From Nitrospirota bacterium (lineage in GTDB: Bacteria; Nitrospirota; Thermodesulfovibrionia; UBA6902): DNA of 64,000 bases. The notes beneath the pieces were generated by a model that was given only the letters and a program-made list of their open reading frames with translations, ran no database searches and was not told the DNA's origin. The translations under genes were made by a program, and so were the position numbers. The DNA lies in the NCBI GenBank assembly GCA_040758255.1, contig JBFLVX010000001.1, positions 132 to 64,131 of the forward strand, read 5' to 3'. Below are positions 1 to 64,000 of this stretch, piece after piece; the stretch's first letter is position 1, and every line of letters begins with the position of its first letter.

Positions 1-138
1 CATAATATTGACAAGCTTATAACTATAGCACAAGAGTTATGAAAAAAGATGAGCTAAGATTAAGAGAATATATATTTGTGTTAGTAGAATTTGAGACCCC
101 CAAAAAAGTCGGTTGGAGTTTTCTATATCTCCGTTAGG

Positions 139-321
139 TTATAACTCCCCGCAGTCCTTCCGCACTTGTCGGAACGACTCGTCCCGATATGCGGAAACCA
201 CTCCTTGATACCCGCAGATGGCGCAGAATTCATCAAGAATAACAGCTTTCCCCTTGCGACAGGCTCTCTTGTCCCGTAAGTATATGGCCTCAAGATACCC
301 CCTTTTGGATCGTGAATTCAT
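139..321 (-). CDS. small Cys-containing hypothetical protein (60 aa), possible zinc-ribbon/HNH-like fragment
   Basis: ORF with CxxxxG...CAICGY cysteine pairs; no confident family match; sits in an AT-rich edge region. Confidence 0.2.
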   Translation of the reverse strand: MNSRSKRGYLEAIYLRDKRACRKGKAVILDEFCAICGYQGVVSAYRDESFRQVRKDCGEL

Positions 322-476
322 AATGTTCTCCTTTTAACTGCATGTTTTTTCAGTAACATGCATTATGAGTCAACGATATGTTTTACTTCTACTTGCGGTA
401 ACATTTTTTATGAGGTAGTTTAGATGGCAATTCGTTGTACATTGCTTGATAGCTGATATCTCTTTATAATAAAACA

Positions 477-2063
477 ATGAAGAATATCCTCCGCCGCGCT
501 GCCCGCTCAATAACAGCGAAACTTATAGCCGCCGTAGGCTTGTTGATGATTGCGGGAAGCCTTATATTCTGGTACGCCATTCTGTACAAACAGGAAAAGG
601 ATATCATGTCAATAGCTGTAAAGTACGGCGTCTCTTTTATTGATTTTGTAAAAGAGAGCACACGCTACGGCATGCTCACCCGCCACAGATCAGATATTCA
701 GCAGACTCTTGAAGATATAGATCTGGCGGAAGGCGTTGAGAGGGTGCGTATCTTTGACCATACAGGAAAGATATTCTACTCTACCGATAGGCAGGATATA
801 GGCAATTCAGTGACAAAGACTTCCCTACCATGCAATGGGTGCCATTCAGACATTGAAAAATCATCTCAACTCCTCAAGGAGCCAAAGAAATGGGATAATT
901 ACAAAAAACCTGACGGGGTCACCGCCCTGAAACTCGTTGAGCCTATTTACAATGAGCCTGCCTGTTACACTGCCGACTGTCACGCGCACCGGGAAGGGCA
1001 GAAGATATTAGGCTTTGTAGAGGCTGACGCTTCGCTTGCTCTTCTTGACGAAGCCATGCTAAAACAGGAGTTAGCCGCAGCCGCATACGTGATCGTCTTC
1101 CTGCTGATGCTCTCCATAAGCATAGTTGTCATACTTTGGAAAATAGTCGCTAAGCCTGTCGGTGAGCTTTCTTACGGGATAAAGAAGGTATCCTCCGGAG
1201 ACCTTGATCATTCAGTTCCCGTAAAATCAAGAGATGAGATAGGATTGCTGGCGGCTTCGCTCAATTCCATGATAAAAGATCTGAAAGCTGCAAGGGATCA
1301 GAAGAATACATGGAGGCAGACACTTGAGGCAGAGGTCTCAAAAAAGGCTGAAGAGATACAGAAGACACATTGCGGCTTTTTGCAAACAGAAAAACTCGCA
1401 TCCCTCGGCAGGATGGCATCGGGGATAGCAAACGAGCTTAATATTCCCTTAAAGGAACTACTCGATTCCGCGCATTCATTAAAGAAGCGGCTCCCTTCCG
1501 GAAGCCCTGAGGCGGAAGACGTTGATGTAATAATTGAGCAGGCCGCGAGGGCTGAGAAGATAATAAGCAATTTTCATGACTTTACGAACGCAAAACCGTC
1601 CGAAAAAGGCAGTGTAGATATTTGCGCTCTGCTAAACAGGACAATATTCATCATAAAGAACCAGAAGAAGTTCCGTAATATCAGGATCAATGTTCTCACA
1701 GACGAGATACCTCTCTTTCCCTGCGGCGACCCCTCCCAGTTTCAACAGGTTTTTCTGAATATGCTTGTGAACGCTGCCGATGCCATGAATGAGACGGGTG
1801 AGATAACTGTTGAAATACGCAAAATAACGGAAGATGCGAAATCATATGTTGAAATAAATTTTACAGACACGGGTCCGGGGATAAAGGACGAGGATATGCC
1901 GAGATTATTTGAGCCGTTCTTCACAACCAAATCAACAGGGGAAAACACAGGGCTGGGGCTCTCTGTCAGTCACGGCATTGTCAAGCATCTTGGAGGATAT
2001 ATTAAGGTATTAAGCGAGATTGGCAAAGGCGCTACGTTTTCTGTTAGACTTCCGTTAACTTGA
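477..2063 (+). CDS. sensor histidine kinase: two TM helices flanking a periplasmic domain with a heme-c binding motif, then HAMP, HisKA and HATPase_c
   Basis: TM1 LIAAVGLLMIAGSLIFWYAILY and TM2 VIVFLLMLSISIVVILWKIV. Periplasmic segment contains CNGCH (canonical CXXCH) and CYTADCH (CX4CH variant). HAMP-like DEIGLLAASLNSMIKDL. H-box LASLGRMASGIANELNIPL. G-boxes DTGPGI and GLGLSVSHGIV. Confidence 0.85.
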   Translation: MKNILRRAARSITAKLIAAVGLLMIAGSLIFWYAILYKQEKDIMSIAVKYGVSFIDFVKESTRYGMLTRHRSDIQQTLEDIDLAEGVERVRIFDHTGKIFYSTDRQDIGNSVTKTSLPCNGCHSDIEKSSQLLKEPKKWDNYKKPDGVTALKLVEPIYNEPACYTADCHAHREGQKILGFVEADASLALLDEAMLKQELAAAAYVIVFLLMLSISIVVILWKIVAKPVGELSYGIKKVSSGDLDHSVPVKSRDEIGLLAASLNSMIKDLKAARDQKNTWRQTLEAEVSKKAEEIQKTHCGFLQTEKLASLGRMASGIANELNIPLKELLDSAHSLKKRLPSGSPEAEDVDVIIEQAARAEKIISNFHDFTNAKPSEKGSVDICALLNRTIFIIKNQKKFRNIRINVLTDEIPLFPCGDPSQFQQVFLNMLVNAADAMNETGEITVEIRKITEDAKSYVEINFTDTGPGIKDEDMPRLFEPFFTTKSTGENTGLGLSVSHGIVKHLGGYIKVLSEIGKGATFSVRLPLT

Positions 2064-2173
2064 AGTACAATTAACCACTGAGAGCACGGAGGAGATATAT
2101 TGACAGCAAAAGAGGGAAAGTATTATTTCACCACAGTGGGCACAGAGAAAAAGAATTTTAGATTTTTAAAAAG

Positions 2174-2243
2174 CTCTGCGAACTCTGTAGTTGCTTCTTC
2201 TATGTTTTTTAAAATCAAAACTGTCTCTGTGAACTCTGTGGTT
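2174..2243. promoter_or_regulatory. two copies of a 19-bp direct repeat (ctctgYgaactctgtRgtt) about 50 bp apart, immediately upstream of the HK-like ATPase/DRTGG/PHP operon
   Basis: Seen directly: 2174-2192 ctctgcgaactctgtagtt and 2225-2243 ctctgtgaactctgtggtt, 17/19 identical. They lie between the histidine kinase stop and the start at 2265. Confidence 0.3.
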
Positions 2244-2264
2244 TTATTTTAAGGATTAAGGGAT

Positions 2265-2711
2265 ATGGATATAAACCGGACAATTGAAGGGAGTTTTCAG
2301 CTAATTGGAGGGGAGTTTACTAACGCCGGCGAATCATCAATGCAGCTTAAACAAAAGCTTACAGAGATTGAATTAGGCAGAGACATTATAAAGAAGGCTG
2401 CGATTGTGGCCTTTGAGGCAGAGATGAATGTAATAATTCATGCGGCTGCCGGGTGGCTGCGTTACTATATAACCAAAGATGAATTAAGGATCGTTATAGA
2501 GGATATGGGGCCGGGCATTGCAGATATTGAACTCGCGATGAAGGAGGGCTATTCCACCGCGCCCGAATGGGTAAAAAATATGGGGTGGGGAGCCGGTATG
2601 GGCATGGCAAACATGAAGAGGAATTGCGACGTAATGAGAGTTGATTCGGTTGTCGGAGAAGGAACAACTATTGATATTATTATAAATCTCACTAAAGGAG
2701 AAATTATATGA
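2265..2711 (+). CDS. histidine kinase-like ATPase (anti-sigma regulatory factor / GHKL fold), hydrogenase/NuoEFG-cluster associated type
   Basis: HATPase-like motifs EDMGPGI and VVGEGTTIDIII; small size of 148 aa; overlaps downstream DRTGG gene, so operon. Confidence 0.7.
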   Translation: MDINRTIEGSFQLIGGEFTNAGESSMQLKQKLTEIELGRDIIKKAAIVAFEAEMNVIIHAAAGWLRYYITKDELRIVIEDMGPGIADIELAMKEGYSTAPEWVKNMGWGAGMGMANMKRNCDVMRVDSVVGEGTTIDIIINLTKGEII

Positions 2712-3067
2712 AGCTCCAGGATCTGGCGGATAAATTATTTTTACATGCTGTGTCTTACGATAAAGGTCTCAGTAAAGATGTCTCCGGAGGTTACGTAAGC
2801 GACCTGCTCTCTGATGTGCTCGCAAATTGCGCAGAAGGCAGCGTCTGGATTACACTGCAGAAGCATACGAATATAGTGGCTGTTGCAAGCCTGAAGAACC
2901 TCGCAGGGATAATTATTGTCGGGGGAAGAGAGCTTGAAGAAGAGGTATTAAAGCAGGCCGAGGCTAAGGAAGTCACAATTATGACAACCCCTATGTCCGC
3001 CTTTGAAACAACAGGCATGATCTACCAGCTTCTGAATGAAAACAAAGGGTCTGAAGAAAGTTGCTGA
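2708..3067 (+). CDS. DRTGG domain protein
   Basis: IIIVGGRELEEEVLKQAEAKEVTIMTTPMSAFETTGMIYQL matches the DRTGG signature; 4-bp overlap with the upstream gene. Confidence 0.65.
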   Translation: MKLQDLADKLFLHAVSYDKGLSKDVSGGYVSDLLSDVLANCAEGSVWITLQKHTNIVAVASLKNLAGIIIVGGRELEEEVLKQAEAKEVTIMTTPMSAFETTGMIYQLLNENKGSEESC

Positions 3068-3804
3068 AAGAATTCAGGGCAGACCTGCACATTCACACAT
3101 GCCTCTCCCCATGCGCTGATCTTCATATGACCCCTTCAGCGATAGTGAAGAACGCCTCTGAAAACGGGCTTGATATCATAGCCATAACCGATCACAATTC
3201 AGCGGAGAACATTATTGGAACAAAGAAAGCCGCTGAAGGTGCAGGCTTAACAGTGCTTGCCGGTATGGAAGTCACCTCCTCAGAAGAGGTTCATATATTA
3301 GCGCTCTTCGATGACATAAAAGACGCTTTAAAACTGCAGGACATTGTATATAAACACCTCGCGTCAGACAGAGATTATGACGGCGGATTGGGCGAGCAGG
3401 TGGTGGTCAATGAAAAGGACGAGGTGATGGGTTTTAACAAGCATCTGCTTATAGGCGCAACATCTTTGACCACTCTATCTATTGTTAATATTATACATTC
3501 TCTTGGAGGGCTTTCCATCGCCTCTCATATTGACAGAGAAGGTTTCGGGATAATCTCCAAGCTTGGTTTTATACCGAAGGATTTGAACTTCGACGCTCTT
3601 GAAATATCCCCAAATACAGATAAAGAAAAAGCAGAAGGTTTATTCAGAGATTACAAATCCTTTCAATGGATCTCTTCCTCAGATGCGCATTATATTGAAG
3701 ATATAGGGAAAAGGAGAACAAGCTTCTTCATAAAAGAAGCAACATTAGCGGAAATGAGAGGAGCTTTAAGAAATACCGGCGGCAGAAGAGTTGAATGGGA
3801 ATAA
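3061..3804 (+). CDS. PHP-domain (polymerase/histidinol phosphatase-like) metal-dependent phosphoesterase
   Basis: N-terminal ADLHIHTCLSPCADLHMTPSAIVKNASENGLDIIAITDHNS with HxH and DH metal ligands typical of PHP domains. Confidence 0.75.
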   Translation: MLKEFRADLHIHTCLSPCADLHMTPSAIVKNASENGLDIIAITDHNSAENIIGTKKAAEGAGLTVLAGMEVTSSEEVHILALFDDIKDALKLQDIVYKHLASDRDYDGGLGEQVVVNEKDEVMGFNKHLLIGATSLTTLSIVNIIHSLGGLSIASHIDREGFGIISKLGFIPKDLNFDALEISPNTDKEKAEGLFRDYKSFQWISSSDAHYIEDIGKRRTSFFIKEATLAEMRGALRNTGGRRVEWE

Positions 3805-3948
3805 AAGAGACTTTATCAGGGCAGAGACCAAGTGCTTTTCAGCATTACAGAGAAAAATTTGAACTATTTCTTCTAAGTAAACGCCCTAAATGATAGACAT
3901 TGATTGCAATGGACAATCCCCTGATACAATATGCCGGGGAGAGGAAAA

Positions 3949-5556
3949 TTATCCGCCCTTCTTCCAGTAAGGGCTTGAGATATCTTCAAACACAGTAAGC
4001 GCTGCGACCGCTCCCTGCGAAACAGCGGTAACGATCTGCTTGACCCCTCCGGTGATATCCCCCGCTGCATATACAAGGGGCATGGATGTCCTCATGTGCC
4101 CGTCAACTTTCACATAACCTTCTTCGTCAAGTTCCAGCCCGATTTTCTTCGCTAAATCGTTATTGGGTTCATAACCTATTGCTATAAAAACGCCCTGTGC
4201 CGCCATATCCCTCTTATTCCCCGTTATTATGTCTTCAATCGTGACTTTTTCAACAACCGTTTTACCGTGGATTTCCTTCACAACACTGTTAAACAGAACA
4301 GGTATGTTCCTCTGAAACACACTCTGTTGAAGTCTCTCTTCAGCCCTGAAAGTATCTCTGCGGTGCACTAATGTCACATGCGCGCCGAGGCTGTCAAGAT
4401 AAAGGGCATCGGTCAAAGCGCTGTTCCCTCCGCCAACAACAATGACGTTCTTCCCGTCCTTAAAAAGGTATCCGTCACATGTAGCGCAATAGCTGACTCC
4501 CCTGCCCGCAAGGCTGGTCTCACCTGACGCATTGAGCGTCCTGCTGCCAGCGCCGGTTGCTATGATAATCGCCCTGGCATTGTATATTCCCCTTCCCGTA
4601 GCTACTTCAAAACCGTCTTTCTTTTTCTTTATCTCACTTACCCCGACTCCCTGAAGAAGGAGAGAGTATTCCAGTGTCTGTTTTACCATCATATCAACAA
4701 GCGTCCTGCCCGCGATCCTTGCAAAGCCGGGGTAATTTTCAACTACCGGGGTTATTGATATCTGCCCCCCGGCATTCGCGCTTTCAAACACTATGCTCTT
4801 AAGTCCGCTCCTCTCCGCGTACATGGCGGCTGTGAGTCCCGCGGGGCCTCCACCGATCACAACAATATCGTAATCCCTGAGATCCTGCCTTCCGGCGGGC
4901 ATGACATACTCTACGGGTTTTCCTTCAACTATGGACTCTATGAAATAATCCTCAGGGAGGAGCCCCGGCGCAATCAGTGTTTCACCGACAAAAGTTTTAG
5001 GAACGGACATAGCAGCATATTTTTCAGCAAGGTCCAAGTTCTCATAAATCTCAATAATCTCAACCGAAACCATATCTTTCTTCTCTATTACTGCCGATAC
5101 CGCATAGAGCACCTGCTGCGGACAGTAAGGACAGGTAGGGCTGACAAAGACGCGGACCTTCCTTTTTTCTGTAAGCCTCTCAAGCCGCTTTCTTGAATCA
5201 TCCGAAATAAAGTTCCTCCCCGTTGACGCCATTATTAAAGAGAGGACAAATGAACCGGCCTCTTCGCCTGCGGGAGCTCCGGTATAACGAATATTGTACT
5301 TATCAGGCGCTATAAGGATTGTAGGAGACCTTTCAATCCCGCGCTTCCTGGCGTGATCGTCCTTGAGCCTGTAAAAGTTCACCTTGATCTTGTCCGTAAG
5401 CTCGGGCATGACTTTCAGCAGGCTCACCGCAGCTTCATTGAACGGCTCATTCATACCCGCCTGAGTATAGACCTCGATCAGGACAGTATCTTTAAGCTGT
5501 TTAAACGCCTCACGCAGCGACCTCTTAATGTCTTCGTTGATAAGCTCTTTTTCCAT
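3949..5556 (-). CDS. AhpF-like NAD(P)H disulfide oxidoreductase: N-terminal thioredoxin/glutaredoxin-fold domain fused to a thioredoxin-reductase-like FAD/NAD(P) domain
   Basis: N-terminal CPYCP redox motif; FAD GxGxxG (IVVIGGGPAGLTAA); second dinucleotide fold VIVVGGGNSALTDA; redox-active CATCDG disulfide typical of TrxB/AhpF. Confidence 0.8.
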   Translation of the reverse strand: MEKELINEDIKRSLREAFKQLKDTVLIEVYTQAGMNEPFNEAAVSLLKVMPELTDKIKVNFYRLKDDHARKRGIERSPTILIAPDKYNIRYTGAPAGEEAGSFVLSLIMASTGRNFISDDSRKRLERLTEKRKVRVFVSPTCPYCPQQVLYAVSAVIEKKDMVSVEIIEIYENLDLAEKYAAMSVPKTFVGETLIAPGLLPEDYFIESIVEGKPVEYVMPAGRQDLRDYDIVVIGGGPAGLTAAMYAERSGLKSIVFESANAGGQISITPVVENYPGFARIAGRTLVDMMVKQTLEYSLLLQGVGVSEIKKKKDGFEVATGRGIYNARAIIIATGAGSRTLNASGETSLAGRGVSYCATCDGYLFKDGKNVIVVGGGNSALTDALYLDSLGAHVTLVHRRDTFRAEERLQQSVFQRNIPVLFNSVVKEIHGKTVVEKVTIEDIITGNKRDMAAQGVFIAIGYEPNNDLAKKIGLELDEEGYVKVDGHMRTSMPLVYAAGDITGGVKQIVTAVSQGAVAALTVFEDISSPYWKKGG

Positions 5557-5644
5557 AAGTACTATTTTATCAAAAATATCCGTAATCCTGCGTTATTCAC
5601 AGCGCAACTGTTTTTCAATGGCAGGGGAGAGATGATAAGCAAAA

Positions 5645-5674
5645 AAGGGGAATAAACCGTGGTTTATTCCCCTT
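5645..5674 (-). terminator. intrinsic-terminator-like hairpin (about 13-bp GC-containing stem followed by U-rich tract on the minus strand) inside the 5' leader of the AhpF-like gene
   Basis: Seen directly: AAGGGGAATAAACC / GGTTTATTCCCCTT perfect inverted repeat, followed on the minus strand by TTTTGCTTATC. It sits about 90 nt upstream of the ATG at 5556 with no upstream minus-strand gene to terminate. Confidence 0.45.
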
Positions 5675-5909
5675 GCGTAACATACAAGTTGCCTATTAAC
5701 TATTTGTTACGGTATCACCTCAAAGGCGTCAAGGTCTATTAAATTTATTTGAAATTTTGCAGTTAATAAAAAATAGTGTTATAAAAATAGCATAGCTCTA
5801 TATGTATTTTGTCAACAAATATTTACCAAAAAAATTAAAATAAAAGTCAACAGGGTTGCGTCTTGAATCGTGCGTGACTAATTATAAAAATTTGGACTGC
5901 ATTAAATTT

Positions 5910-6461
5910 ATGGAAGACCTGTCCCTTCACATCCTTGACATCGTAGAAAACTCGATAACCGCAGGAGCTGCAAATATACGGATAAAGATCAATGAAGATA
6001 CCGGAGAGAACCTTCTTCTTATAGAGATAAGCGATAATGGCAAAGGCATGGATGAGGAGATGCTTAAAAATGCCCTCGACCCTTTTCATACCACAAGGAC
6101 AACCCGCAACGTAGGGCTCGGCATCCCCTTTCTTGCGGATGCGGCAAGGGATACCGGCGGGGATATTGCCATAAAGTCTGTGAAGGGAGAAGGCACAACC
6201 ATTACCGCAACTTTCCGGCATGATCATATTGACAGAAAGCCTCTTGGAGATATTGGGAAGACCCTGATAGTAATTATCGCCTCCAACCCTGACATTGATA
6301 TTCTCTTTGAGTATAAAAAAAACAATTCTGAATATATGCTGGATACGGCAGAGATAAAGAAGGATCTGGACGGCGTCCCGATAAATACGCCGGGGGTAAT
6401 AAAGGCTATTGAAAATGATTTAAAAGAATGGTTTAATAGTACCAACCTTATGATAAAATAG
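5910..6461 (+). CDS. second histidine kinase-like ATPase (GHKL fold) of the cluster
   Basis: LHILDIVENSITAGA N-box-like, DNGKGMD, GLGIPF, VKGEGTTITATF G-boxes. The supplied ORF starts at a TTG at 5856; the ATG at 5910 is the more likely start. Confidence 0.65.
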   Translation: MEDLSLHILDIVENSITAGAANIRIKINEDTGENLLLIEISDNGKGMDEEMLKNALDPFHTTRTTRNVGLGIPFLADAARDTGGDIAIKSVKGEGTTITATFRHDHIDRKPLGDIGKTLIVIIASNPDIDILFEYKKNNSEYMLDTAEIKKDLDGVPINTPGVIKAIENDLKEWFNSTNLMIK

Positions 6462-6526
6462 TACGACGCGTGATGATAAATTTTTAAGTTGCAGGCGTCG
6501 AAAGGCCTGCCGTAAGAGCAAAGACT

Positions 6527-7294
6527 ATGGAAAAACAGCGCATCTTAGTGCTTGATGACGACCCTGTTGTAACCCTGAGCTGCAAGAGGATTCTCAGCTC
6601 CGAGGGCTTCATCATCTCCACAGTGGAAAAAGGAGAAGACGCCCTCAATAAATTAGCTAAAGAGGATTTTGACCTCTTAATAACCGATGTAAAACTTCCC
6701 GATATAAGCGGGATGGAGGTCCTTAAAGAGGCTCGCATAATAAAGCCAAATACGGATGTGGTGATAATTACCGGCTATCCTAACCTTGAAGACGCAAAGG
6801 AATCAACAGGGCTCGGAGCCGCTGAATACATAGAGAAACCATTTACTCCTGACTTCATGATAAATGTCGCAAAGAAGGTCTTTGACAAGAGGGGATGGAT
6901 ACTCAGGCAGGCGTTTGTTGATGAATTCAGGGACTCTGTCGTATCGTTAAGGGACAGGGAAAATCCGGTCCTCTTTTATAAAGAAGGCACATGGTCAAGG
7001 CCCATTAAGGGCGGATTATGGGAGATGGGATGCGACCTCAGGTATTGGCTTCTGAGCGGGGAGCTTGCGTATGTTGATTTTATAAAAGGCGTTGATGAAC
7101 TGAAAGCCGGAGAACCGTTTGCAAGGATCTACACAAGCGCCGGACAATCCAATGAACTGCTTTCGCCTATGAGCGCAGAGATCAGAGAAGTGAATGTAAA
7201 AGCAAATGATGTCATGACCGCCCTGCTTAAAGAGCATTTGTCGGAAGGGTGGTTATTGTGGCTGGCAAGGGTATTTCCAAAAGGTAACGATTAA
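6527..7294 (+). CDS. response-regulator receiver domain fused to a glycine-cleavage-H-like (GcvH-fold) domain that lacks the lipoyl-lysine
   Basis: REC motifs: LVLDDDPVV, phospho-acceptor D in DLLITDVKLP, KP in IEKPF. The C-terminal 120 aa align by eye to GcvH (Y.KE..W, VDF..G..L.AGEP.A.I.S..........P.S.EI.EVN, GWLLWLA) but have SAGQS where the lipoylated K sits. Confidence 0.7.
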   Translation: MEKQRILVLDDDPVVTLSCKRILSSEGFIISTVEKGEDALNKLAKEDFDLLITDVKLPDISGMEVLKEARIIKPNTDVVIITGYPNLEDAKESTGLGAAEYIEKPFTPDFMINVAKKVFDKRGWILRQAFVDEFRDSVVSLRDRENPVLFYKEGTWSRPIKGGLWEMGCDLRYWLLSGELAYVDFIKGVDELKAGEPFARIYTSAGQSNELLSPMSAEIREVNVKANDVMTALLKEHLSEGWLLWLARVFPKGND

Positions 7295-7531
7295 TCTTGT
7301 CCTTTAGCATTAATTGATACCTTGAATTTAACCCGGATAATGCAGATATTGCTCAATAACTTGTTTAACTCGATGATTTTTTTATTTGATTATTATATTA
7401 TGCATATGGCGTTAATTAAAAATATGCGCTGTTATAAAGATTAAATTCGATTAAGGTATCGAAAAACAAGTTCTTTCCCAACATCTGCATTATCTTAAAT
7501 GCTTTGATTTGGGAATTATACTGGAAGAACT

Positions 7532-8401
7532 ATGGCGGATAACGGGAAGATACTCGTTGTAGATGATGAACCGATAGTATTAAGGAGCTGTGAGAGGATA
7601 CTGAAATCGGAAGGGTACAGTATCGCCCTCGCCGCAGGCGGGCAGGAGGCGATAAATATCCTTCAAAAGGACGATTACGATCTGGTGATCACTGACCTGA
7701 AGATGCCTGAAGTTGACGGCATTGACTTGATAAAATGGCTGAGAAACTCAAAGCCGGCAACCGGGGTAGTTGTCATAACCGGCCATCCCTCGCAGGAGAC
7801 CATTAAAGATGCGCTTAATTTAGGCATAATTGACTACCTGCCGAAACCCTTTACCCCTCCGGTGCTTATAGATGTCACTGCAAAGGCCATGAAGATTACA
7901 ATGGTCAGGGCCTTGCCGGAAAAGACTCCTGAAGAGGATGAAGTTGAATCTAAGACCGCTGATCTTGAGAAGATCATAGCTGCAAACCGTAACAGGCCCG
8001 GAAGCCTTATCCCTGTTTTGCAGAAGGCTCAGGAGTTGATAGGATATCTCCCGCCGTCCGTTCAGAGGCATATAGCAAAAGGCCTGAATATTCCGGTCAG
8101 CGAAGTGCACGGCGTTGTCTCTTTCTATTCATTCTTCACAATGAAACCAAAAGGCAGGCATAGCGTAAAGGTTTGCCTTGGAACAGCCTGCTACGTAAAG
8201 AGGGCTGAAGAGATAATCGAAAAATTAAAAGCTACATTAAATATAAATGTCGGCGAGGTTACAAAAGACAGGAGATTCTCTCTTGAGAGTGTCAGGTGTC
8301 TCGGTGCATGCGGGCTGGCGCCAGTGGTCGTGATTGATCATGATACGCATGCATCTGTTGACCCTGTAAAGACTCCGGAGATACTTAAAGAATATGATTA
8401 A
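7532..8401 (+). CDS. response-regulator receiver domain fused to a NuoE/HoxE-like thioredoxin-fold [2Fe-2S] subunit (HndA-like)
   Basis: REC: VVDDEPIV, DLVITDLKMP, LPKPF. C-terminus: CLGTACYVKRAEEI ... VRCLGACGLAPVV, the four-Cys pattern of the 24-kDa NuoE family. Confidence 0.8.
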   Translation: MADNGKILVVDDEPIVLRSCERILKSEGYSIALAAGGQEAINILQKDDYDLVITDLKMPEVDGIDLIKWLRNSKPATGVVVITGHPSQETIKDALNLGIIDYLPKPFTPPVLIDVTAKAMKITMVRALPEKTPEEDEVESKTADLEKIIAANRNRPGSLIPVLQKAQELIGYLPPSVQRHIAKGLNIPVSEVHGVVSFYSFFTMKPKGRHSVKVCLGTACYVKRAEEIIEKLKATLNINVGEVTKDRRFSLESVRCLGACGLAPVVVIDHDTHASVDPVKTPEILKEYD

Positions 8402-8428
8402 CTTTTTGGCCTCATCAACACCAGGAGT

Positions 8429-8818
8429 TTGACAATGGCAAGATTAAAGATAGAAGATCTGCAAAGAATCAAGGATGAGCATAAGGCAGCTTCCACATTA
8501 AGAGAGGGCGGCTTCAGGGTAAAGATCACAGTGCACATGGGCACATGCGGCCTCGCGGCAGGAGCAAGAAATATAATGAGCGCATTGCTGGATGAGATTG
8601 AAAAGAGCGGCGTCACCGATGTCATTGCAACAACCTCGGGCTGCGCAGGGCTCTGCAGCCGCGAACCGATGGCAACAATAGAGGTAATCAACCAGCCGCC
8701 GGTCAAGTATGGATCTTTAACAGAGGATAAGATACGCAGAATATTTAAAGAGCATATTATCGGCGGGAATATTATTGAGGAATATGCGCTTGTTATAGGG
8801 AGCGAAACAGCGTATTAA
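8429..8818 (+). CDS. small thioredoxin-like [2Fe-2S] ferredoxin (HndB-like)
   Basis: VHMGTCGLAAGA ... TSGCAGLCSREP cysteine arrangement of NuoE-like 2Fe-2S domains; 129 aa; positioned between NuoE-like and NuoF-like genes as in hnd/hyd operons. Confidence 0.7.
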   Translation: MTMARLKIEDLQRIKDEHKAASTLREGGFRVKITVHMGTCGLAAGARNIMSALLDEIEKSGVTDVIATTSGCAGLCSREPMATIEVINQPPVKYGSLTEDKIRRIFKEHIIGGNIIEEYALVIGSETAY

Positions 8819-8890
8819 TAAGTTTTTAGTTGTTAGTTTTTAGTCAAAAAACTGAAAACAGACAACTAACAACTGAGTAAAAGAGGGAAT

Positions 8891-10723
8891 ATGCAGAAAT
8901 ATCGCGCAAATTTAATGATGTGTGCAGGGACAGGTTGTGTTGCCTGCGGCGCTCTTAAGATAAAAGACGCGCTTAAGGCAGAGCTTAAGGCCAAAAACCT
9001 TGAGGATGAAATCCAGATAGTCCTCACAGGCTGTAACGGCTTTTGCTCCAACGGCCCTATTATGGCTGTATTTCCCGACGGCATCTTCTATCAAAAGCTC
9101 AAACCTGAAGATATCCCTCTTCTTGTTGAAGAGCACCTCTTAAAAGGCCGGCCTGTGGAAAAATTTATGTATCAGGAGCCGGAGAAGAAGACCAAGGTGC
9201 CTGCGATGAAGGATATCCCTTTCTTCAACCTCCAGGTTTTAAGAGCGCTTAGAAATAAAGGGATGATAGACCCTGAGAAGATAGAGGACTACATTGCAAG
9301 AGACGGGTATCAGGCAGCGGCAAAGGCGCTCTTGCATATGACATCAGAAGAAATTGTAAAAGAGATAAAGGATTCAGGTATCAGAGGCAGGGGAGGCGCG
9401 GGTTTCCCGACAGGGCTGAAGTGGGAGTTCTGCTCAAAAGTTAAGTCGGACATTAAGTATATCCTCTGCAACGGCGACGAAGGCGACCCCGGAGCATTTA
9501 TGGACAGGAGCGTTATGGAGGCAGACCCTCATGTTGTGTTAGAGGGGATGATCATCGGAGCAAAGGCGATCGGGGCGACTATGGGTTATATATATGTGAG
9601 GGCAGAGTACCCCCTTGCTGTCAAGAGGCTCCAGATCGCGATTGATCAGGCAAAGGAAGCCGGGCTTCTTGGAGAGAACATTCTTGACAGCGGCTTCAGC
9701 CTGAATATAGAGATATATGAAGGAGCAGGAGCATTTGTATGCGGTGAGGAGACCGCGCTCATGCGTTCAATTGAGGGCAAGCGCGGTATGCCGAGACCAA
9801 GGCCGCCCTTCCCTGCTGTTAAAGGCCTGTGGGACAAACCTACAGTGCTTAACAATGTTGAGACATTCGCAAATATACCGCCCATAATCCTTAACGGAGC
9901 GGAGTGGTTCAGGAGTCTCGGCACCGAAAAGAGCACGGGCACAAAGGTCTTTGCGCTCACCGGAGCTGTAAATAATATCGGCCTTATAGAAGTGCCTATG
10001 GGCATACCTTTAAGGACTATCATATATGACATCGGCGGGGGGATTAAGAACAACAGAAAATTCAAGGCTGTTCAGCTTGGAGGGCCATCCGGCGGATGCA
10101 TACCTGAAAGCCTCCTCGACACACCTGTAGATTATGAATCAATCAATGCAACAGGCGCCATTGTAGGCTCCGGCGGCATGGTTGTCATGGACGATTCAAA
10201 CTGCATGGTAGGCATGGCAAAATTCTTCCTTGAGTTTACCGCTGAGGAGTCATGCGGAAAATGTCCGCCGTGCAGAGTGGGAACAAAGGTGATGCTTGAT
10301 ATGCTGACCGAAATTTCAGAAGGCAGGGGGAAAGAAGGGGATATGGAACTGCTTCAGGACCTTTCAGCAGACATTATCAACACCTCTCTTTGCGGCCTTG
10401 GGCAGACCGCTCCAAACCCTGTGCTTACAACGATAAAGTACTTCAGGGATGAGTATGAATCGCACATCAAGGATAAATGGTGCAAAGCCGGAGTATGTAA
10501 AACACTAACGACATTTTATATAGATGAAGCACTGTGCAAAGGATGCGGGCTCTGCTTAAGGGCGTGCCCCAAAGGCGCAATCACAGGGGAGAAGAAGCAG
10601 CCGCATAAGATAGATAACGAGCTATGCATCAAGTGCCGCTCGTGTTATGTGGCCTGCCCCGTGAAATTCGGCGCGGTAAAGATTGGCCCGGGGAATATGA
10701 CGGTTGCGGCGGAGAGTAAATAA
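8891..10723 (+). CDS. NuoF-like NAD(P)H-binding flavoprotein subunit (HndC/HydB/FdhB type) with N-terminal 2Fe-2S domain and C-terminal 2x[4Fe-4S] ferredoxin domain
   Basis: FMN site GRGGAGFPTGLKW, NADH site GEETALM, N3 cluster ESCGKCPPCR, C-terminal CKGCGLCLRACP and CIKCRSCYVACP, N-terminal CAGTGC...C NuoE-like domain. Confidence 0.9.
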   Translation: MQKYRANLMMCAGTGCVACGALKIKDALKAELKAKNLEDEIQIVLTGCNGFCSNGPIMAVFPDGIFYQKLKPEDIPLLVEEHLLKGRPVEKFMYQEPEKKTKVPAMKDIPFFNLQVLRALRNKGMIDPEKIEDYIARDGYQAAAKALLHMTSEEIVKEIKDSGIRGRGGAGFPTGLKWEFCSKVKSDIKYILCNGDEGDPGAFMDRSVMEADPHVVLEGMIIGAKAIGATMGYIYVRAEYPLAVKRLQIAIDQAKEAGLLGENILDSGFSLNIEIYEGAGAFVCGEETALMRSIEGKRGMPRPRPPFPAVKGLWDKPTVLNNVETFANIPPIILNGAEWFRSLGTEKSTGTKVFALTGAVNNIGLIEVPMGIPLRTIIYDIGGGIKNNRKFKAVQLGGPSGGCIPESLLDTPVDYESINATGAIVGSGGMVVMDDSNCMVGMAKFFLEFTAEESCGKCPPCRVGTKVMLDMLTEISEGRGKEGDMELLQDLSADIINTSLCGLGQTAPNPVLTTIKYFRDEYESHIKDKWCKAGVCKTLTTFYIDEALCKGCGLCLRACPKGAITGEKKQPHKIDNELCIKCRSCYVACPVKFGAVKIGPGNMTVAAESK

Positions 10724-10726
10724 TAT

Positions 10727-13177
10727 ATGATAACGCTCACTATAAACGGTAAAAAGGTTGTTGTTACAGAAGGCACCACGATCCTTGAGGCAGCCCTGCA
10801 GAACGGGATCGAGATCCCAAACCTCTGCTATGACAAGCGCCTCTCACCTTACGGCGCGTGCCGCCTCTGTGTTGTTGAGGTCGAGGGGCAGAAGAAGCTG
10901 CTGGCAGCATGTTCAACGCCGGTAACAGAGGGGATGGAGGTTAAGACAGAGACGCCGAAACTCTTCAAGGCGAGACAGACCGTGCTTGAGCTTCTTCTTG
11001 TCCACCACCCTCTTGACTGCCCCGTATGCGATAAGGCAGGGGAATGCAAGCTTCAGGACCTTGCGTTCAAGTACTGTTCCACCAAGAGCCGCTTTAAGGG
11101 AGAGAAGAAGCATGAGCTTGTTGACACTGGCAGCCCGATTGTAGAGAGAAACCCGAACAGGTGCATACTCTGCGGCAAGTGCGTAAGGGTCTGCGGCGAA
11201 TTACAGGGGGTAGGAGCCATAAACCTCCTGGGACGCGGCTTCGCCTCAAAGATAAGCCCTGCATTTGAAGAGACTCTTGACTGCGAATTCTGCGGCCAGT
11301 GTATAGACGCGTGCCCTGTCGGCGCGCTTGGCAGCAAGCCTTATAAATACAGCTCAAGGGCCTGGTTCCTTGAAGCGCATGACAACATCTGCCCCTACTG
11401 CGGTGTCGGATGCACTGTAACATATGACATCAGGGAAGGGAAGATAATCAGGGCAAAGGGAATAGAAGGCAGGGGAATAAACGAGGGCAACTTATGCGTT
11501 AAGGGAAGGTTCGGTTTTGATTACATCTACTCGAAGAACCGCCTGAAGACCCCGCTGATAAAAGAAGGCGACGGTTTTAAGAGCGTATCTTGGGAAGAGG
11601 CGCTGAACCATATCGCCAGGAAACTCAAGGCGATCAAAGATGCGCATGGCGCTGACGCGATCGGAGCGATAGGCTCTCCAAGATGCACGGTTGAAGACAA
11701 CTTCATGCTGAGGAAGTTTATGAAAGATGTAATCGGAAGCGACAATATAGATTCTTCATCAAGGTTCGGATACGCGAAGATACAGCGTGCCGTTGAGATG
11801 GCGTTCGGGCTTGAATCCCTGCCTGTAGATTTTAACTCTCCAATTGGGAAAGAAGCGATTCTGATAATAGAGTCCGACATCACCTCAACCCATCCTGTCT
11901 GGGGATTAAATTTCCTGAAGGCACAACGCAAAGGTTCATTCCTTATTACAGCAGACACCCGCGAGACAAAACTCACGCGGCACAGCAGCCGATGGCTCAG
12001 GCTGAAGCCCGGAACCGGGGCTGCGCTTATTAACGGGATCATAAAGATAGCCCTTGATGAGGGGCTGTATGATAAAGAGAAGGCCTCACATATTCCGGGA
12101 CTCTCTTTTCTCTCTGACAGCGTAAAAGAATACACCTCGAAAAAGGTTTCAGATATCACCGGCATTGCAGAAGATGTTTTCGTCAATACTGCGAAGAGAT
12201 TTCTCACTGCAGGCTCAAGGCTTATTGCGCTTACAATAGGGGCTGCTGAAGATACAAAGGGGCTGAATACAGCTCTTGCCGCAGCCAACCTGCTCCTGCT
12301 TATAGGTGAAGGGCCTGCGAGCATTCAGATGCCCGCTGAATACTGCAATACCTTTGGTATGTGGCACAAAGGATTGAGGCAGGGAAGATCAGGCAGGGAT
12401 ATTATATCCATGCTTTACGGTGAGGATACGGTCAAAGCTTTATATATTATGGGAGAGAACCCCGCTGTCACATTCCCTGACGCAACAACTATTGATAAAA
12501 CCCTTCGCGGCCTCGACTTTCTTGTTGTGCAGGATATAATGCTTACAGAGACCGCCAAGCTGGCAGACGTGGTGCTTCCTGCCGCAAGCTGGGCGGAAAA
12601 AGAGGGGACATTTATCTGCGCTGAGGGCATTGAACAGAAGGTGCAGAAGATAAGCCAGACCGAAGGAGAGCCTGTGCCTGACTGGCAAATTTTGAGAAAC
12701 CTCTCAAGGGCTATGGGTTTTGAGGTCGGGGCAAAGAACATAACAGCTCTTCAGGATGAGATAAATGAGATAAAGACCGAAGAGAGAACCGCTGAGACGA
12801 TCTTCAACCCAGTTGAATATATCCCCGGAGAAGAGCCGGATGCCGATTACCCTCTTGTGATGATAACAGGCAACCTCATGCAGCATTCAGGGGCGTTATC
12901 AGTCATGTCCCGGAGCCTGAGCCATGTGCTTGCAGATGCGTTTCTTCAGATAAGTAACGCTGACGCTGAAAAATACAATGTCCGCGATGAAGGCTTTGTG
13001 AAGGTAACTTCAAGAAGAGGCTCTGTTATGGTAAAGGCAAGGCTCTCCGATGAAGTGCCTGAAGGCAGCGTCTTCCTTCCAATTCATTTCCCGCATGCAA
13101 AGATAAATACGCTTACGCGCTTGTCCTTGAACGGCGAAGCGCCGCTCAGCGCTGTAAAGATTGAAGCGGTGAAGTAA
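10727..13177 (+). CDS. NuoG-like Fe-S / molybdopterin-oxidoreductase-fold subunit; catalytic Cys/Sec-His of formate dehydrogenases not present
   Basis: N-terminal 2Fe-2S (CYDKRLSPYGACRLC), His-ligated cluster HHPLDCPVCDKAGECKLQ, CILCGKCVRVCGE and CEFCGQCIDACPVG, Mo-domain 4Fe-4S CPYCGVGCTV. At the position of FdhF ARVUHGPS it has SRFGYAKI. C-terminal molybdopterin_binding-like domain present. Confidence 0.85.
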   Translation: MITLTINGKKVVVTEGTTILEAALQNGIEIPNLCYDKRLSPYGACRLCVVEVEGQKKLLAACSTPVTEGMEVKTETPKLFKARQTVLELLLVHHPLDCPVCDKAGECKLQDLAFKYCSTKSRFKGEKKHELVDTGSPIVERNPNRCILCGKCVRVCGELQGVGAINLLGRGFASKISPAFEETLDCEFCGQCIDACPVGALGSKPYKYSSRAWFLEAHDNICPYCGVGCTVTYDIREGKIIRAKGIEGRGINEGNLCVKGRFGFDYIYSKNRLKTPLIKEGDGFKSVSWEEALNHIARKLKAIKDAHGADAIGAIGSPRCTVEDNFMLRKFMKDVIGSDNIDSSSRFGYAKIQRAVEMAFGLESLPVDFNSPIGKEAILIIESDITSTHPVWGLNFLKAQRKGSFLITADTRETKLTRHSSRWLRLKPGTGAALINGIIKIALDEGLYDKEKASHIPGLSFLSDSVKEYTSKKVSDITGIAEDVFVNTAKRFLTAGSRLIALTIGAAEDTKGLNTALAAANLLLLIGEGPASIQMPAEYCNTFGMWHKGLRQGRSGRDIISMLYGEDTVKALYIMGENPAVTFPDATTIDKTLRGLDFLVVQDIMLTETAKLADVVLPAASWAEKEGTFICAEGIEQKVQKISQTEGEPVPDWQILRNLSRAMGFEVGAKNITALQDEINEIKTEERTAETIFNPVEYIPGEEPDADYPLVMITGNLMQHSGALSVMSRSLSHVLADAFLQISNADAEKYNVRDEGFVKVTSRRGSVMVKARLSDEVPEGSVFLPIHFPHAKINTLTRLSLNGEAPLSAVKIEAVK

Positions 13178-13413
13178 GGGCGGTATTATATGCCTTTTAC
13201 TAAATGACATTTCTTGGTAGTGAAACATAGAAAACAGATAATTTACAGAAGCTGCACTTAATAAATGGCACGCAGTATCGTCCTTTCTGTCTGAATTGCT
13301 GCGTGAGAGTAGCATAGATTTGAACGTGTGGTCAATAATGCTACCGTGTTGAAAAATGATGATCGCCAAAGATCACTGGACCGGAAATCAGATGCCGACT
13401 AACGCGAACAACG

Positions 13414-13845
13414 TTAATCCGGCTCAGGTGCATCGTCTTTTTTTGCGATAATATTATTGATGGGTTGATTTGCTATATTCAGAATCATAAATGCAAGAGG
13501 TACCACAAATAATATTTGAAATGTAAACATCACCCCTACAGTTAGAAATAAAAAAATGTAATGCAGTGTCTTTTTGAAGTCAGATAGCAATATGCTAATC
13601 ATGCCAACTGACATCAGTGTCAACATAATTAAATCATTCACGTGTTGAATTGGATCTGCTAATTGATCATGGGCATTATGACCGGCCATGCACCAATGTG
13701 ACCATGTACATATAAACATAGGAATTGCCCCAATTAAAAATGATAACATTGAAATCATTTTTAATTGAGATTCCTTGAATCCGAATTTAATATTGTAGGA
13801 GAATATGTTATTTATGACTTTATATTTTTCTAAATTCTTGAACAT
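13414..13845 (-). CDS. hypothetical small multi-TM membrane protein in an AT-rich islet
   Basis: 3-4 hydrophobic helices, no recognisable motif; local GC clearly lower than flanks (13.45-13.98 kb). Confidence 0.35.
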   Translation of the reverse strand: MFKNLEKYKVINNIFSYNIKFGFKESQLKMISMLSFLIGAIPMFICTWSHWCMAGHNAHDQLADPIQHVNDLIMLTLMSVGMISILLSDFKKTLHYIFLFLTVGVMFTFQILFVVPLAFMILNIANQPINNIIAKKDDAPEPD

Positions 13846-13983
13846 GTATATTTATCACCCAGTTATTAGATAGTTAACTGGATAATAACAGAAATTATTA
13901 GTCGTATCAATAAAATCACAATTGTTTATTTGGCAACTATTGATCGCCATATACTAACCATATTGACTAATATCAATTTTGTC

Positions 13984-15873
13984 CTAAATATCTCTGCCTT
14001 CCTTGAAAGTACATCGCCTCTGTCTCTCCACCGCAACCATCAACAATGATATAGCCACCGGTGTGACGCCGGGTATCCTGCCTGCCTGTCCGAGATTCAA
14101 TGGCCTTATCTCTTCGAGCTTGCCCACTATCTCGTTTGATAGTCCGGGGATTCCTTTATATACAAAACCTTCAGGTATCTTTACCATCTCTATCTTCTTC
14201 AGTCTTTCTGCAAGCTCGGCCTGTCGTTTTATATAACCCTTATATTTTATCTGTATCTCCACCTGATTGATAATGTCAGGCAGAAGCTCTTTTTCCGGCG
14301 GCGATAGTTGAATGATGTCAGAGTAGCTCACCTCAGGCCTCTTAAGAAGCTTATAAAGCGAAATGTCCTCTTTTATCTCCGTACTGCCGAGTTTTTTGAG
14401 GAGAGGGTTTGCGGAATCCGGCTTGCACCTTACTGACTTGAGCCTTTTTATCTCTGCGGTGACAGCATCTTTTTTGTAAAGGAGCATCTCAAAGGCGTCT
14501 TTATTTATCAGCCCGATGTTGTAGCCTTTCTCCATAAGACGGAGGTCTGCGTTATCCTGCCTCAGCAAAAGCCTGTATTCTGCCCGTGATGTGAACATCC
14601 TGTATGGCTCCTCAGTACCTTTTGTCACAAGGTCATCTATCAGCACTCCTATGTACGCCTCATCTCTTCCGAGTATCATGGGGGCTTCCCCTTTTATCTT
14701 GAGCGCGGCATTTATCCCTGCCATAAGCCCCTGAGCCGCGGCCTCTTCATAACCTGATGTGCCGTTGATCTGTCCTGCAAGGAAGAGGCCTTCAACAAGC
14801 TTTGTCTCAAGAGAGGGTTTTAACTGCGTGGGATATACAAAGTCGTATTCTATCGCGTAGCCGAACTTATTTATCTTTGCCTTCTCAAGTCCTGCGATGC
14901 TGTTTACAAGGCTTATCTGCGCTTCCTCGGGCAGACTTGTTGAAATGCCGTTTGCGTAGTATTCATCAACGCCTATGCCTTCAGGCTCAAGAAAGACCTG
15001 ATGCCTCTCCTTATCCTTGAACCGCACCACCTTGTCTTCAATGGAAGGGCAGTATCTCGGCCCCACTCCTTTTATAACGCCGCTGTAAAGAGGAGAGTTT
15101 TTCAGATTTTCGTGTATTATTCGATGGGTATCTTCATTCGTAAAGGTCATGTAGCACGGAAGCTGCGGATTGGTTATCTCTTTTGTGAATATTGAAATTG
15201 GTGGAGGAGGGATTTCTCCGTCCTGTATTGTCATTACCGAAAGATCAACATCTTTTGCATTAAGCCTTGGAGGTGTGCCTGTCTTTAGCCTGCCAAGCTT
15301 AAGCCCCATATTTGCAAGACTTTGCGAAACTCCTGTTGAGGGCGGCTCACCGACCCTGCCCGCGGGATAATTCTTAAGCCCTATATGAATTAGGCCGTTA
15401 AGGAATGTTCCTGTGGTAATGATTACGGCTTGTGAAAAGTATTCGCCTTTTGAAGTCCTGATGCCGAGAATCCGTCCATTGCTGAAGAGAACATCATCAA
15501 CCGTATCCTCTATTATCTCAAGTCCTTTCTGAGACGAGACAGCTTCGAAGGCATATCTCCTGTAAAGAGCGCGGTCGCACTGGACCCTCGTTGCCCAGAC
15601 AGCTGGGCCTTTGCTCTTGTTAAGTATCTTGAATTGTATCCCTGCCTTATCGGTTATCTTTGCCATCTCGCCGCCGAGCGCGTCAATCTCTTTCACAAGA
15701 TGGCTCTTTGCTAATCCTCCGATAGCGGGGTTGCATGACATCTGCCCGATTGTCTGAGCGCTCATTGTGATGAGCGCGGCCTTCAGCCCCATCCTCGCTG
15801 AAGCGAGCGAAGCCTCGATGCCTGCATGTCCTCCGCCGATGACGATGATGTCGTAATTGAGGCTCTTCATCAA
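13984..15873 (-). CDS. mnmG: tRNA uridine 5-carboxymethylaminomethyl modification enzyme MnmG (GidA)
   Basis: N-terminal DIIVIGGGHAGIEASLASARMG FAD fold, GQMSCNPAIGG, length 629 aa and overall GidA pattern. Confidence 0.9.
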   Translation of the reverse strand: MMKSLNYDIIVIGGGHAGIEASLASARMGLKAALITMSAQTIGQMSCNPAIGGLAKSHLVKEIDALGGEMAKITDKAGIQFKILNKSKGPAVWATRVQCDRALYRRYAFEAVSSQKGLEIIEDTVDDVLFSNGRILGIRTSKGEYFSQAVIITTGTFLNGLIHIGLKNYPAGRVGEPPSTGVSQSLANMGLKLGRLKTGTPPRLNAKDVDLSVMTIQDGEIPPPPISIFTKEITNPQLPCYMTFTNEDTHRIIHENLKNSPLYSGVIKGVGPRYCPSIEDKVVRFKDKERHQVFLEPEGIGVDEYYANGISTSLPEEAQISLVNSIAGLEKAKINKFGYAIEYDFVYPTQLKPSLETKLVEGLFLAGQINGTSGYEEAAAQGLMAGINAALKIKGEAPMILGRDEAYIGVLIDDLVTKGTEEPYRMFTSRAEYRLLLRQDNADLRLMEKGYNIGLINKDAFEMLLYKKDAVTAEIKRLKSVRCKPDSANPLLKKLGSTEIKEDISLYKLLKRPEVSYSDIIQLSPPEKELLPDIINQVEIQIKYKGYIKRQAELAERLKKIEMVKIPEGFVYKGIPGLSNEIVGKLEEIRPLNLGQAGRIPGVTPVAISLLMVAVERQRRCTFKEGRDI

Positions 15874-17897
15874 AATCCTTCAAACTCGTAAGATGGAACC
15901 CCTTTAAAACCGTAACATCTGAAGATCGTGTAAACCCTCAGGACCTTGCCGTTCTCATAAACAGTGAATGTCTCCCTCTCGTATTTATCAAATGCGCCTA
16001 TAAGCTTCTCCGGAAAAGATGTCTGATCCATTCTGACAAAGAGAGCGTCATATCCTATAAGCTTCTCCATGCCTCCCCAGATATCGTACTGGCCCATCCT
16101 CCTGCCAAGATTAACGCAGTACGTAACCGGCTTCTTTGGCATATAAAAGGCGAGTTCGCTTGATACCTGATATTTGTCCGAAAATATGAATACATTTTTG
16201 CCTTGTGAAGCGGTCATGTCGCTGTATACTTTATCCATCTTTATGCCGAGTTCTTCCCAGCCTCGCAGCCTTGAGGAAGGGTCCATTTTAAACGGGAGAT
16301 TGATGACCGAAGGATAATGGGCAATCGCTGTAACTATTATTGCCAGAGAGAATGCGGCAATTAGAAATGGTCTGCTGATCTTCTTAATATATCCTTTACC
16401 AAGCATATGATCCGACGATGCGATAAATGCCGTAATATACGCGCTCATCGCCCAGTTTGCCTGCACCTTCCCTTGCAGGCTCTTCAGCAGAAAGAAACCG
16501 AGAACAGGCGCCCAGAACCAGAAGAGAAGACGCCTCACCTGCGGCAAACGGCCCGTGAAGTAATTCCTGATCCCGCCGTCAATTACAAGAAAGAAGAGTA
16601 TGGGCGTTATAACGCCGAACTGTGAGCCTAAAAAATTGAAAAACTCCTTTGCGGAGATTACAAATCCCTTTGCAAGATTGGCATGCCCTTCAGTGTGCTT
16701 GAGCGTAACCCAGCCGTGATTCATGTTCCAGATTATAACCGGACTGAATATCAGAAGGCTCACAAGTAGCGCGATATACGGCTCCTTCTTCCTGAACCAT
16801 CTCCTTTCTTCTTTGTGGAATAAAAAGAAGAGGAACCCGCAGATATAGAAGAAGGCCATTGTGTATTTGGTGAGCAGCCCAAGCCCTATGCTGACACCGA
16901 GCAGTATCCAGACCCATCCCTGGCTCTTGCCTTCTGTCTTGCTTACTGCTTTATAGAATAGATAGATTGACAGCGTCCAGAAGAATATAAATGGCGGGTC
17001 AATGGTCATTATCAAGCCTGATGAAGAAAAGAGCGGGGTCGCCTGAGGCATAAGCGCGGCTAATAAAGCCTTCTTTCCAGCATTATTATCTTGAGCAAAA
17101 AGTTCAATGGAAAATTTGTAAATAACAAGTGAAATGAGGGCAAGAAATATTGGCGCAAGAAACCGCACAGCAAAGACAGAGTCACCCATTATCCATGTCG
17201 AGGCTGCGATAAGCCAGGCGATAGCAGGCCCCTTTTCGTAATAGCTCAGATCCAGCCTTTTTGCCCATGTCCAGTAATTTGCTTCGTCCGGGCTCAGATC
17301 AAGAGGCCCCGTCAGTATGTAATAGTAACGGAAAAGAGTTATGGCGATGAGTGCAAGAAAAAGGATGGTGGAATGGGGGCTCTTCCTGAATCTCTCTGCA
17401 GACCATCTATACATCAGGATAACAATCCCCGCTGCCAGAAATCCCCATATAGCTCCTGCAAATACATCGGATGGATAATGAACGCCTATGTATACTCTTG
17501 AGAATGCAACAAGAATTGCAATGACAAACATCGGCAGAGAGGCCCTTCTGAAGAAGTAAGAGAAGGCCGCGGCTGAGGCAAAGGCATTTACCGCGTGATT
17601 CGACGGCATGGAAAAAGAACCTCCGCAGCCTCCAAGGAGCCTCACCTCTTCAAGGGTATGGCAAGGTCTCGGAATTTCAAAGAGATGCTTCAGAAAGTTG
17701 GCGCTTGCGTCTCCAATTCCTAAGGCAATAAAAGATAAGAGAAGAGCAATAAGGCCTTTTTTGCGCTCTTTCAGAAAAAAAGGGGTTACAACCAGAAAAA
17801 AGATGATGTATGACCTGCTGGTTATAAAAGGCATTATCAGGTCAAAGAATGAATTCTGCAAGCCCTGATTTATAAGAAAGAAGAGGGACGTGTCCAT
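15870..17897 (-). CDS. fusion protein: N-terminal PAP2 lipid phosphatase domain plus ArnT/PMT-like (GT39/GT83) glycosyltransferase multi-TM domain
   Basis: PAP2 motifs KHLFEIPRP, PSNH, SRVYIGVHYPSD; then SPDEANYWTWAKRLDLSYYEKGPAIAWL resembling the DE-containing first periplasmic loop of ArnT-family transferases; many TM helices. Confidence 0.7.
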   Translation of the reverse strand: MDTSLFFLINQGLQNSFFDLIMPFITSRSYIIFFLVVTPFFLKERKKGLIALLLSFIALGIGDASANFLKHLFEIPRPCHTLEEVRLLGGCGGSFSMPSNHAVNAFASAAAFSYFFRRASLPMFVIAILVAFSRVYIGVHYPSDVFAGAIWGFLAAGIVILMYRWSAERFRKSPHSTILFLALIAITLFRYYYILTGPLDLSPDEANYWTWAKRLDLSYYEKGPAIAWLIAASTWIMGDSVFAVRFLAPIFLALISLVIYKFSIELFAQDNNAGKKALLAALMPQATPLFSSSGLIMTIDPPFIFFWTLSIYLFYKAVSKTEGKSQGWVWILLGVSIGLGLLTKYTMAFFYICGFLFFLFHKEERRWFRKKEPYIALLVSLLIFSPVIIWNMNHGWVTLKHTEGHANLAKGFVISAKEFFNFLGSQFGVITPILFFLVIDGGIRNYFTGRLPQVRRLLFWFWAPVLGFFLLKSLQGKVQANWAMSAYITAFIASSDHMLGKGYIKKISRPFLIAAFSLAIIVTAIAHYPSVINLPFKMDPSSRLRGWEELGIKMDKVYSDMTASQGKNVFIFSDKYQVSSELAFYMPKKPVTYCVNLGRRMGQYDIWGGMEKLIGYDALFVRMDQTSFPEKLIGAFDKYERETFTVYENGKVLRVYTIFRCYGFKGVPSYEFEGF

Positions 17898-17898
17898 T

Positions 17899-20169
17899 TT
17901 ATCTCTTTGAGAAACTCTTCTTCCGCCTCTTTATTGCCATGAAGACAGCTCCGGCAGGTATGAACGCCATTAAGATATCTACACCATTTGCATCCTCTCC
18001 GGCAGTAATTGAGCAGCCCCCGCCTCCACCCCCTTCGGAACTCTCCCCGCTGGTTGTAGCGCCGGCTTCATTTGAGTAGCTTGAACTGCCCTCGGGATTG
18101 TATGCCTTTATACGATAATAAAAGAGAGTTGACGGATTGAGACCTGTATCATTGTATCCGGTTACATTGGCGCCAACTGCCGTTATTTCAGAGTATGTTC
18201 CTCCGTCTCCTGTCTTCCTCTCTATCCTGAAGCCTGTTTCATTATTTGAATTATCCGTCCATGTCAGATTTATACTGGAGCTTGACGCTGCTGCCGCATT
18301 CAGGCCGGAAGGAGCATTCAGCGGGACTAAATTAAGAACCGCACTATATGCGTTCAGCCTTCCGCCTGTTAAGGTCCGGCCTGACATTGAGGGTTTTAAA
18401 TCTGCAGAATTCAAGATGATCTCCTTTGCCTGCAGACTGCTCAAAGATGGATTGAGCGAAAGGATCAATCCCGCGGCGCCTGATACATGCGGGGCTGCCA
18501 TAGAAGCCCCGCTTTCATCAGCGTAAGAATAATTGCTTACAGTTAACGGCTCCCTTACAAGCCTGACATCATCAATATAGACCCCGTCAAAGTTCGCTGA
18601 GTCATCAGACGACAGGCCGAAGCCAAAATAGAAACTGTCGAGACTCTCGGCAACAGAGGTGAAATCAGCAGAATATGAAAGAAAGTTTCCATTTGTGCTC
18701 CCTGTCCTGAAATCTGTCCAATCCCAGTTGAGGCCGTCCGGCGAATAATTAATATCAAGGTAGTCAATGCCGTGTTCAAGATCAAGAACCCCTCTCCATT
18801 GAAATGACATGGTATAACGGTTATCCTTTTCAGAAACTACCTGTGACGCATACCATACGCGTGAACTCGTATTGTTAAGGTAATTCGCGGAAGGGCTGTC
18901 CTCAAGGCTGTTAGTGCCGCCAACGCCTGTGCCGCCTGTCACAGCCCATGTGCTATTTGTGCCTCCCCTGTCCCACCCCAATAAAGGGAGGCTCCCAGAT
19001 GCCCCTTCAAAATCCTCGCTGTAAACTGTTACCGGGCTTCCGGAGCTTATTATGGGGAAAGTGCTATATATATTAATCCCGGGGGCTGCAATGTCTACTG
19101 AATTTGTCCCAAAATTGGAAAATGTGGCGAGTGTATCATTCTGATCGGAGGCGGTGACAGATATTATGTTTGAACTTGTGTAGCTTGCGGGATAAAAAGG
19201 GATCGCATCATTATTCGTTCCGCTGTTTCCCGCAGCGCAGACAATTAGAGCGTTTGAGGCGTCTATTGCGTCCTTAAGCACCTGGCTGTACCCGCTTCCG
19301 CCCCAGCTGTTGTTTATTACTCTGGCTCCTTTGGCGTTTGCATAGAGAATGGCGGACGCGGCGTCGGCAGTTGTGCCGCTTCCGCTTACACCTAAAATTC
19401 TCAGGGGCATTATTTGCGCGTCCCACATCACACCTGCAATGCCGATGCTGTTATTGCCCTGCGCCGCGATAGTGCCTGATACATGAGTGCCGTGGCCGTC
19501 ATAGTCGGAAGGGTCGTTGTCATTGCCGATGAAATCCCAGCCATTGCAGTCATCTATATAACCGTTGCCTTCATTATCAATGCCGTCCGAACAATTTGTC
19601 TCCCCGGTGTTTCTCCAGATGTTGCCGGAAATATCCGGATGGCTGTTTGCAAGGCCCGTATCAACAACCGCAATAATCACGTCATGCGAGCCTGTTGTTA
19701 TATCCCATGCTTCAGGCGCGTCAATATCAGAATCGGAGGCGCCTCCGCTCTGTCCGGTATTGTTAAGCCCCCAGAGGTTGTTGAAATACTGATCCGAAGG
19801 CTCAGATGCTTTATGGATGATATAATTCGGTTCAGCATACTCGACATTCGGGTCATGCTGATAATGTTCGATCGCTTCTGCAACAGTGATATTTTCGGGA
19901 AGCTTTATCTGATCAACCATGATCTCTCTCATCTCTCTCTTCCTGACCGCATTGATGGAGGAATGAAGCCCTTTCGCTGTAATCCCGGATGTGCCGTCAC
20001 GGAACCTCACAAGAACTTCTCCCGGCACATAGTCAGCCTTATTTTTCGTATCAGCGGTTATGCCGCTCTGCTCTATTCCGGATATGCTGCTGGAAGATCC
20101 GCAGCCAAGCAAAGAAGAGAGTACGATCATTACTGCTGAAACTTTTAAAAATATTGGAATACTCTTCAT
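17899..20169 (-). CDS. secreted subtilisin-like serine protease (S8) with lipoprotein signal, fibronectin-III-like domain and a Gly-rich/Cys + TM + basic C-terminal sorting-signal-like tail
   Basis: Catalytic triad contexts VAVVDTGLAN (D), HGTHVSGTIAA (H), GTSMAAPHVSGAAGL (S); signal LLGCGSS; FN3-like INLTWTDNSNNETGFRIERK; tail GGGGGGCSI...VDILMAFIPAGAVFMAIKRRKKSFSKR. Confidence 0.85.
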   Translation of the reverse strand: MKSIPIFLKVSAVMIVLSSLLGCGSSSSISGIEQSGITADTKNKADYVPGEVLVRFRDGTSGITAKGLHSSINAVRKREMREIMVDQIKLPENITVAEAIEHYQHDPNVEYAEPNYIIHKASEPSDQYFNNLWGLNNTGQSGGASDSDIDAPEAWDITTGSHDVIIAVVDTGLANSHPDISGNIWRNTGETNCSDGIDNEGNGYIDDCNGWDFIGNDNDPSDYDGHGTHVSGTIAAQGNNSIGIAGVMWDAQIMPLRILGVSGSGTTADAASAILYANAKGARVINNSWGGSGYSQVLKDAIDASNALIVCAAGNSGTNNDAIPFYPASYTSSNIISVTASDQNDTLATFSNFGTNSVDIAAPGINIYSTFPIISSGSPVTVYSEDFEGASGSLPLLGWDRGGTNSTWAVTGGTGVGGTNSLEDSPSANYLNNTSSRVWYASQVVSEKDNRYTMSFQWRGVLDLEHGIDYLDINYSPDGLNWDWTDFRTGSTNGNFLSYSADFTSVAESLDSFYFGFGLSSDDSANFDGVYIDDVRLVREPLTVSNYSYADESGASMAAPHVSGAAGLILSLNPSLSSLQAKEIILNSADLKPSMSGRTLTGGRLNAYSAVLNLVPLNAPSGLNAAAASSSSINLTWTDNSNNETGFRIERKTGDGGTYSEITAVGANVTGYNDTGLNPSTLFYYRIKAYNPEGSSSYSNEAGATTSGESSEGGGGGGCSITAGEDANGVDILMAFIPAGAVFMAIKRRKKSFSKR

Positions 20170-20240
20170 AGTCTGCCTTTCTTAATGGATTATAAGGACG
20201 TATACCTGTCTTCTACTATATGAAGTACGGGATACCGGCG

Positions 20241-21026
20241 TCAAGATTTTTCCCTGCCGCTAACAGGAAAATATAGGGCATCTGCAAGTTTTGTAAAATC
20301 TATTATGCTTAACTTCTCCGGCCTGATGCCCGGGTCAATGTCAGCTTTCCGCAAAGCATCTTTGATGCCTTCAAATTTCTTTAAACTGTTTGTTACCGTC
20401 TTTCTCCGCTGAGAAAATGCGGCCTTCACCACGCTGAAAAAAAGCTCCTCATCTTTGACCGGATAAATAGGCGATTGAGAGACCTCAAAACTCACAACTG
20501 CTGAATCCACTTTTGGAGGCGGCAGAAACGCCTTGCGGGATACTGTAAATTCCAACTTTGGCTTTGTGTAAAACTGAGCAGAGATTGAGAGCACACCGTA
20601 CTCCTTGCTCCCGTGAGAAGCAGCGATCCTTCTTGCCACTTCCTTCTGCATCAGCAATGTCATGCTCGGTATCTTATCTTTGAATTCGAGCAGCCTGAAT
20701 AAAAGCGGTGTGGTTATATAGTATGGAATATTGGCAACGACCTTAAAATTGCCTTCAATCGTATCATACGGAAACTTCAGGGCATCGGCCTGTATGATCT
20801 GAACATTATTGTTAGCAGAAAGAATTCCCTCAAGCTTCTCAATCAATCTCTTATCAAGCTCAATTGCTATGACCTTCTTAGCATAGAGCGAGAGAAATCT
20901 TGTTAGCGTCCCCAACCCCGGGCCTATCTCAACAACCGTGTCATCCGGTGTCACACCGCTGCACTTTATAATCTTCTTAAGTATGTTGGGGTCAAAAAGA
21001 AAATGCTGTCCAAAAGGGCGTTTCAT
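20241..21026 (-). CDS. rsmA: 16S rRNA (adenine1518-N6/adenine1519-N6)-dimethyltransferase RsmA/KsgA
   Basis: MKRPFGQHFLFDPNILKKII N-terminus, SAM motif VVEIGPGLGTLT, NIPYYITTP motif. Confidence 0.9.
   Translation of the reverse strand: MKRPFGQHFLFDPNILKKIIKCSGVTPDDTVVEIGPGLGTLTRFLSLYAKKVIAIELDKRLIEKLEGILSANNNVQIIQADALKFPYDTIEGNFKVVANIPYYITTPLLFRLLEFKDKIPSMTLLMQKEVARRIAASHGSKEYGVLSISAQFYTKPKLEFTVSRKAFLPPPKVDSAVVSFEVSQSPIYPVKDEELFFSVVKAAFSQRRKTVTNSLKKFEGIKDALRKADIDPGIRPEKLSIIDFTKLADALYFPVSGREKS
20986..21026. repeat. 41-bp direct repeat copy 1 (covers the rsmA start codon and first 13 codons)
   Basis: ttggggtcaaaaagaaaatgctgtccaaaagggcgtttcat; second copy at 21855-21895 differs at one base. 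Confidence 0.85.
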
Positions 21027-21035
21027 AAAATCGCA

Positions 21036-21374
21036 CTATTTACCGCTAGCTGCCAGCGCATTCAATCTCTTCAATGTGTCGGGGAATTTTCTGACAAGCA
21101 GAATCAAGGCCGCGGCCTGCATATTAGGTTTTGAGCTGCCCTGCTCCCACTTTTCAAGCGTGCGGGGAGATACGCATAACTGATGGGCGAAGACAGACCT
21201 TGAAAGGCGCAGTTTATCACGCACTTCGCGGATTATTTCAGGTGTAACGGCAGGCTTATATTCTTTACCGACCTTGTATTCGCGCAAGGTTATCTTGCCT
21301 TTACGGTGTTGCCTTATTTCTTCAATCCCTGTTTTCAATTCCTGAAATAAATTTCTCTTTTTCATGCGTTCCAC
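21036..21374 (-). CDS. XRE-family helix-turn-helix antitoxin (HigA-like) of a type II TA pair
   Basis: HTH segment LSRSVFAHQLCVSPRTLEKWEQG; 112 aa; overlaps the upstream toxin gene by 13 bp in toxin-first order. Confidence 0.7.
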   Translation of the reverse strand: MERMKKRNLFQELKTGIEEIRQHRKGKITLREYKVGKEYKPAVTPEIIREVRDKLRLSRSVFAHQLCVSPRTLEKWEQGSSKPNMQAAALILLVRKFPDTLKRLNALAASGK

Positions 21375-21679
21375 TCCTCTACTAATTTTCTGAGCGACTT
21401 ACACTCATCAGACGTTAAATCCGCGACTTCATTCTTCCCATACAGTGTCAGCAAATATATCTGATCAGCGGCTGTTTGAAAATAATAGATTATCCTTATT
21501 CCGCCGCGCTTCCCTTTGCCTTTGGATTTCCAACGTATTTTTCTCAACCCGCCGGTCCTCTGCATTATATCCCCGGCCTCAGGATTCTCTGCAATATATA
21601 ACTGAAAATCCTTGTACTCTTCATCGGTCAGATAATCTGACACCAGTCTGGTAAATATCCTTGTTTCGATAAATACCAT
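21362..21679 (-). CDS. RelE/ParE-superfamily toxin (HigB-like, phage-related killer protein type)
   Basis: KGKGKRGGIRIIYYF motif characteristic of this RelE-like family; 105 aa; toxin-antitoxin gene order typical of higBA. Confidence 0.7.
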   Translation of the reverse strand: MVFIETRIFTRLVSDYLTDEEYKDFQLYIAENPEAGDIMQRTGGLRKIRWKSKGKGKRGGIRIIYYFQTAADQIYLLTLYGKNEVADLTSDECKSLRKLVEEWNA

Positions 21680-21854
21680 GATTAATTATACCCAAATAGC
21701 GTATAGTATGGCAACTCGTTCATTTCTCCACACCTTCTTATGTCCATATTCATCAACGATATTGCAAAGGAATCGCCCTGCGTTCCATTTCCTCCCGTGC
21801 ATGTCTGGAGATTTCAAATGTCATTCTATCCCCGTCTCCTCACTCTCCCGCCCC

Positions 21855-21895
21855 TTGGGGTCAAAAAGAAAATGCTGTCCAAAAGGTCGTTTCAT
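21855..21895 (-). pseudogene. orphan duplicate of the rsmA 5' end (encodes MKRPFGQHFLFDP then diverges); 41-bp direct repeat copy 2
   Basis: Reverse complement reads atgaaacgaccttttggacagcattttctttttgacccc, identical to the rsmA N-terminus except one silent-position change; no continuation of the rsmA frame. Confidence 0.7.
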
Positions 21896-22098
21896 TGAAG
21901 TTTCTCAATTAATGAATTTTGCCATTTTTCGGAATGTTTTGTTCCCAACTTACATTGCCATAGCTCAATCACTTTCCATCCTGCCTTTTTTAATTGCTGG
22001 ATATTCTTTTTATCCCGCTCAACATTCCCGTTTATCTTCTTTTCCCAAAACCGTTTCCTCGTCTCCGGCAGTATAGGGTTCTCGTGGCACTTTTGGAT

Positions 22099-22893
22099 TC
22101 ATTCCCTGAAAATATTTTTGTGATGATATTCTAAAAATTCTTTTGAAGGCAAAAATTTATCTGGCAACATGATAGATTTATTTTCATATTTAAGAAACAT
22201 CTCGTTAACTATATTTTCTTTTTTAAAATCATTGAAATATTTCGAAATTTTGATTTCATAATTAGCCGTAACAGTTATAAAACCTTTATCAAATGCCTTA
22301 TCGTGAAGCGAATTTAAACACAAACCATTATGAGGATTTAATCTGTTTTTTTCATCTTTTGACCAGGGAATAATATGACTTGCAACTAATAAATCTGGAA
22401 TTGATAAACCTGTAATGCAACACTTCAAATTATAAGAGGAAAGAATTGTAGAGCGAAAAAAACTTTGATTAACCCTTGCTTTGATTATTGCTTCCCTTTC
22501 CGCTCCTGCTGGAATGTCAGCAATGTTTATTTCTGAAAATGTCTCTAAAGGTCGATTTGCAAATTTTGCAATCAACAATTCGCTTTCATAAGCAAGATTA
22601 TCCCAATCATTATTGAATTCTTTCCAGATAATTTCATCCAGCTTGCTTGTATTTCCTAAACCAACAATTCCTCTCTTCTTTAATTCAGGGTCAAAACTTC
22701 CAAAATTTCCGATTTTCATTTTGACAGAATTTGGTGTCCTGCCTATGATTTTTGCAATACGAATTATATCTGGATGCTTTGAACTAACTCTATTGAAAGG
22801 AATTTTACAATAAAGATTTAACGCAACAATTGTTTGTTCTCTTGTCCATGTATCTTTTGGCATTTTAGTATTTCCTGACCCTTTTTTATCCAA
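22099..22893 (-). CDS. stand-alone HNH endonuclease (HNH_2-type, restriction-endonuclease-like) in a low-GC patch
   Basis: ASHIIPWSKDEKNRLNPHNGLCLNSLHDKAFDKG HNH core; strongly AT-rich codon usage compared with flanking genes. Confidence 0.7.
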   Translation of the reverse strand: MDKKGSGNTKMPKDTWTREQTIVALNLYCKIPFNRVSSKHPDIIRIAKIIGRTPNSVKMKIGNFGSFDPELKKRGIVGLGNTSKLDEIIWKEFNNDWDNLAYESELLIAKFANRPLETFSEINIADIPAGAEREAIIKARVNQSFFRSTILSSYNLKCCITGLSIPDLLVASHIIPWSKDEKNRLNPHNGLCLNSLHDKAFDKGFITVTANYEIKISKYFNDFKKENIVNEMFLKYENKSIMLPDKFLPSKEFLEYHHKNIFRE

Positions 22894-22946
22894 AATAGGA
22901 ATGCTCCATTTTACAACAATAAGGGTAAGGAGAAAAGTGTGCGGTA

Positions 22947-25900
22947 TTATACCGCCCGCACTTCCCCAATATGCGTAAAGACTATGAACGACTTAACCGC
23001 GTTTGTATTGAATATCTTACTCACCGCTTTTTTGTAAATATCAAGCTGGAATGAATGTTCTTTCACAAGTTCTTTCATCTCATCATCCGCAACGGGAAAT
23101 GTCTTGTAATCATAAATATTGTAAGCATCGCCCTCTTTTATTATCCTGTCTATTCTTCCCCTGTAAACAGCGGTCCCTGATTCAAGAACAAAAGGTACTT
23201 CGGCAAATGAATCTTTCACAGGTTGAATGATGCCCTGCCATATACCTTTCTCTTTAAGAAGCGCGACGGTCTTTTTTATCTCGGTAATTCCGTCTTCAGA
23301 CTCGGACTCATTCATTCCTCTGGATATGAAGAGCCTTGCCGCCATTTCCGCTATACCGTCATCTGTTATATCACCTTTGGATATCTTCTCAAATATCTCG
23401 TGCAGTATCTCTCCCGGAACTGCCGTCTTCATGCCCTGACCCTTTATCAAAATACCGCCGGTGACGGTCTTCCATTCTTTCTCTGCTCTCACAGGCGTTG
23501 GTATGAAATCCGCACGAGGAGGTCTTTTCTTTTTTCCGGCAGAAGCTGCAACCGGCGGGGCTATTATTCCGGCTCCGTCAACAATTGAGAGCCCCGGAAT
23601 ATCTTCTTTAACACTGTAACCGTCATCAATCTTCTCAAGCACTACGCCCTCTTTCAGATAGCTGAGAAAGCTCTTTCCCCGCTCTTTCCATGTAGTGATA
23701 AGAAAGAGCGCCTCTTCAGCCCTTGTAACGGCAACATAAAAGAGCCTCTTCTGCTCCTCCTCTTCTTTCATCAGATGGAGCTGGAAGTCCTCATCCCCTC
23801 TCCTCAACGCAGCATCAGTTACAGACTTAAAGAAGAACTTCCCCTCTTTTTCATACACAAGGTTCTCATTATTTCTTAAGGTGAATTGGTCTTCGATCGC
23901 CGGAAGAAAGACAACCGGGAACTCCAGTCCTTTTGCCGTATGTATCGTCAGTATCTTTACCGCATTCATGCCTTCAGCATTCACATTCGCCTTCGCCTCT
24001 TCTTCCCGGCTTATCGTCCTCTCAAGGAACGCCCTGATCTTTATAAGCGGCCTTCCGCCTGACTCTGTCTCTTCCATGATCCTGATGAACTTCTTTATAT
24101 TCGCGCGCTGCTGCGGCTCGTAATAATAACGCCATGCGCCTGTCTCAACGAGAACACGCTCTATCAGCTCGGCAAGCGGTGTCTCTTTGATCACCAAGAA
24201 CCATTTGTCAAGAAGCGATACCGTTCTTTCTACGCTACTTTCTTGCGCACAAATGCCATGCAATTTTGAAAACAAGCTATCGCCTTCTTCCCCCGCAGCC
24301 TTCAGCACAACATCTTCATCAAGCAGAAATAACGGGCTTTTAAGCAGAACATAGAGGCTGTAATCATCCTTTGTATTTGAGAGAAAATATACCAACGCCC
24401 GGAGTACCGCAACCTCAGGCTCCTGATAAAAGCCGATCCCCTTTACCGCGATAAATGGGATGCCATGCCTGATCAGCGCCTCCTCATATTTTTTCAGATG
24501 CGTTCTTTTTCTAAGGAGTATGGCGATGTCAGCATGCATGCATTCTCTCTGAATCCCGGTCTTTCTCTCTGTGATGCGTAGGCTGCCGACAAGCCCCTTT
24601 ATCTTCTTTGCGATTACATCAGCCTCTCTCTCCCTCTGAAGCGATATGCCCTCATCCTCATCTTCAAGCATTATCAGCTCTACAATCCCTCTGCCTGTCA
24701 GGTTCTTTCTATTCGCTTCGAACTCGCCGTATCCGGTCATCCACGCTGGCGCGGCGTCATCAGCGGACATTATCTTTGAGAATACGGCATTTGTAAATTC
24801 TATTATCGCAGGCGCGCTACGGTAGTTCTCCTTCACCTCTTCATAATAAAACTCATCTCCAAGCCACTCCGAGAGCTTCTCCTTTGCCCTGCGGAATATC
24901 TCGACATTCGCGCCCCTGAAGTAATATATGGACTGTTTTCTGTCGCCTACGAGGAATACCGTCGGCCTTATCCCCTCGTCCCTCTTTGCGCCCAAGCCTG
25001 AGCGCCACTCCTCAGTAAGCCTGTCTATCACAGCCCACTGGAAATTATTCGTATCCTGAAATTCATCCACGAGAATATGGTCTGTCTTCTCGTCAAACGC
25101 GTAAAGGATGTTCGCCCACTCAGGCTCTTCAGTGAGCATGCGATACGCAATGTATTCAAGATCGCTGAAGTCAAGAAGCGCTCTGGAGCTCTTTAGAAAC
25201 TCATGCCTCTTAAGGCAGCTTTTGAATATCTCCCTTATCCTCAGCGCCCTGTTTGCGTACTCCTCAAGTTTTTTCTCTCTCCAGAAGTCGTGCATCTTCA
25301 CTGCCCACTCTTTATATTCAGCTATTCCGCTCAGTCCTTTCGGAGTTTTTTTGCGCGGCTCTTTATCCTTTGTAAGAAAGTGATCTTCAAAACCAGCCGT
25401 CTTTTCAGTTTCTCTCTCATTGAAATAATCACGGTAGCCGTCAATCGCTTCTTCCGCGCCCTCCCATGAGAGTAGTTCATCGAGCAATTGCGGCGTGTCA
25501 GTTGACTCATGCACCGGGACAACCGCTTCAAGAGAGAAGGGCCTCTTCTCATAAAGGTAATTGACCGTGTCGCTGAGGCTTGCGAGCCCCCTGAAACCTT
25601 TCTCTCCAATGGTCTGAAGAAATAGCTCATGATTACCGTCTCCTGATCCTGCCTCCATAAGGAGTTCGTATATTATCTCCTCCCACATTATCCTTGAGTC
25701 GATCGCATTCTCAACCCTGTAATTTGCGTCTATCCCTGCCTCAAATGAGAAACGCCTCAAAAGCGTTCCGCAGAAAGAATGAATGGTCGAGACTCGCATT
25801 AGCGGCATCTTCTCAATCAAGGAATCAAAAAGGCGGCTGTCCTCTGCCTTCAGTATCGTCAGGATCCTCTGCTTCATCTCAGCCGCGGCCTTATCAGTGA

Positions 25901-26036
25901 ATGTGACAGCGAGGATCCTCTCAACACCTGCCCCGCTCTTTAATAGCGCGATATATCTTCTTGCGAGCTTCTCGGTCTTGCCCGAGCCTGCCGGCGATGA
26001 GATGATAACGCTCTTGTCAGTATTGAGGTAACTCAT
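22947..26036 (-). CDS. AddA/PcrA-like UvrD-family helicase with C-terminal PD-(D/E)xK nuclease domain
   Basis: Walker A SSPAGSGKTEKL, UvrD motifs ILVDEFQDTN, VGDRKQSIYYFRGA, C-terminal RIDRI...YNIYDYKT nuclease motif. Confidence 0.8.
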   Translation of the reverse strand: MSYLNTDKSVIISSPAGSGKTEKLARRYIALLKSGAGVERILAVTFTDKAAAEMKQRILTILKAEDSRLFDSLIEKMPLMRVSTIHSFCGTLLRRFSFEAGIDANYRVENAIDSRIMWEEIIYELLMEAGSGDGNHELFLQTIGEKGFRGLASLSDTVNYLYEKRPFSLEAVVPVHESTDTPQLLDELLSWEGAEEAIDGYRDYFNERETEKTAGFEDHFLTKDKEPRKKTPKGLSGIAEYKEWAVKMHDFWREKKLEEYANRALRIREIFKSCLKRHEFLKSSRALLDFSDLEYIAYRMLTEEPEWANILYAFDEKTDHILVDEFQDTNNFQWAVIDRLTEEWRSGLGAKRDEGIRPTVFLVGDRKQSIYYFRGANVEIFRRAKEKLSEWLGDEFYYEEVKENYRSAPAIIEFTNAVFSKIMSADDAAPAWMTGYGEFEANRKNLTGRGIVELIMLEDEDEGISLQREREADVIAKKIKGLVGSLRITERKTGIQRECMHADIAILLRKRTHLKKYEEALIRHGIPFIAVKGIGFYQEPEVAVLRALVYFLSNTKDDYSLYVLLKSPLFLLDEDVVLKAAGEEGDSLFSKLHGICAQESSVERTVSLLDKWFLVIKETPLAELIERVLVETGAWRYYYEPQQRANIKKFIRIMEETESGGRPLIKIRAFLERTISREEEAKANVNAEGMNAVKILTIHTAKGLEFPVVFLPAIEDQFTLRNNENLVYEKEGKFFFKSVTDAALRRGDEDFQLHLMKEEEEQKRLFYVAVTRAEEALFLITTWKERGKSFLSYLKEGVVLEKIDDGYSVKEDIPGLSIVDGAGIIAPPVAASAGKKKRPPRADFIPTPVRAEKEWKTVTGGILIKGQGMKTAVPGEILHEIFEKISKGDITDDGIAEMAARLFISRGMNESESEDGITEIKKTVALLKEKGIWQGIIQPVKDSFAEVPFVLESGTAVYRGRIDRIIKEGDAYNIYDYKTFPVADDEMKELVKEHSFQLDIYKKAVSKIFNTNAVKSFIVFTHIGEVRAV

Positions 26037-26039
26037 GGT

Positions 26040-37300: not shown

Positions 37301-39788
37301 CCTGAGAAAAGAAGAGCATGCCCCTTAGAAGATTCTCTGCCAGGAACTCTTCGCCGATCTTTTCAAGTATATCTGCACGCGCAAACTGCGCCCTGTCTTT
37401 CTCTCTTCCGTCAGAGCCATGCATTATGTTTGTCCATAGCTGAAGCGCGTCAACCAACTCGCCATTCTTTTCAGCCGTTTCCGCATTGGTAATAAGTCCG
37501 GCGATATCTGTCTGAGAAAGGATTGAACTCTTGGCCTCAGGTTTTATTGGAGGAGCTATTCCTGCAATCACTGTCTTCTCCATGTAATTTAGAAAACGGG
37601 TCAGAGTCAGGAGGTGATTGGAGAGCTCTATTTCAGATATCGCCTCTTTCTCAAGAAGGGGCAGCGGTAAAATTATCTTCTGGCCTGTGTAAATCCTGTC
37701 TATATCTTTAACTTCAGGATTAAATTCCTTGAAGATGCCAATATACTTCTTCATGATAATATCTTCCGGCAGCCTTAATTCTCTCTTTAGAATATTAATC
37801 AGCACCTCGTCTTTTTTAACAACGTATATATGCTGAGCATATCCTTCGGATCGCAGCGTCTCATGCAAGGATGCGGACGGTCCGTGAAGCAGGGATGCCT
37901 CAGAGACGCTGGCTAAAGATTTGATAAGGAGATTATAAGGATCATTCACCTTCTTTAAGAAGTCCAGGAACTCGGTTTCTGACAATTGATACGGCCTTGA
38001 AGAGCGGTACTGAAGCGCTGCTACGCTGCCGGCAAGAGAATTCGATGACCATAATTTAACCTCCTTGACATCCTGTGGAAGAGGTATCTCGGCGAACGCA
38101 GCCTTTATCAATCGGCCGACAGGCTCTCTTGCGCTGAAGGCTCCGCTCAGGGTTGTATCGGTCAAAGAAAGGACATCTCTCGCTTTAATTATCTTAAGCG
38201 CATTCTCTGCTGTATTTGCCATATACCGGCTTTTCGTGAGGCCTTCCTCTTTTGTGATGAGCATCTTAACAGGCTGCATATCATCAAGCTGTACAATAAT
38301 CTCCTGCCCGTCAATCGTTGTCTCCGCATCAACGATCACCCTGAGAAACGAAGGAGCAAACCGTTGAGGAAGGCTGTATCTTTGAATAAGCGGCTCGCTT
38401 TCAGTCCCTGAAGGAATAGGGATAAAAAGAGAGCGTGAAAGAGTCTTCAGCCCGTCATCAAGGTGCTGCTTTAAAACGAGCGCCTCATCAGGCTGCTGCG
38501 GCTCATTTAGCGCAGGAGTCATAAACCAGCAAAACTCCTGCGGCTCCCTGCTTAATTTATTTGAAGGCATGAGGTCGCGGTAAAATGTATGAGAAAGAAA
38601 TATCTCCTCCGCCTCTTTCTTCACCTCAGGATGATCAGGACGCTCAATGCCTTTCTGATCCATAAGCATGACAGCGGCAATGCCGCCCTCGCGCCTGCTG
38701 TTGTCCCGCCAGAGAAGTGCCGCGCTCTTTTTTGAGAGCGGCTCTTGCGCTCTCGCGGCATCCTGAAGCTCTTCATCGTTTATATCCCATGCAGATTTTC
38801 TAAGCATAGAGGGGGAACCTTCTTCCCTTGCCTCTTTTGCCGATACATCGGGCTCGTTTGCTCCTGCAAAGAGGTAATCAGGCGACTCCTGTTTTAAGAG
38901 CCTGATATACAGCGGTGCAGTTGTCTCCATCTCAAATGTATGCTCGCCCTCCGGTATCTCTATGTAAGCTGTCTCCTCACGACCGACCGCCTCGGGAAAT
39001 CCGTTCACAAAAGTTGTTGCGATCTCAGGCTTTGTCTCAAATTCAAGGGTCTGGAACGGGCGGTCATCAATCTTTAGATAGATATTGTATGACTGCGCCC
39101 TCCTGCTCTCGGGAGAGGGATAAGCGATGCGGCTTTCAATCGCCACCCTCTGAGCCTCTTTTGTGCTGAATGATACAGGCTCATGGGGTTTGATAAGCTT
39201 AAAGTTCTTCTCAACAGATCTTCCGCTGCGGTGAATGCGGGCGAACTTTCCGGGCAGGCTTATCATCCTGCGGTATGGGGCTATCTCATCCTGCGTCTCA
39301 TGGCGCGAGATAAAAAAGGCTATTTTTATGCCCTCGTCTTTATCAGGCTTACGGCTTACGCGCACGAGCGAAGGCTCCCTGTTTAAAGGAGAGAATATTA
39401 TTGATTTTAAGTCCGCAGAGAATTGATAAGGCAGAAATGAATAGGCTCCGGAGCCGTTTGAGACTGCAAGTTCAATGTCGTCAATAGAGAATTCGCATTC
39501 AGGATTATAAATACGCGCTGTCTCGCCGGAAGGAACCCTGAAGGTTACAAACTCTCCGGGCTTAAGCTCAGCCATATGAAGACCAGCATCGTAATTATAA
39601 GAAAGCTTCTTGCCGCTTACCCATTGCGGCGGCCCCTCTATATTATCCCAGCGCAAAGGCAGGTCATACTGCTTAAGAAGCCTTAACTGAAGATCGTCAA
39701 GCTTGGCGATGCTCCCTAAGGGAACCAGTATCAGGCAAAGAATCGTTAAGCAGAAAATCGCGGATTTCAGTTTTCCGTGTCTATTCAA
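34362..39788 (-). CDS. giant (1808 aa) secreted protein with signal peptide, LysM-like segment, TPR-like helical repeats and a beta-strand-rich C-terminal region ending in Tyr (possible outer-membrane export scaffold)
   Basis: Signal MNRHGKLKSAIFCLTILCLILVPLGSIA; LysM-like YVVKKDEVLINILKRELRLPEDIIMKKYIGIFKEFNPEVKDIDRIYTGQKIILPL; alternating-hydrophobic C-terminal 400 aa; 20-nt overlap with the PgsB-like gene downstream. Confidence 0.55.
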   Translation of the reverse strand: MNRHGKLKSAIFCLTILCLILVPLGSIAKLDDLQLRLLKQYDLPLRWDNIEGPPQWVSGKKLSYNYDAGLHMAELKPGEFVTFRVPSGETARIYNPECEFSIDDIELAVSNGSGAYSFLPYQFSADLKSIIFSPLNREPSLVRVSRKPDKDEGIKIAFFISRHETQDEIAPYRRMISLPGKFARIHRSGRSVEKNFKLIKPHEPVSFSTKEAQRVAIESRIAYPSPESRRAQSYNIYLKIDDRPFQTLEFETKPEIATTFVNGFPEAVGREETAYIEIPEGEHTFEMETTAPLYIRLLKQESPDYLFAGANEPDVSAKEAREEGSPSMLRKSAWDINDEELQDAARAQEPLSKKSAALLWRDNSRREGGIAAVMLMDQKGIERPDHPEVKKEAEEIFLSHTFYRDLMPSNKLSREPQEFCWFMTPALNEPQQPDEALVLKQHLDDGLKTLSRSLFIPIPSGTESEPLIQRYSLPQRFAPSFLRVIVDAETTIDGQEIIVQLDDMQPVKMLITKEEGLTKSRYMANTAENALKIIKARDVLSLTDTTLSGAFSAREPVGRLIKAAFAEIPLPQDVKEVKLWSSNSLAGSVAALQYRSSRPYQLSETEFLDFLKKVNDPYNLLIKSLASVSEASLLHGPSASLHETLRSEGYAQHIYVVKKDEVLINILKRELRLPEDIIMKKYIGIFKEFNPEVKDIDRIYTGQKIILPLPLLEKEAISEIELSNHLLTLTRFLNYMEKTVIAGIAPPIKPEAKSSILSQTDIAGLITNAETAEKNGELVDALQLWTNIMHGSDGREKDRAQFARADILEKIGEEFLAENLLRGMLFFSQEEQTREEALIKLTDFYRKRSDSEGLLSLFAAAAIRQPDYKKFVALSELLTENSEYEMALALGLLLPEPEQPLQAMIKSAHKAGWWKVFETLVEKIKETEEGHYWRGLKLEKDGDYTNAIYHLRRAGAKGMERASAIEKAVSIRSDLTGNSSDLTEWERWQAQHPQPFIWEEAPYIVTDYAGAANLYNKERDMYSRAFISQKDRPVKLTLMGPVSIRIEARPLHTDKSAEPLDGWLEIRGQGSLKVLPISNNVPSQNLVISGSEGMTPGIKAVAEYNVGAGLHHIEVSGGDMPLLIQTYIKSPEIRIGVLPPITPDTLAALTNGKIVGESECPVNEADATPALIDNDPANEVLKQMITLLWIAEKRPEQRSHALAKAEELSLKHPYAHGTRPLLNRIFRGTTLMPYRNIQSSAGVRMIEEKGWDPFSPGLRIRKALLSPVSPDEHVLYGYDSEIIYMKNLQSKEIQVTATIEDVGYLPLLPMTGYFQLDSERVDNINLAEGRQKTVLLMKIPAGEHFLRIGIKEPVPNQFLRMHIAEVKKGKEISVWDRPVELQYYIATEEEPVVMEIEGPSVLQIEELSNGKIYEGYRKIEEGWQTVKIPARDGQKETLYRFYRRGVKDEPVTPVRKYIAESEPKPEPLISPASPKVSAYLKLKDDYPLGGQEDGTWTLSGEFVERRNLQEDSNFQDGLEEFIELKATYRSFDDLRRTLFRTDMLGRIREFGGPTLGLKGSLDWRPINSSLDFQFGGSLYLQYPDKFLSGQREWSVLLNAKAAKRIELGTKTFHVPSLAVFQRYLSMESYGSYIPEKVDQDIFTPYKFGHKRGLILTDTLNYRPWLDTNLYLGASVVSNEDMDIFNPDNISLRAGWRQLIGAFQVNAEYRRNHYLSDDDRNNSSDRERVELEVLWEKWSKSERRLELGLDLIHELDTGVNSGMIFLRWHMGNGRGLRDFNYGEIDFLDIRERRVPSERNNTIEDAEERY

Positions 39789-40277
39789 TTAAATTATTCC
39801 TCTAAGATAGAATTGCCTCGCCGACTCTTTTTCTACACTCATCAGCAACCGGTAATGGGTCCAAGAGAGTTCCGGTCTTATGATTGGCAATTCGTCACGC
39901 AGCGCGTGACCTTTTCGCCGGGGCAAAGATTCATCACGCACTGCGTGATGAATTACAGACGAAGATTGTGAACGCAACGAGTTCAGATTTTCAAAAGAAA
40001 AATAGAATAGACGCATATAACGCAGGTTAGTCTGCGTGAAGCCCCTGCCGAATTCTGCCGTTAGCCTTCCAGAAAGCTCAGAGATAAGTTCATCTCCATA
40101 TCCTGCCTTTGCTCTGCCTTGCTGCTCCTCCTCTACAATTACCCTGCCAATATGCCAGTAAGCCTGTACCATTGCAGTATTGATATTCCTGGCAACGGCG
40201 CTTCTCGCCTCATGCAGGAGAGACTTTATATTCTCAAATAACTTTTTGTGCGGCTGATTTTTAACTATCTTGTTCAT
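39789..40277 (-). pseudogene. truncated N-terminal fragment of a DUF1016 (YhcG-like PD-(D/E)xK nuclease) gene
   Basis: YWHIGRVIVEEEQ, GYGDELISELSGRLTAEFGRGFTQTNLRYMRLFY and ELSWTHYRLLMSVEKESARQFY match the conserved N-terminal half of DUF1016. The frame stops where the nuclease core would begin, directly abutting the 1808-aa gene start. Confidence 0.55.
39894..39952. promoter_or_regulatory. pair of related palindromes TCACGC-N3-GCGTGA, 20 bp apart, about 100 bp upstream of the giant-gene start (operator-like)
   Basis: Seen directly: gtcacgc-agc-gcgtgac at 39894-39910, and a perfect 23-bp palindrome ttcatcacgca-c-tgcgtgatgaa at 39930-39952. Confidence 0.35.
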
Positions 40278-40583
40278 TGTCTAAAATCCTTGCCTATGAT
40301 AGTTTTATGGTTTCTTACTCTTCAGTCTTTTATTCACGGCCTTCCTGTCCCCGCTTCCCAGACACATTATACATTGTACATTGATTTATGCAATTTTTGA
40401 CTGAAAAATGCGCTGATATTTGATATGTTTTAAACATGGTTCAGGAGATCCGGAAGTTCATAACCACAAAATGCCAAGCTTTGCTCTTGTTTATTGCATT
40501 AATATGATAATATTCATATCATACATCAAGGAAATGTCCAATGGACATAATAATTGTTATACGAATAAAAAGAGAGATAACTA

Positions 40584-41396
40584 ATGATTCAACACCACTT
40601 CGAGGCAATTGAGAAAGCAATTATACAACTGGCCAAAATTCAAGATATAGCTGGTCATTCTATTCATAAAGGAACACCAAGGGAACTATTCATAAGAAAT
40701 TTTTTAGAAAAGCATTTGGGAAAAACAGTCAGCTTTGGAACGGGTGAAATAATTGATGCTGATTCGAAGCCAAGGAAATCAAGAAATCAGCACGATATCG
40801 TTATTTACAGAAATGAATTTCCGAAACTCGATTTTCAAGGTGGAATATCTGCATTTCTTGCAGAATCTGTTCTGGCGACCATAGAAGTGAAGTCGAATTT
40901 GGATTATAAAGAATTTAAAAAATCATTCAAATCAGCATTGAAGTGTAAAAAATTAAAAAGAAACTATTTTAGCGGTCCAACATTCTGGTATTTCCCCCCG
41001 AAAATATTGAATTATATCGTCACGTATGATGGCCCGGCAAAAATGAAAACAATATATGATTGGATTAAAAAAATAGAAGGGGAATTGCAATTTAGTTACC
41101 CAACGTTGCCTCCAACTCAGGAAGAGCGCAGAAACATTCCATCCCCTGGACTTGATGGTGTGTTCGTTATGGGCAAAGGGTTTATCCATTTTGATAATTT
41201 CATGATAGATGGCATAGATCCAAAAATAAGAAAAGAAAACCAATGGATGAGATGGGCGTTTGTTGATGCAAAAATTGGAAGTCTGCTCATGTTGTTTCTA
41301 AATCTTGCTCAACAAATTTGTATTCCTCAGCAAAAATCTATTCAATTAATTCCATATATGAAAAGAATAAATGGTAAGCTTCAATGGGGAAATTGA
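40584..41396 (+). CDS. hypothetical protein with a PD-(D/E)xK-like nuclease core motif (D ... E-V-K), encoded in a low-GC insertion
   Basis: QHDIVIY (candidate acidic D) followed about 35 aa later by AESVLATIEVKSN (ExK); no other recognisable domain; strongly AT-rich; 6-bp-arm palindrome ATGTCCAATGGACAT at 40534-40548 just upstream. Confidence 0.4.
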   Translation: MIQHHFEAIEKAIIQLAKIQDIAGHSIHKGTPRELFIRNFLEKHLGKTVSFGTGEIIDADSKPRKSRNQHDIVIYRNEFPKLDFQGGISAFLAESVLATIEVKSNLDYKEFKKSFKSALKCKKLKRNYFSGPTFWYFPPKILNYIVTYDGPAKMKTIYDWIKKIEGELQFSYPTLPPTQEERRNIPSPGLDGVFVMGKGFIHFDNFMIDGIDPKIRKENQWMRWAFVDAKIGSLLMLFLNLAQQICIPQQKSIQLIPYMKRINGKLQWGN

Positions 41397-41419
41397 AAAA
41401 ATCGTATAACAAGTCATTG

Positions 41420-41526
41420 CAGTGAACGAGTACCACAGGACACTTTTACAGATGAGCGATGACTTTAGATTTACAAACCATCTTTTTTGCTTTTTAACGT
41501 CATACAGTGGTACTCGTCACTGAATT
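41420..41526. repeat. about 17-bp imperfect inverted repeat (cagtgaacgagtaccac / gtggtactcgtcactg) separated by 69 bp, between convergent genes at the edge of the low-GC insertion
   Basis: Seen directly; the intervening sequence contains a T-run (catcttttttgcttttt). Confidence 0.35.
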
Positions 41527-41544
41527 CTACGTTGCAACCGTTAA

Positions 41545-42435
41545 TTAATTCTCCGCGCCCTCTATACATCCCCGAAAACTTGTCCTGACCTTTTTATCAT
41601 CCTTTAAGATCATCCTCATCGGCTTGCTCAATTCAATATGAATAAAGCCGTAATATCCCATCTTCCGCAAAGCAATGCCTGTTGTATTGGTGCTGCCTCC
41701 AAGTTCCTTTATCTCAATGGGATAAAGGCTTGACATGCCTGAGACATTATTTCCAAGACACTTGTCTATCTGCTCTGCCAGACTGCCCGGAATTTTACTG
41801 CCGGAGCTTACAATTATATCCGTCTCCAAGCCTCTTTTACTTCTGCGCTCCTCCTTTACAAAACCGTGCAGTTGAATTATATTCCCCAACGGATAAGCAT
41901 GCGCAAAGGCGCGGGCATAGGCAGTGAAATAACTCTCCTTCAAATGCGCAAGGTCGGAATTTCCAACCTTGTCGTCATCGTCAGAATTACGCGAAACAGT
42001 ATTCCATGCGGCAGACACAATCTTGCCTTCAAGCAAAAGATCGAGCGTTATCTCTCCTGTGTAAAGGTCATCAACGCTGTGAGGTGACTGGATCGCTAAC
42101 TTTTTATAATTCGAGAGTCTGAATATGTAAAAACCACGTCCTCTCTTCTTCCCCTCTTTCTCCTGAACGAGTATGAACTCCTCTCCTCCGTCTTTAATCC
42201 TGACAACCTTAAAATTGAGCTTATCCCATTCTCTTTGCACATCATCCGTAAGCCTGCCCTTGAAAAGGTATCCAAAGAGTTCCTCGGCTTTTCTAAGCTC
42301 CGTTGCTGAGGGTTGATTATAAGAGCCGCCTCTGCTCTCATTCAGGAAACGCTCTATTGCAGTTTCCGCATGAAGGGCAGAAGCATTCAGAAATATAAAG
42401 AGGAGGACCAGAAGCCTAATAAATAATGGTGTCAT
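41545..42435 (-). CDS. secreted hypothetical protein; tentative resemblance to the gamma-PGA hydrolase (PghP/PF05908-like) zinc-peptidase fold
   Basis: Signal peptide MTPLFIRLLVLLFIFLNASALHA; RGFYIFRLSNYKKLAIQSPHSVDDLYTGEI resembles the PghP N-terminal DYRI...APHGGGIEPGTSE segment; QLHGF resembles ISIHG; from memory only. Confidence 0.45.
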   Translation of the reverse strand: MTPLFIRLLVLLFIFLNASALHAETAIERFLNESRGGSYNQPSATELRKAEELFGYLFKGRLTDDVQREWDKLNFKVVRIKDGGEEFILVQEKEGKKRGRGFYIFRLSNYKKLAIQSPHSVDDLYTGEITLDLLLEGKIVSAAWNTVSRNSDDDDKVGNSDLAHLKESYFTAYARAFAHAYPLGNIIQLHGFVKEERRSKRGLETDIIVSSGSKIPGSLAEQIDKCLGNNVSGMSSLYPIEIKELGGSTNTTGIALRKMGYYGFIHIELSKPMRMILKDDKKVRTSFRGCIEGAEN

Positions 42436-44881
42436 CAGTCAATCCTCTCTCTTTGTAAAATTTTCTCTCTTCAAAAAGCCCCGGCAAGACCCTGCTCATG
42501 GAGAGATAGCCTCCTGTCCCGGACTCAAGGGCAAACCGGATGTGATAATCTCCGGGAGGCAGGTCGCTTCCGAGCCGGACAAAGAACAACTGTCCGCTTT
42601 CAAGGTAATCATTGTATGTATTGAGCACCGCCGACTGTTCCCTGATATCCGGCTTTATGCTGAACCTCTGCCTTGAGAAGGTCCAGCTCTCAAAAGGCTC
42701 AAGCAGTACAGCCCCAGCCGTATCAACGCTTGTCAGGATAGTATTTCTCTCCATATTCTTTGAAGGGCTGTAGAAGCGCACGGACAGGAGTTCATCTGAA
42801 GAGGTCTGCTTCTTATATATAAAGTCCAGCCCTTTCTTATCAAACCTGTTTACGAACCTCTTGAGAAAGACACGCTCGCCTCCCTCGATATTATTAAGAT
42901 AAAATTCCGCCTTCCCCGGGGATTCTACTCTTATATCATGCCTGCCGAATTTTACCGGGGGCAGTTGGATCTCTCCCCTTAAACCGGCTATACGGGTCTC
43001 ATAATACAGTTTGTTATCAAGAAAAAATTTCACGGAGACCGGCTCGGACGACTTTCGTATGTAAATAAGCGTTGGAGATATTTTGGCAAGACCGGCTATA
43101 TGGACAAAGTCCACGGATATATTATGATTGAGAGAGAGGAGCGAATAATAGCCCTCTCTATTTCTTCTGCCGGAATCCGGCGCTGCTTCCGTTGCTGTTA
43201 ATATGTAGCGGGACGGCCTTTTGCCTTCAGGATGAAAATCCTCCCATAGGTACCGGCCTGCCGCAAGGTCTTCGCTATCCTCAGCAGGGCGCGGCTGAGC
43301 GGCTATAAGCAGCGAGCGTCCGCCTGATGCCAGTCCTTTGTAATTTGCAGGACGCACGGCAAACCATCCCGGCTGCTTCTCTTCCTGAGCGGCTGAGGCA
43401 TAGTAGTCTTCAGGCACTCTCACTTCCCTGGTCATGCCATCGGGCCTTGTATAAGCCGCTATCATAATCTCTGAGCCGGATGAAAAGCGTATGGAGTCTA
43501 TGTTGTGAGAGATATAAAAATGGCTGACGGCAGGCTCGGAAATATCCATACCGCCGGGATTACCGGCCATCCAGTCGTAAAGAGAGAGCGTTTCTGGTAA
43601 TGGGATTGAACCTGATCTCACAATGCCGCCGTCTTTATTTATAAGCTGGTAATCCGCATATCTTAAATTCTCCGGTGTCCCGCCTTCCTGCTTTGGAATC
43701 TGATAACGAAATACAGCCCTGAGCGGAGTCGGCCTGTCGCCTGTATGGTGAATCTTGAACTCTACAGGCTGCCCTTCCCTCATTATAAATGACCTCGTAT
43801 AAATGGGAACCGGCGTGATCTCAATCTCTTCATCGCCGTTTATAAGAAAGGCTCTTACCGTTATATTATCTGAAGGGCTGACCTCTATCATCCCGCCTTT
43901 GAAAAGCTCTTCAAAACTCGCATTGCCGTCCTCCCATGAGACCGTATAATCCATACGCATGCCTATGCCCCTGCCGTACCATCTAAGGTTTATATCCTGC
44001 GGGCTCCTGCCTGACATGTTGAGAAATTCAAGCCGTATCTTACCCCCTTCTTCAGGGACCGGGATAATGCCCCGATGCCCTTCCTTTATGTACAATCCTA
44101 CGGGTTGGAGATCGAAGTCTGCCGCTTCGCCCTCAGACTCCTGCAATACATAGAGCTTCCTGCTCTGATAATCTTTGCCGTCAGCGCCTAACGGGCCGAG
44201 GGGTATCCATGTCCTCTGTATGAGGTTCCGTTTCTCCTCGTCAGCCAGTAATTCATGCGGGTAGACATTACCTTTGGTAAGCCTCGTCTTCTGTTTGTCG
44301 CTTAAGCGTCTCCATAGAAAGCCAGGCTGTTCTTTTTCATGTTCAAGGTAAATATAGAGCCTCAGCCCGACATCAGATACAGATTCGTCCTTAGAGAGAA
44401 GGCGGAACCTTATGAATTTCCCCTTCTCCATACCTGAGAAATCAATCCTCATGCTTCGTGAATCAAACGGCTCAAGGTCAGAGTCTATATAAAAAGAGTT
44501 TGTAAAAATATCCCCTTCCTCATCTTTGAAGGTTGTCATTTTGGCGCGGTGATGATAAATACGGTCTGAGAGTATATTCTCATTTCTGTCTAACACCTGA
44601 AACTGATACGCATAATGCCTCTCATCGTCCGGCTTTGCGTCATAAGAAGAGGGCATATTCGCATTTGTGACCACCCTTGCCTGACTCCCTATCAGCGGGA
44701 TCGGAAAGGAGGTCCACTTCTTGTCATCAAGAATGTAGGAGATGCTGACTATGGCGCGGTCCATCCTCTTCTGGTACAGCCTGTCTTTGGTCGTAAGCGC
44801 CTGGAACAGGGGTATGCCGAACTTGAAAACAATAAAGCCTGCAAGCAGGGTTATAATTGTCCCTTTAATTATGTATCTCAA
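42416..44881 (-). CDS. large (821 aa) N-terminally membrane-anchored hypothetical protein, co-transcribed with the PgsC-like fusion
   Basis: Single N-terminal TM (IITLLAGFIVFKFGIPLF), no recognised motif; 17-bp and 20-bp overlaps with neighbouring genes indicate an operon. Confidence 0.5.
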   Translation of the reverse strand: MRYIIKGTIITLLAGFIVFKFGIPLFQALTTKDRLYQKRMDRAIVSISYILDDKKWTSFPIPLIGSQARVVTNANMPSSYDAKPDDERHYAYQFQVLDRNENILSDRIYHHRAKMTTFKDEEGDIFTNSFYIDSDLEPFDSRSMRIDFSGMEKGKFIRFRLLSKDESVSDVGLRLYIYLEHEKEQPGFLWRRLSDKQKTRLTKGNVYPHELLADEEKRNLIQRTWIPLGPLGADGKDYQSRKLYVLQESEGEAADFDLQPVGLYIKEGHRGIIPVPEEGGKIRLEFLNMSGRSPQDINLRWYGRGIGMRMDYTVSWEDGNASFEELFKGGMIEVSPSDNITVRAFLINGDEEIEITPVPIYTRSFIMREGQPVEFKIHHTGDRPTPLRAVFRYQIPKQEGGTPENLRYADYQLINKDGGIVRSGSIPLPETLSLYDWMAGNPGGMDISEPAVSHFYISHNIDSIRFSSGSEIMIAAYTRPDGMTREVRVPEDYYASAAQEEKQPGWFAVRPANYKGLASGGRSLLIAAQPRPAEDSEDLAAGRYLWEDFHPEGKRPSRYILTATEAAPDSGRRNREGYYSLLSLNHNISVDFVHIAGLAKISPTLIYIRKSSEPVSVKFFLDNKLYYETRIAGLRGEIQLPPVKFGRHDIRVESPGKAEFYLNNIEGGERVFLKRFVNRFDKKGLDFIYKKQTSSDELLSVRFYSPSKNMERNTILTSVDTAGAVLLEPFESWTFSRQRFSIKPDIREQSAVLNTYNDYLESGQLFFVRLGSDLPPGDYHIRFALESGTGGYLSMSRVLPGLFEERKFYKERGLTDDTIIY

Positions 44882-47800
44882 AATTACCTCTGAATGTCAT
44901 ATTGCTGGCCCTTGAATCCACAAACCTCACAATATTCTTAAGCGATATATCCCCCTTGTCAAGAACCAGGGACTTGCCGGATTCCCTCGGCAGCAGGTTT
45001 GCAACAAGGACCAGCCTCCCTGATGGAGAATAAACCAGCATAAATGACTGTTTTGAATTAATATCTATCAGCCTCTCGATCCTGTGATCAGGCCAGTAAT
45101 AGAGTATGTTCTTCAGGTTTATAATATCCTGCGTAGCTGTGTACTCCCGCAGTTCCGAGATCATCTTAGGAGAGACAGAAGAGGAATCGCCGAAGATCCC
45201 CTTCTGAACGATATGGTTATACAGGAGGTCTTCCACGGTCTGAATGCCCAAGGCCTTGACCTCTGCCTGCTGCCATTTATTCTCAGTCTGCTGGCGGTAA
45301 GTCTCCCTGGCAAAAGGCGAGAGCCAGAGCATTGCAAGCTCTTTATTAACCGACTGCTCAAGATAGAACAAGGGAGCGGTAAAGCCTGTTTCATATCCTG
45401 ACGTTTCAATAGTCCCATCAACAAAACGCGTGCTCAATTCATCTTCTTCAAGTATTTTAATCAACCCTGCGCCAAGGCTGCTCAGCCTCTTCCTCTCAAC
45501 AGCCCCGTTGTCAAAGGCTAACAAGACATCGGCTGAAGGCATGGGCCTCCCCTCTTTTATGCCGAGAGAGCGGCATTGGACTGTCATGAACGTCTCGTCT
45601 CCAGCCTCACGTAAGATGACCTGATCTGCAAGGTTAAAGAGGTTTGATTTATTCTCCATCTTTATCAGGTCTGAGGCCTGATCAGCATTGGCGTAAGGAT
45701 GGGTACCACCTATCAGAAGCGCCCGCGCCTTCATCCTCTCAAACATTGATACGCCGTACTCAAACACATGAAGCTCGTAAAGCGGCCTCGGTATCTCTAT
45801 GATGTAATTGCCTGATGCGCCGAGCCTTAACACATATGTGCCCCAGTAGCGGCGTTTCCGGAGGCCTTCATCTTCAAGGAGTATGATATAGTCCTGCTCT
45901 GATATCCTGTCCCTGTACATGATGACCTTGTACCCAAGCAGCGCCGCGGCTGAAGTTATTATGCGCAGTTCTTCCGAACCCTGTTCCGACCACTTGCCTT
46001 CCCTGTACTCGCTTTTAGATATTCTTACCAGCGGGGCCAGCACCTCTTCGTCAAAGAGGAGCAGCTCTTCGAGCTTCGGCTCTACATACAGGTCTGACCC
46101 CTTCTCCGCAATTATCCCCTTTGTATTTAAAAGCCAGTCCTGAAGGTACCCGTCTATTCTCTGCTGGTGCAGTTGGACGCTCACATTATCCCCGGAAGGC
46201 AGGGTCTTGAATAATATCCTCCTTAAATCAGCCCTGTTTATAAATATCTCCGCGAATCCGGAAGGTGTTGAGTCACGCTGAATGTTGTTGAAAGGAGTCT
46301 TGCCCCACTCTATCTTAATGTCCCTGATAAGGTCTTTAAATACCGCAAGGTCAAGCCCCGGAGGCAGTTCCGACTTTACCCATAAAGTGGTCTTAGGCTC
46401 AGGCGGCTCTATCTCTTTTCCGCCGGGGCGTTTGCCGCTCAGGATGCGTATCTTATCAATTGTGTAGCCGCGCACCTGAAGCACGTTCCTCCGCGCTGTC
46501 TCTTCATGAAATTTATGAAAGAATGTATAGGGCTTTGTAAGAACATTAAGGGGCTCCTGATCAGGCCCTTTTATGCTCGCGCCTGAAACAGCCAGCGCCC
46601 TGCCCTGCAGCAGGGTGAAGAGCCTTGCGCCTGCCTCAACGGCAGCCCATTCATCAAGCGGCGCCGGAACTTCTACAAGAGGCCCTGCCTTCGCCATTGT
46701 ATCAATAGCGTAAATTCCCCTTCCCCTGGATTCCCCGTCCTCTTTAAGATAGATGTATCTATCATTTATCAGAAAGAGCTTATAGTTTATGCCCTCTAAT
46801 AATATTTGCGCCTGCAGAAGTATATCCTCATCGCGCTTCTCACTGTAATTTAAAAGCATTCTGATCGCCCTGGAGAATGCCTCTGTCTCCTGCGGGACAG
46901 GGATCTGCGCCTCCTGTATGCCGCGGGTCTGGTAAATGGCAACCTTATCTTTTCTTATAATATCTATAAGGTTTACGCCTTCAAGCCGGGCTATCCTTTC
47001 TGCACCCTCTGCCTCAAGAGCGGTCGTTCCTTCAATCCACGGGTTTTTCACATAGGTGAGGGAATACCCGATTACGCTTGCAGCTACAACCGAGACGAGC
47101 GAGACCTGCAATACAGCCCGTGCAACCTTTAAGGTGATGCTCTTTTCATGCATCTTTATTGCTATCAGGGTCGGAAGCAGATAGCCAAAGCCGAAGAAAT
47201 CCGTAATCTTTTGCTGCGGCAGCAGCCAGATAATGATATATGAAAGAATGTACTTATATACAAAGCTTATGCTGAAGAACAAGAGGATCTTCCGCGCTCC
47301 TTCAATCGTCATTCTTTTAAAAAGAGGCAGGCGTAACACCAGTATGCCGAGAGAGAGAACAATAAGCGACTCAATTATTGATGCCGCGATCTTTGTTGGA
47401 TTATACCACTGAAGCGCCAGCAAAGAGGGGATAAGTATGCCGCTGAATTCCCAGCCGTAGAGCAGGTTCATCCGCGAAGCAACAAGGCTTGTGGTGATAA
47501 GTATTATGTATGCCTTGGGGCTTGCCAGCATTGAGGCGGCAATGTCTTCATAGACATATCCAAGGTTGCTTATCGTGAAGTTTGTATATTCCATCAGAAC
47601 AAAACGCACAATAAGATAAGTAATGCCGACAGTCACCGCGAGCGGGAAAAGCCCGCGCAGAAGCCCCGGCTTCCAGAACTGATTGGCGATCAATGCAACG
47701 ATGATAAGGCCGAAGCTGTGGAGGTTGTTGCGGTAGTCGAAGTTTACATAAAACCGGCTGTTGACCATCTCTCCGATATACGGCAGGAGAAAGACATCAA

Positions 47801-48128
47801 ATAATATTCTTACAAACAGACTGAGCAGAAGCAGGGCAAAGAAGCGGTCTCTTCCAAAGAGGTTGTTCCATTTAAAAGTCTTTGAAAGGCTCTCGGAGAA
47901 GAGCCACACGATAAGATATGTGACGATCCCTTCAATGAAGACAGATACCGCCGCCCATGGCTTGGATATAATGAGGGGGACAATGTATCCGGGAACAACC
48001 AGGCCTGATAAGACCCAGCCGAGACGCAGATTGAAGAATGTTGAGACTATTACTCCGACAAAGACGGTGGTGGTAACTGAGCTGGCCAAGCTCCCCTGAG
48101 GAAAGATGTTGAGGAAGCTGCTCTCCAT
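44865..48128 (-). CDS. 1087-aa protein: N-terminal tandem duplication of PgsC/CapC-like membrane domains (about 360 aa) fused to an about 720-aa soluble domain containing degenerate PghP-like repeats
   Basis: Copy 1: LGWVLSGLVVPGYIVPL...TYLIV...FGRDRFFALLLLSLFVRILFDVF...GLIIVALIANQFWKPGL (cf. PgsC GIVPAGLVVPGYLGL...TYVIV...YGRRKFAAMLITGIVLKIAFDFL...GIIVPGLIANTIQKQGL). Copy 2: GWEFSGILIPSLLAL ... GFGYLLPTLIAIKMHEKSITL. Soluble part has RGIYAIDTMAKAGPLVEVPAP and NYIIEIPRPLYELHVFEYG ... LLIGGTHPY repeats. Confidence 0.75.
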   Translation of the reverse strand: MESSFLNIFPQGSLASSVTTTVFVGVIVSTFFNLRLGWVLSGLVVPGYIVPLIISKPWAAVSVFIEGIVTYLIVWLFSESLSKTFKWNNLFGRDRFFALLLLSLFVRILFDVFLLPYIGEMVNSRFYVNFDYRNNLHSFGLIIVALIANQFWKPGLLRGLFPLAVTVGITYLIVRFVLMEYTNFTISNLGYVYEDIAASMLASPKAYIILITTSLVASRMNLLYGWEFSGILIPSLLALQWYNPTKIAASIIESLIVLSLGILVLRLPLFKRMTIEGARKILLFFSISFVYKYILSYIIIWLLPQQKITDFFGFGYLLPTLIAIKMHEKSITLKVARAVLQVSLVSVVAASVIGYSLTYVKNPWIEGTTALEAEGAERIARLEGVNLIDIIRKDKVAIYQTRGIQEAQIPVPQETEAFSRAIRMLLNYSEKRDEDILLQAQILLEGINYKLFLINDRYIYLKEDGESRGRGIYAIDTMAKAGPLVEVPAPLDEWAAVEAGARLFTLLQGRALAVSGASIKGPDQEPLNVLTKPYTFFHKFHEETARRNVLQVRGYTIDKIRILSGKRPGGKEIEPPEPKTTLWVKSELPPGLDLAVFKDLIRDIKIEWGKTPFNNIQRDSTPSGFAEIFINRADLRRILFKTLPSGDNVSVQLHQQRIDGYLQDWLLNTKGIIAEKGSDLYVEPKLEELLLFDEEVLAPLVRISKSEYREGKWSEQGSEELRIITSAAALLGYKVIMYRDRISEQDYIILLEDEGLRKRRYWGTYVLRLGASGNYIIEIPRPLYELHVFEYGVSMFERMKARALLIGGTHPYANADQASDLIKMENKSNLFNLADQVILREAGDETFMTVQCRSLGIKEGRPMPSADVLLAFDNGAVERKRLSSLGAGLIKILEEDELSTRFVDGTIETSGYETGFTAPLFYLEQSVNKELAMLWLSPFARETYRQQTENKWQQAEVKALGIQTVEDLLYNHIVQKGIFGDSSSVSPKMISELREYTATQDIINLKNILYYWPDHRIERLIDINSKQSFMLVYSPSGRLVLVANLLPRESGKSLVLDKGDISLKNIVRFVDSRASNMTFRGNFEIHN

Positions 48129-48137
48129 ATAAAAAGG

Positions 48138-48509
48138 CTAAAGACTCTTCAGCTTTTCACAGAGTGTTGTTAAAGCAACAGGTTTGTACACTATATCTGT
48201 TGCTCCTGCTTTAAATATCTCCTCCCGGACTTTTTCATCATGGACAGAGGTTAAGACCATGACCGGCAGAGCCATCTTTTGCTCCTCCCTTAGCCAGCGG
48301 ATGAAACGCATGCCGTCCATATACGGCATCATCATGTCGCATACTATTATATCAACGCTCTCTTTTTGCAGGATCTCAATCGCCTTGAGGCCGTGATCAG
48401 CAGTGAGGGTCTCATATCCTTCCAACTGCAGCATGGCAGCCAGAAGCTGCTGTATGGCTTTGTCGTCCTCAACAAGCAGAACCCTTTTTTTACGGGCAGT
48501 CTCAGTCAA
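48138..48509 (-). CDS. single-domain CheY-like response regulator
   Basis: VLLVEDDKAI, phospho-acceptor in DIIVCDMMMP, LTSVHDEK, KAGATDIVYKP. Confidence 0.85.
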   Translation of the reverse strand: MTETARKKRVLLVEDDKAIQQLLAAMLQLEGYETLTADHGLKAIEILQKESVDIIVCDMMMPYMDGMRFIRWLREEQKMALPVMVLTSVHDEKVREEIFKAGATDIVYKPVALTTLCEKLKSL

Positions 48510-48615
48510 TACTAATGCTCCTCATATTCATGATTATATCCAATGTTACGGCTCTCAACAATTTAAATAAATGTCGTATTATAGCCTTTAAAATAAAAAA
48601 ATGTATATATAAAAA

Positions 48616-51306
48616 TCAGTCGTTAGCCGCCCTCTTAAGCCGCATGATAAAGCGCATCCCGACACCTATGTCGCTTGACGCTTCAAGCTCTCCGCCCCAC
48701 TGTTTGACCTGTTTTATTACCGCGCGCAATTTCTTCAGTTCGCCTGAACTTATCTCTTCGGTATCCGAGTAGATGTATTTATGGAAAAGCTCAGCGGGCA
48801 TTCCGAGGCCTGTATTGGAGAATGTGCAGATGACCCATTCAGACGTCTCTTCCAATATTATTGTAACTTTGCCGTCTTCAACCGAATCATTCATTATGAT
48901 CTTAAGCAGATCCACGATAACCTCTTTTAATTTAGGGGATGCAAAGACCATACATACGAGATCAGGAACTTTCAGGTCTAACTGTATCTTGCGGAGCCCG
49001 GCCTCTTCAGAGAGCTCTTCAACGCCGGCTATCGCAGGCTTCCTTATATCCACAGGATAAAGCTCCAGTTCGTTGATGAAGATATCTTTTGCAAGATAAT
49101 CCTGTATCTCTTTAAGGAAATCATTGACAGCGTTTACTTTATCATTCAGCATCCCGATAGCGAGTTTCCGCTGAGCGTCAGGCAGGGCTTCGTGGCTCAG
49201 CAGAGAAGCCGCGAGCGCGATAGCCTCAATGTGGTTGCGGAGGCGGTAATCCATGTCTTTAAAGAGGGTCTCTTTAAACAGGTCGAGTGCCTTCAGGTAG
49301 CTGACATCAACCAGATCAAAGAGGGTGCCGAGAACATGAAAAGGATGCGCCCTTGAAGAGGGCATCCCGCTGTCATCATAAATTATGGGTTTGACATAGA
49401 GTATATACGCCTTGTTCGTGTCAGACTCTAACGATGCGGAGAGAGACATCACCTCCTGATCAAGCACCACCTTCTGCAGGAGCAGGCGGACCCTTTCAGG
49501 TTCCACCCCGCTTAATTTGACCGCCAGATCAAGGGCTGTCATATTATAGGGGGCTATTCCCGCTGATTTTAAGAGTTCAAACATCTGTTTGTTGATATAG
49601 ATAACCCTGCCGAAGAGGTCATAAAGTATCGTGCTTGTATTCATATCGTCAAGTATCTTTTCTAACAGAATGAGCCTCTCCTCCAAAAGCGCCATATTCT
49701 CGCTCAGTTCCTTGTAAAAGACCCTGGCGACTTCATGACGCAGTAATTTCCTGAGGCCGGTCAATTCACGTTTCTTTAACTCTCTATGCCGCCTTTGATA
49801 CAGCAGTTCGCTTATCTGTGATGCATAATCTCTTACAACTGATATGAAAGCGCTGAGCTCAGGCGCTGCTGCCGGCTCAATGGTGAAGGCCCAGAAACCA
49901 AGAACATCATTGGCAAAGATGAGCGGAACAACAAACTCTTTCTCCCCTTCCTTGATATCTTTAAAAAATGGCCTCTTCACTTCCACCGGACTGTTCTCTG
50001 TTATGGCTGTGCTGTACGGTTCTCTTTCATAATCCCTTCGTCTCTCATAAATATCCGACAGCAGGCAGTTGAGGGACTTGACCTCTCTGAGACGATGGTC
50101 GTCCTCAACCTTTTCAAGAAAGATCACCTTGTTGAGCTGAAGGGTCTGGCTGACAAAAACAATTAACTGAGCCCAGTACTCTTCGGAGGTGTAAAAGCTT
50201 TCAGGCAGAAACCTTTTTTCCAGCTTGATTGATGTCTCAATCAGCATCCTCTTGGTGCCTTCTTCCTCAAGCACCGCTTTTCTTGTAAAGATGAAGATTG
50301 ATAACCCTATCTGAACAGCTAAAACTTCTACCAAAGGCGTCCACGCAGAAAAATATGAGAGCGCCAGCCATGTGAGGATTAAATAAAACAACAATATAGT
50401 TGCGGAAAAAGCTAAGAGAAAAGAGAGCCGGATATTTAAAAATTTGTACGCCGCCAGATTAATAAGAACAATAACTATAAACAATATGAACTTGAGTCCG
50501 GGACCGGCTGTTTTAATCCAGTTCTTTGACATCAGGGTATCTATGGCGTAACCATGAAATTCGAGCATTGACATGGTCTTATTGTTTGATATGATCGGCG
50601 TGTGCAAACCCGGTATTGTCCCTGATGTCCCAAAACCGATAACTACGGTCTTACCGTTAACCAGTTCTTTAATTATTCCGCCTGTCATCGCCCTCTCAAT
50701 GCTGACATTTGGAAGGCCGCTCAGTTTGCCGTTGAAATTGACAGTGTATTCTTCGGGAAATCCGGACTCTTTTTTAGCGTCTCCGCCGGATGCAATGGCT
50801 TCAAGAGATGGGTATGCCACCCCCTCTATGTTGAATGAACTGTGTGAATACCGGTAAATGCCGTGGGACGCATCAGGCAGGCTGACTACACCAAACCTGA
50901 TACGACTCTCATCCGTAATGGCAGGAAGCAGCTCAAGAAAAAATTTATCCGGGTTGTATATATCGGAAATAATTTCGCGGCCGAATGTAATGTTACCGTA
51001 TCCGGCAGATGCATTGTAAAAATTTTTGGAAACATGTTTCGGCAGAAAGGTGAAGACTACCTGAGAAGGCTTCATTCTCTCCAGTATATTGAGCAGTTCG
51101 AGCCAGAGTTCATCTCCATCGCTCCTGTGATCCAGATCAGCCTCGATCAGGAGGATATTTGACGATGCCTTGGTGACTTCAGGGGTAAGAGTTACAAACT
51201 TGTCATAAAAGAGCCCGTCCGGCATGCGCAGCAGGCCTAACATGCTCACAAGCCATACGGCTATCGCTATTCCTATGCCGAAAGCCAAGTATCTTCTAAG
51301 AGACAT
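48616..51306 (-). CDS. sensor histidine kinase with N-terminal CHASE2-like extracytoplasmic domain, TM helices, PAS-like region, HisKA and HATPase_c
   Basis: N-terminal TM plus about 250-aa extracytoplasmic segment followed by three TMs (FILFIVIVLINLAAYKF, LSFLLAFSATILLFYLILTWLALSYF, LVEVLAVQIGLSIFIF) as in CHASE2; C-terminal G-boxes NTGLGMP and GVGMRF. Confidence 0.7.
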   Translation of the reverse strand: MSLRRYLAFGIGIAIAVWLVSMLGLLRMPDGLFYDKFVTLTPEVTKASSNILLIEADLDHRSDGDELWLELLNILERMKPSQVVFTFLPKHVSKNFYNASAGYGNITFGREIISDIYNPDKFFLELLPAITDESRIRFGVVSLPDASHGIYRYSHSSFNIEGVAYPSLEAIASGGDAKKESGFPEEYTVNFNGKLSGLPNVSIERAMTGGIIKELVNGKTVVIGFGTSGTIPGLHTPIISNNKTMSMLEFHGYAIDTLMSKNWIKTAGPGLKFILFIVIVLINLAAYKFLNIRLSFLLAFSATILLFYLILTWLALSYFSAWTPLVEVLAVQIGLSIFIFTRKAVLEEEGTKRMLIETSIKLEKRFLPESFYTSEEYWAQLIVFVSQTLQLNKVIFLEKVEDDHRLREVKSLNCLLSDIYERRRDYEREPYSTAITENSPVEVKRPFFKDIKEGEKEFVVPLIFANDVLGFWAFTIEPAAAPELSAFISVVRDYASQISELLYQRRHRELKKRELTGLRKLLRHEVARVFYKELSENMALLEERLILLEKILDDMNTSTILYDLFGRVIYINKQMFELLKSAGIAPYNMTALDLAVKLSGVEPERVRLLLQKVVLDQEVMSLSASLESDTNKAYILYVKPIIYDDSGMPSSRAHPFHVLGTLFDLVDVSYLKALDLFKETLFKDMDYRLRNHIEAIALAASLLSHEALPDAQRKLAIGMLNDKVNAVNDFLKEIQDYLAKDIFINELELYPVDIRKPAIAGVEELSEEAGLRKIQLDLKVPDLVCMVFASPKLKEVIVDLLKIIMNDSVEDGKVTIILEETSEWVICTFSNTGLGMPAELFHKYIYSDTEEISSGELKKLRAVIKQVKQWGGELEASSDIGVGMRFIMRLKRAAND

Positions 51307-51442
51307 TCACTTTATTCTCTTTCAATATATTTTCTCGACCCGTTTCAAATCCTTGACACGAATTACCATTTAATGTAATGTTTATTTGTAATAACAATAA
51401 TACAATAATATTCTGATATTTCCTATATAGAGGAGGGTTATT

Positions 51443-52432
51443 ATGAGACGGTTATCAGTATTATTACAAAAAAAAGTTTGCGGACTCTTTTCTTTATTGC
51501 TGGCGCTCTTTTTTTTAACAGGTAATGTCTCAACGGTCCATGCCGCAGGATACCTGCCGCATATCTGGCCCCTCTCAGGAACCACCGCGCCTGACCTTCC
51601 CATGTCATCTGCGTTTGGCCCCCGTTTAAAGGCCTCTGAAAATTTTATCTATGATTTCCACCGCGGCATTGATATCCCTGCTGAAATAGGAATGCCTGTT
51701 CATGCCATAGCGGACGGGGTTGTAAGGCTGGCGGGAAACAATCCAGCTTACTCCGATATGTTAGTTCAGATCAGGCATTATAAAACAGGAAGCGGGCCGA
51801 TGACATGCGCCAACAGGGGATGCTATTACTCAAACTACATGCATCTCAGTTCTGTTGCCGTATCGGCCGGGACCAATGTCAGCAAAGGCGCTATCATAGG
51901 ATACACCGGCGCAAGCGAAAGCGGTTTCGCACATCTGCATCTTGAGATACGCGATAACGGCCTTTATCAGAAAAATTGCATAAACCCATGGAAAGCCATG
52001 CCGTATCAGGATACGCTAAATCTGAGTATAAATTTTGCAAGCAACCCTGACTTCTCCGATCCTCTGTCTCCAGAGGTTGAAGCTGCAGTCTCCTCGCCTT
52101 CAAATGAGCTTGACTTTAACCGGGTCAAAGTTGAAATATTTGACATATCAAACGGCTCTGAAGTAAGCCTCGCGTCTCAGTCTTATGACATTGAATTGTG
52201 GAATTATCTTTACACGCCTGAAAGCAACCCGGATCAATACCTGAACAACCCGGACTTTAACGGCATAGAGGTGCGCCCGGCGGTCTTCAACGCGAGGGAA
52301 GATACATATCTTGTCCAATTCCGTTTTCATGACCTTCATCTGTCTTATGTGCCACAGCAGGCAAGGGTCAGGATAACGGCTTTTGACGTTAAAGAAAACA
52401 GCGTTGAAGCGAGTTATGATATAGGTTTTTAA
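51443..52432 (+). CDS. secreted M23-family metallopeptidase (peptidoglycan endopeptidase-like)
   Basis: Signal peptide; HRGIDIPAEIGMPVHAIADGVV (HxxxD), YMHLS, HLHLEIR (HxH) motifs. Confidence 0.8.
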   Translation: MRRLSVLLQKKVCGLFSLLLALFFLTGNVSTVHAAGYLPHIWPLSGTTAPDLPMSSAFGPRLKASENFIYDFHRGIDIPAEIGMPVHAIADGVVRLAGNNPAYSDMLVQIRHYKTGSGPMTCANRGCYYSNYMHLSSVAVSAGTNVSKGAIIGYTGASESGFAHLHLEIRDNGLYQKNCINPWKAMPYQDTLNLSINFASNPDFSDPLSPEVEAAVSSPSNELDFNRVKVEIFDISNGSEVSLASQSYDIELWNYLYTPESNPDQYLNNPDFNGIEVRPAVFNAREDTYLVQFRFHDLHLSYVPQQARVRITAFDVKENSVEASYDIGF

Positions 52433-52443
52433 CCTCAAATTTA

Positions 52444-53346
52444 ATGAGAGGGAAGAACGCTATACCAAAGAAAAAATTGATCGTCACAGGCGCAAGCGGT
52501 TTTTTGGGCTGGAACCTATGTCAGGAAACAAAGGATAAATGGGATATATACGGAACTGTTTATTCTCATCCGCTAAAGATAGAGCAAGTTAAGATCATCA
52601 GGATCGATCTCACTGATTTCGATAGTCTGAAGAAGGTGTTTCAGGAGATTCAGCCTCACGCGGTTATTCATACGGCGGCGGCGGCCAGCCCGAACTACTG
52701 TCAGGCACACCCGGAAGAATCACGAAAAATAAATCTTGACGCCTCATTATATATCGCCGGACTTTGCGCTGATCACAAAATACCCTGCGTATTCACCTCA
52801 ACAGACATAGTCTTTGACGGATTAAACCCGCCATATAAAGAAGATGCCCCTGTCTCTCCGATCAATATTTACGGCGAGCAAAAAGCGCTTGCCGAAGAAG
52901 GCATGCTTAAGCGATATCCTAAGACCGCTGTATGCCGCATGCCTCTCATGTTCGGTCTTTCAAGCCCTGCGTCAGCGAGCTTTATCCAGCCTATGATAAA
53001 GGCGATGAGAGAGGGGAGAGAGGTAAAGCTCTTTACGGATGAGTACAGAACTCCCGTAAGCGGAAAAACCGCTGTCGGGGGCCTTCTTCTCGCCCTTGAA
53101 AAGGTTAACGGGATAATACATCTTGGCGGTAAGGAACGCATTGCACGGTATGATTTCGGGAAACTGGTACAGCGCCTTTACGGATTGCAAAATGCAGTAC
53201 TGACGCCATGTCTTCAGAAAGATGTTGTTACGCCTGCCTCAAGGCCCACCGATGTTTCACTTGACAGCTCAAAAGCTGTCAGGCTTGGCTATATACAGCC
53301 AACACTCATAGATGACCTGAAGTCCTTATCGGATAACAACCAGTAA
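52444..53346 (+). CDS. NAD(P)-dependent sugar-nucleotide reductase of the RmlD (dTDP-4-dehydrorhamnose reductase) family
   Basis: KLIVTGASGFLGWNL Rossmann motif, catalytic YGEQK (YxxxK), about 300 aa short-chain epimerase/dehydratase architecture. Confidence 0.7.
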   Translation: MRGKNAIPKKKLIVTGASGFLGWNLCQETKDKWDIYGTVYSHPLKIEQVKIIRIDLTDFDSLKKVFQEIQPHAVIHTAAAASPNYCQAHPEESRKINLDASLYIAGLCADHKIPCVFTSTDIVFDGLNPPYKEDAPVSPINIYGEQKALAEEGMLKRYPKTAVCRMPLMFGLSSPASASFIQPMIKAMREGREVKLFTDEYRTPVSGKTAVGGLLLALEKVNGIIHLGGKERIARYDFGKLVQRLYGLQNAVLTPCLQKDVVTPASRPTDVSLDSSKAVRLGYIQPTLIDDLKSLSDNNQ

Positions 53347-53461
53347 AAATGTATGATTTTTCACAAGTTATTTAATATTCTAATAACTTTTTCCCCGTGT
53401 TGACAATCAAAAAAATATTATAGTATTCTTTATTCACTATTTGAGATAACGGAGATTCTCT

Positions 53462-54085
53462 GTGATAAAAAAATTCTTTCCTAAAGAGACCGACTTTTTC
53501 GTAATGTTCGATAAGGCAGCCCGCAACCTTAACAAGGGGGCTGCCCTTCTTGTTGAGATGATGGAAGATCTCAACAACGCTGAAAGAAAATCAAAAGAGA
53601 TATATGAGGTGGAGCAGGAAGGGGACATGCTTACGCATGAGGTCATGCGTAGGCTGAACAAGACCTTTATTACCCCTCTTGACAGGGAAGATATACATGC
53701 CCTGATATCGCGCATTGATGATGTCCTTGACCTTATATGGGCATCCGCAGACAGGGCAACCTTATTTAAGATAAAAGACTCTACGCCTGAAGCTGTTGAG
53801 CTTTCAAAATGCATCCTCTCCACAACAGAGGTCATCACAAAAGCCGTAACAAGCCTTAAAGAGAAGAAGTATTCTTATATACAGGAATACTGCATAGAGA
53901 TAAACCGCCTTGAAAACGCCGCTGACAAGATCTTCAGGGAAGCGCTTGCGAGACTGTTTGAGAATACAAAAGACCCCATCCTTGTCATTAAGTGGAAGAA
54001 TATTTATGAAAACCTCGAAGATGCGACTGACATATGTGAAGATGTTGCCAACATCCTTGAAAGCATAGTCCTGAAACATGCATGA
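53462..54085 (+). CDS. DUF47 (PhoU-like) protein paired with PiT phosphate transporter
   Basis: Typical DUF47 N-terminus FFPKETDFFVMFDKAA..., helical; immediately upstream of and overlapping the PiT gene. Confidence 0.75.
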   Translation: MIKKFFPKETDFFVMFDKAARNLNKGAALLVEMMEDLNNAERKSKEIYEVEQEGDMLTHEVMRRLNKTFITPLDREDIHALISRIDDVLDLIWASADRATLFKIKDSTPEAVELSKCILSTTEVITKAVTSLKEKKYSYIQEYCIEINRLENAADKIFREALARLFENTKDPILVIKWKNIYENLEDATDICEDVANILESIVLKHA

Positions 54086-55070
54086 TACTTATTTTCTCCT
54101 TGTATGTGTAATAGTTCTTGCCACTATTTTTGATTTCATAAACGGCTTTCATGACACGGCAAACGCAATAGCCACATCCGTATCAACGCGCGTGTTATCG
54201 CCAAAGACAGCGGTTACCATGGCTGCTGTATTGAATCTGGCCGGAGCCCTGACAGGCACTGCTGTGGCTAAAACCGTGGGAGCAAGCCTTGTAGAGGCTC
54301 AATATGTCACTCAGGCCACTGTTGTAGCCGCCCTGTTGTCTGCCATTATCTGGGACTTAATCACATGGTATTTCGCCTTGCCGACATCCTCGAGCCACGC
54401 CCTTTTAGCGAGCAGATTAGGCGCTGCCGTTGCCACTGCCGGGACAGAGGTTATCGTTCAGAAAGGCGTATACAAGGTCTTGATAGGACTGGTGGTCTCC
54501 CCTATTGTCGGTTTTGGACTCGGCTTTCTCCTGATGATGCTGATGCTGCGGCTCTTCGGGAGGTCGCCGATCGCTTTTGTGAATACATTCTTCAATAAAC
54601 TCCAGATAGCATCGGCTGCTTATATGGCGTTCAGCCACGGCAACAACGATGCTCAAAAGACAATGGGCATCATAACAATGGCGCTGGTAAGCTACTATAA
54701 GCTCCCGGACTTCAATGTTCCTTTATGGGTAATGATACTCTGTGCGGTAGCTATGGCTTTAGGCACCGCGTTAGGCGGGTGGAGGATTATAAAGACCCTC
54801 GGCGTGAGGCTTGTGCATCTGCAGCCTATTCACGGATTTGCAGCAGAAGCTTCCGCCGGAACAGTGATAGAGATAGCCTCCAGGTTTGGACTCCCCCTTT
54901 CAACAACGCATATCATCTCATCAACTATTCTCGGGGTCGGCGCAACAAAAAGGGCGTCTGCGGTCAGATGGGGAATCGCAGGGAGAATTGTGATGGCATG
55001 GGTTCTCACACTGCCTGCATGCGCAATCCTGGCGTGGGTCATTTATAAACTGCTTGCAATGACCTTATAG
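54078..55070 (+). CDS. inorganic phosphate transporter, PiT family
   Basis: GFHDTANAIATSVSTRVLSP and SHGNNDAQKTMGII signature repeats; about 10 TM helices. Confidence 0.9.
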   Translation: MHDTYFLLVCVIVLATIFDFINGFHDTANAIATSVSTRVLSPKTAVTMAAVLNLAGALTGTAVAKTVGASLVEAQYVTQATVVAALLSAIIWDLITWYFALPTSSSHALLASRLGAAVATAGTEVIVQKGVYKVLIGLVVSPIVGFGLGFLLMMLMLRLFGRSPIAFVNTFFNKLQIASAAYMAFSHGNNDAQKTMGIITMALVSYYKLPDFNVPLWVMILCAVAMALGTALGGWRIIKTLGVRLVHLQPIHGFAAEASAGTVIEIASRFGLPLSTTHIISSTILGVGATKRASAVRWGIAGRIVMAWVLTLPACAILAWVIYKLLAMTL

Positions 55071-55679
55071 ATACTCTTGCAGTTCTATCTTCCCTGCCCT
55101 TAGAATTTTCAGCGGTGTTGCCGTAGCATCAACAATTGTTGAGGGTTTGCCACCCGGTGTCTCCCCTGCATCAATGAGAAGGTCGACGCTCTCCCCAAAA
55201 TAATCTATAACCTCCTGGGCACTCCTTGCCGGAGCGCTTCCTGAAGGGTTGGCGCTTGTGGCAGTTATGGGAAGCCTTACTCTCCTTGATAGATGAAGAG
55301 CCGCGCTCTCACCCGGTATCCTTACAGCTATCCTGCCGGAACCTCCTGTCAATAATTCAGGCAGCCCGATCACGGCTTCAAATATAATGGTCAAAGGGCC
55401 GGGCCAAAACTTTTCTATCAAAGTCTCTGCCTGCAAAGGAACAGATTTAACAACAGCCCTGAGAGTTTCCATATCGCCGACTATAACGGGCAAAGGCTTA
55501 TTTGCGGGCCTATTCTTAATCTGGCAGAGCCTTTTAACCGCTGCCTTTTCTGTTACAAGAACGCCAAGCGCATAGAAGCTCTCAGTTGGATACGCTATGA
55601 CACCGCCGCCATTGAGAACTTCCAATGCCTTCTCAATAACCTCTCTTTTTGTCTCCGGTTTAAAAGATAATATCTGCAT
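55065..55679 (-). CDS. tsaC: L-threonylcarbamoyladenylate synthase (YrdC/TsaC family)
   Basis: VIAYPTESFYALGV, KNRPANKPL, PGPLTII, TSANPSG motifs of the YrdC fold; 204 aa. Confidence 0.8.
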   Translation of the reverse strand: MQILSFKPETKREVIEKALEVLNGGGVIAYPTESFYALGVLVTEKAAVKRLCQIKNRPANKPLPVIVGDMETLRAVVKSVPLQAETLIEKFWPGPLTIIFEAVIGLPELLTGGSGRIAVRIPGESAALHLSRRVRLPITATSANPSGSAPARSAQEVIDYFGESVDLLIDAGETPGGKPSTIVDATATPLKILRAGKIELQEYL

Positions 55680-55785
55680 TTAATGATTGTAGCACATGGC
55701 TCAGGCTTGATATTGTTTCCCTCCAATATCTATTATATTGACAGACAGCACGATAATTATAATCCCTATAGAGGAGTGAAATAAT

Positions 55786-56397
55786 ATGAAAAAATCCATG
55801 CTTTCAAGAGTTGTAATCTTTCTGCTTATCTTCGGACTTGGTTCCTGTGTAACAATAAACATTTATTTCCCTGCGGCTGCGGTTGAGAAAGCGGCTGACA
55901 GGATCGTTGACGAGGTATGGGGCGGCAAAGAGGATAAACCCGCGGCTCCTGAAAAAGGGAGCGGGCCTCAAAGTTTTATGAATCAGATGTTCAGGTTCGC
56001 ACTTACTGCCATCGGCCCGGCTGATGCCCTTGCACAGGAAGCTGATATCAATATCACAACCCCCGCGATAAGGGCTTTAAAAGAGTCCATAAAAGAGAGG
56101 GCTGGCGCGCTTCAGGCATATCTTGATAAAGGGAATGTTGGAATTGCAAATAATGGGCTGCTTGTTGTCCGCTCTGTTGAAGAAGCAGGGCTTAAAGATA
56201 AGGCTCTCCTTAAGAGGCTCGTTGATGCGGAGAATGCGGATAGGAATAATCTCTACACTGAGATAGCAAAGGCGAATAAATTCCCTCCTGAGAAGGTTAA
56301 AGATATAGGCGAGATATTTGCGAAGAGCTGGATAAGCCAGGCAAAAAAAGGATGGTGGATACAAGACGCCTCCGGCAAATGGAGCGTGAAAGAGTAA
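55786..56397 (+). CDS. periplasmic lipoprotein with C-terminal YdbL-like (DUF1318) domain
   Basis: Lipobox LIFGLGSCVT; C-terminal ENADRNNLYTEIAKANKFP resembles the DUF1318 core. Confidence 0.5.
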   Translation: MKKSMLSRVVIFLLIFGLGSCVTINIYFPAAAVEKAADRIVDEVWGGKEDKPAAPEKGSGPQSFMNQMFRFALTAIGPADALAQEADINITTPAIRALKESIKERAGALQAYLDKGNVGIANNGLLVVRSVEEAGLKDKALLKRLVDAENADRNNLYTEIAKANKFPPEKVKDIGEIFAKSWISQAKKGWWIQDASGKWSVKE

Positions 56398-56424
56398 TCA
56401 TAGGTATATTGTCTAATAGGTGAA

Positions 56425-58104
56425 CTATCTTGTCACCTTAAGCATCTGGCCTACAGAGAGCTGCGAGGTCTTCAGGCTGTTAAGCCTTTTAATCGTTTTT
56501 ATGTCCGTATTGAACTTCTTAGCCACCAGATAGAGCGAGTCTCCCCTTTTAACACGGTATTTGCCGCCCTGCAAGAGGTCGTCTTTTAAAGCAAGGCGTC
56601 TTTCGCCGGCGCTCCGTTTAACCGGGATCTTAAGCGTCTGTCCAACGTAGAGAACGTTCTTCTGCTTTAATTTGTTGACGCTTACAATATCCTGCAAGTT
56701 TGACTTATATTTTGAAGCTATAATGGAGAGCGTTTCGCCGTTTCTTACTTTATGGTAAGCATATTCCTTTCTTGTCCTTGGCGCCGGTTCAGGGGCGATC
56801 CAGTTCGTGATGTTCTCCAGTTTCGCAACCAGATCCTCCCCTTTTCCATAGGGGACTTTTAACGGGTAAGGTGTATTCGGCGTGATATTCTGGCGAAGTT
56901 CAGGGTTCAGATCTACGAGAGTGTCGAAAGATACACCCAGACTGCCCGCGACAGCCTCCAGATGAACCTGTTTATCAATGGTAACGGTCTCAAAAGACGC
57001 TGATTCATATGGCTCTTCAAAGTTGAAGCCGTATTTTTCAGGGTCTTTCATAATATGGAGCGTTGCCAGAAACATCGGGACATAACGCGCTGTCTCACGC
57101 GGCAGCCTTTCATAAAGATCCCAGAAGTTATCAAGGTAGTTTATCTGCTGGCTTTGTATAATTCTTAAGACCAGCCCCTCGCCGCAGTTATAACCTGCAA
57201 GTACGGTGGTCCAATCACCGAAGATACTATGGAGTTCTTTTAAATACTCTATGGCCGCGCCAGTGGCCTTTTCAGGGTCCATCCTCTCGTCAACCCATGT
57301 ATCCCTCGTAAGCCCGAATTTATACCCGGTGGAAGGGATGAACTGCCACATCCCTAAGGCGCGGGCCGGGGAGAGCGCCCTTGCCTTAAAGCCGCTCTCA
57401 ATAAGTGGCAGCCAGGAGAGTTCAGCCGGAAGCCCCGCCTCTTTCAGGGATTTTACTATGGCCTCGCGGTACTTACCTGAGCGGCGGTACGACTCCATAA
57501 AGAAATTACGCGCAGGCCCCTGAAATATTCTGATTTCATCCTCAACATATTTATTCATTATCATGGGTATGGCATCATGAGTTCCGTCAACAGCGGTATA
57601 GCGGGAGGCATAAATCTCCGTTATCCTTTTTGAGATAGTGAACCTCAGATCCTCCTTCTGCTGAAACAGTTCAGGATCGTCGTCTGTCTCAGCCTTAAGG
57701 ACAAGGTTGTATGCCTGGTCAAGGGCGTCTATCGCCTCTTCGAGCTCCCCCTGAGACCAATACTCCTGCGAGGCATCGCATAAGTCCAAAGCCCTGTCAA
57801 GGAAGTTCTGAACCTCCTTCTTTTCAACCCTTGTCGCGCCGCCGGATCTGATATCATCTAAAGCAAGGGATTGTGAGGGCTGCTTCTCATCAACAGAAGC
57901 GCTCACTGCTTTCACAGGAGCTCTTTCTTCTAAGGGAAGGGCGGAGTAGTCCTTATCCTTCTTTGTGGAAGTTATTGAAGAAGTCCGGGAAGCAGGCTCA
58001 TCGCCATAAGGGGTTACATAACCGCCGGTTGAAGCGCATCCGGTTATTAGAAAGAGAGACAGATATGACAAACATCTAAAGAGAAAGTTCCTCATAAGTA
58101 ACAA
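56425..58104 (-). CDS. membrane-bound lytic murein transglycosylase D-like (SLT domain plus two LysM domains)
   Basis: SLT catalytic region LPLIESGFKARALSPARALGMWQFIPSTG; two C-terminal LysM repeats (YHKVRNGETLSIIASKY..., YRVKRGDSLYLVAKKF...). Confidence 0.85.
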   Translation of the reverse strand: MLLMRNFLFRCLSYLSLFLITGCASTGGYVTPYGDEPASRTSSITSTKKDKDYSALPLEERAPVKAVSASVDEKQPSQSLALDDIRSGGATRVEKKEVQNFLDRALDLCDASQEYWSQGELEEAIDALDQAYNLVLKAETDDDPELFQQKEDLRFTISKRITEIYASRYTAVDGTHDAIPMIMNKYVEDEIRIFQGPARNFFMESYRRSGKYREAIVKSLKEAGLPAELSWLPLIESGFKARALSPARALGMWQFIPSTGYKFGLTRDTWVDERMDPEKATGAAIEYLKELHSIFGDWTTVLAGYNCGEGLVLRIIQSQQINYLDNFWDLYERLPRETARYVPMFLATLHIMKDPEKYGFNFEEPYESASFETVTIDKQVHLEAVAGSLGVSFDTLVDLNPELRQNITPNTPYPLKVPYGKGEDLVAKLENITNWIAPEPAPRTRKEYAYHKVRNGETLSIIASKYKSNLQDIVSVNKLKQKNVLYVGQTLKIPVKRSAGERRLALKDDLLQGGKYRVKRGDSLYLVAKKFNTDIKTIKRLNSLKTSQLSVGQMLKVTR

Positions 58105-58166
58105 CCATCATAAATTAAAATACCCCCAAATAGCAAACCCTTCAAGAAGCCGTTTTCAGTCACTCT

Positions 58167-58472
58167 GTGGATTTTTTTTGCGCGGATTTCATATACTTTT
58201 ATCATCAGGCTCAAACAATAATTCAAAAAGTTTCCATGGAATCTTCCGAAACTATTAACAGCATAATAGCTTATCTTCAAGGCAACATTTACGTTACTCT
58301 CGGCCTTGTGCTGCTATTCCTCCTGCTGATATTTCGCAAGCCCAAGATCTTCATTACGATATTTGTCATTGCATTCCTTCTGTTTGGCATACTATACATG
58401 CTCTCTGATGTAACCGAAACAGGGGATGTTCACAGAGAGGAGATGGCAGAGAAAAAAATCCTCAAAGATTAG
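58167..58472 (+). CDS. small hypothetical membrane protein
   Basis: Two predicted TM helices, no motif. Confidence 0.3.
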   Translation: MDFFCADFIYFYHQAQTIIQKVSMESSETINSIIAYLQGNIYVTLGLVLLFLLLIFRKPKIFITIFVIAFLLFGILYMLSDVTETGDVHREEMAEKKILKD

Positions 58473-58475
58473 ATA

Positions 58476-59285
58476 CTATATCTCTCGTTTCAATATTGCT
58501 TCATAAGCCTCCGGTACCCTGTCTTTAAAGATATCATTAAGAGGGTTTAACGCCTTACTCCTTGCCGCCTTCGGATCGAGTTCCGCGATAAGAAGTGTTT
58601 CTTCCTCTGCCGGGGCATTTGCCAACACCTCGCCTCTTGGCGAAACAATCAGGCTTTTGCCTATGAATTTCAGCGGTTTACCTCCCGTTCTATCTTCAGT
58701 CCCGATACGGTTTGCGGTTATGCTGAAGACCCTGTTCTCAAGACATCTCACAGGCATTGCATCAGGGCAGTAAGGCAAGACAAGATTTGAAGGATGCGCC
58801 ACTATCTCCGCGCCGTTCAGGGCAAGACACCTCATCGCTTCGGGAAAGAACCAGTCAAAACATATCATGATGCCGATGCGTCCAATCTCCGTATCCCACA
58901 CCTTAAAGCCCGTGTCTCCGGGACTAAAGTAGAGCTTCTCCTCAAAGTATAGATGGGTCTTGCGGTAGACGCCCATTAAACCATCGGGGCCAGTAAGGAC
59001 AGCGGAGTTGTAAAATTTCTCTCCATACCTTTCAGGAAGCCCGGCAACAATATAAATGCCTTTTTCTCTGGACATGTCGCAGAGAAACTCAGTTGTCTGT
59101 CCGCTCTCAACAGTTTCAGAAAGCTCTGACACCTCGTCCTTTGACCTGAACTGATAACCTGTCGCAAAAAATTCCGGCAGGACAAGAAGCTGCAGGTCGG
59201 CATTTACTAATGCAGACTCAACCCTGTTAAGATTTCCCTCTTTTTTCCAGAATGCCGGATCAAACTGGTAACATCCTGCTTTCAT
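58476..59285 (-). CDS. carbon-nitrogen hydrolase family protein (nitrilase/amidase-like)
   Basis: E-K-C triad contexts LVLPEFF (E), YRKTHLY (K), IMICFDWFFPE (C). Confidence 0.8.
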   Translation of the reverse strand: MKAGCYQFDPAFWKKEGNLNRVESALVNADLQLLVLPEFFATGYQFRSKDEVSELSETVESGQTTEFLCDMSREKGIYIVAGLPERYGEKFYNSAVLTGPDGLMGVYRKTHLYFEEKLYFSPGDTGFKVWDTEIGRIGIMICFDWFFPEAMRCLALNGAEIVAHPSNLVLPYCPDAMPVRCLENRVFSITANRIGTEDRTGGKPLKFIGKSLIVSPRGEVLANAPAEEETLLIAELDPKAARSKALNPLNDIFKDRVPEAYEAILKREI

Positions 59286-59504
59286 TTTAATAAGTTATCA
59301 TCAAATGCCGTAAATTGTCTATCTTTATCACGCACTGTCGGCAGGCGCTGACGGGTATCTCCTGAAGAGTGACGCAGACTCTGAGCTTTCTTCAGCCGTC
59401 TAAAGTGTCCGCCGCAGACGGGACCGAATAAGCAGGTTTTTCGGCGATAACGTCGTGGAAAAAGTTATCAATGGTGCCCTCTGCCAGGTATCTGTGATTT
59501 GGTG

Positions 59505-59831
59505 CTAAAAATTATTTACTAATTCAAGATATTCCTCAGGAGGATTCGAAATCTCAATGCTCATGATGTCACGCAGGCTGTCTATCTTTGAGAAGCTGCT
59601 AACCTCGCAGGGGATATTCACAATATCTTTTTTGAAAGGTATGAGCAGATTAATCCACGAATGCAGGGGAAAGCGGTACCTTGTATTAATGCACATGCAG
59701 TGTTTGGAGGCTTCTGTAGATGTTCCCAAAGAGAGCAGATTGCCGAAAAAAAGCCTTGCCTTAATCTCCATCTGCATTTCACGGCAATCTCTTATTTCTG
59801 AAAGACTGCAAATTCTCATCTCCCCCTCCAA
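59505..59831 (-). CDS. hypothetical protein (108 aa), AT-rich
   Basis: ORF only; no motif recognised; overlapping plus-strand ORF of similar length makes the call uncertain. Confidence 0.2.
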   Translation of the reverse strand: MEGEMRICSLSEIRDCREMQMEIKARLFFGNLLSLGTSTEASKHCMCINTRYRFPLHSWINLLIPFKKDIVNIPCEVSSFSKIDSLRDIMSIEISNPPEEYLELVNNF

Positions 59832-60013
59832 ATAGGGGTTCTTGTAAGAGCATTATATATTGCTAAATAAATATCACATAATGCCCTGCCAGTCAATTTA
59901 AATATATTTATAGCCGGATTTATTTTCCATATTATTTTATTTTCGCAATCAGGCAAATATCGCTTCTTCTTTTGCGCTGCGCTTTTTAGGGCGGGAATCT
60001 GTTAAAATTTATC

Positions 60014-60730
60014 ATGGCTGAAATCCTGAATGAGAAAGATAAGGCAGCCGCCTTAAAGAATATCCAGCTCTTTTCGGAACTGTCCGACAGGGAAGTGCAT
60101 CAGATCGGCGATAAGCTCGCTCCGAAGATATTTAAGAAGAATGAGACCATCCTGTATGAAGAGGATACGAGCGAATTCATGTATATTATCTTGTCCGGCA
60201 AGGTTAAGGTCATAAAGACAACAGGAGAAGGCAAGGAGATAATCCTTGCGATGCATAACGCGGGAAGTTTCTTCGGCGAGATGTCTCTGATAGACGGCAA
60301 GACATCCCCTGCCTCGGTCATTGCCACAGAAGATTCGATCATATCCATTATCTCCAAGAATGATTTCTATTCGCTCCTCTTCGCCCACAAGAAGGTGCTT
60401 GAGACGCTGTTAAAGATATTAAGCTCAAGGCTCCGCACTTCATGGGATACTATAAAACTCCTGAACTTCAACAACGCCTCGCAGAGGATAAGGACATTGT
60501 TCTTCATGCTTGCGGAAGAACACGGCAAGAGAACCTCCGAGGGGATAGTATTAAACGCCAACCTCTCGCATAAAGAGATATCAGAGATGACCGGCCTGAC
60601 GCGCGAAACAGTGACAAGGGTGATGGATAAGTGGCAAAAGGCCGGCGAGGTTGCGATTCTAAAGAACAAGAGCGTGCGGCTGAATCCGGCTTTTCATAAG
60701 CGCGATGATTTAAAGGATTTGCAGGACTAA
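60014..60730 (+). CDS. Crp/Fnr-family transcriptional regulator
   Basis: cNMP-binding fold FFGEMSLIDGKTSPASVIA; C-terminal HTH ISEMTGLTRETVTRVM. Confidence 0.85.
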   Translation: MAEILNEKDKAAALKNIQLFSELSDREVHQIGDKLAPKIFKKNETILYEEDTSEFMYIILSGKVKVIKTTGEGKEIILAMHNAGSFFGEMSLIDGKTSPASVIATEDSIISIISKNDFYSLLFAHKKVLETLLKILSSRLRTSWDTIKLLNFNNASQRIRTLFFMLAEEHGKRTSEGIVLNANLSHKEISEMTGLTRETVTRVMDKWQKAGEVAILKNKSVRLNPAFHKRDDLKDLQD

Positions 60731-60765
60731 TCATTTTCATTTTTGTTGAAATTTTTTTATAACCC

Positions 60766-61908
60766 ATGTCCCTCTTCTTCATAAGCTTTATTCTTATATA
60801 CGCCGGGGTGCATCTATACGCATTCCTTAAGGTAAAGGCCGCACTTCACCCCGGCAAAATGGTTCAGCAGCTTATGGCCTTCTTTCTCATCGCAATGATC
60901 TCAGCGCCCTTCTTTGTCCGCCTATATGAAAAGAGCGGCTTTGAAATATTCGCCTATCTAACAGCACACGTGGGATTCATCTGGATGGGCATCCTATTTC
61001 TCTTCTTCATCTATGGAGTGCTGATAGATTTCTGGCGTCTTTTAATCTTCACAGCCGGAAGCGTTTTAAAAAAGAACCTCAGCGCACTGAGACCTTCCAC
61101 GAAGTTAGCCTTCTTCGTTCCTCTTCTCATTTCTATGACGATAGCGTCTTACGGTTATTTTGAGGCGATGGATGTAACGACAGAGCGTATCAATATAAAA
61201 TCGGAAAAGATACAATCTCAAGCTGGCAGGATAAAGATAGTTCAGATATCGGATGTGCATCTCGGACACATTATCCGCGAAGCGAGGCTCAGTGAGATAC
61301 TCGATAAAGTGAGGGCAGAAGCCCCTGACATGCTAATATGCACAGGAGATCTTGTTGACGGCCTGCGGAGCGACCTCAATGACCTCTCAGGCATGTTTCA
61401 GGAGATAAATCCGAAATACGGAAAGTTCGCCATAACAGGCAACCACGAATATTACGCAGGCCTTGAACAGTCTCTTGAGTTCATTAATAGATCAGGCTTT
61501 AGAATCCTGAGAGGTGAGGGGCTGACAATAAACAACATTATTAATATAGCAGGGGTTGATGATCACGCAGGCATCAGCTCCGGCAGTACAAATAGCGCCT
61601 ATGAAAAAGAGATGCTCTCAAAACTGCCTAAAGATAAATTCACACTCTTTCTCAAACACAGGCCTCTTATTGATGAGAATTTAAACGGCCTCTTTGACCT
61701 TCAGTTGTCAGGTCATACGCATAAGGGACAGATATTCCCCTTCAACTTCTTCGTCGCAAGGTTCTTCCCTTTTATAAGCGGTTATCATCAAATAACAGAC
61801 ATCTCTTCAATTTACATTAGCAGGGGGTCAGGAACATGGGGGCCTCCGATACGATTCCTCTCACCGCCTGAAGTGACGGTCATAGAGCTCTCTACTTTAT
61901 CCTTTTGA
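60766..61908 (+). CDS. membrane-anchored calcineurin-like metallophosphoesterase
   Basis: N-terminal 4-5 TMs; IVQISDVHLGH, GDLVDG, GNHEYY, GHTHKG metal-binding motifs. Confidence 0.8.
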   Translation: MSLFFISFILIYAGVHLYAFLKVKAALHPGKMVQQLMAFFLIAMISAPFFVRLYEKSGFEIFAYLTAHVGFIWMGILFLFFIYGVLIDFWRLLIFTAGSVLKKNLSALRPSTKLAFFVPLLISMTIASYGYFEAMDVTTERINIKSEKIQSQAGRIKIVQISDVHLGHIIREARLSEILDKVRAEAPDMLICTGDLVDGLRSDLNDLSGMFQEINPKYGKFAITGNHEYYAGLEQSLEFINRSGFRILRGEGLTINNIINIAGVDDHAGISSGSTNSAYEKEMLSKLPKDKFTLFLKHRPLIDENLNGLFDLQLSGHTHKGQIFPFNFFVARFFPFISGYHQITDISSIYISRGSGTWGPPIRFLSPPEVTVIELSTLSF

Positions 61909-62440
61909 CGATAGCCTTGAATTTAGGGGTTCCGGCTTTTTCAAGGAGTTGGAACAAAACAGTCTCAGTACAGGTTATCACCGCGCCTGCGTCTCGCATC
62001 AGCTCCCTGCCGGTTAGATAGTCATCTTTTTTTCTTGAGCAGACGGCATCGCTCACAAGATGGACGGAATACTTCTTCAGAAGGCTCAGACAAGTCTGAA
62101 GCACGCAAACATGCGTCTCCATGCCGGTAAGGATGATATGCTTTCTCTTTAGAGAGGTTATCTTCCTGAGAAAACCTCCCCCTTTACAACAGTCAAACGT
62201 CACCTTCTCAAGCGGCTTGTAGGCAGGAAGGGCTTTTTTAATCTCATTGATCGTATGGCCAAGCCCTTTCGGATACTGCTCGGTAACTACGATAGGGATA
62301 TTAAGTAGCTTCGCTGCTTCAAGCAGATGGAGGCAGTTGTTGACCGCCGTCTCCTTCTGCTTCATTACAGCCGCAAGCTTCTCCTGAACGTCTACAATAA
62401 CGAGAACCGAGTTGTCCTTAGTGAGGATGAATTTGTCCAA
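61892..62440 (-). CDS. isochorismatase-family cysteine hydrolase
   Basis: VLVIVDVQEKL, catalytic-Cys context GMETHVCVLQT. Confidence 0.75.
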   Translation of the reverse strand: MDKFILTKDNSVLVIVDVQEKLAAVMKQKETAVNNCLHLLEAAKLLNIPIVVTEQYPKGLGHTINEIKKALPAYKPLEKVTFDCCKGGGFLRKITSLKRKHIILTGMETHVCVLQTCLSLLKKYSVHLVSDAVCSRKKDDYLTGRELMRDAGAVITCTETVLFQLLEKAGTPKFKAIVKRIK

Positions 62441-62449
62441 GATAATTTT

Positions 62450-64000
62450 CTACAACCTCTCTCTGACCAGATTATCAACTACCGACGGGTCTGCAAGCGT
62501 TGATGTATCGCCTAAATCCTCAATATCTCCTTTTGCTATTTTGCGGAGAATCCTTCTCATGATTTTTCCGCTTCTGGTCTTCGGCAGCCCGGGCGCGAAC
62601 TGCATTTTGTCGGGCGTAGCTATGGCGCCGATCTCTTTTCTTATGTGGCTAATCAATGTCTTTTTCAGATCATCTGAAGGTTCATTACCGCCTTTAAGAG
62701 TTACATAGACATATATGCCTTCACCCTTTATCACATGGGGAAAGCCGACAACAGCGGCTTCAGCCACTGTAGCATGGCTCACAAGAGCGGACTCGACCTC
62801 TGCGGTTCCGAGCCTGTGTCCTGAGATGTTGATGACATCATCTATCCTTCCCATGAGCCAGTAGTCGCCGTCTTCATCTATCCTCGCGCCATCGCCTGTC
62901 ATATAATGGCCTGGGAACCTGTCGAAATAGACCTCTTTCATGCGTTTATGTTCAGGATCTCCGTAGGTTCCGCGTATCATGCCGGGCCAGGGCTTATCAA
63001 TAAGAAGGTATCCGCCTTCATTGACGCCCGCTGGCGAGCCATCCTCTTTTACGATCTTCGGAACTACTCCGGGGAACGGTTTATTAGCAGAGCCTGGCTT
63101 TAGCGTCATCGCGCCAGGAAGCGGGGTGATGAGTATGCCGCCTGTCTCTGTCTGCCACCATGTGTCAACTATCGGCAGCCTGCCTTTGCCCACATGCGTG
63201 TGATACCACATCCACGCCTCAGGATTAATCGGCTCGCCTACTGAACCGAGGAGCTTCAGCGAGGATAGATCGTATTTCTCCACCCATTTTTCACCTTCTC
63301 TCATGAGCGCCCTTATGACAGTGGGGGCTGTATAAATTGTATTTACCTGATGCTTTTCGCATATGTCCCAGAACCTCCCTGCATCCGGATATGTGGGAAT
63401 GCCTTCAAACATAAGGCTCGTAGCTCCGGCTGAAAGAGGGCCGTAGACGATGTAGCTGTGGCCTGTTACCCATCCTATGTCAGCCGTGCAGAAGAAGATA
63501 TCCTCGTCATGATAATCAAATATCCATCTGAAGGTGGTGTTGGCATATACCATGTATCCGCCTGTCGTATGGAGCACGCCTTTCGGCGTTCCGGTAGAGC
63601 CTGAGGTGTAAAGGATATAAAGCGGGTCTTCGGCATCCATATCTTCAGGCTCGCAATAATTTTTTATATCTCCTGCTGACATCTCCTCATGCCACCAGAG
63701 GTCCCTGCCCTCTTTCATCTCTATATCCCCGACCCTGCGCACAACTATCATCTTCTCAACCGTAGGGCACTCTCTAACAGCCTCGTCAGCATTTGCCTTG
63801 AGCGGGACCTGCTTGCCGCCCCGCAATCCTCTGTCAGAAGTTATGAGCATCTTTGCGCCGCAGTCCTGTATCCTGCTTCTGAGCGCCTGCGCGCTGAAGC
63901 CACCGAATACTATGCTGTGTATCGCGCCGATCCTCGCGCAGGCAAGCATAGCGATGGCAAGCTCAGGTATCATCGGCATGTATATAGAGACCCTGTCGCC
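62450..64000 (-). CDS. acs: acetyl-CoA synthetase (AMP-forming), N-terminally truncated by the window edge
   Basis: [15 protein letters not shown]-binding motif, [22 protein letters not shown]-terminal [11 protein letters not shown]; the reading frame continues past position 64000. Confidence 0.85.

Follow-up and report, generated by a model that had tools for sequence, protein, structure and literature searches.

Damona is a reported single-gene anti-phage system of the DUF6602 family, carried in the chromosomal integron of Vibrio cholerae (Darracq et al., bioRxiv 10.1101/2024.07.02.601686). A cassette of an integron has one ORF, in most cases promoterless, immediately ahead of its recombination site, attC. 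As described in PMC5027507, attC is recognized by an R box with conserved AAC/GTT triplets, an L box, a central spacer that stays unpaired, bases without a partner in the L'' arm and a terminal structure that varies; attC sites also occur in Nitrospirota, and clusters of them that lack an integrase are frequent (PMC9668308). Nucleases of the DUF1016/YhcG type are often encoded beside restriction-modification genes (PMC9881135). We analyzed a 64,000-nucleotide stretch from a Nitrospirota bacterium (GenBank assembly GCA_040758255.1, contig JBFLVX010000001.1), referred to here as the window, in which an operon is interrupted by DNA that carries a DUF6602 gene, an attC-like site and a piece of a DUF1016 gene (Table 1). 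This interval consists of three units with different histories and is not one insertion; it is likely the record of two separate insertion events in an operon of normally overlapping genes.

The DUF6602 gene of the window resembles Damona in its family, in matching the models of the Cas-associated PD_DExK nucleases and of NucC, the small CBASS endonuclease, and in being a single gene in what is probably an integron cassette; it differs in that its host belongs to another phylum, and the likeness rests on domain and model matches, not on direct alignment. With cassettes in arrays that have no adjacent integrase (CALIN) the locus has in common a short ORF, an imperfect hairpin site, AAC/GTT triplets, 5-nt spacers, unpaired bases on the L'' arm, a variable centre, a 5' end complementary to the inverse core, co-oriented cargo, recurring contexts and the lack of an integrase nearby. 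Unlike in CALIN, the site lies within a conserved operon, between genes that are otherwise coupled in translation, the following operon junction carries another such site in relatives, docking took place on a lineage-specific 228-bp element at the place of attI without an adjoining intI, and this genome holds one attC only. A lone attC site is classed as SALIN in IntegronFinder 2. The DUF1016 fragment shares with the DUF1016/YhcG nucleases (PADLOC candidate PDC-S02) the N-terminal domain and a subfamily-specific HAVRDE...HALRDEL segment, and differs from them in having no C-terminal nuclease domain and in sitting in the 5' end of another gene.

Table 1. Features of the interrupted operon junction in the window, and the cargo found at the same junction in related loci
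Feature	Coordinates	Strand	Basis or remark
296-aa operon gene	41545..42435	-	ORF list; orthologues 74-87% identity
attC-like recombination site	41404..41537	+	Layout by inspection; DNA fold
Gene cassette as a unit	40557..41531	+	975 bp
DUF6602 gene, intact, 270 aa	40584..41396	+	Pfam, PADLOC, fold
Conserved element, 228 bp	40329..40556		Common to filled loci, L001 and partly L002
Relic giant-gene start GTG AAT AAA	40329..40337	-	Same as the giant-gene start of L001 and L002
570-bp insertion past codon 3 of the giant gene	39759..40328	-	Homology breaks against L001, L002 and L006
Truncated DUF1016 (YhcG-type) gene, 162 aa	39789..40277	-	N-terminal domain only
New giant-gene translation start	39786..39803	-	AGAGGA, 9 nt, TTG
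1808-aa giant operon gene	34362..39788	-	Intact
Cargo at the junction in L001			209-aa gene and OmdA
Cargo at the junction in L002-L004			93-aa gene and acetyltransferase; in L004 the former is a partial ORF (70 aa) where the contig ends
Cargo at the junction in L005			CopG-like and other genes
Cargo at the junction in L007			Zinc-ribbon gene

In the ORF list, the minus-strand genes for the 296-aa protein and for the 1808-aa protein (the giant gene) are separated by 1,756 bp, and the stop codon of the former (41545-41547) forms the distal border of the insertion site. The site is empty in two Nitrospirota loci, L006 and L012, in which the stop codon of the 296-aa gene overlaps the ATG of the giant gene, with the overlap sequences ATGAATAA and ATGAGTAA, respectively. 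All five operon genes are contiguous and gap-free in six distant genomes, whose orthologues were found by an alignment-based scan of species genomes; a single-protein scan of species genomes with the 296-aa protein as query returned no match. Eight orthologous loci lack the interval. A preliminary description of this DNA had already noted a gap of about 1.75 kb and read it as an insertion into the locus, which the empty sites and the contiguous operons confirm; the single insertion it pictured has to be divided into three units of differing histories. Other close relatives carry different small co-oriented genes at the same junction (Table 1), and their second insertion hotspot is the next junction of the same operon. 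In the window the 3' end of the giant gene overlaps the following operon gene by 20 nt, and this second site is therefore empty here. Toxin-antitoxin and other accessory genes were also observed at the same junctions in relatives. A search of Rfam over 39000-42500 gave no match at E <= 1.

The units differ in composition. The GC content is 34.8% in the cassette and 34.2% in the conserved element, compared with 46.2% in the window, 48.7% in the giant gene and 43.9% in the DUF1016 insertion. The AT-richness earlier ascribed to the whole interval thus holds for the stretch of about 40200-41500 (34-35% against 46.2% GC), to which it is limited, but not for the DUF1016 insertion, whose composition is not distinct from its surroundings.

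The 270-aa protein encoded on the plus strand matched Pfam DUF6602 (E 1.6e-19), the PADLOC model "PD_DExK, Cas-associated" (4e-25) and the PADLOC NucC models (4e-8), and its predicted catalytic residues in the family alignment are D71, E94 and E101-V-K103. The PD-(D/E)xK-like core previously noticed in this gene is D71...E101-x-K103 of a DUF6602 protein, and the gene is no orphan, since the family comprises 128 homologues of about 270 aa from many phyla, the best being 79% identical. Every invariant residue of the family is present in the protein, which is also of full length, so that the DUF6602 gene is intact and not a remnant. A profile match to NucC chains was obtained at E 1e-8. When the AlphaFold model (pLDDT 89.6) was searched with Foldseek, all 14 significant PDB matches were NucC chains (E 6e-13 to 1.6e-10, TM 0.65-0.76), the next best match having an E value of 0.07, and the identity to NucC was 14-18%. 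The modelled protein thus shows a NucC-like PD-(D/E)xK endonuclease fold: as in NucC of CBASS and type III CRISPR systems (PDB 6p7o, 6p7p, 6q1h, 6uxf, 7zgv), the fold extends over the whole length and the catalytic D, E and ExK are aligned. NucC itself is a homotrimer activated by cyclic tri-AMP (cA3), which binds in a pocket and drives assembly into hexamers. A restriction-endonuclease-like fold had been anticipated for this protein, correctly, and the families put forward for it (Shedu/DUF4263, NERD and Mrr_cat) were not recovered, DUF6602 being the only Pfam match at E <= 0.01 and NucC the only significant one in the fold search.

Unlike NucC, the DUF6602 gene of the window has no cyclase or Cas10 partner, and its family possesses motifs of its own, GHxxHKGTPRE and GTGE. 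No CD-NTase or Cas10 gene neighbours any of the DUF6602 homologues examined, no cyclic-oligonucleotide synthase family was matched among the window ORFs scanned, and no partner gene was found in any context examined. The plasmid collection contained one weak match only (Leisingera, 32% identity) and the phage collection none. Given the NucC fold and catalytic residues, the occurrence of the family as a lone gene and the report that Damona protects against phage by itself, we infer that the gene probably encodes a self-contained anti-phage DNA endonuclease.

The cassette starts with TTATAC, right behind the junction G (40556), ends with the G of GTTGCAA, its own core site, and includes no other ORF of note. 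Its attC-like site, which starts 8 nt past the DUF6602 stop codon, has the layout GTATAAC-AAGTC-ATT[G]CAGTGA[A]CGAGTACCAC ... GTGGTACTCGTCACTGAAT-TCTAC-GTTGCAA. The 5' half is formed by the inverse core, a 5-nt spacer and the L'' arm with two unpaired bases, the 3' half by the L' arm GTGGTACTCG-TCACTG-AAT, the spacer TCTAC and the core; the centre of 70 nt is variable and holds a T-run. The 17-bp inverted repeat with an internal T-run that had been reported at one boundary does exist, and its arms, CAGTGAACGAGTACCAC (41420-41436) and GTGGTACTCGTCACTG (41507-41522), are specifically the stem of this attC-like site, the bottom strand of which gave z = -3.1 when folded as DNA. The repeat was also considered as an intrinsic terminator and rejected, as the 70-nt centre rules out a simple one and the RNA fold is modestly above shuffles (z -2.0 to -2.6).

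The ORF is enclosed by a perfect 11-nt inverted repeat, TTGTTATACGA (40554-40564) against TCGTATAACAA (41402-41412), and the cassette opens with G|TTATAC, which complements its inverse core GTATAAC exactly. Such pairing of the 5' end (TTRRRY past the crossover G) with the cassette's own inverse core is a mark of integron cassettes. The number of complementary positions is 11/11 in the window, 7/7 for L001 and for L011, and 6/7 for L002, for L019 and for the second site of L001, where the chance expectation is 0.002 per locus. Common to the attC-like sites of the window, L001 and L002 are NNNNAAC, 5-6 nt, ATT[S]CAG...CTGAAY, 5-6 nt and GTT, with an extra base on the L'' arm as in canonical attC; the same architecture was also found in L011. 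By inspection only, the window site displays the attC architecture described in PMC5027507; at the first unpaired position its top strand has G instead of the canonical C, and there is only a partial fit of the cores GTATAAC and GTTGCAA to RYYYAAC and GTTRRRY. The call was made from manual criteria and DNA folding. A simple structural attC scan of our own was unspecific (16 hits in the real sequence against 12-32 in shuffles) and was used as a pointer only, and a covariance model that we built was dropped because the MAFFT alignment had misplaced the 3' arms.

The distribution of the family provides further context for the cassette. L020, whose protein is the 79% identical one, has the same cassette ends in a different flank, and in L019 (71% identity) and L011 (48%) the DUF6602 homologues belong to clear arrays with multiple attC sites. 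At the second insertion site of the relatives there are canonical attC sites, for instance TTCTAAC AAAGC GTT[C]CAGCCG...CGGCTGAAC TCAGC GTTATGT. No attC was seen around the homologue L008, located between kdsC and lptC, and hence not every DUF6602 copy is a cassette. We also looked for attC-like flanks at an HNH islet at 22 kb of the window and saw none. No tyrosine recombinase that could be an integron integrase was detected in the 26 window ORFs scanned against Pfam, a set that left out the smaller and several large ORFs, and no intI is annotated within 10 kb in L001-L003. The combination of intI, attI and cassette promoter beside an array that marks a complete integron was not found. The place where intI would be is occupied by the giant gene. 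The anatomy and the junctions of the unit at 40557-41531 are established, and as judged from its sequence it is probably an integron-type gene cassette with its own attC-like site.

The cassette adjoins the conserved element, which is 92.6% identical over 231 bp to that of L001 and partially matches L002. The end of the element, ...AATTG|TT, is the exact start of the cargo, with the junction G|TT in 3/3 loci (the window, L001 and L002), and the element is attI-like by position alone. It contains a promoter-like site toward the giant gene on the minus strand (TTGCAT 40393-40388, 16 nt, TATAAT 40371-40366), another facing the cassette on the plus strand (TTGCAT 40494-40499, 17 nt, TATCAT 40517-40522) and the palindrome ATGTCCAATGGACAT (40534-40548), and it looks like a divergent promoter region, whose promoters are consensus-like only. 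A promoter/terminator scan yielded counts that did not exceed those of shuffles, and its list does not contain the conserved TTGCAT/TATAAT sites. The preliminary description had suggested that the insertion possibly supplies the current promoter of the downstream giant genes. This idea has to be revised, as the promoter-like site belongs to the conserved element and also occurs beside the unrelated cargo of L001; since the element is common to loci with unrelated cargo, the site was brought by neither nuclease gene. At its other end the element retains a relic of the giant-gene start, GTG AAT AAA, which matches the start ATG AAT AAA of L006 and now opens a 10-codon mini-ORF (40337-40305). No relatedness was found between the two conserved elements at the two junctions of the relatives.

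Homology to L001, L002 and L006 stops after GTGAATAAA and restarts at ATTTTCT (39758), with a loss of no more than 3 nt of target sequence. The 570-bp insertion between these points is composed of 51 bp of upstream DNA, a DUF1016 N-domain fragment and about 45 nt of no assigned origin. Its 162-aa ORF matches Pfam PF17761 (DUF1016_N) only (E 1.6e-34, profile positions 1-114 of 137); family homology ends near 39804, no C-terminal remainder follows, and of the two domains of this nuclease type the C-terminal PD-(D/E)xK domain (PF06250) is missing. The DUF1016 gene is truncated, and similar 5' fragments recur elsewhere. Out-of-frame DUF1016 homology up to the end of the insertion was limited to chance-level matches (E 1-5). 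Palindromes at 39889-39954 were considered as a small inserted repeat element, a reading that was dropped because the DNA there codes for a stretch of protein that the DUF1016 subfamily conserves.

The truncated gene abuts the start of the giant gene, as had been described, in that the DUF1016 ORF ends in TAA and the TTG of the giant gene (39788) comes immediately next. The ten new N-terminal codons, MNRHGKLKSA, restore the positively charged n-region of the signal peptide, and no other canonical start retains the hydrophobic signal segment of the giant gene; the N-terminus of the giant gene is 81% identical to that of L006. The last approximately 20 nt of the insertion were compared with the old start region, of which they might be a decayed duplicate, and the best local match, ACTGAAA-TCCGCGA, did not reach significance by score (p about 0.15). 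From this arrangement, the DUF1016 fragment now appears to give the giant gene its ribosome-binding site, its TTG start and its first 10 codons, possibly with translational coupling between the DUF1016 ORF and the giant gene. Providing this translation start is the only evident present role of the fragment.

Several other explanations of the interval were weighed. That it is native operon DNA or an artefact of a metagenome-assembled contig is extremely unlikely: the contig does come from a metagenome bin and all three ORFs are open, but orthologous loci lack the interval, its composition is foreign, its flanks are collinear with those of relatives with base-exact junctions, and the same conserved element is found in independent assemblies. 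The preliminary description favoured a generic remnant of a defence island or mobile element, with decaying nuclease genes and an insert that brought the giant-gene promoter. The DNA is indeed AT-rich, inserted and nuclease-encoding, the DUF1016 gene is truly a remnant, toxin-antitoxin and accessory genes occur at the same junctions in relatives, and a defence-related mobile origin fits. However, the full-length DUF6602 gene with all its invariant residues, the exact cassette ends with an attC, and a promoter-like element common to loci with unrelated cargo make decay and a generic origin improbable, and the mobile DNA is better specified as an integron-type cassette.

Two more proposals concern the DUF6602 gene itself. 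It might be an orphan effector of the NucC type, awaiting cyclic tri-adenylate from a CBASS cyclase or type III CRISPR system elsewhere in the genome, as the whole NucC fold with its catalytic residues and the matches to the PADLOC models for Cas-associated PD_DExK and NucC would allow. We regard this as unlikely, since neither a cyclase nor Cas10 is next to the homologues examined or among the window ORFs scanned, the identity to NucC is just 14-18%, and the reported DUF6602 cassette works alone. Alternatively, DUF6602 could be a selfish gene similar to homing endonucleases, cutting empty sites and copying itself in, with the repeats incidental. In the window as in L008/L009 (kdsC/lptC, no attC seen), a lone nuclease gene has conserved genes on either side, without partner genes in any context examined, but non-nuclease cargo of relatives has a like attC and the G|TT junction at this very site, close homologues reside in multi-gene cassette arrays, and the fold is that of the non-specific, regulated NucC and not of known homing enzymes, which renders homing very unlikely.

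With the integron-type cassette as the preferred reading, we propose that in one Nitrospirota lineage such cassettes came to dock at the junction of the 296-aa gene with the giant gene, where they would join exactly at G|TT, all directed away from the giant gene, with different ones held by different relatives. An integron integrase whose gene lies elsewhere would have acted in trans to move the DUF6602 cassette, and the DUF6602 gene may be expressed from the neighbouring conserved element. A 570-bp 5' piece of a DUF1016 gene would have entered the giant gene past codon 3 by illegitimate recombination, and the giant gene would have survived because the insert offered a ribosome-binding sequence (AGAGGA, 9 nt), TTG and 10 codons rebuilding the n-region. 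Transcription of the giant gene probably still proceeds from the conserved promoter-like site, through the fragment. A bolder extension, which we hold to be rather doubtful, is that short conserved promoter-bearing elements ahead of operon genes serve in this lineage as integrase-less docking sites (attI equivalents) for cassettes brought by an integrase in trans, with one site at each of two junctions of the one operon, and that these elements were also adopted as promoters of the operon genes. In that case the operon would serve in addition as a small store of defence genes, and the exchange of cassettes could alter how the downstream giant genes are expressed.

The locus does not constitute a new kind of system, and its functional steps are ones that we infer. 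What had been a vague AT-rich defence remnant is replaced by a mobile unit with base-exact ends, and the precedent of the Vibrio DUF6602 cassette is joined by similar ones from a lineage of uncultured Nitrospirota and, in other bacteria, from cassette arrays. With a ribosome-binding site and start codon borrowed from the inserted fragment, the giant gene seems to have withstood an insertion into its own start. Cassettes can settle in a tightly coupled operon, at fixed G|TT junctions and with no integrase nearby, breaking its translational coupling.

The window is 64 kb of contig from a Nitrospirota metagenome bin, with its proteins on record at 100% identity, and carries an operon of five large genes encoding proteins of 1087 aa (with two CapC-like segments), 821, 296 and 1808 aa (the last from the giant gene), and a 1397-aa HEAT-repeat protein. 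Since Pfam matches of the operon proteins are limited to the CapC-like and HEAT segments, the "exopolymer" function given to the operon is a guess. Between the stop of the 296-aa gene (41545) and the giant-gene start (39788) lie 1,756 bp with two ORFs, and the TTG of the giant gene directly follows the TAA of the 162-aa ORF. The preliminary description saw here a low-GC split of the operon with two nuclease ORFs and an inverted repeat. Both ORFs and the repeat, with a T-run between its arms, are present, but low GC (34-35% vs 46% window-wide) is confined to about 40200-41500, the DUF1016 part having 44%.

Features of the window and of compared loci (locus coordinates where a locus is named)
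Feature	Position	Strand	Content
Five large genes	30188-48128	-	operon
Giant gene	34362-39788	-	1808 aa
296-aa gene	41545-42435	-	upstream neighbour of giant gene
Giant gene/HEAT gene overlap	34362-34381		20 nt
DUF1016 fragment insertion	40328-39759		570 bp
162-aa ORF	39789-40277	-	DUF1016 N-terminal domain only, E 1.6e-34
Palindromes	39889-39954		
Promoter-like match	39965-39994	-	TTGAAA, 18 nt, CACAAT; 9/12
Conserved element	40329-40556		
Cassette	40557-41531		
270-aa ORF	40584-41396	+	DUF6602 match, E 1.6e-19
Inverted repeat	41420-41436, 41507-41522		paired arms
Low-GC patch	13010-13845		36% GC
RelE-like toxin, HTH/MqsA-like antitoxin genes	21036-21679		
Low-GC islet	22099-22893		33% GC
Distant operon loci (L021, L022, L024-L027)	about 4200-20700 in each		products about 1086, 830, 297, 1750-1890, 1390 aa
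Second-junction cargo, L001	18015-19642		ParE/HTH_17 or HigB/HigA-like toxin-antitoxin genes
Second-junction cargo, L002	17295-19640		ParE/HTH_17 or HigB/HigA-like toxin-antitoxin genes
29-nt direct repeat, L001	18015-18043, 19614-19642		
Acetyltransferase-cassette start, L001	11530-11650		about 120 bp
DUF6602 homologue, L008/L009	6001-6849		
DUF1016-fragment locus, L015	4569-5060		
DUF1016-fragment locus, L016	6001-6492		

The compared loci come from contigs that encode orthologues of the 296-aa protein (74-87% identity), and one further locus came from a metagenome scan. Two relatives (L006 and L012) have an empty junction in which the stop of the 296-aa orthologue overlaps the giant-gene ATG (ATGAATAA and ATGAGTAA), and the giant-gene N-terminus of L006 is 81% identical to that of the window. 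Six distant genomes (a Burkholderiales bin, Nitrosomonas, Mariprofundus, Legionella impletisoli, a deltaproteobacterial bin and Desulfomonile) carry the operon at 36-42% identity, with the five genes contiguous in 6/6 and overlapping at nearly every junction; in one locus, L025, the fourth gene is split, its two ORFs coding for 1120 and 682 aa. The overlaps and the contiguous genes confirm that the operon received an insertion. Other close relatives have a filled junction with differing small genes, all directed away from the giant gene: a 209-aa gene and OmdA in L001, a 93-aa gene and an acetyltransferase in L002 and L003, an acetyltransferase and a 70-aa partial ORF at the contig end in L004, CopG-like and other genes in L005, and a zinc-ribbon gene in L007. 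The start of the acetyltransferase cassette, which is intact in L002-L004, is left over in L001 in cargo orientation (91% identical), a sign that the cassette there has decayed or been replaced.

When the junction regions were compared at nucleotide level, three units could be told apart in the interval, namely a conserved element, a cassette and the DUF1016 insertion. In L001, the DNA that immediately precedes the giant gene matches 40329-40558 of the window at 92.6% identity across 231 bp, and L002 has part of this stretch too. The giant-gene end of the element retains GTG AAT AAA, the first three giant-gene codons in L001 and L002, preceded by a promoter-like TTGCAT, 16 nt, TATAAT; a second promoter-like site (TTGCAT, 17 nt, TATCAT) lies in the opposite direction within the element. 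The far end reads ...ATGTCCAATGGACATAATAATTG/TT (slash, junction), immediately beyond which the three loci diverge, each running into its own cargo (window, GTTATAC; L001, GTTCGGC; L002, GTTAAGA). The proposal that the insert supplied the promoter of the giant genes therefore fails, because the promoter-like site lies in the element common to L001 while the cargo differs.

The cargo itself is, judged from its sequence, an integron-type gene cassette. The arms of a perfect 11-nt inverted repeat enclose its DUF6602 ORF, with TTGTTATACGA 20 nt ahead of the ATG and TCGTATAACAA 6 nt past the stop, and the cargo has a site resembling attC, the cassette recombination site: GTATAAC-AAGTC-ATT[G]CAGTGA[A]CGAGTACCAC ... 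GTGGTACTCG-TCACTG-AAT-TCTAC-GTTGCAA. This site, called attC-like by inspection and DNA folding, fits the published layout of an R box with conserved AAC/GTT triplets, an unpaired spacer (here 5 nt), an L box, unpaired L''-arm bases and a variable centre (PMC5027507). In both L001 and L002 a site of the same layout, with nearly the same L box (ATT[C]CAGCG...CGCTGAAT), comes after the first cargo gene, and bottom-strand DNA folds match the attC-like layout in the window (z = -3.1) and L001 (z = -3.3). Just past the junction G, each cassette begins with bases reverse-complementary to its own inverse core (window 11/11, L001 7/7, L002 6/7); such a 7-mer pair is expected by chance in 0.2% of loci. 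Circularisation of the unit at G/TT would give this complementarity. Among DUF6602 homologues, that of L020 (79% identical) has the same cassette ends (G/TTATACGG ... CGTATAGCAA) in a different flank, that of L019 (71%) lies in a co-oriented six-gene array containing an Mrr_cat gene and with attC-like sites after 4/6 genes, and that of Vreelandella profundi (48%) lies between canonical sites, GCCTAAC...GTTACGT and then ACGTAAC...GTTAGCG. Some family copies do not look like cassettes: in L008 and L009 a 67%-identical homologue is a lone gene wedged between kdsC and lptC of an otherwise standard kdsA-kdsC-lptC-lptA-lptB-rpoN-hpf-ptsN-rapZ cluster, and attC was not recognisable there. A scan of 26 window ORFs and the gene annotation flanking the relatives' loci gave no integrase, and the array is therefore classed as the integrase-less kind; such arrays are commonly found, and Nitrospirota are known to have attC sites (PMC9668308).

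Elsewhere in the window, the low-GC patch contains two minus-strand ORFs, of 119 and 143 aa, neither of which matches Pfam. The low-GC islet, located between rsmA and AddAB-like helicase-nuclease genes, contains a 264-aa HNH_2 endonuclease gene adjoined by the toxin-antitoxin pair; attC-like flanks were not seen at this islet (at 22 kb), and the DNA just downstream of the HNH_2 gene resembles what we take to be a possible Vsr-type endonuclease remnant.

The junction of the giant gene and the HEAT gene, empty in the window, is also filled in relatives with toxin-antitoxin and other small genes. Canonical attC sites occur there, e.g. TTCTAAC AAAGC GTT[C]CAGCCG...CGGCTGAAC TCAGC GTTATGT in L001, and a conserved element unrelated to the first-junction one ends ...AATG/TT before the cargo diverges. 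The L001 insert has a perfect direct repeat of the overlap region on both sides, and therefore both flanking genes retain their ends.

For the 270-aa protein there are 128 homologues of similar length (about 270 aa), spread over Cyanobacteria, Verrucomicrobiota, Acidobacteriota, Myxococcota, Bacteroidota and Proteobacteria. The DUF6602 family profile matched NucC chains (E 1e-8 and 2e-7) with the QxD, E and ExK motifs aligned, and a fold search with the AlphaFold model (pLDDT 89.6) gave matches to 14 NucC chains that span the entire model (E 6e-13 to 1.6e-10, TM 0.65-0.76), with nothing significant other than NucC. In every context examined the gene was solitary, with no cyclase or Cas10 nearby. 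Damona, a DUF6602 cassette from the chromosomal integron of Vibrio cholerae, is listed among 16 cassettes reported to have anti-phage activity (bioRxiv 10.1101/2024.07.02.601686), and its two matched defence models are those matched by the 270-aa protein. Based on the NucC profile and fold matches, the solitary gene and the Damona precedent, we read the gene as a putative self-contained NucC-like defence endonuclease. The earlier observation holds for the most part, and the view of a defence-island or mobile-element remnant stands as to insertion, but the element is more specific than a remnant, being a cassette with an attC-like site and a protein that keeps 32/32 invariant positions of a 37-sequence alignment.

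The DUF1016 piece is an insertion in its own right, lying in codon 4 of the giant gene, because after GTGAATAAA the window differs from all relatives for 570 bp until homology returns at ATTTTCT (39758), with a target loss of at most 3 nt. It comprises 51 bp, then the ORF with the DUF1016 N-domain, and finally about 45 nt to which no origin could be assigned; these last nucleotides include AGAGGA, 9 nt, TTG and 10 new codons (MNRHGKLKSA) before the conserved hydrophobic signal segment. The gene is truncated, as previously described: family homology stops near 39804, about 160 residues in, and the C-terminal nuclease domain is missing. The palindromes were ruled out as an inserted repeat, as they encode a segment conserved in the DUF1016 subfamily. 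Among the best 120 matches to the fragment (P0141-P0259) there was no full-length protein, all being 282 aa or shorter. Several N-domain-only DUF1016 ORFs of about 140-175 aa lie on long contigs, and a Nitrospirota 163-aa fragment immediately precedes a GmrSD type IV restriction gene. DUF1016 genes may often be hit by insertions, or genes with the N-domain alone may be genuine.

The present role of the fragment in the window is evidently structural, in that it carries a predicted ribosome-binding site and the TTG that would make the giant gene translatable after loss of its own start; the giant ORF is unbroken, and a plausible signal peptide is still encoded. Transcription would read through the fragment from the conserved promoter-like site, with stop-start coupling at TAATTG between the 162-aa ORF and the giant gene. 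A promoter-like match inside the fragment, about 180 nt upstream of the giant-gene TTG, could be an alternative internal promoter; in the promoter scan such sites were no commoner than in shuffled sequence.

Integron cassettes and DUF6602 defence nucleases are both already known kinds. What is unusual is where this cassette sits: in an operon that otherwise has no gaps between its genes, at a fixed junction, beside a conserved element with promoter-like sites and with no integrase found nearby.

Follow-up and report, generated by a model that had tools for sequence, protein, structure and literature searches.

The question raised by this locus is what a gene product of 1087 amino acids might be, given that proteins of this kind, ~1080 amino acids long, carry in the databases the label 'PgsC/CapC' only. 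In Bacillus, PgsC is a separate polytopic membrane subunit of ~150 amino acids, and to our knowledge little is understood of how poly-gamma-glutamate (PGA) is made and exported, PgsC has no established role, and the structure of PgsBC is unsolved. The gene lies in a 64,000-nucleotide stretch of a Nitrospirota contig (the window, the whole stretch of DNA analysed here), and a preliminary description had proposed two PgsC-pattern segments in tandem, the second more diverged, fused to about 720 amino acids with degenerate PghP-like repeats. The protein and its parts are the following.

44865..48128, minus strand: whole open reading frame of 1087 amino acids, tandem PgsC/CapC plus a soluble module with two pseudo-hydrolase domains (from domains, homologues and an AF2 model)
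47655..48059, minus strand: PgsC/CapC domain 1, residues 24-158 (PF14102, 96.9 bits)
47133..47483, minus strand: PgsC/CapC domain 2, residues 216-332, the diverged copy (PF14102, 71.9 bits)
46212..46940, minus strand: pseudo-hydrolase domain A, residues ~397-639, PghP/FGase fold, presumed ligand positions Ala489, Glu493 and Arg553
45270..45938, minus strand: pseudo-hydrolase domain B, residues ~731-953, presumed ligand positions Arg781, Glu785 and Arg853 (hhalign, residue table)
44868..45242, minus strand: C-terminal alpha/beta domain, residues ~963-1087 (secondary structure, pLDDT 82-91 in the AF2 model)

Aligned to the Pfam CapC profile (PF14102), both membrane segments stand well above the gathering cut-off of 27 bits, and the tandem arrangement is borne out, as is the greater divergence of the second copy, visible in its score (71.9 bits, compared to 96.9 for the first) and in its motifs: domain 1 retains the canonical GLVVPGY and GLIIVALIANQ, where domain 2 has GILIPSL and GYLLPTLIAIK. 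When the fusion is set beside the PgsC/CapC of the Bacillus PgsBCA(E)/CapBCA(DE) systems, both of its membrane halves match the profile almost end to end, and motifs of the G-x-V-V-P-G-Y type and a basic cytoplasmic loop are kept; the fusion differs, however, in having two copies per chain and ~720 amino acids of C-terminal extramembrane sequence, and it scores 76.2 bits with the PgsC equivalog TIGR04011, under the cut-off of 96.45. A further suggestion, that each PgsC unit is itself an internal 3+3 repeat, was discarded as a motif-level impression only, since hhalign of the half-domains was non-significant (E 0.02-0.06).

It could be argued that the long reading frame is an artefact, either because a mis-assembly or frameshift joined separate genes, or because the second 'PgsC' is a hydrophobic region without any relationship to the family, whose match merely reflects its composition. 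The one observation on that side is that the second halves of the two copies, compared as profiles, show no significant similarity (E 0.36). Their first halves, however, are homologous (E 1.5e-5), copy 2 reaches its score across nearly the whole of PF14102, the copies have in common E66/E253 and an N-L-(R/x)-x-G-W turn, and the same ~1080-aa layout recurs across independent assemblies, in over 1300 clusters, so that this reading has next to no probability left and is already refuted. The tandem-PgsC fusion is in fact a large fixed family and not a peculiarity of this Nitrospirota genome: full-length homologues show 46-91% identity over 97-100% of the length, full-length alignment finds the architecture fixed in more than 1377 protein clusters, and it occurs in at least 435 species genomes, among Gamma-, Beta- and Zetaproteobacteria, Desulfobacterota, Magnetococcales, Planctomycetota and Campylobacterota. 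In homologues of ~1050-1110 amino acids the soluble part begins, nearly invariably, at residue ~375-390. The AF2 model of the fusion has a pLDDT of 80.5, with a full-model pTM of only 0.59.

The nature of that soluble part is best approached through a paralogue encoded two genes away.

41545..42435, minus strand: p296, 296 amino acids, predicted secreted amidohydrolase of the PghP/FGase fold, the intact paralogue of the fused repeats

A signal peptide is predicted in p296, and its family has invariant His119, Asp123, Arg149, His190, His266 and Glu268, together with conserved Cys226 and Cys290. The top four among its closest structures with assigned activity are PghP, YndL, N-formylglutamate amidohydrolase and succinylglutamate desuccinylase, all of which cleave glutamate amide bonds, and these include both known gamma-PGA hydrolases. 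The fold and the invariant His119, Asp123, His190 and Glu268 are compatible with hydrolysis of gamma-glutamyl amides by p296; Pfam returned no match among 35 of its homologues.

Domains A and B are the product of an internal duplication (hhalign, E 4e-20), and both are homologous to the p296 family, with E-values of 8.9e-14 and, for domain B, 1.2e-8 (hhalign probability 95.6). The PghP/FGase fold assignment holds for both, and the degenerate PghP-like repeats first suspected in these ~720 amino acids are hence two domains of that fold with their His positions replaced. Across 40 homologues, the position of p296 His119 is occupied by Ala in repeat A (33/40) and by Arg in repeat B (39/40), that of His190 by Arg in both copies (40/40), and that of Glu268 by a hydrophobic residue in repeat A and Trp in repeat B, both conserved; the only acidic residue retained is a Glu, kept in both copies at the position of Asp123. 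The metal-binding His/acidic/His triad and the catalytic Glu are absent from both repeats, His119, His190 and Glu268 being the positions that invariance and fold point to as ligands or catalytic residues. Because the His of this presumed metal site are replaced by conserved Ala and Arg, repeats A and B are probably not hydrolases.

The nearest known enzymes are PghP (PDB 3a9l), YndL (5onj) and N-formylglutamate amidohydrolases (2odf, 2q7s), but at the level of sequence no Pfam family and no PDB chain was matched, and the fused copies further differ from these enzymes in the conserved replacement of His by Ala or Arg. They also differ from the fold group in being tethered to a membrane synthase subunit, an arrangement that we know of for no other PghP/FGase-fold member. 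On the soluble part, Pfam gave no match at E up to 10, PF05908 and PF05013 included, and NCBIfam likewise none; stand-alone versions of the module with a signal peptide were not found, shorter matches being N-truncated fragments that start inside PgsC copy 2.

The preliminary description also spoke of a remodelled membrane core of the synthase complex, and on this point the neighbouring genes are informative.

48616..51306, minus strand: sensor histidine kinase, 896 amino acids, a large periplasmic loop followed by three TM helices
48138..48509, minus strand: stand-alone receiver-domain response regulator directly upstream of the fusion (PF00072, E 1.5e-29)
42416..44881, minus strand: p821, 821 amino acids, with a single N-terminal membrane anchor, always the next gene after the fusion
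39789..41544: low-GC insertion with a DUF1016_N fragment and a DUF6602 gene, splitting the operon in this genome only
34362..39788, minus strand: p1808, 1808 amino acids, signal-peptide protein, candidate periplasm-spanning or outer-membrane export component
30188..34381, minus strand: p1397, 1397 amino acids, with HEAT repeats in its N-terminal half, then a hydrophobic helix (702-720), the PgsB-like ligase domain and a tail at the C-terminus
31232..32257, minus strand: PgsB-like amide-ligase domain, residues 709-1050 of p1397 (TIGR04012, E 4.6e-61)

Order and strand are conserved in 85 loci as histidine kinase, [receiver], tandem-PgsC fusion, p821, p296, p1808 and p1397, the receiver gene being found in 32 of them. 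In most loci the gene upstream is that of the kinase, and CHASE2 was scored in one orthologue. Of 80 metagenome loci for which the PgsB-like domain served as seed, 77 have the HEAT part and 78 the tail, with p1808, p296 and p821 upstream. The linkage of the tandem-PgsC gene with a PgsB-like ligase is thus conserved across loci and, because this ligase domain sits in the same operon, a remodelled membrane core is the natural reading. The domain reaches 206.6 bits with TIGR04012, just under the cut-off of 222.7, and has a P-loop, GWGTRGKS, at residue 738 of p1397. Compared with the Bacillus PGA synthase, the PgsB-like ligase is likewise in the same operon but is embedded in a HEAT-repeat protein of 1397 amino acids, PgsA/CapA and PgsE were not found, the hosts are diderms, and the operon has large envelope proteins. 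The hydrophobic helix of p1397 is preceded by ~700 amino acids of HEAT repeats and no signal peptide, which fits poorly with the simple N-out anchor of Bacillus PgsB. In p1808, an alpha-amphipathic (TPR-like) middle, whose match to TPR is faint (E 0.84), is followed by a beta-amphipathic C-terminal region of ~300 amino acids, in which amphipathicity only suggests a barrel; an export role for this protein is plausible from these features. Pfam and NCBIfam returned no known domain for p821 and no match for p1808, and PDB sequence searches with the profiles of the fusion protein and of the p296, p821 and p1808 families, and with p1397, gave nothing usable, the PgsC and PgsB parts matching no chain. 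Among the 31 ORFs of the window scanned with Pfam none matched PgsA/CapA (PF09587), homologues of glutamate racemase and GGT/CapD were not found in the window, and PADLOC gave no defence-system match for any operon protein. The low-GC insertion is not part of the system.

Which side of the membrane the soluble module is on bears directly on what it could do. Reading the two basic loops alone (residues 81-95 and 266-280) would place it in the cytoplasm, and this placement was revised after the family-wide K/R count and published PhoA data were taken into account. With the 12-crossing N-out/C-out model, the family-averaged K+R count is 15.3 inside and 6.4 outside. In B. subtilis, PgsC-PhoA fusions put the basic loop in the cytoplasm and, because the full-length fusion was active, the C-terminus outside, even though that data set is called partly inconclusive by its own authors (PMC7490850). 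From the positive-inside rule and these data, a periplasmic location of the module is modestly favoured. Alternatively, the protein could have the same role in the synthase core with each PgsC unit making four crossings with re-entrant half-helices, both termini inside and the soluble module in the cytoplasm, where the dead domains would hold the growing chain end, or dock or regulate the PgsB-like ligase and HEAT domain, and so serve as a scaffold or processivity clamp. The AF2 model has four helices that are just 10-14 residues long (45-55, 139-152, 229-238 and 317-329), each preceded by coil, which is what re-entrant elements would look like, and if they are re-entrant the module would be cytoplasmic. 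Moreover, the module has no conserved cysteine, in contrast to Cys226 and Cys290 of the secreted p296 family; a large cytoplasmic assembly is plausible, given that the ligase domain, as a user of ATP, has to lie in the cytoplasm and that the HEAT half of p1397 has no signal peptide; and four crossings are also compatible with four of the five PhoA data points for Bacillus PgsC (PMC7490850). We nevertheless consider this arrangement rather unlikely, as the charge count is worse for the 8-crossing N-in/C-in model (10.3 inside, 12.6 outside), the N-terminus and the inter-domain linker are net acidic and nearly devoid of K/R, stretches 36-55 and 139-152 have charged residues on both flanks as membrane-crossing segments do, the activity of the full-length PgsC-PhoA fusion speaks for an outside C-terminus, and the nearest paralogue, p296, is secreted.

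With the module in the periplasm, we think it probable that the fusion is the inner-membrane core of a conserved apparatus for the synthesis and export of a polyglutamate-type polymer in diderms. The two head-to-tail PgsC/CapC domains would form a covalent, by now asymmetric, pseudo-dimer in the membrane, partnered by the PgsB-like, ATP-dependent amide ligase domain of p1397, encoded at the end of the operon. Domains A and B, duplicated from the same stock as the neighbouring p296, would most likely bind a polymer rich in carboxylates, or the end of that polymer, and not cut it, because their His gave way to conserved Ala or Arg while the fold and the acidic residue were kept; they might thereby steer or hold back the nascent chain on its exit from the PgsC core and pass it to the envelope proteins p821 and p1808. 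The intact p296 may trim or release the polymer, and the CHASE2 kinase and receiver may control the system. The polymer itself could well be poly-gamma-glutamate, but the chemistry may differ from that of Bacillus gamma-PGA, because the TIGR04011 and TIGR04012 scores fall under the equivalog cut-offs.

Those same sub-threshold matches invite another explanation, namely that this is no polyglutamate synthase, and that the doubled CapC-like domain serves to transport or channel some other substrate, for instance gamma-glutamyl or wall-derived peptides, or another polyamide, the dead hydrolase domains binding the substrate and the PgsB-like, Mur-type ligase adding residues to a different acceptor. 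It would sit well with the lack of a PgsA/CapA hit in the window, with p821, p1808 and the HEAT half of p1397 having no counterparts in PgsBCAE, and with a hydrolase fold group that also contains peptidoglycan amidases and carboxypeptidases. A single operon that combines PgsB-like and PgsC-like domains with a hydrolase close to both known gamma-PGA hydrolases is, however, most simply read as a PGA-type system, and the four top structural neighbours of that hydrolase all act on glutamate amides; we therefore find this explanation improbable.

As for the assembly as a whole, a polyglutamate-type apparatus would follow an operon logic similar to that of the cellulose Bcs, PNAG Pga and alginate Alg systems, all with an inner-membrane synthase core, although by analogy only, as no operon protein is homologous to a component of Bcs, Pga or Alg. 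The extramembrane polymer-handling module on the synthase core can be compared with BcsB, and the predicted secreted polymer-specific hydrolase p296 with BcsZ, AlgL and PgaB; p1808 in turn recalls BcsC and PgaA in its very large size, its signal peptide, its alpha-repeat-like middle part and its beta-rich C-terminal region. Here, however, an ATP-dependent amide ligase takes the place of a glycosyltransferase as the predicted polymerase, the outer-membrane pore is a candidate, and the PilZ protein adjoining the operon is not conserved. The REC-PilZ gene, considered as a possible conserved part of the operon, is present in 0/80 loci and was rejected.

A broader proposal, which we put forward tentatively and at somewhat less than even confidence, is that diderms of many phyla possess a previously unrecognised envelope-spanning machine that makes and exports a poly-gamma-glutamate-like polyamide, in which PgsC works as a dimer and hydrolase domains have turned into non-catalytic polymer handlers that couple the synthase to export proteins. 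In a literature search of incomplete coverage, neither the tandem-PgsC fusion architecture nor its operon was described, and the 'PgsC/CapC' label hides the architecture. If the proposal is correct, the fixed fusion would show in what stoichiometry the PgsBC synthase works and on which side its product exits: a natural tandem fusion that is strictly conserved speaks for PgsC acting in pairs, and fusion to domains of a polymer-binding type would mark the face where the chain emerges. The family would also offer a clean example of an enzyme turned pseudoenzyme beside a paralogue of predicted activity. Further, the operon would predict polyglutamate-like polymers in many environmentally important Gram-negative lineages in which they have so far not been looked for, and such polymers would be relevant to metal binding and to the matrices of biofilms and granules.

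The hosts of the fusion include sulfur and iron oxidisers, sulfate reducers, sludge bacteria of the Accumulibacter/Competibacter type, and giant sulfur bacteria.

The 1087-aa fusion protein, in which a membrane part is joined to a soluble module of about 720 residues, is encoded among the following features.

44865..48128, minus strand: fusion protein ORF, 1087 aa
41545-42435, two genes downstream of the fusion gene: p296, a 296-aa PghP/FGase-fold protein with a predicted signal peptide
39789-41544: low-GC (0.385) insert between the p296 and 1808-aa genes, this genome only, splitting the operon; its minus strand carries a truncated ORF of the DUF1016_N type (YhcG-like nuclease), its plus strand a DUF6602 ORF
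34362-39788, minus strand: 1808-aa protein
30188-34381, minus strand: 1397-aa protein with a PgsB-like ligase domain
29472-30176, plus strand: receiver plus PilZ (c-di-GMP-binding) protein, convergent with the end of the 1397-aa gene
22947-28676, minus strand: AddA/AddB-type pair (UvrD helicase plus PD-(D/E)XK; AddB_N plus PD-(D/E)XK)

The coordinates of the preliminary description, 47050-48128, correspond to residues 1-360, the hydrophobic part of the fusion protein. Here Pfam matched Caps_synth_CapC (PF14102) twice, and when the segments were scanned alone, residues 24-158 scored 96.9 bits and residues 216-332 scored 71.9 bits against a gathering score of 27, each copy covering nearly all of the 119 profile positions. 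Because both matches are near-complete and far above this threshold, the tandem PgsC/CapC duplication claimed in that description is confirmed by the profile alignment it had proposed, and chance likeness between hydrophobic segments is ruled out as a source of the matches. The second copy is indeed the more diverged one, and profile-profile comparison of the two is significant for their first halves only (E 1.5e-5). The fusion protein thus belongs to the PgsC/CapC family by its Pfam domains, but departs from it in equivalog score (TIGR04011, 76.2 bits, below the cut-off of 96.45), in not standing alone and in lacking linkage to PgsA; PgsA/CapA, GGT and glutamate racemase were not found in the window.

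This architecture is widespread. More than 1377 relatives were found among 5.8 billion protein clusters, the best 120 of which (1028-1122 aa, 46-91% identity, 94-100% of the query aligned) are labelled plainly 'PgsC/CapC' at NCBI. Besides the Nitrospirota MAG that contains the window, at least 435 carriers were found when genomes were scanned at one per species, in Gamma-, Beta- and Zetaproteobacteria, Desulfobacterota, Magnetococcales, a Planctomycetia MAG and a Campylobacteraceae MAG, including Thiomargarita, Parabeggiatoa, Thiodiazotropha, Accumulibacter, Competibacter, Nitrosomonas, Mariprofundus, Geobacter and Desulfobacter. When the soluble part was the sole query, an exhaustive HMMER search returned 669 representatives at 50% clustering, and no stand-alone module was found among them: in nearly all full-length representatives (about 1050-1110 aa) the match begins at about 375-390, and the shorter ones are fragments starting inside PgsC copy 2. 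Our literature search found no description of the fusion or its operon, and the system is real, widespread and unstudied.

In 85 loci the order is a sensor kinase of about 900 aa (one orthologue has CHASE2), a receiver in some loci, the fusion, and proteins of about 815, 300 (the hydrolase), 1800 and 1400 aa, with gene order and strand identical throughout and counts limited by contig ends only. Residues 709-1050 of the 1397-aa protein, which has a P-loop (GWGTRGKS), matched TIGR04012 (PgsB) with E 4.6e-61 and 206.6 bits, the cut-off being 222.7. In metagenome loci seeded on this ligase domain, the HEAT-ligase-tail protein was present in 77-80 of 80, and the 1800-aa, 300-aa and 815-aa genes preceded it wherever the contig sufficed. 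From the conserved gene set and domain matches, the operon joins a doubled PgsC to a PgsB-like ligase and a hydrolase of the PghP fold. Neither the 821-aa protein, which has an N-terminal anchor, nor the 1808-aa protein has detectable relatives of known function. The latter has a signal peptide; its middle is alpha-amphipathic and matches TPR faintly, and its C-terminal 300 aa or so are beta-amphipathic.

Residues ~366-1087 of the fusion protein matched no Pfam family and, by sequence, no PDB chain. They contain an internal duplication (~447-557 versus ~731-857, hhalign probability 99.3, E 4e-20), and p296 shares the motifs of these repeats, A and B, but with histidines absent from the fused copies. 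A p296 family profile built from 54 members from syntenic loci gave alignments of 229 columns with repeat A (probability 98.1, E 8.9e-14) and of 206 columns with repeat B (probability 95.6, E 1.2e-8), so that the earlier designation 'degenerate PghP-like repeats' is correct as to fold and superfamily. The module therefore agrees with PghP/FGase hydrolases in fold, but differs from them in catalytic residues and in sequence-profile membership.

Zinc amidohydrolases of this fold are expected to carry a His / acidic / His plus Glu set. Across 35 diverse p296 members, His119, Asp123, Arg149, Asp161, Gln188, His190, His266, Glu268 and Arg274 are invariant, which, judged from sequence, is the kind of set expected.

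Residues of p296 and their counterparts in the fused repeats (40 sequences of the fusion family)
His119: repeat A, Ala (33/40); repeat B, Arg (39/40)
Asp123: repeat A, Glu (39/40); repeat B, Glu (38/40)
His190: repeat A, Arg (40/40); repeat B, Arg (40/40)
His266: repeat A, Glu; repeat B, Ile/Val/Met
Glu268: repeat A, hydrophobic; repeat B, Trp (40/40)

Because the substituted residues are themselves conserved, this pattern points to a maintained non-catalytic function rather than decay, and arginine at the former metal site would fit binding of a carboxylate-rich ligand. In the p296 family, Cys226 is nearly invariant and Cys290 invariant, suggesting a disulfide in the secreted hydrolase; no conserved cysteine was found in the homologous fused repeats.

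In the AF2 model of the fusion protein, eight helices are long and four are short (10-14 residues, with coil before each). Should these short helices be re-entrant, a PgsC unit would have four membrane crossings and the soluble module would lie in the cytoplasm; should they span the membrane, there would be six crossings per unit and the module would be periplasmic. As family averages, the twelve-crossing N-out/C-out model places 15.3 K+R inside and 6.4 outside, against 10.3 and 12.6 for the eight-crossing model, and K/R is almost absent from the N-terminus and the inter-unit linker, both of which are acidic. Published PhoA fusions of B. subtilis PgsC in E. coli indicated a cytoplasmic location for the basic loop at about residue 73 and an external one for the full-length C-terminus, and the GFP data were considered inconclusive by their authors (PMC7490850). 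Together with the secreted p296 and two other secreted operon proteins, the charge counts and PhoA results lead us to consider a periplasmic module modestly the more probable, although its location is the weakest link of our overall reading.

We propose that the two PgsC units form a covalent pseudo-dimer, the membrane core of a synthase, at which the PgsB-like domain, cytoplasmic because ATP is needed, would polymerise glutamate or a close analogue. We infer that the chain would exit through or along the PgsC pair and be received by the dead hydrolase domains, which would bind without cutting and hand it on to two proteins of the envelope, of 821 and 1808 aa, while intact p296 would trim or release the polymer and the CHASE2 kinase and receiver would regulate the system. 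Such a mode of working would resemble that of Bacillus PgsBC, combined with an operon logic like that of Gram-negative synthase-dependent secretion systems, and the fusion is informative about the mode of action of PgsC.

In the 1397-aa protein, about 700 aa of HEAT sequence, its N-terminal half, precede the ligase without a signal peptide, followed by a lone 18-residue hydrophobic helix (702-720) and a basic stretch, RMIRRIR. With a simple N-out anchor of the Bacillus PgsB type, these 700 aa would lie outside although no signal peptide is present; possibly the helix is instead monotopic or docks into the PgsC core. Residues 649-708 of the 1808-aa protein hold a weak LysM-like stretch (NF008399, E 0.015), which may be a peptidoglycan contact of an envelope-spanning assembly. 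The p296 and 1808-aa genes adjoin in more than 50 other loci, and the low-GC insert that separates them here could be a small islet of mobile or defence character. Control by c-di-GMP is a feature of cellulose or alginate systems; the receiver-PilZ gene hints at it, but was rejected as a conserved operon part, being absent 3' of the ligase gene in 80 of 80 metagenome loci. In a Desulfobacteraceae MAG (locus L007, 3838-19391), the gene order varies: the gene for the PgsB-like protein is found upstream of that for the kinase rather than at the operon end, and the p296 homologue about 3.6 kb beyond the 821-aa gene. The AddA/AddB-type helicase-nuclease pair downstream of the operon region is ordinary repair machinery, unrelated to the fusion.
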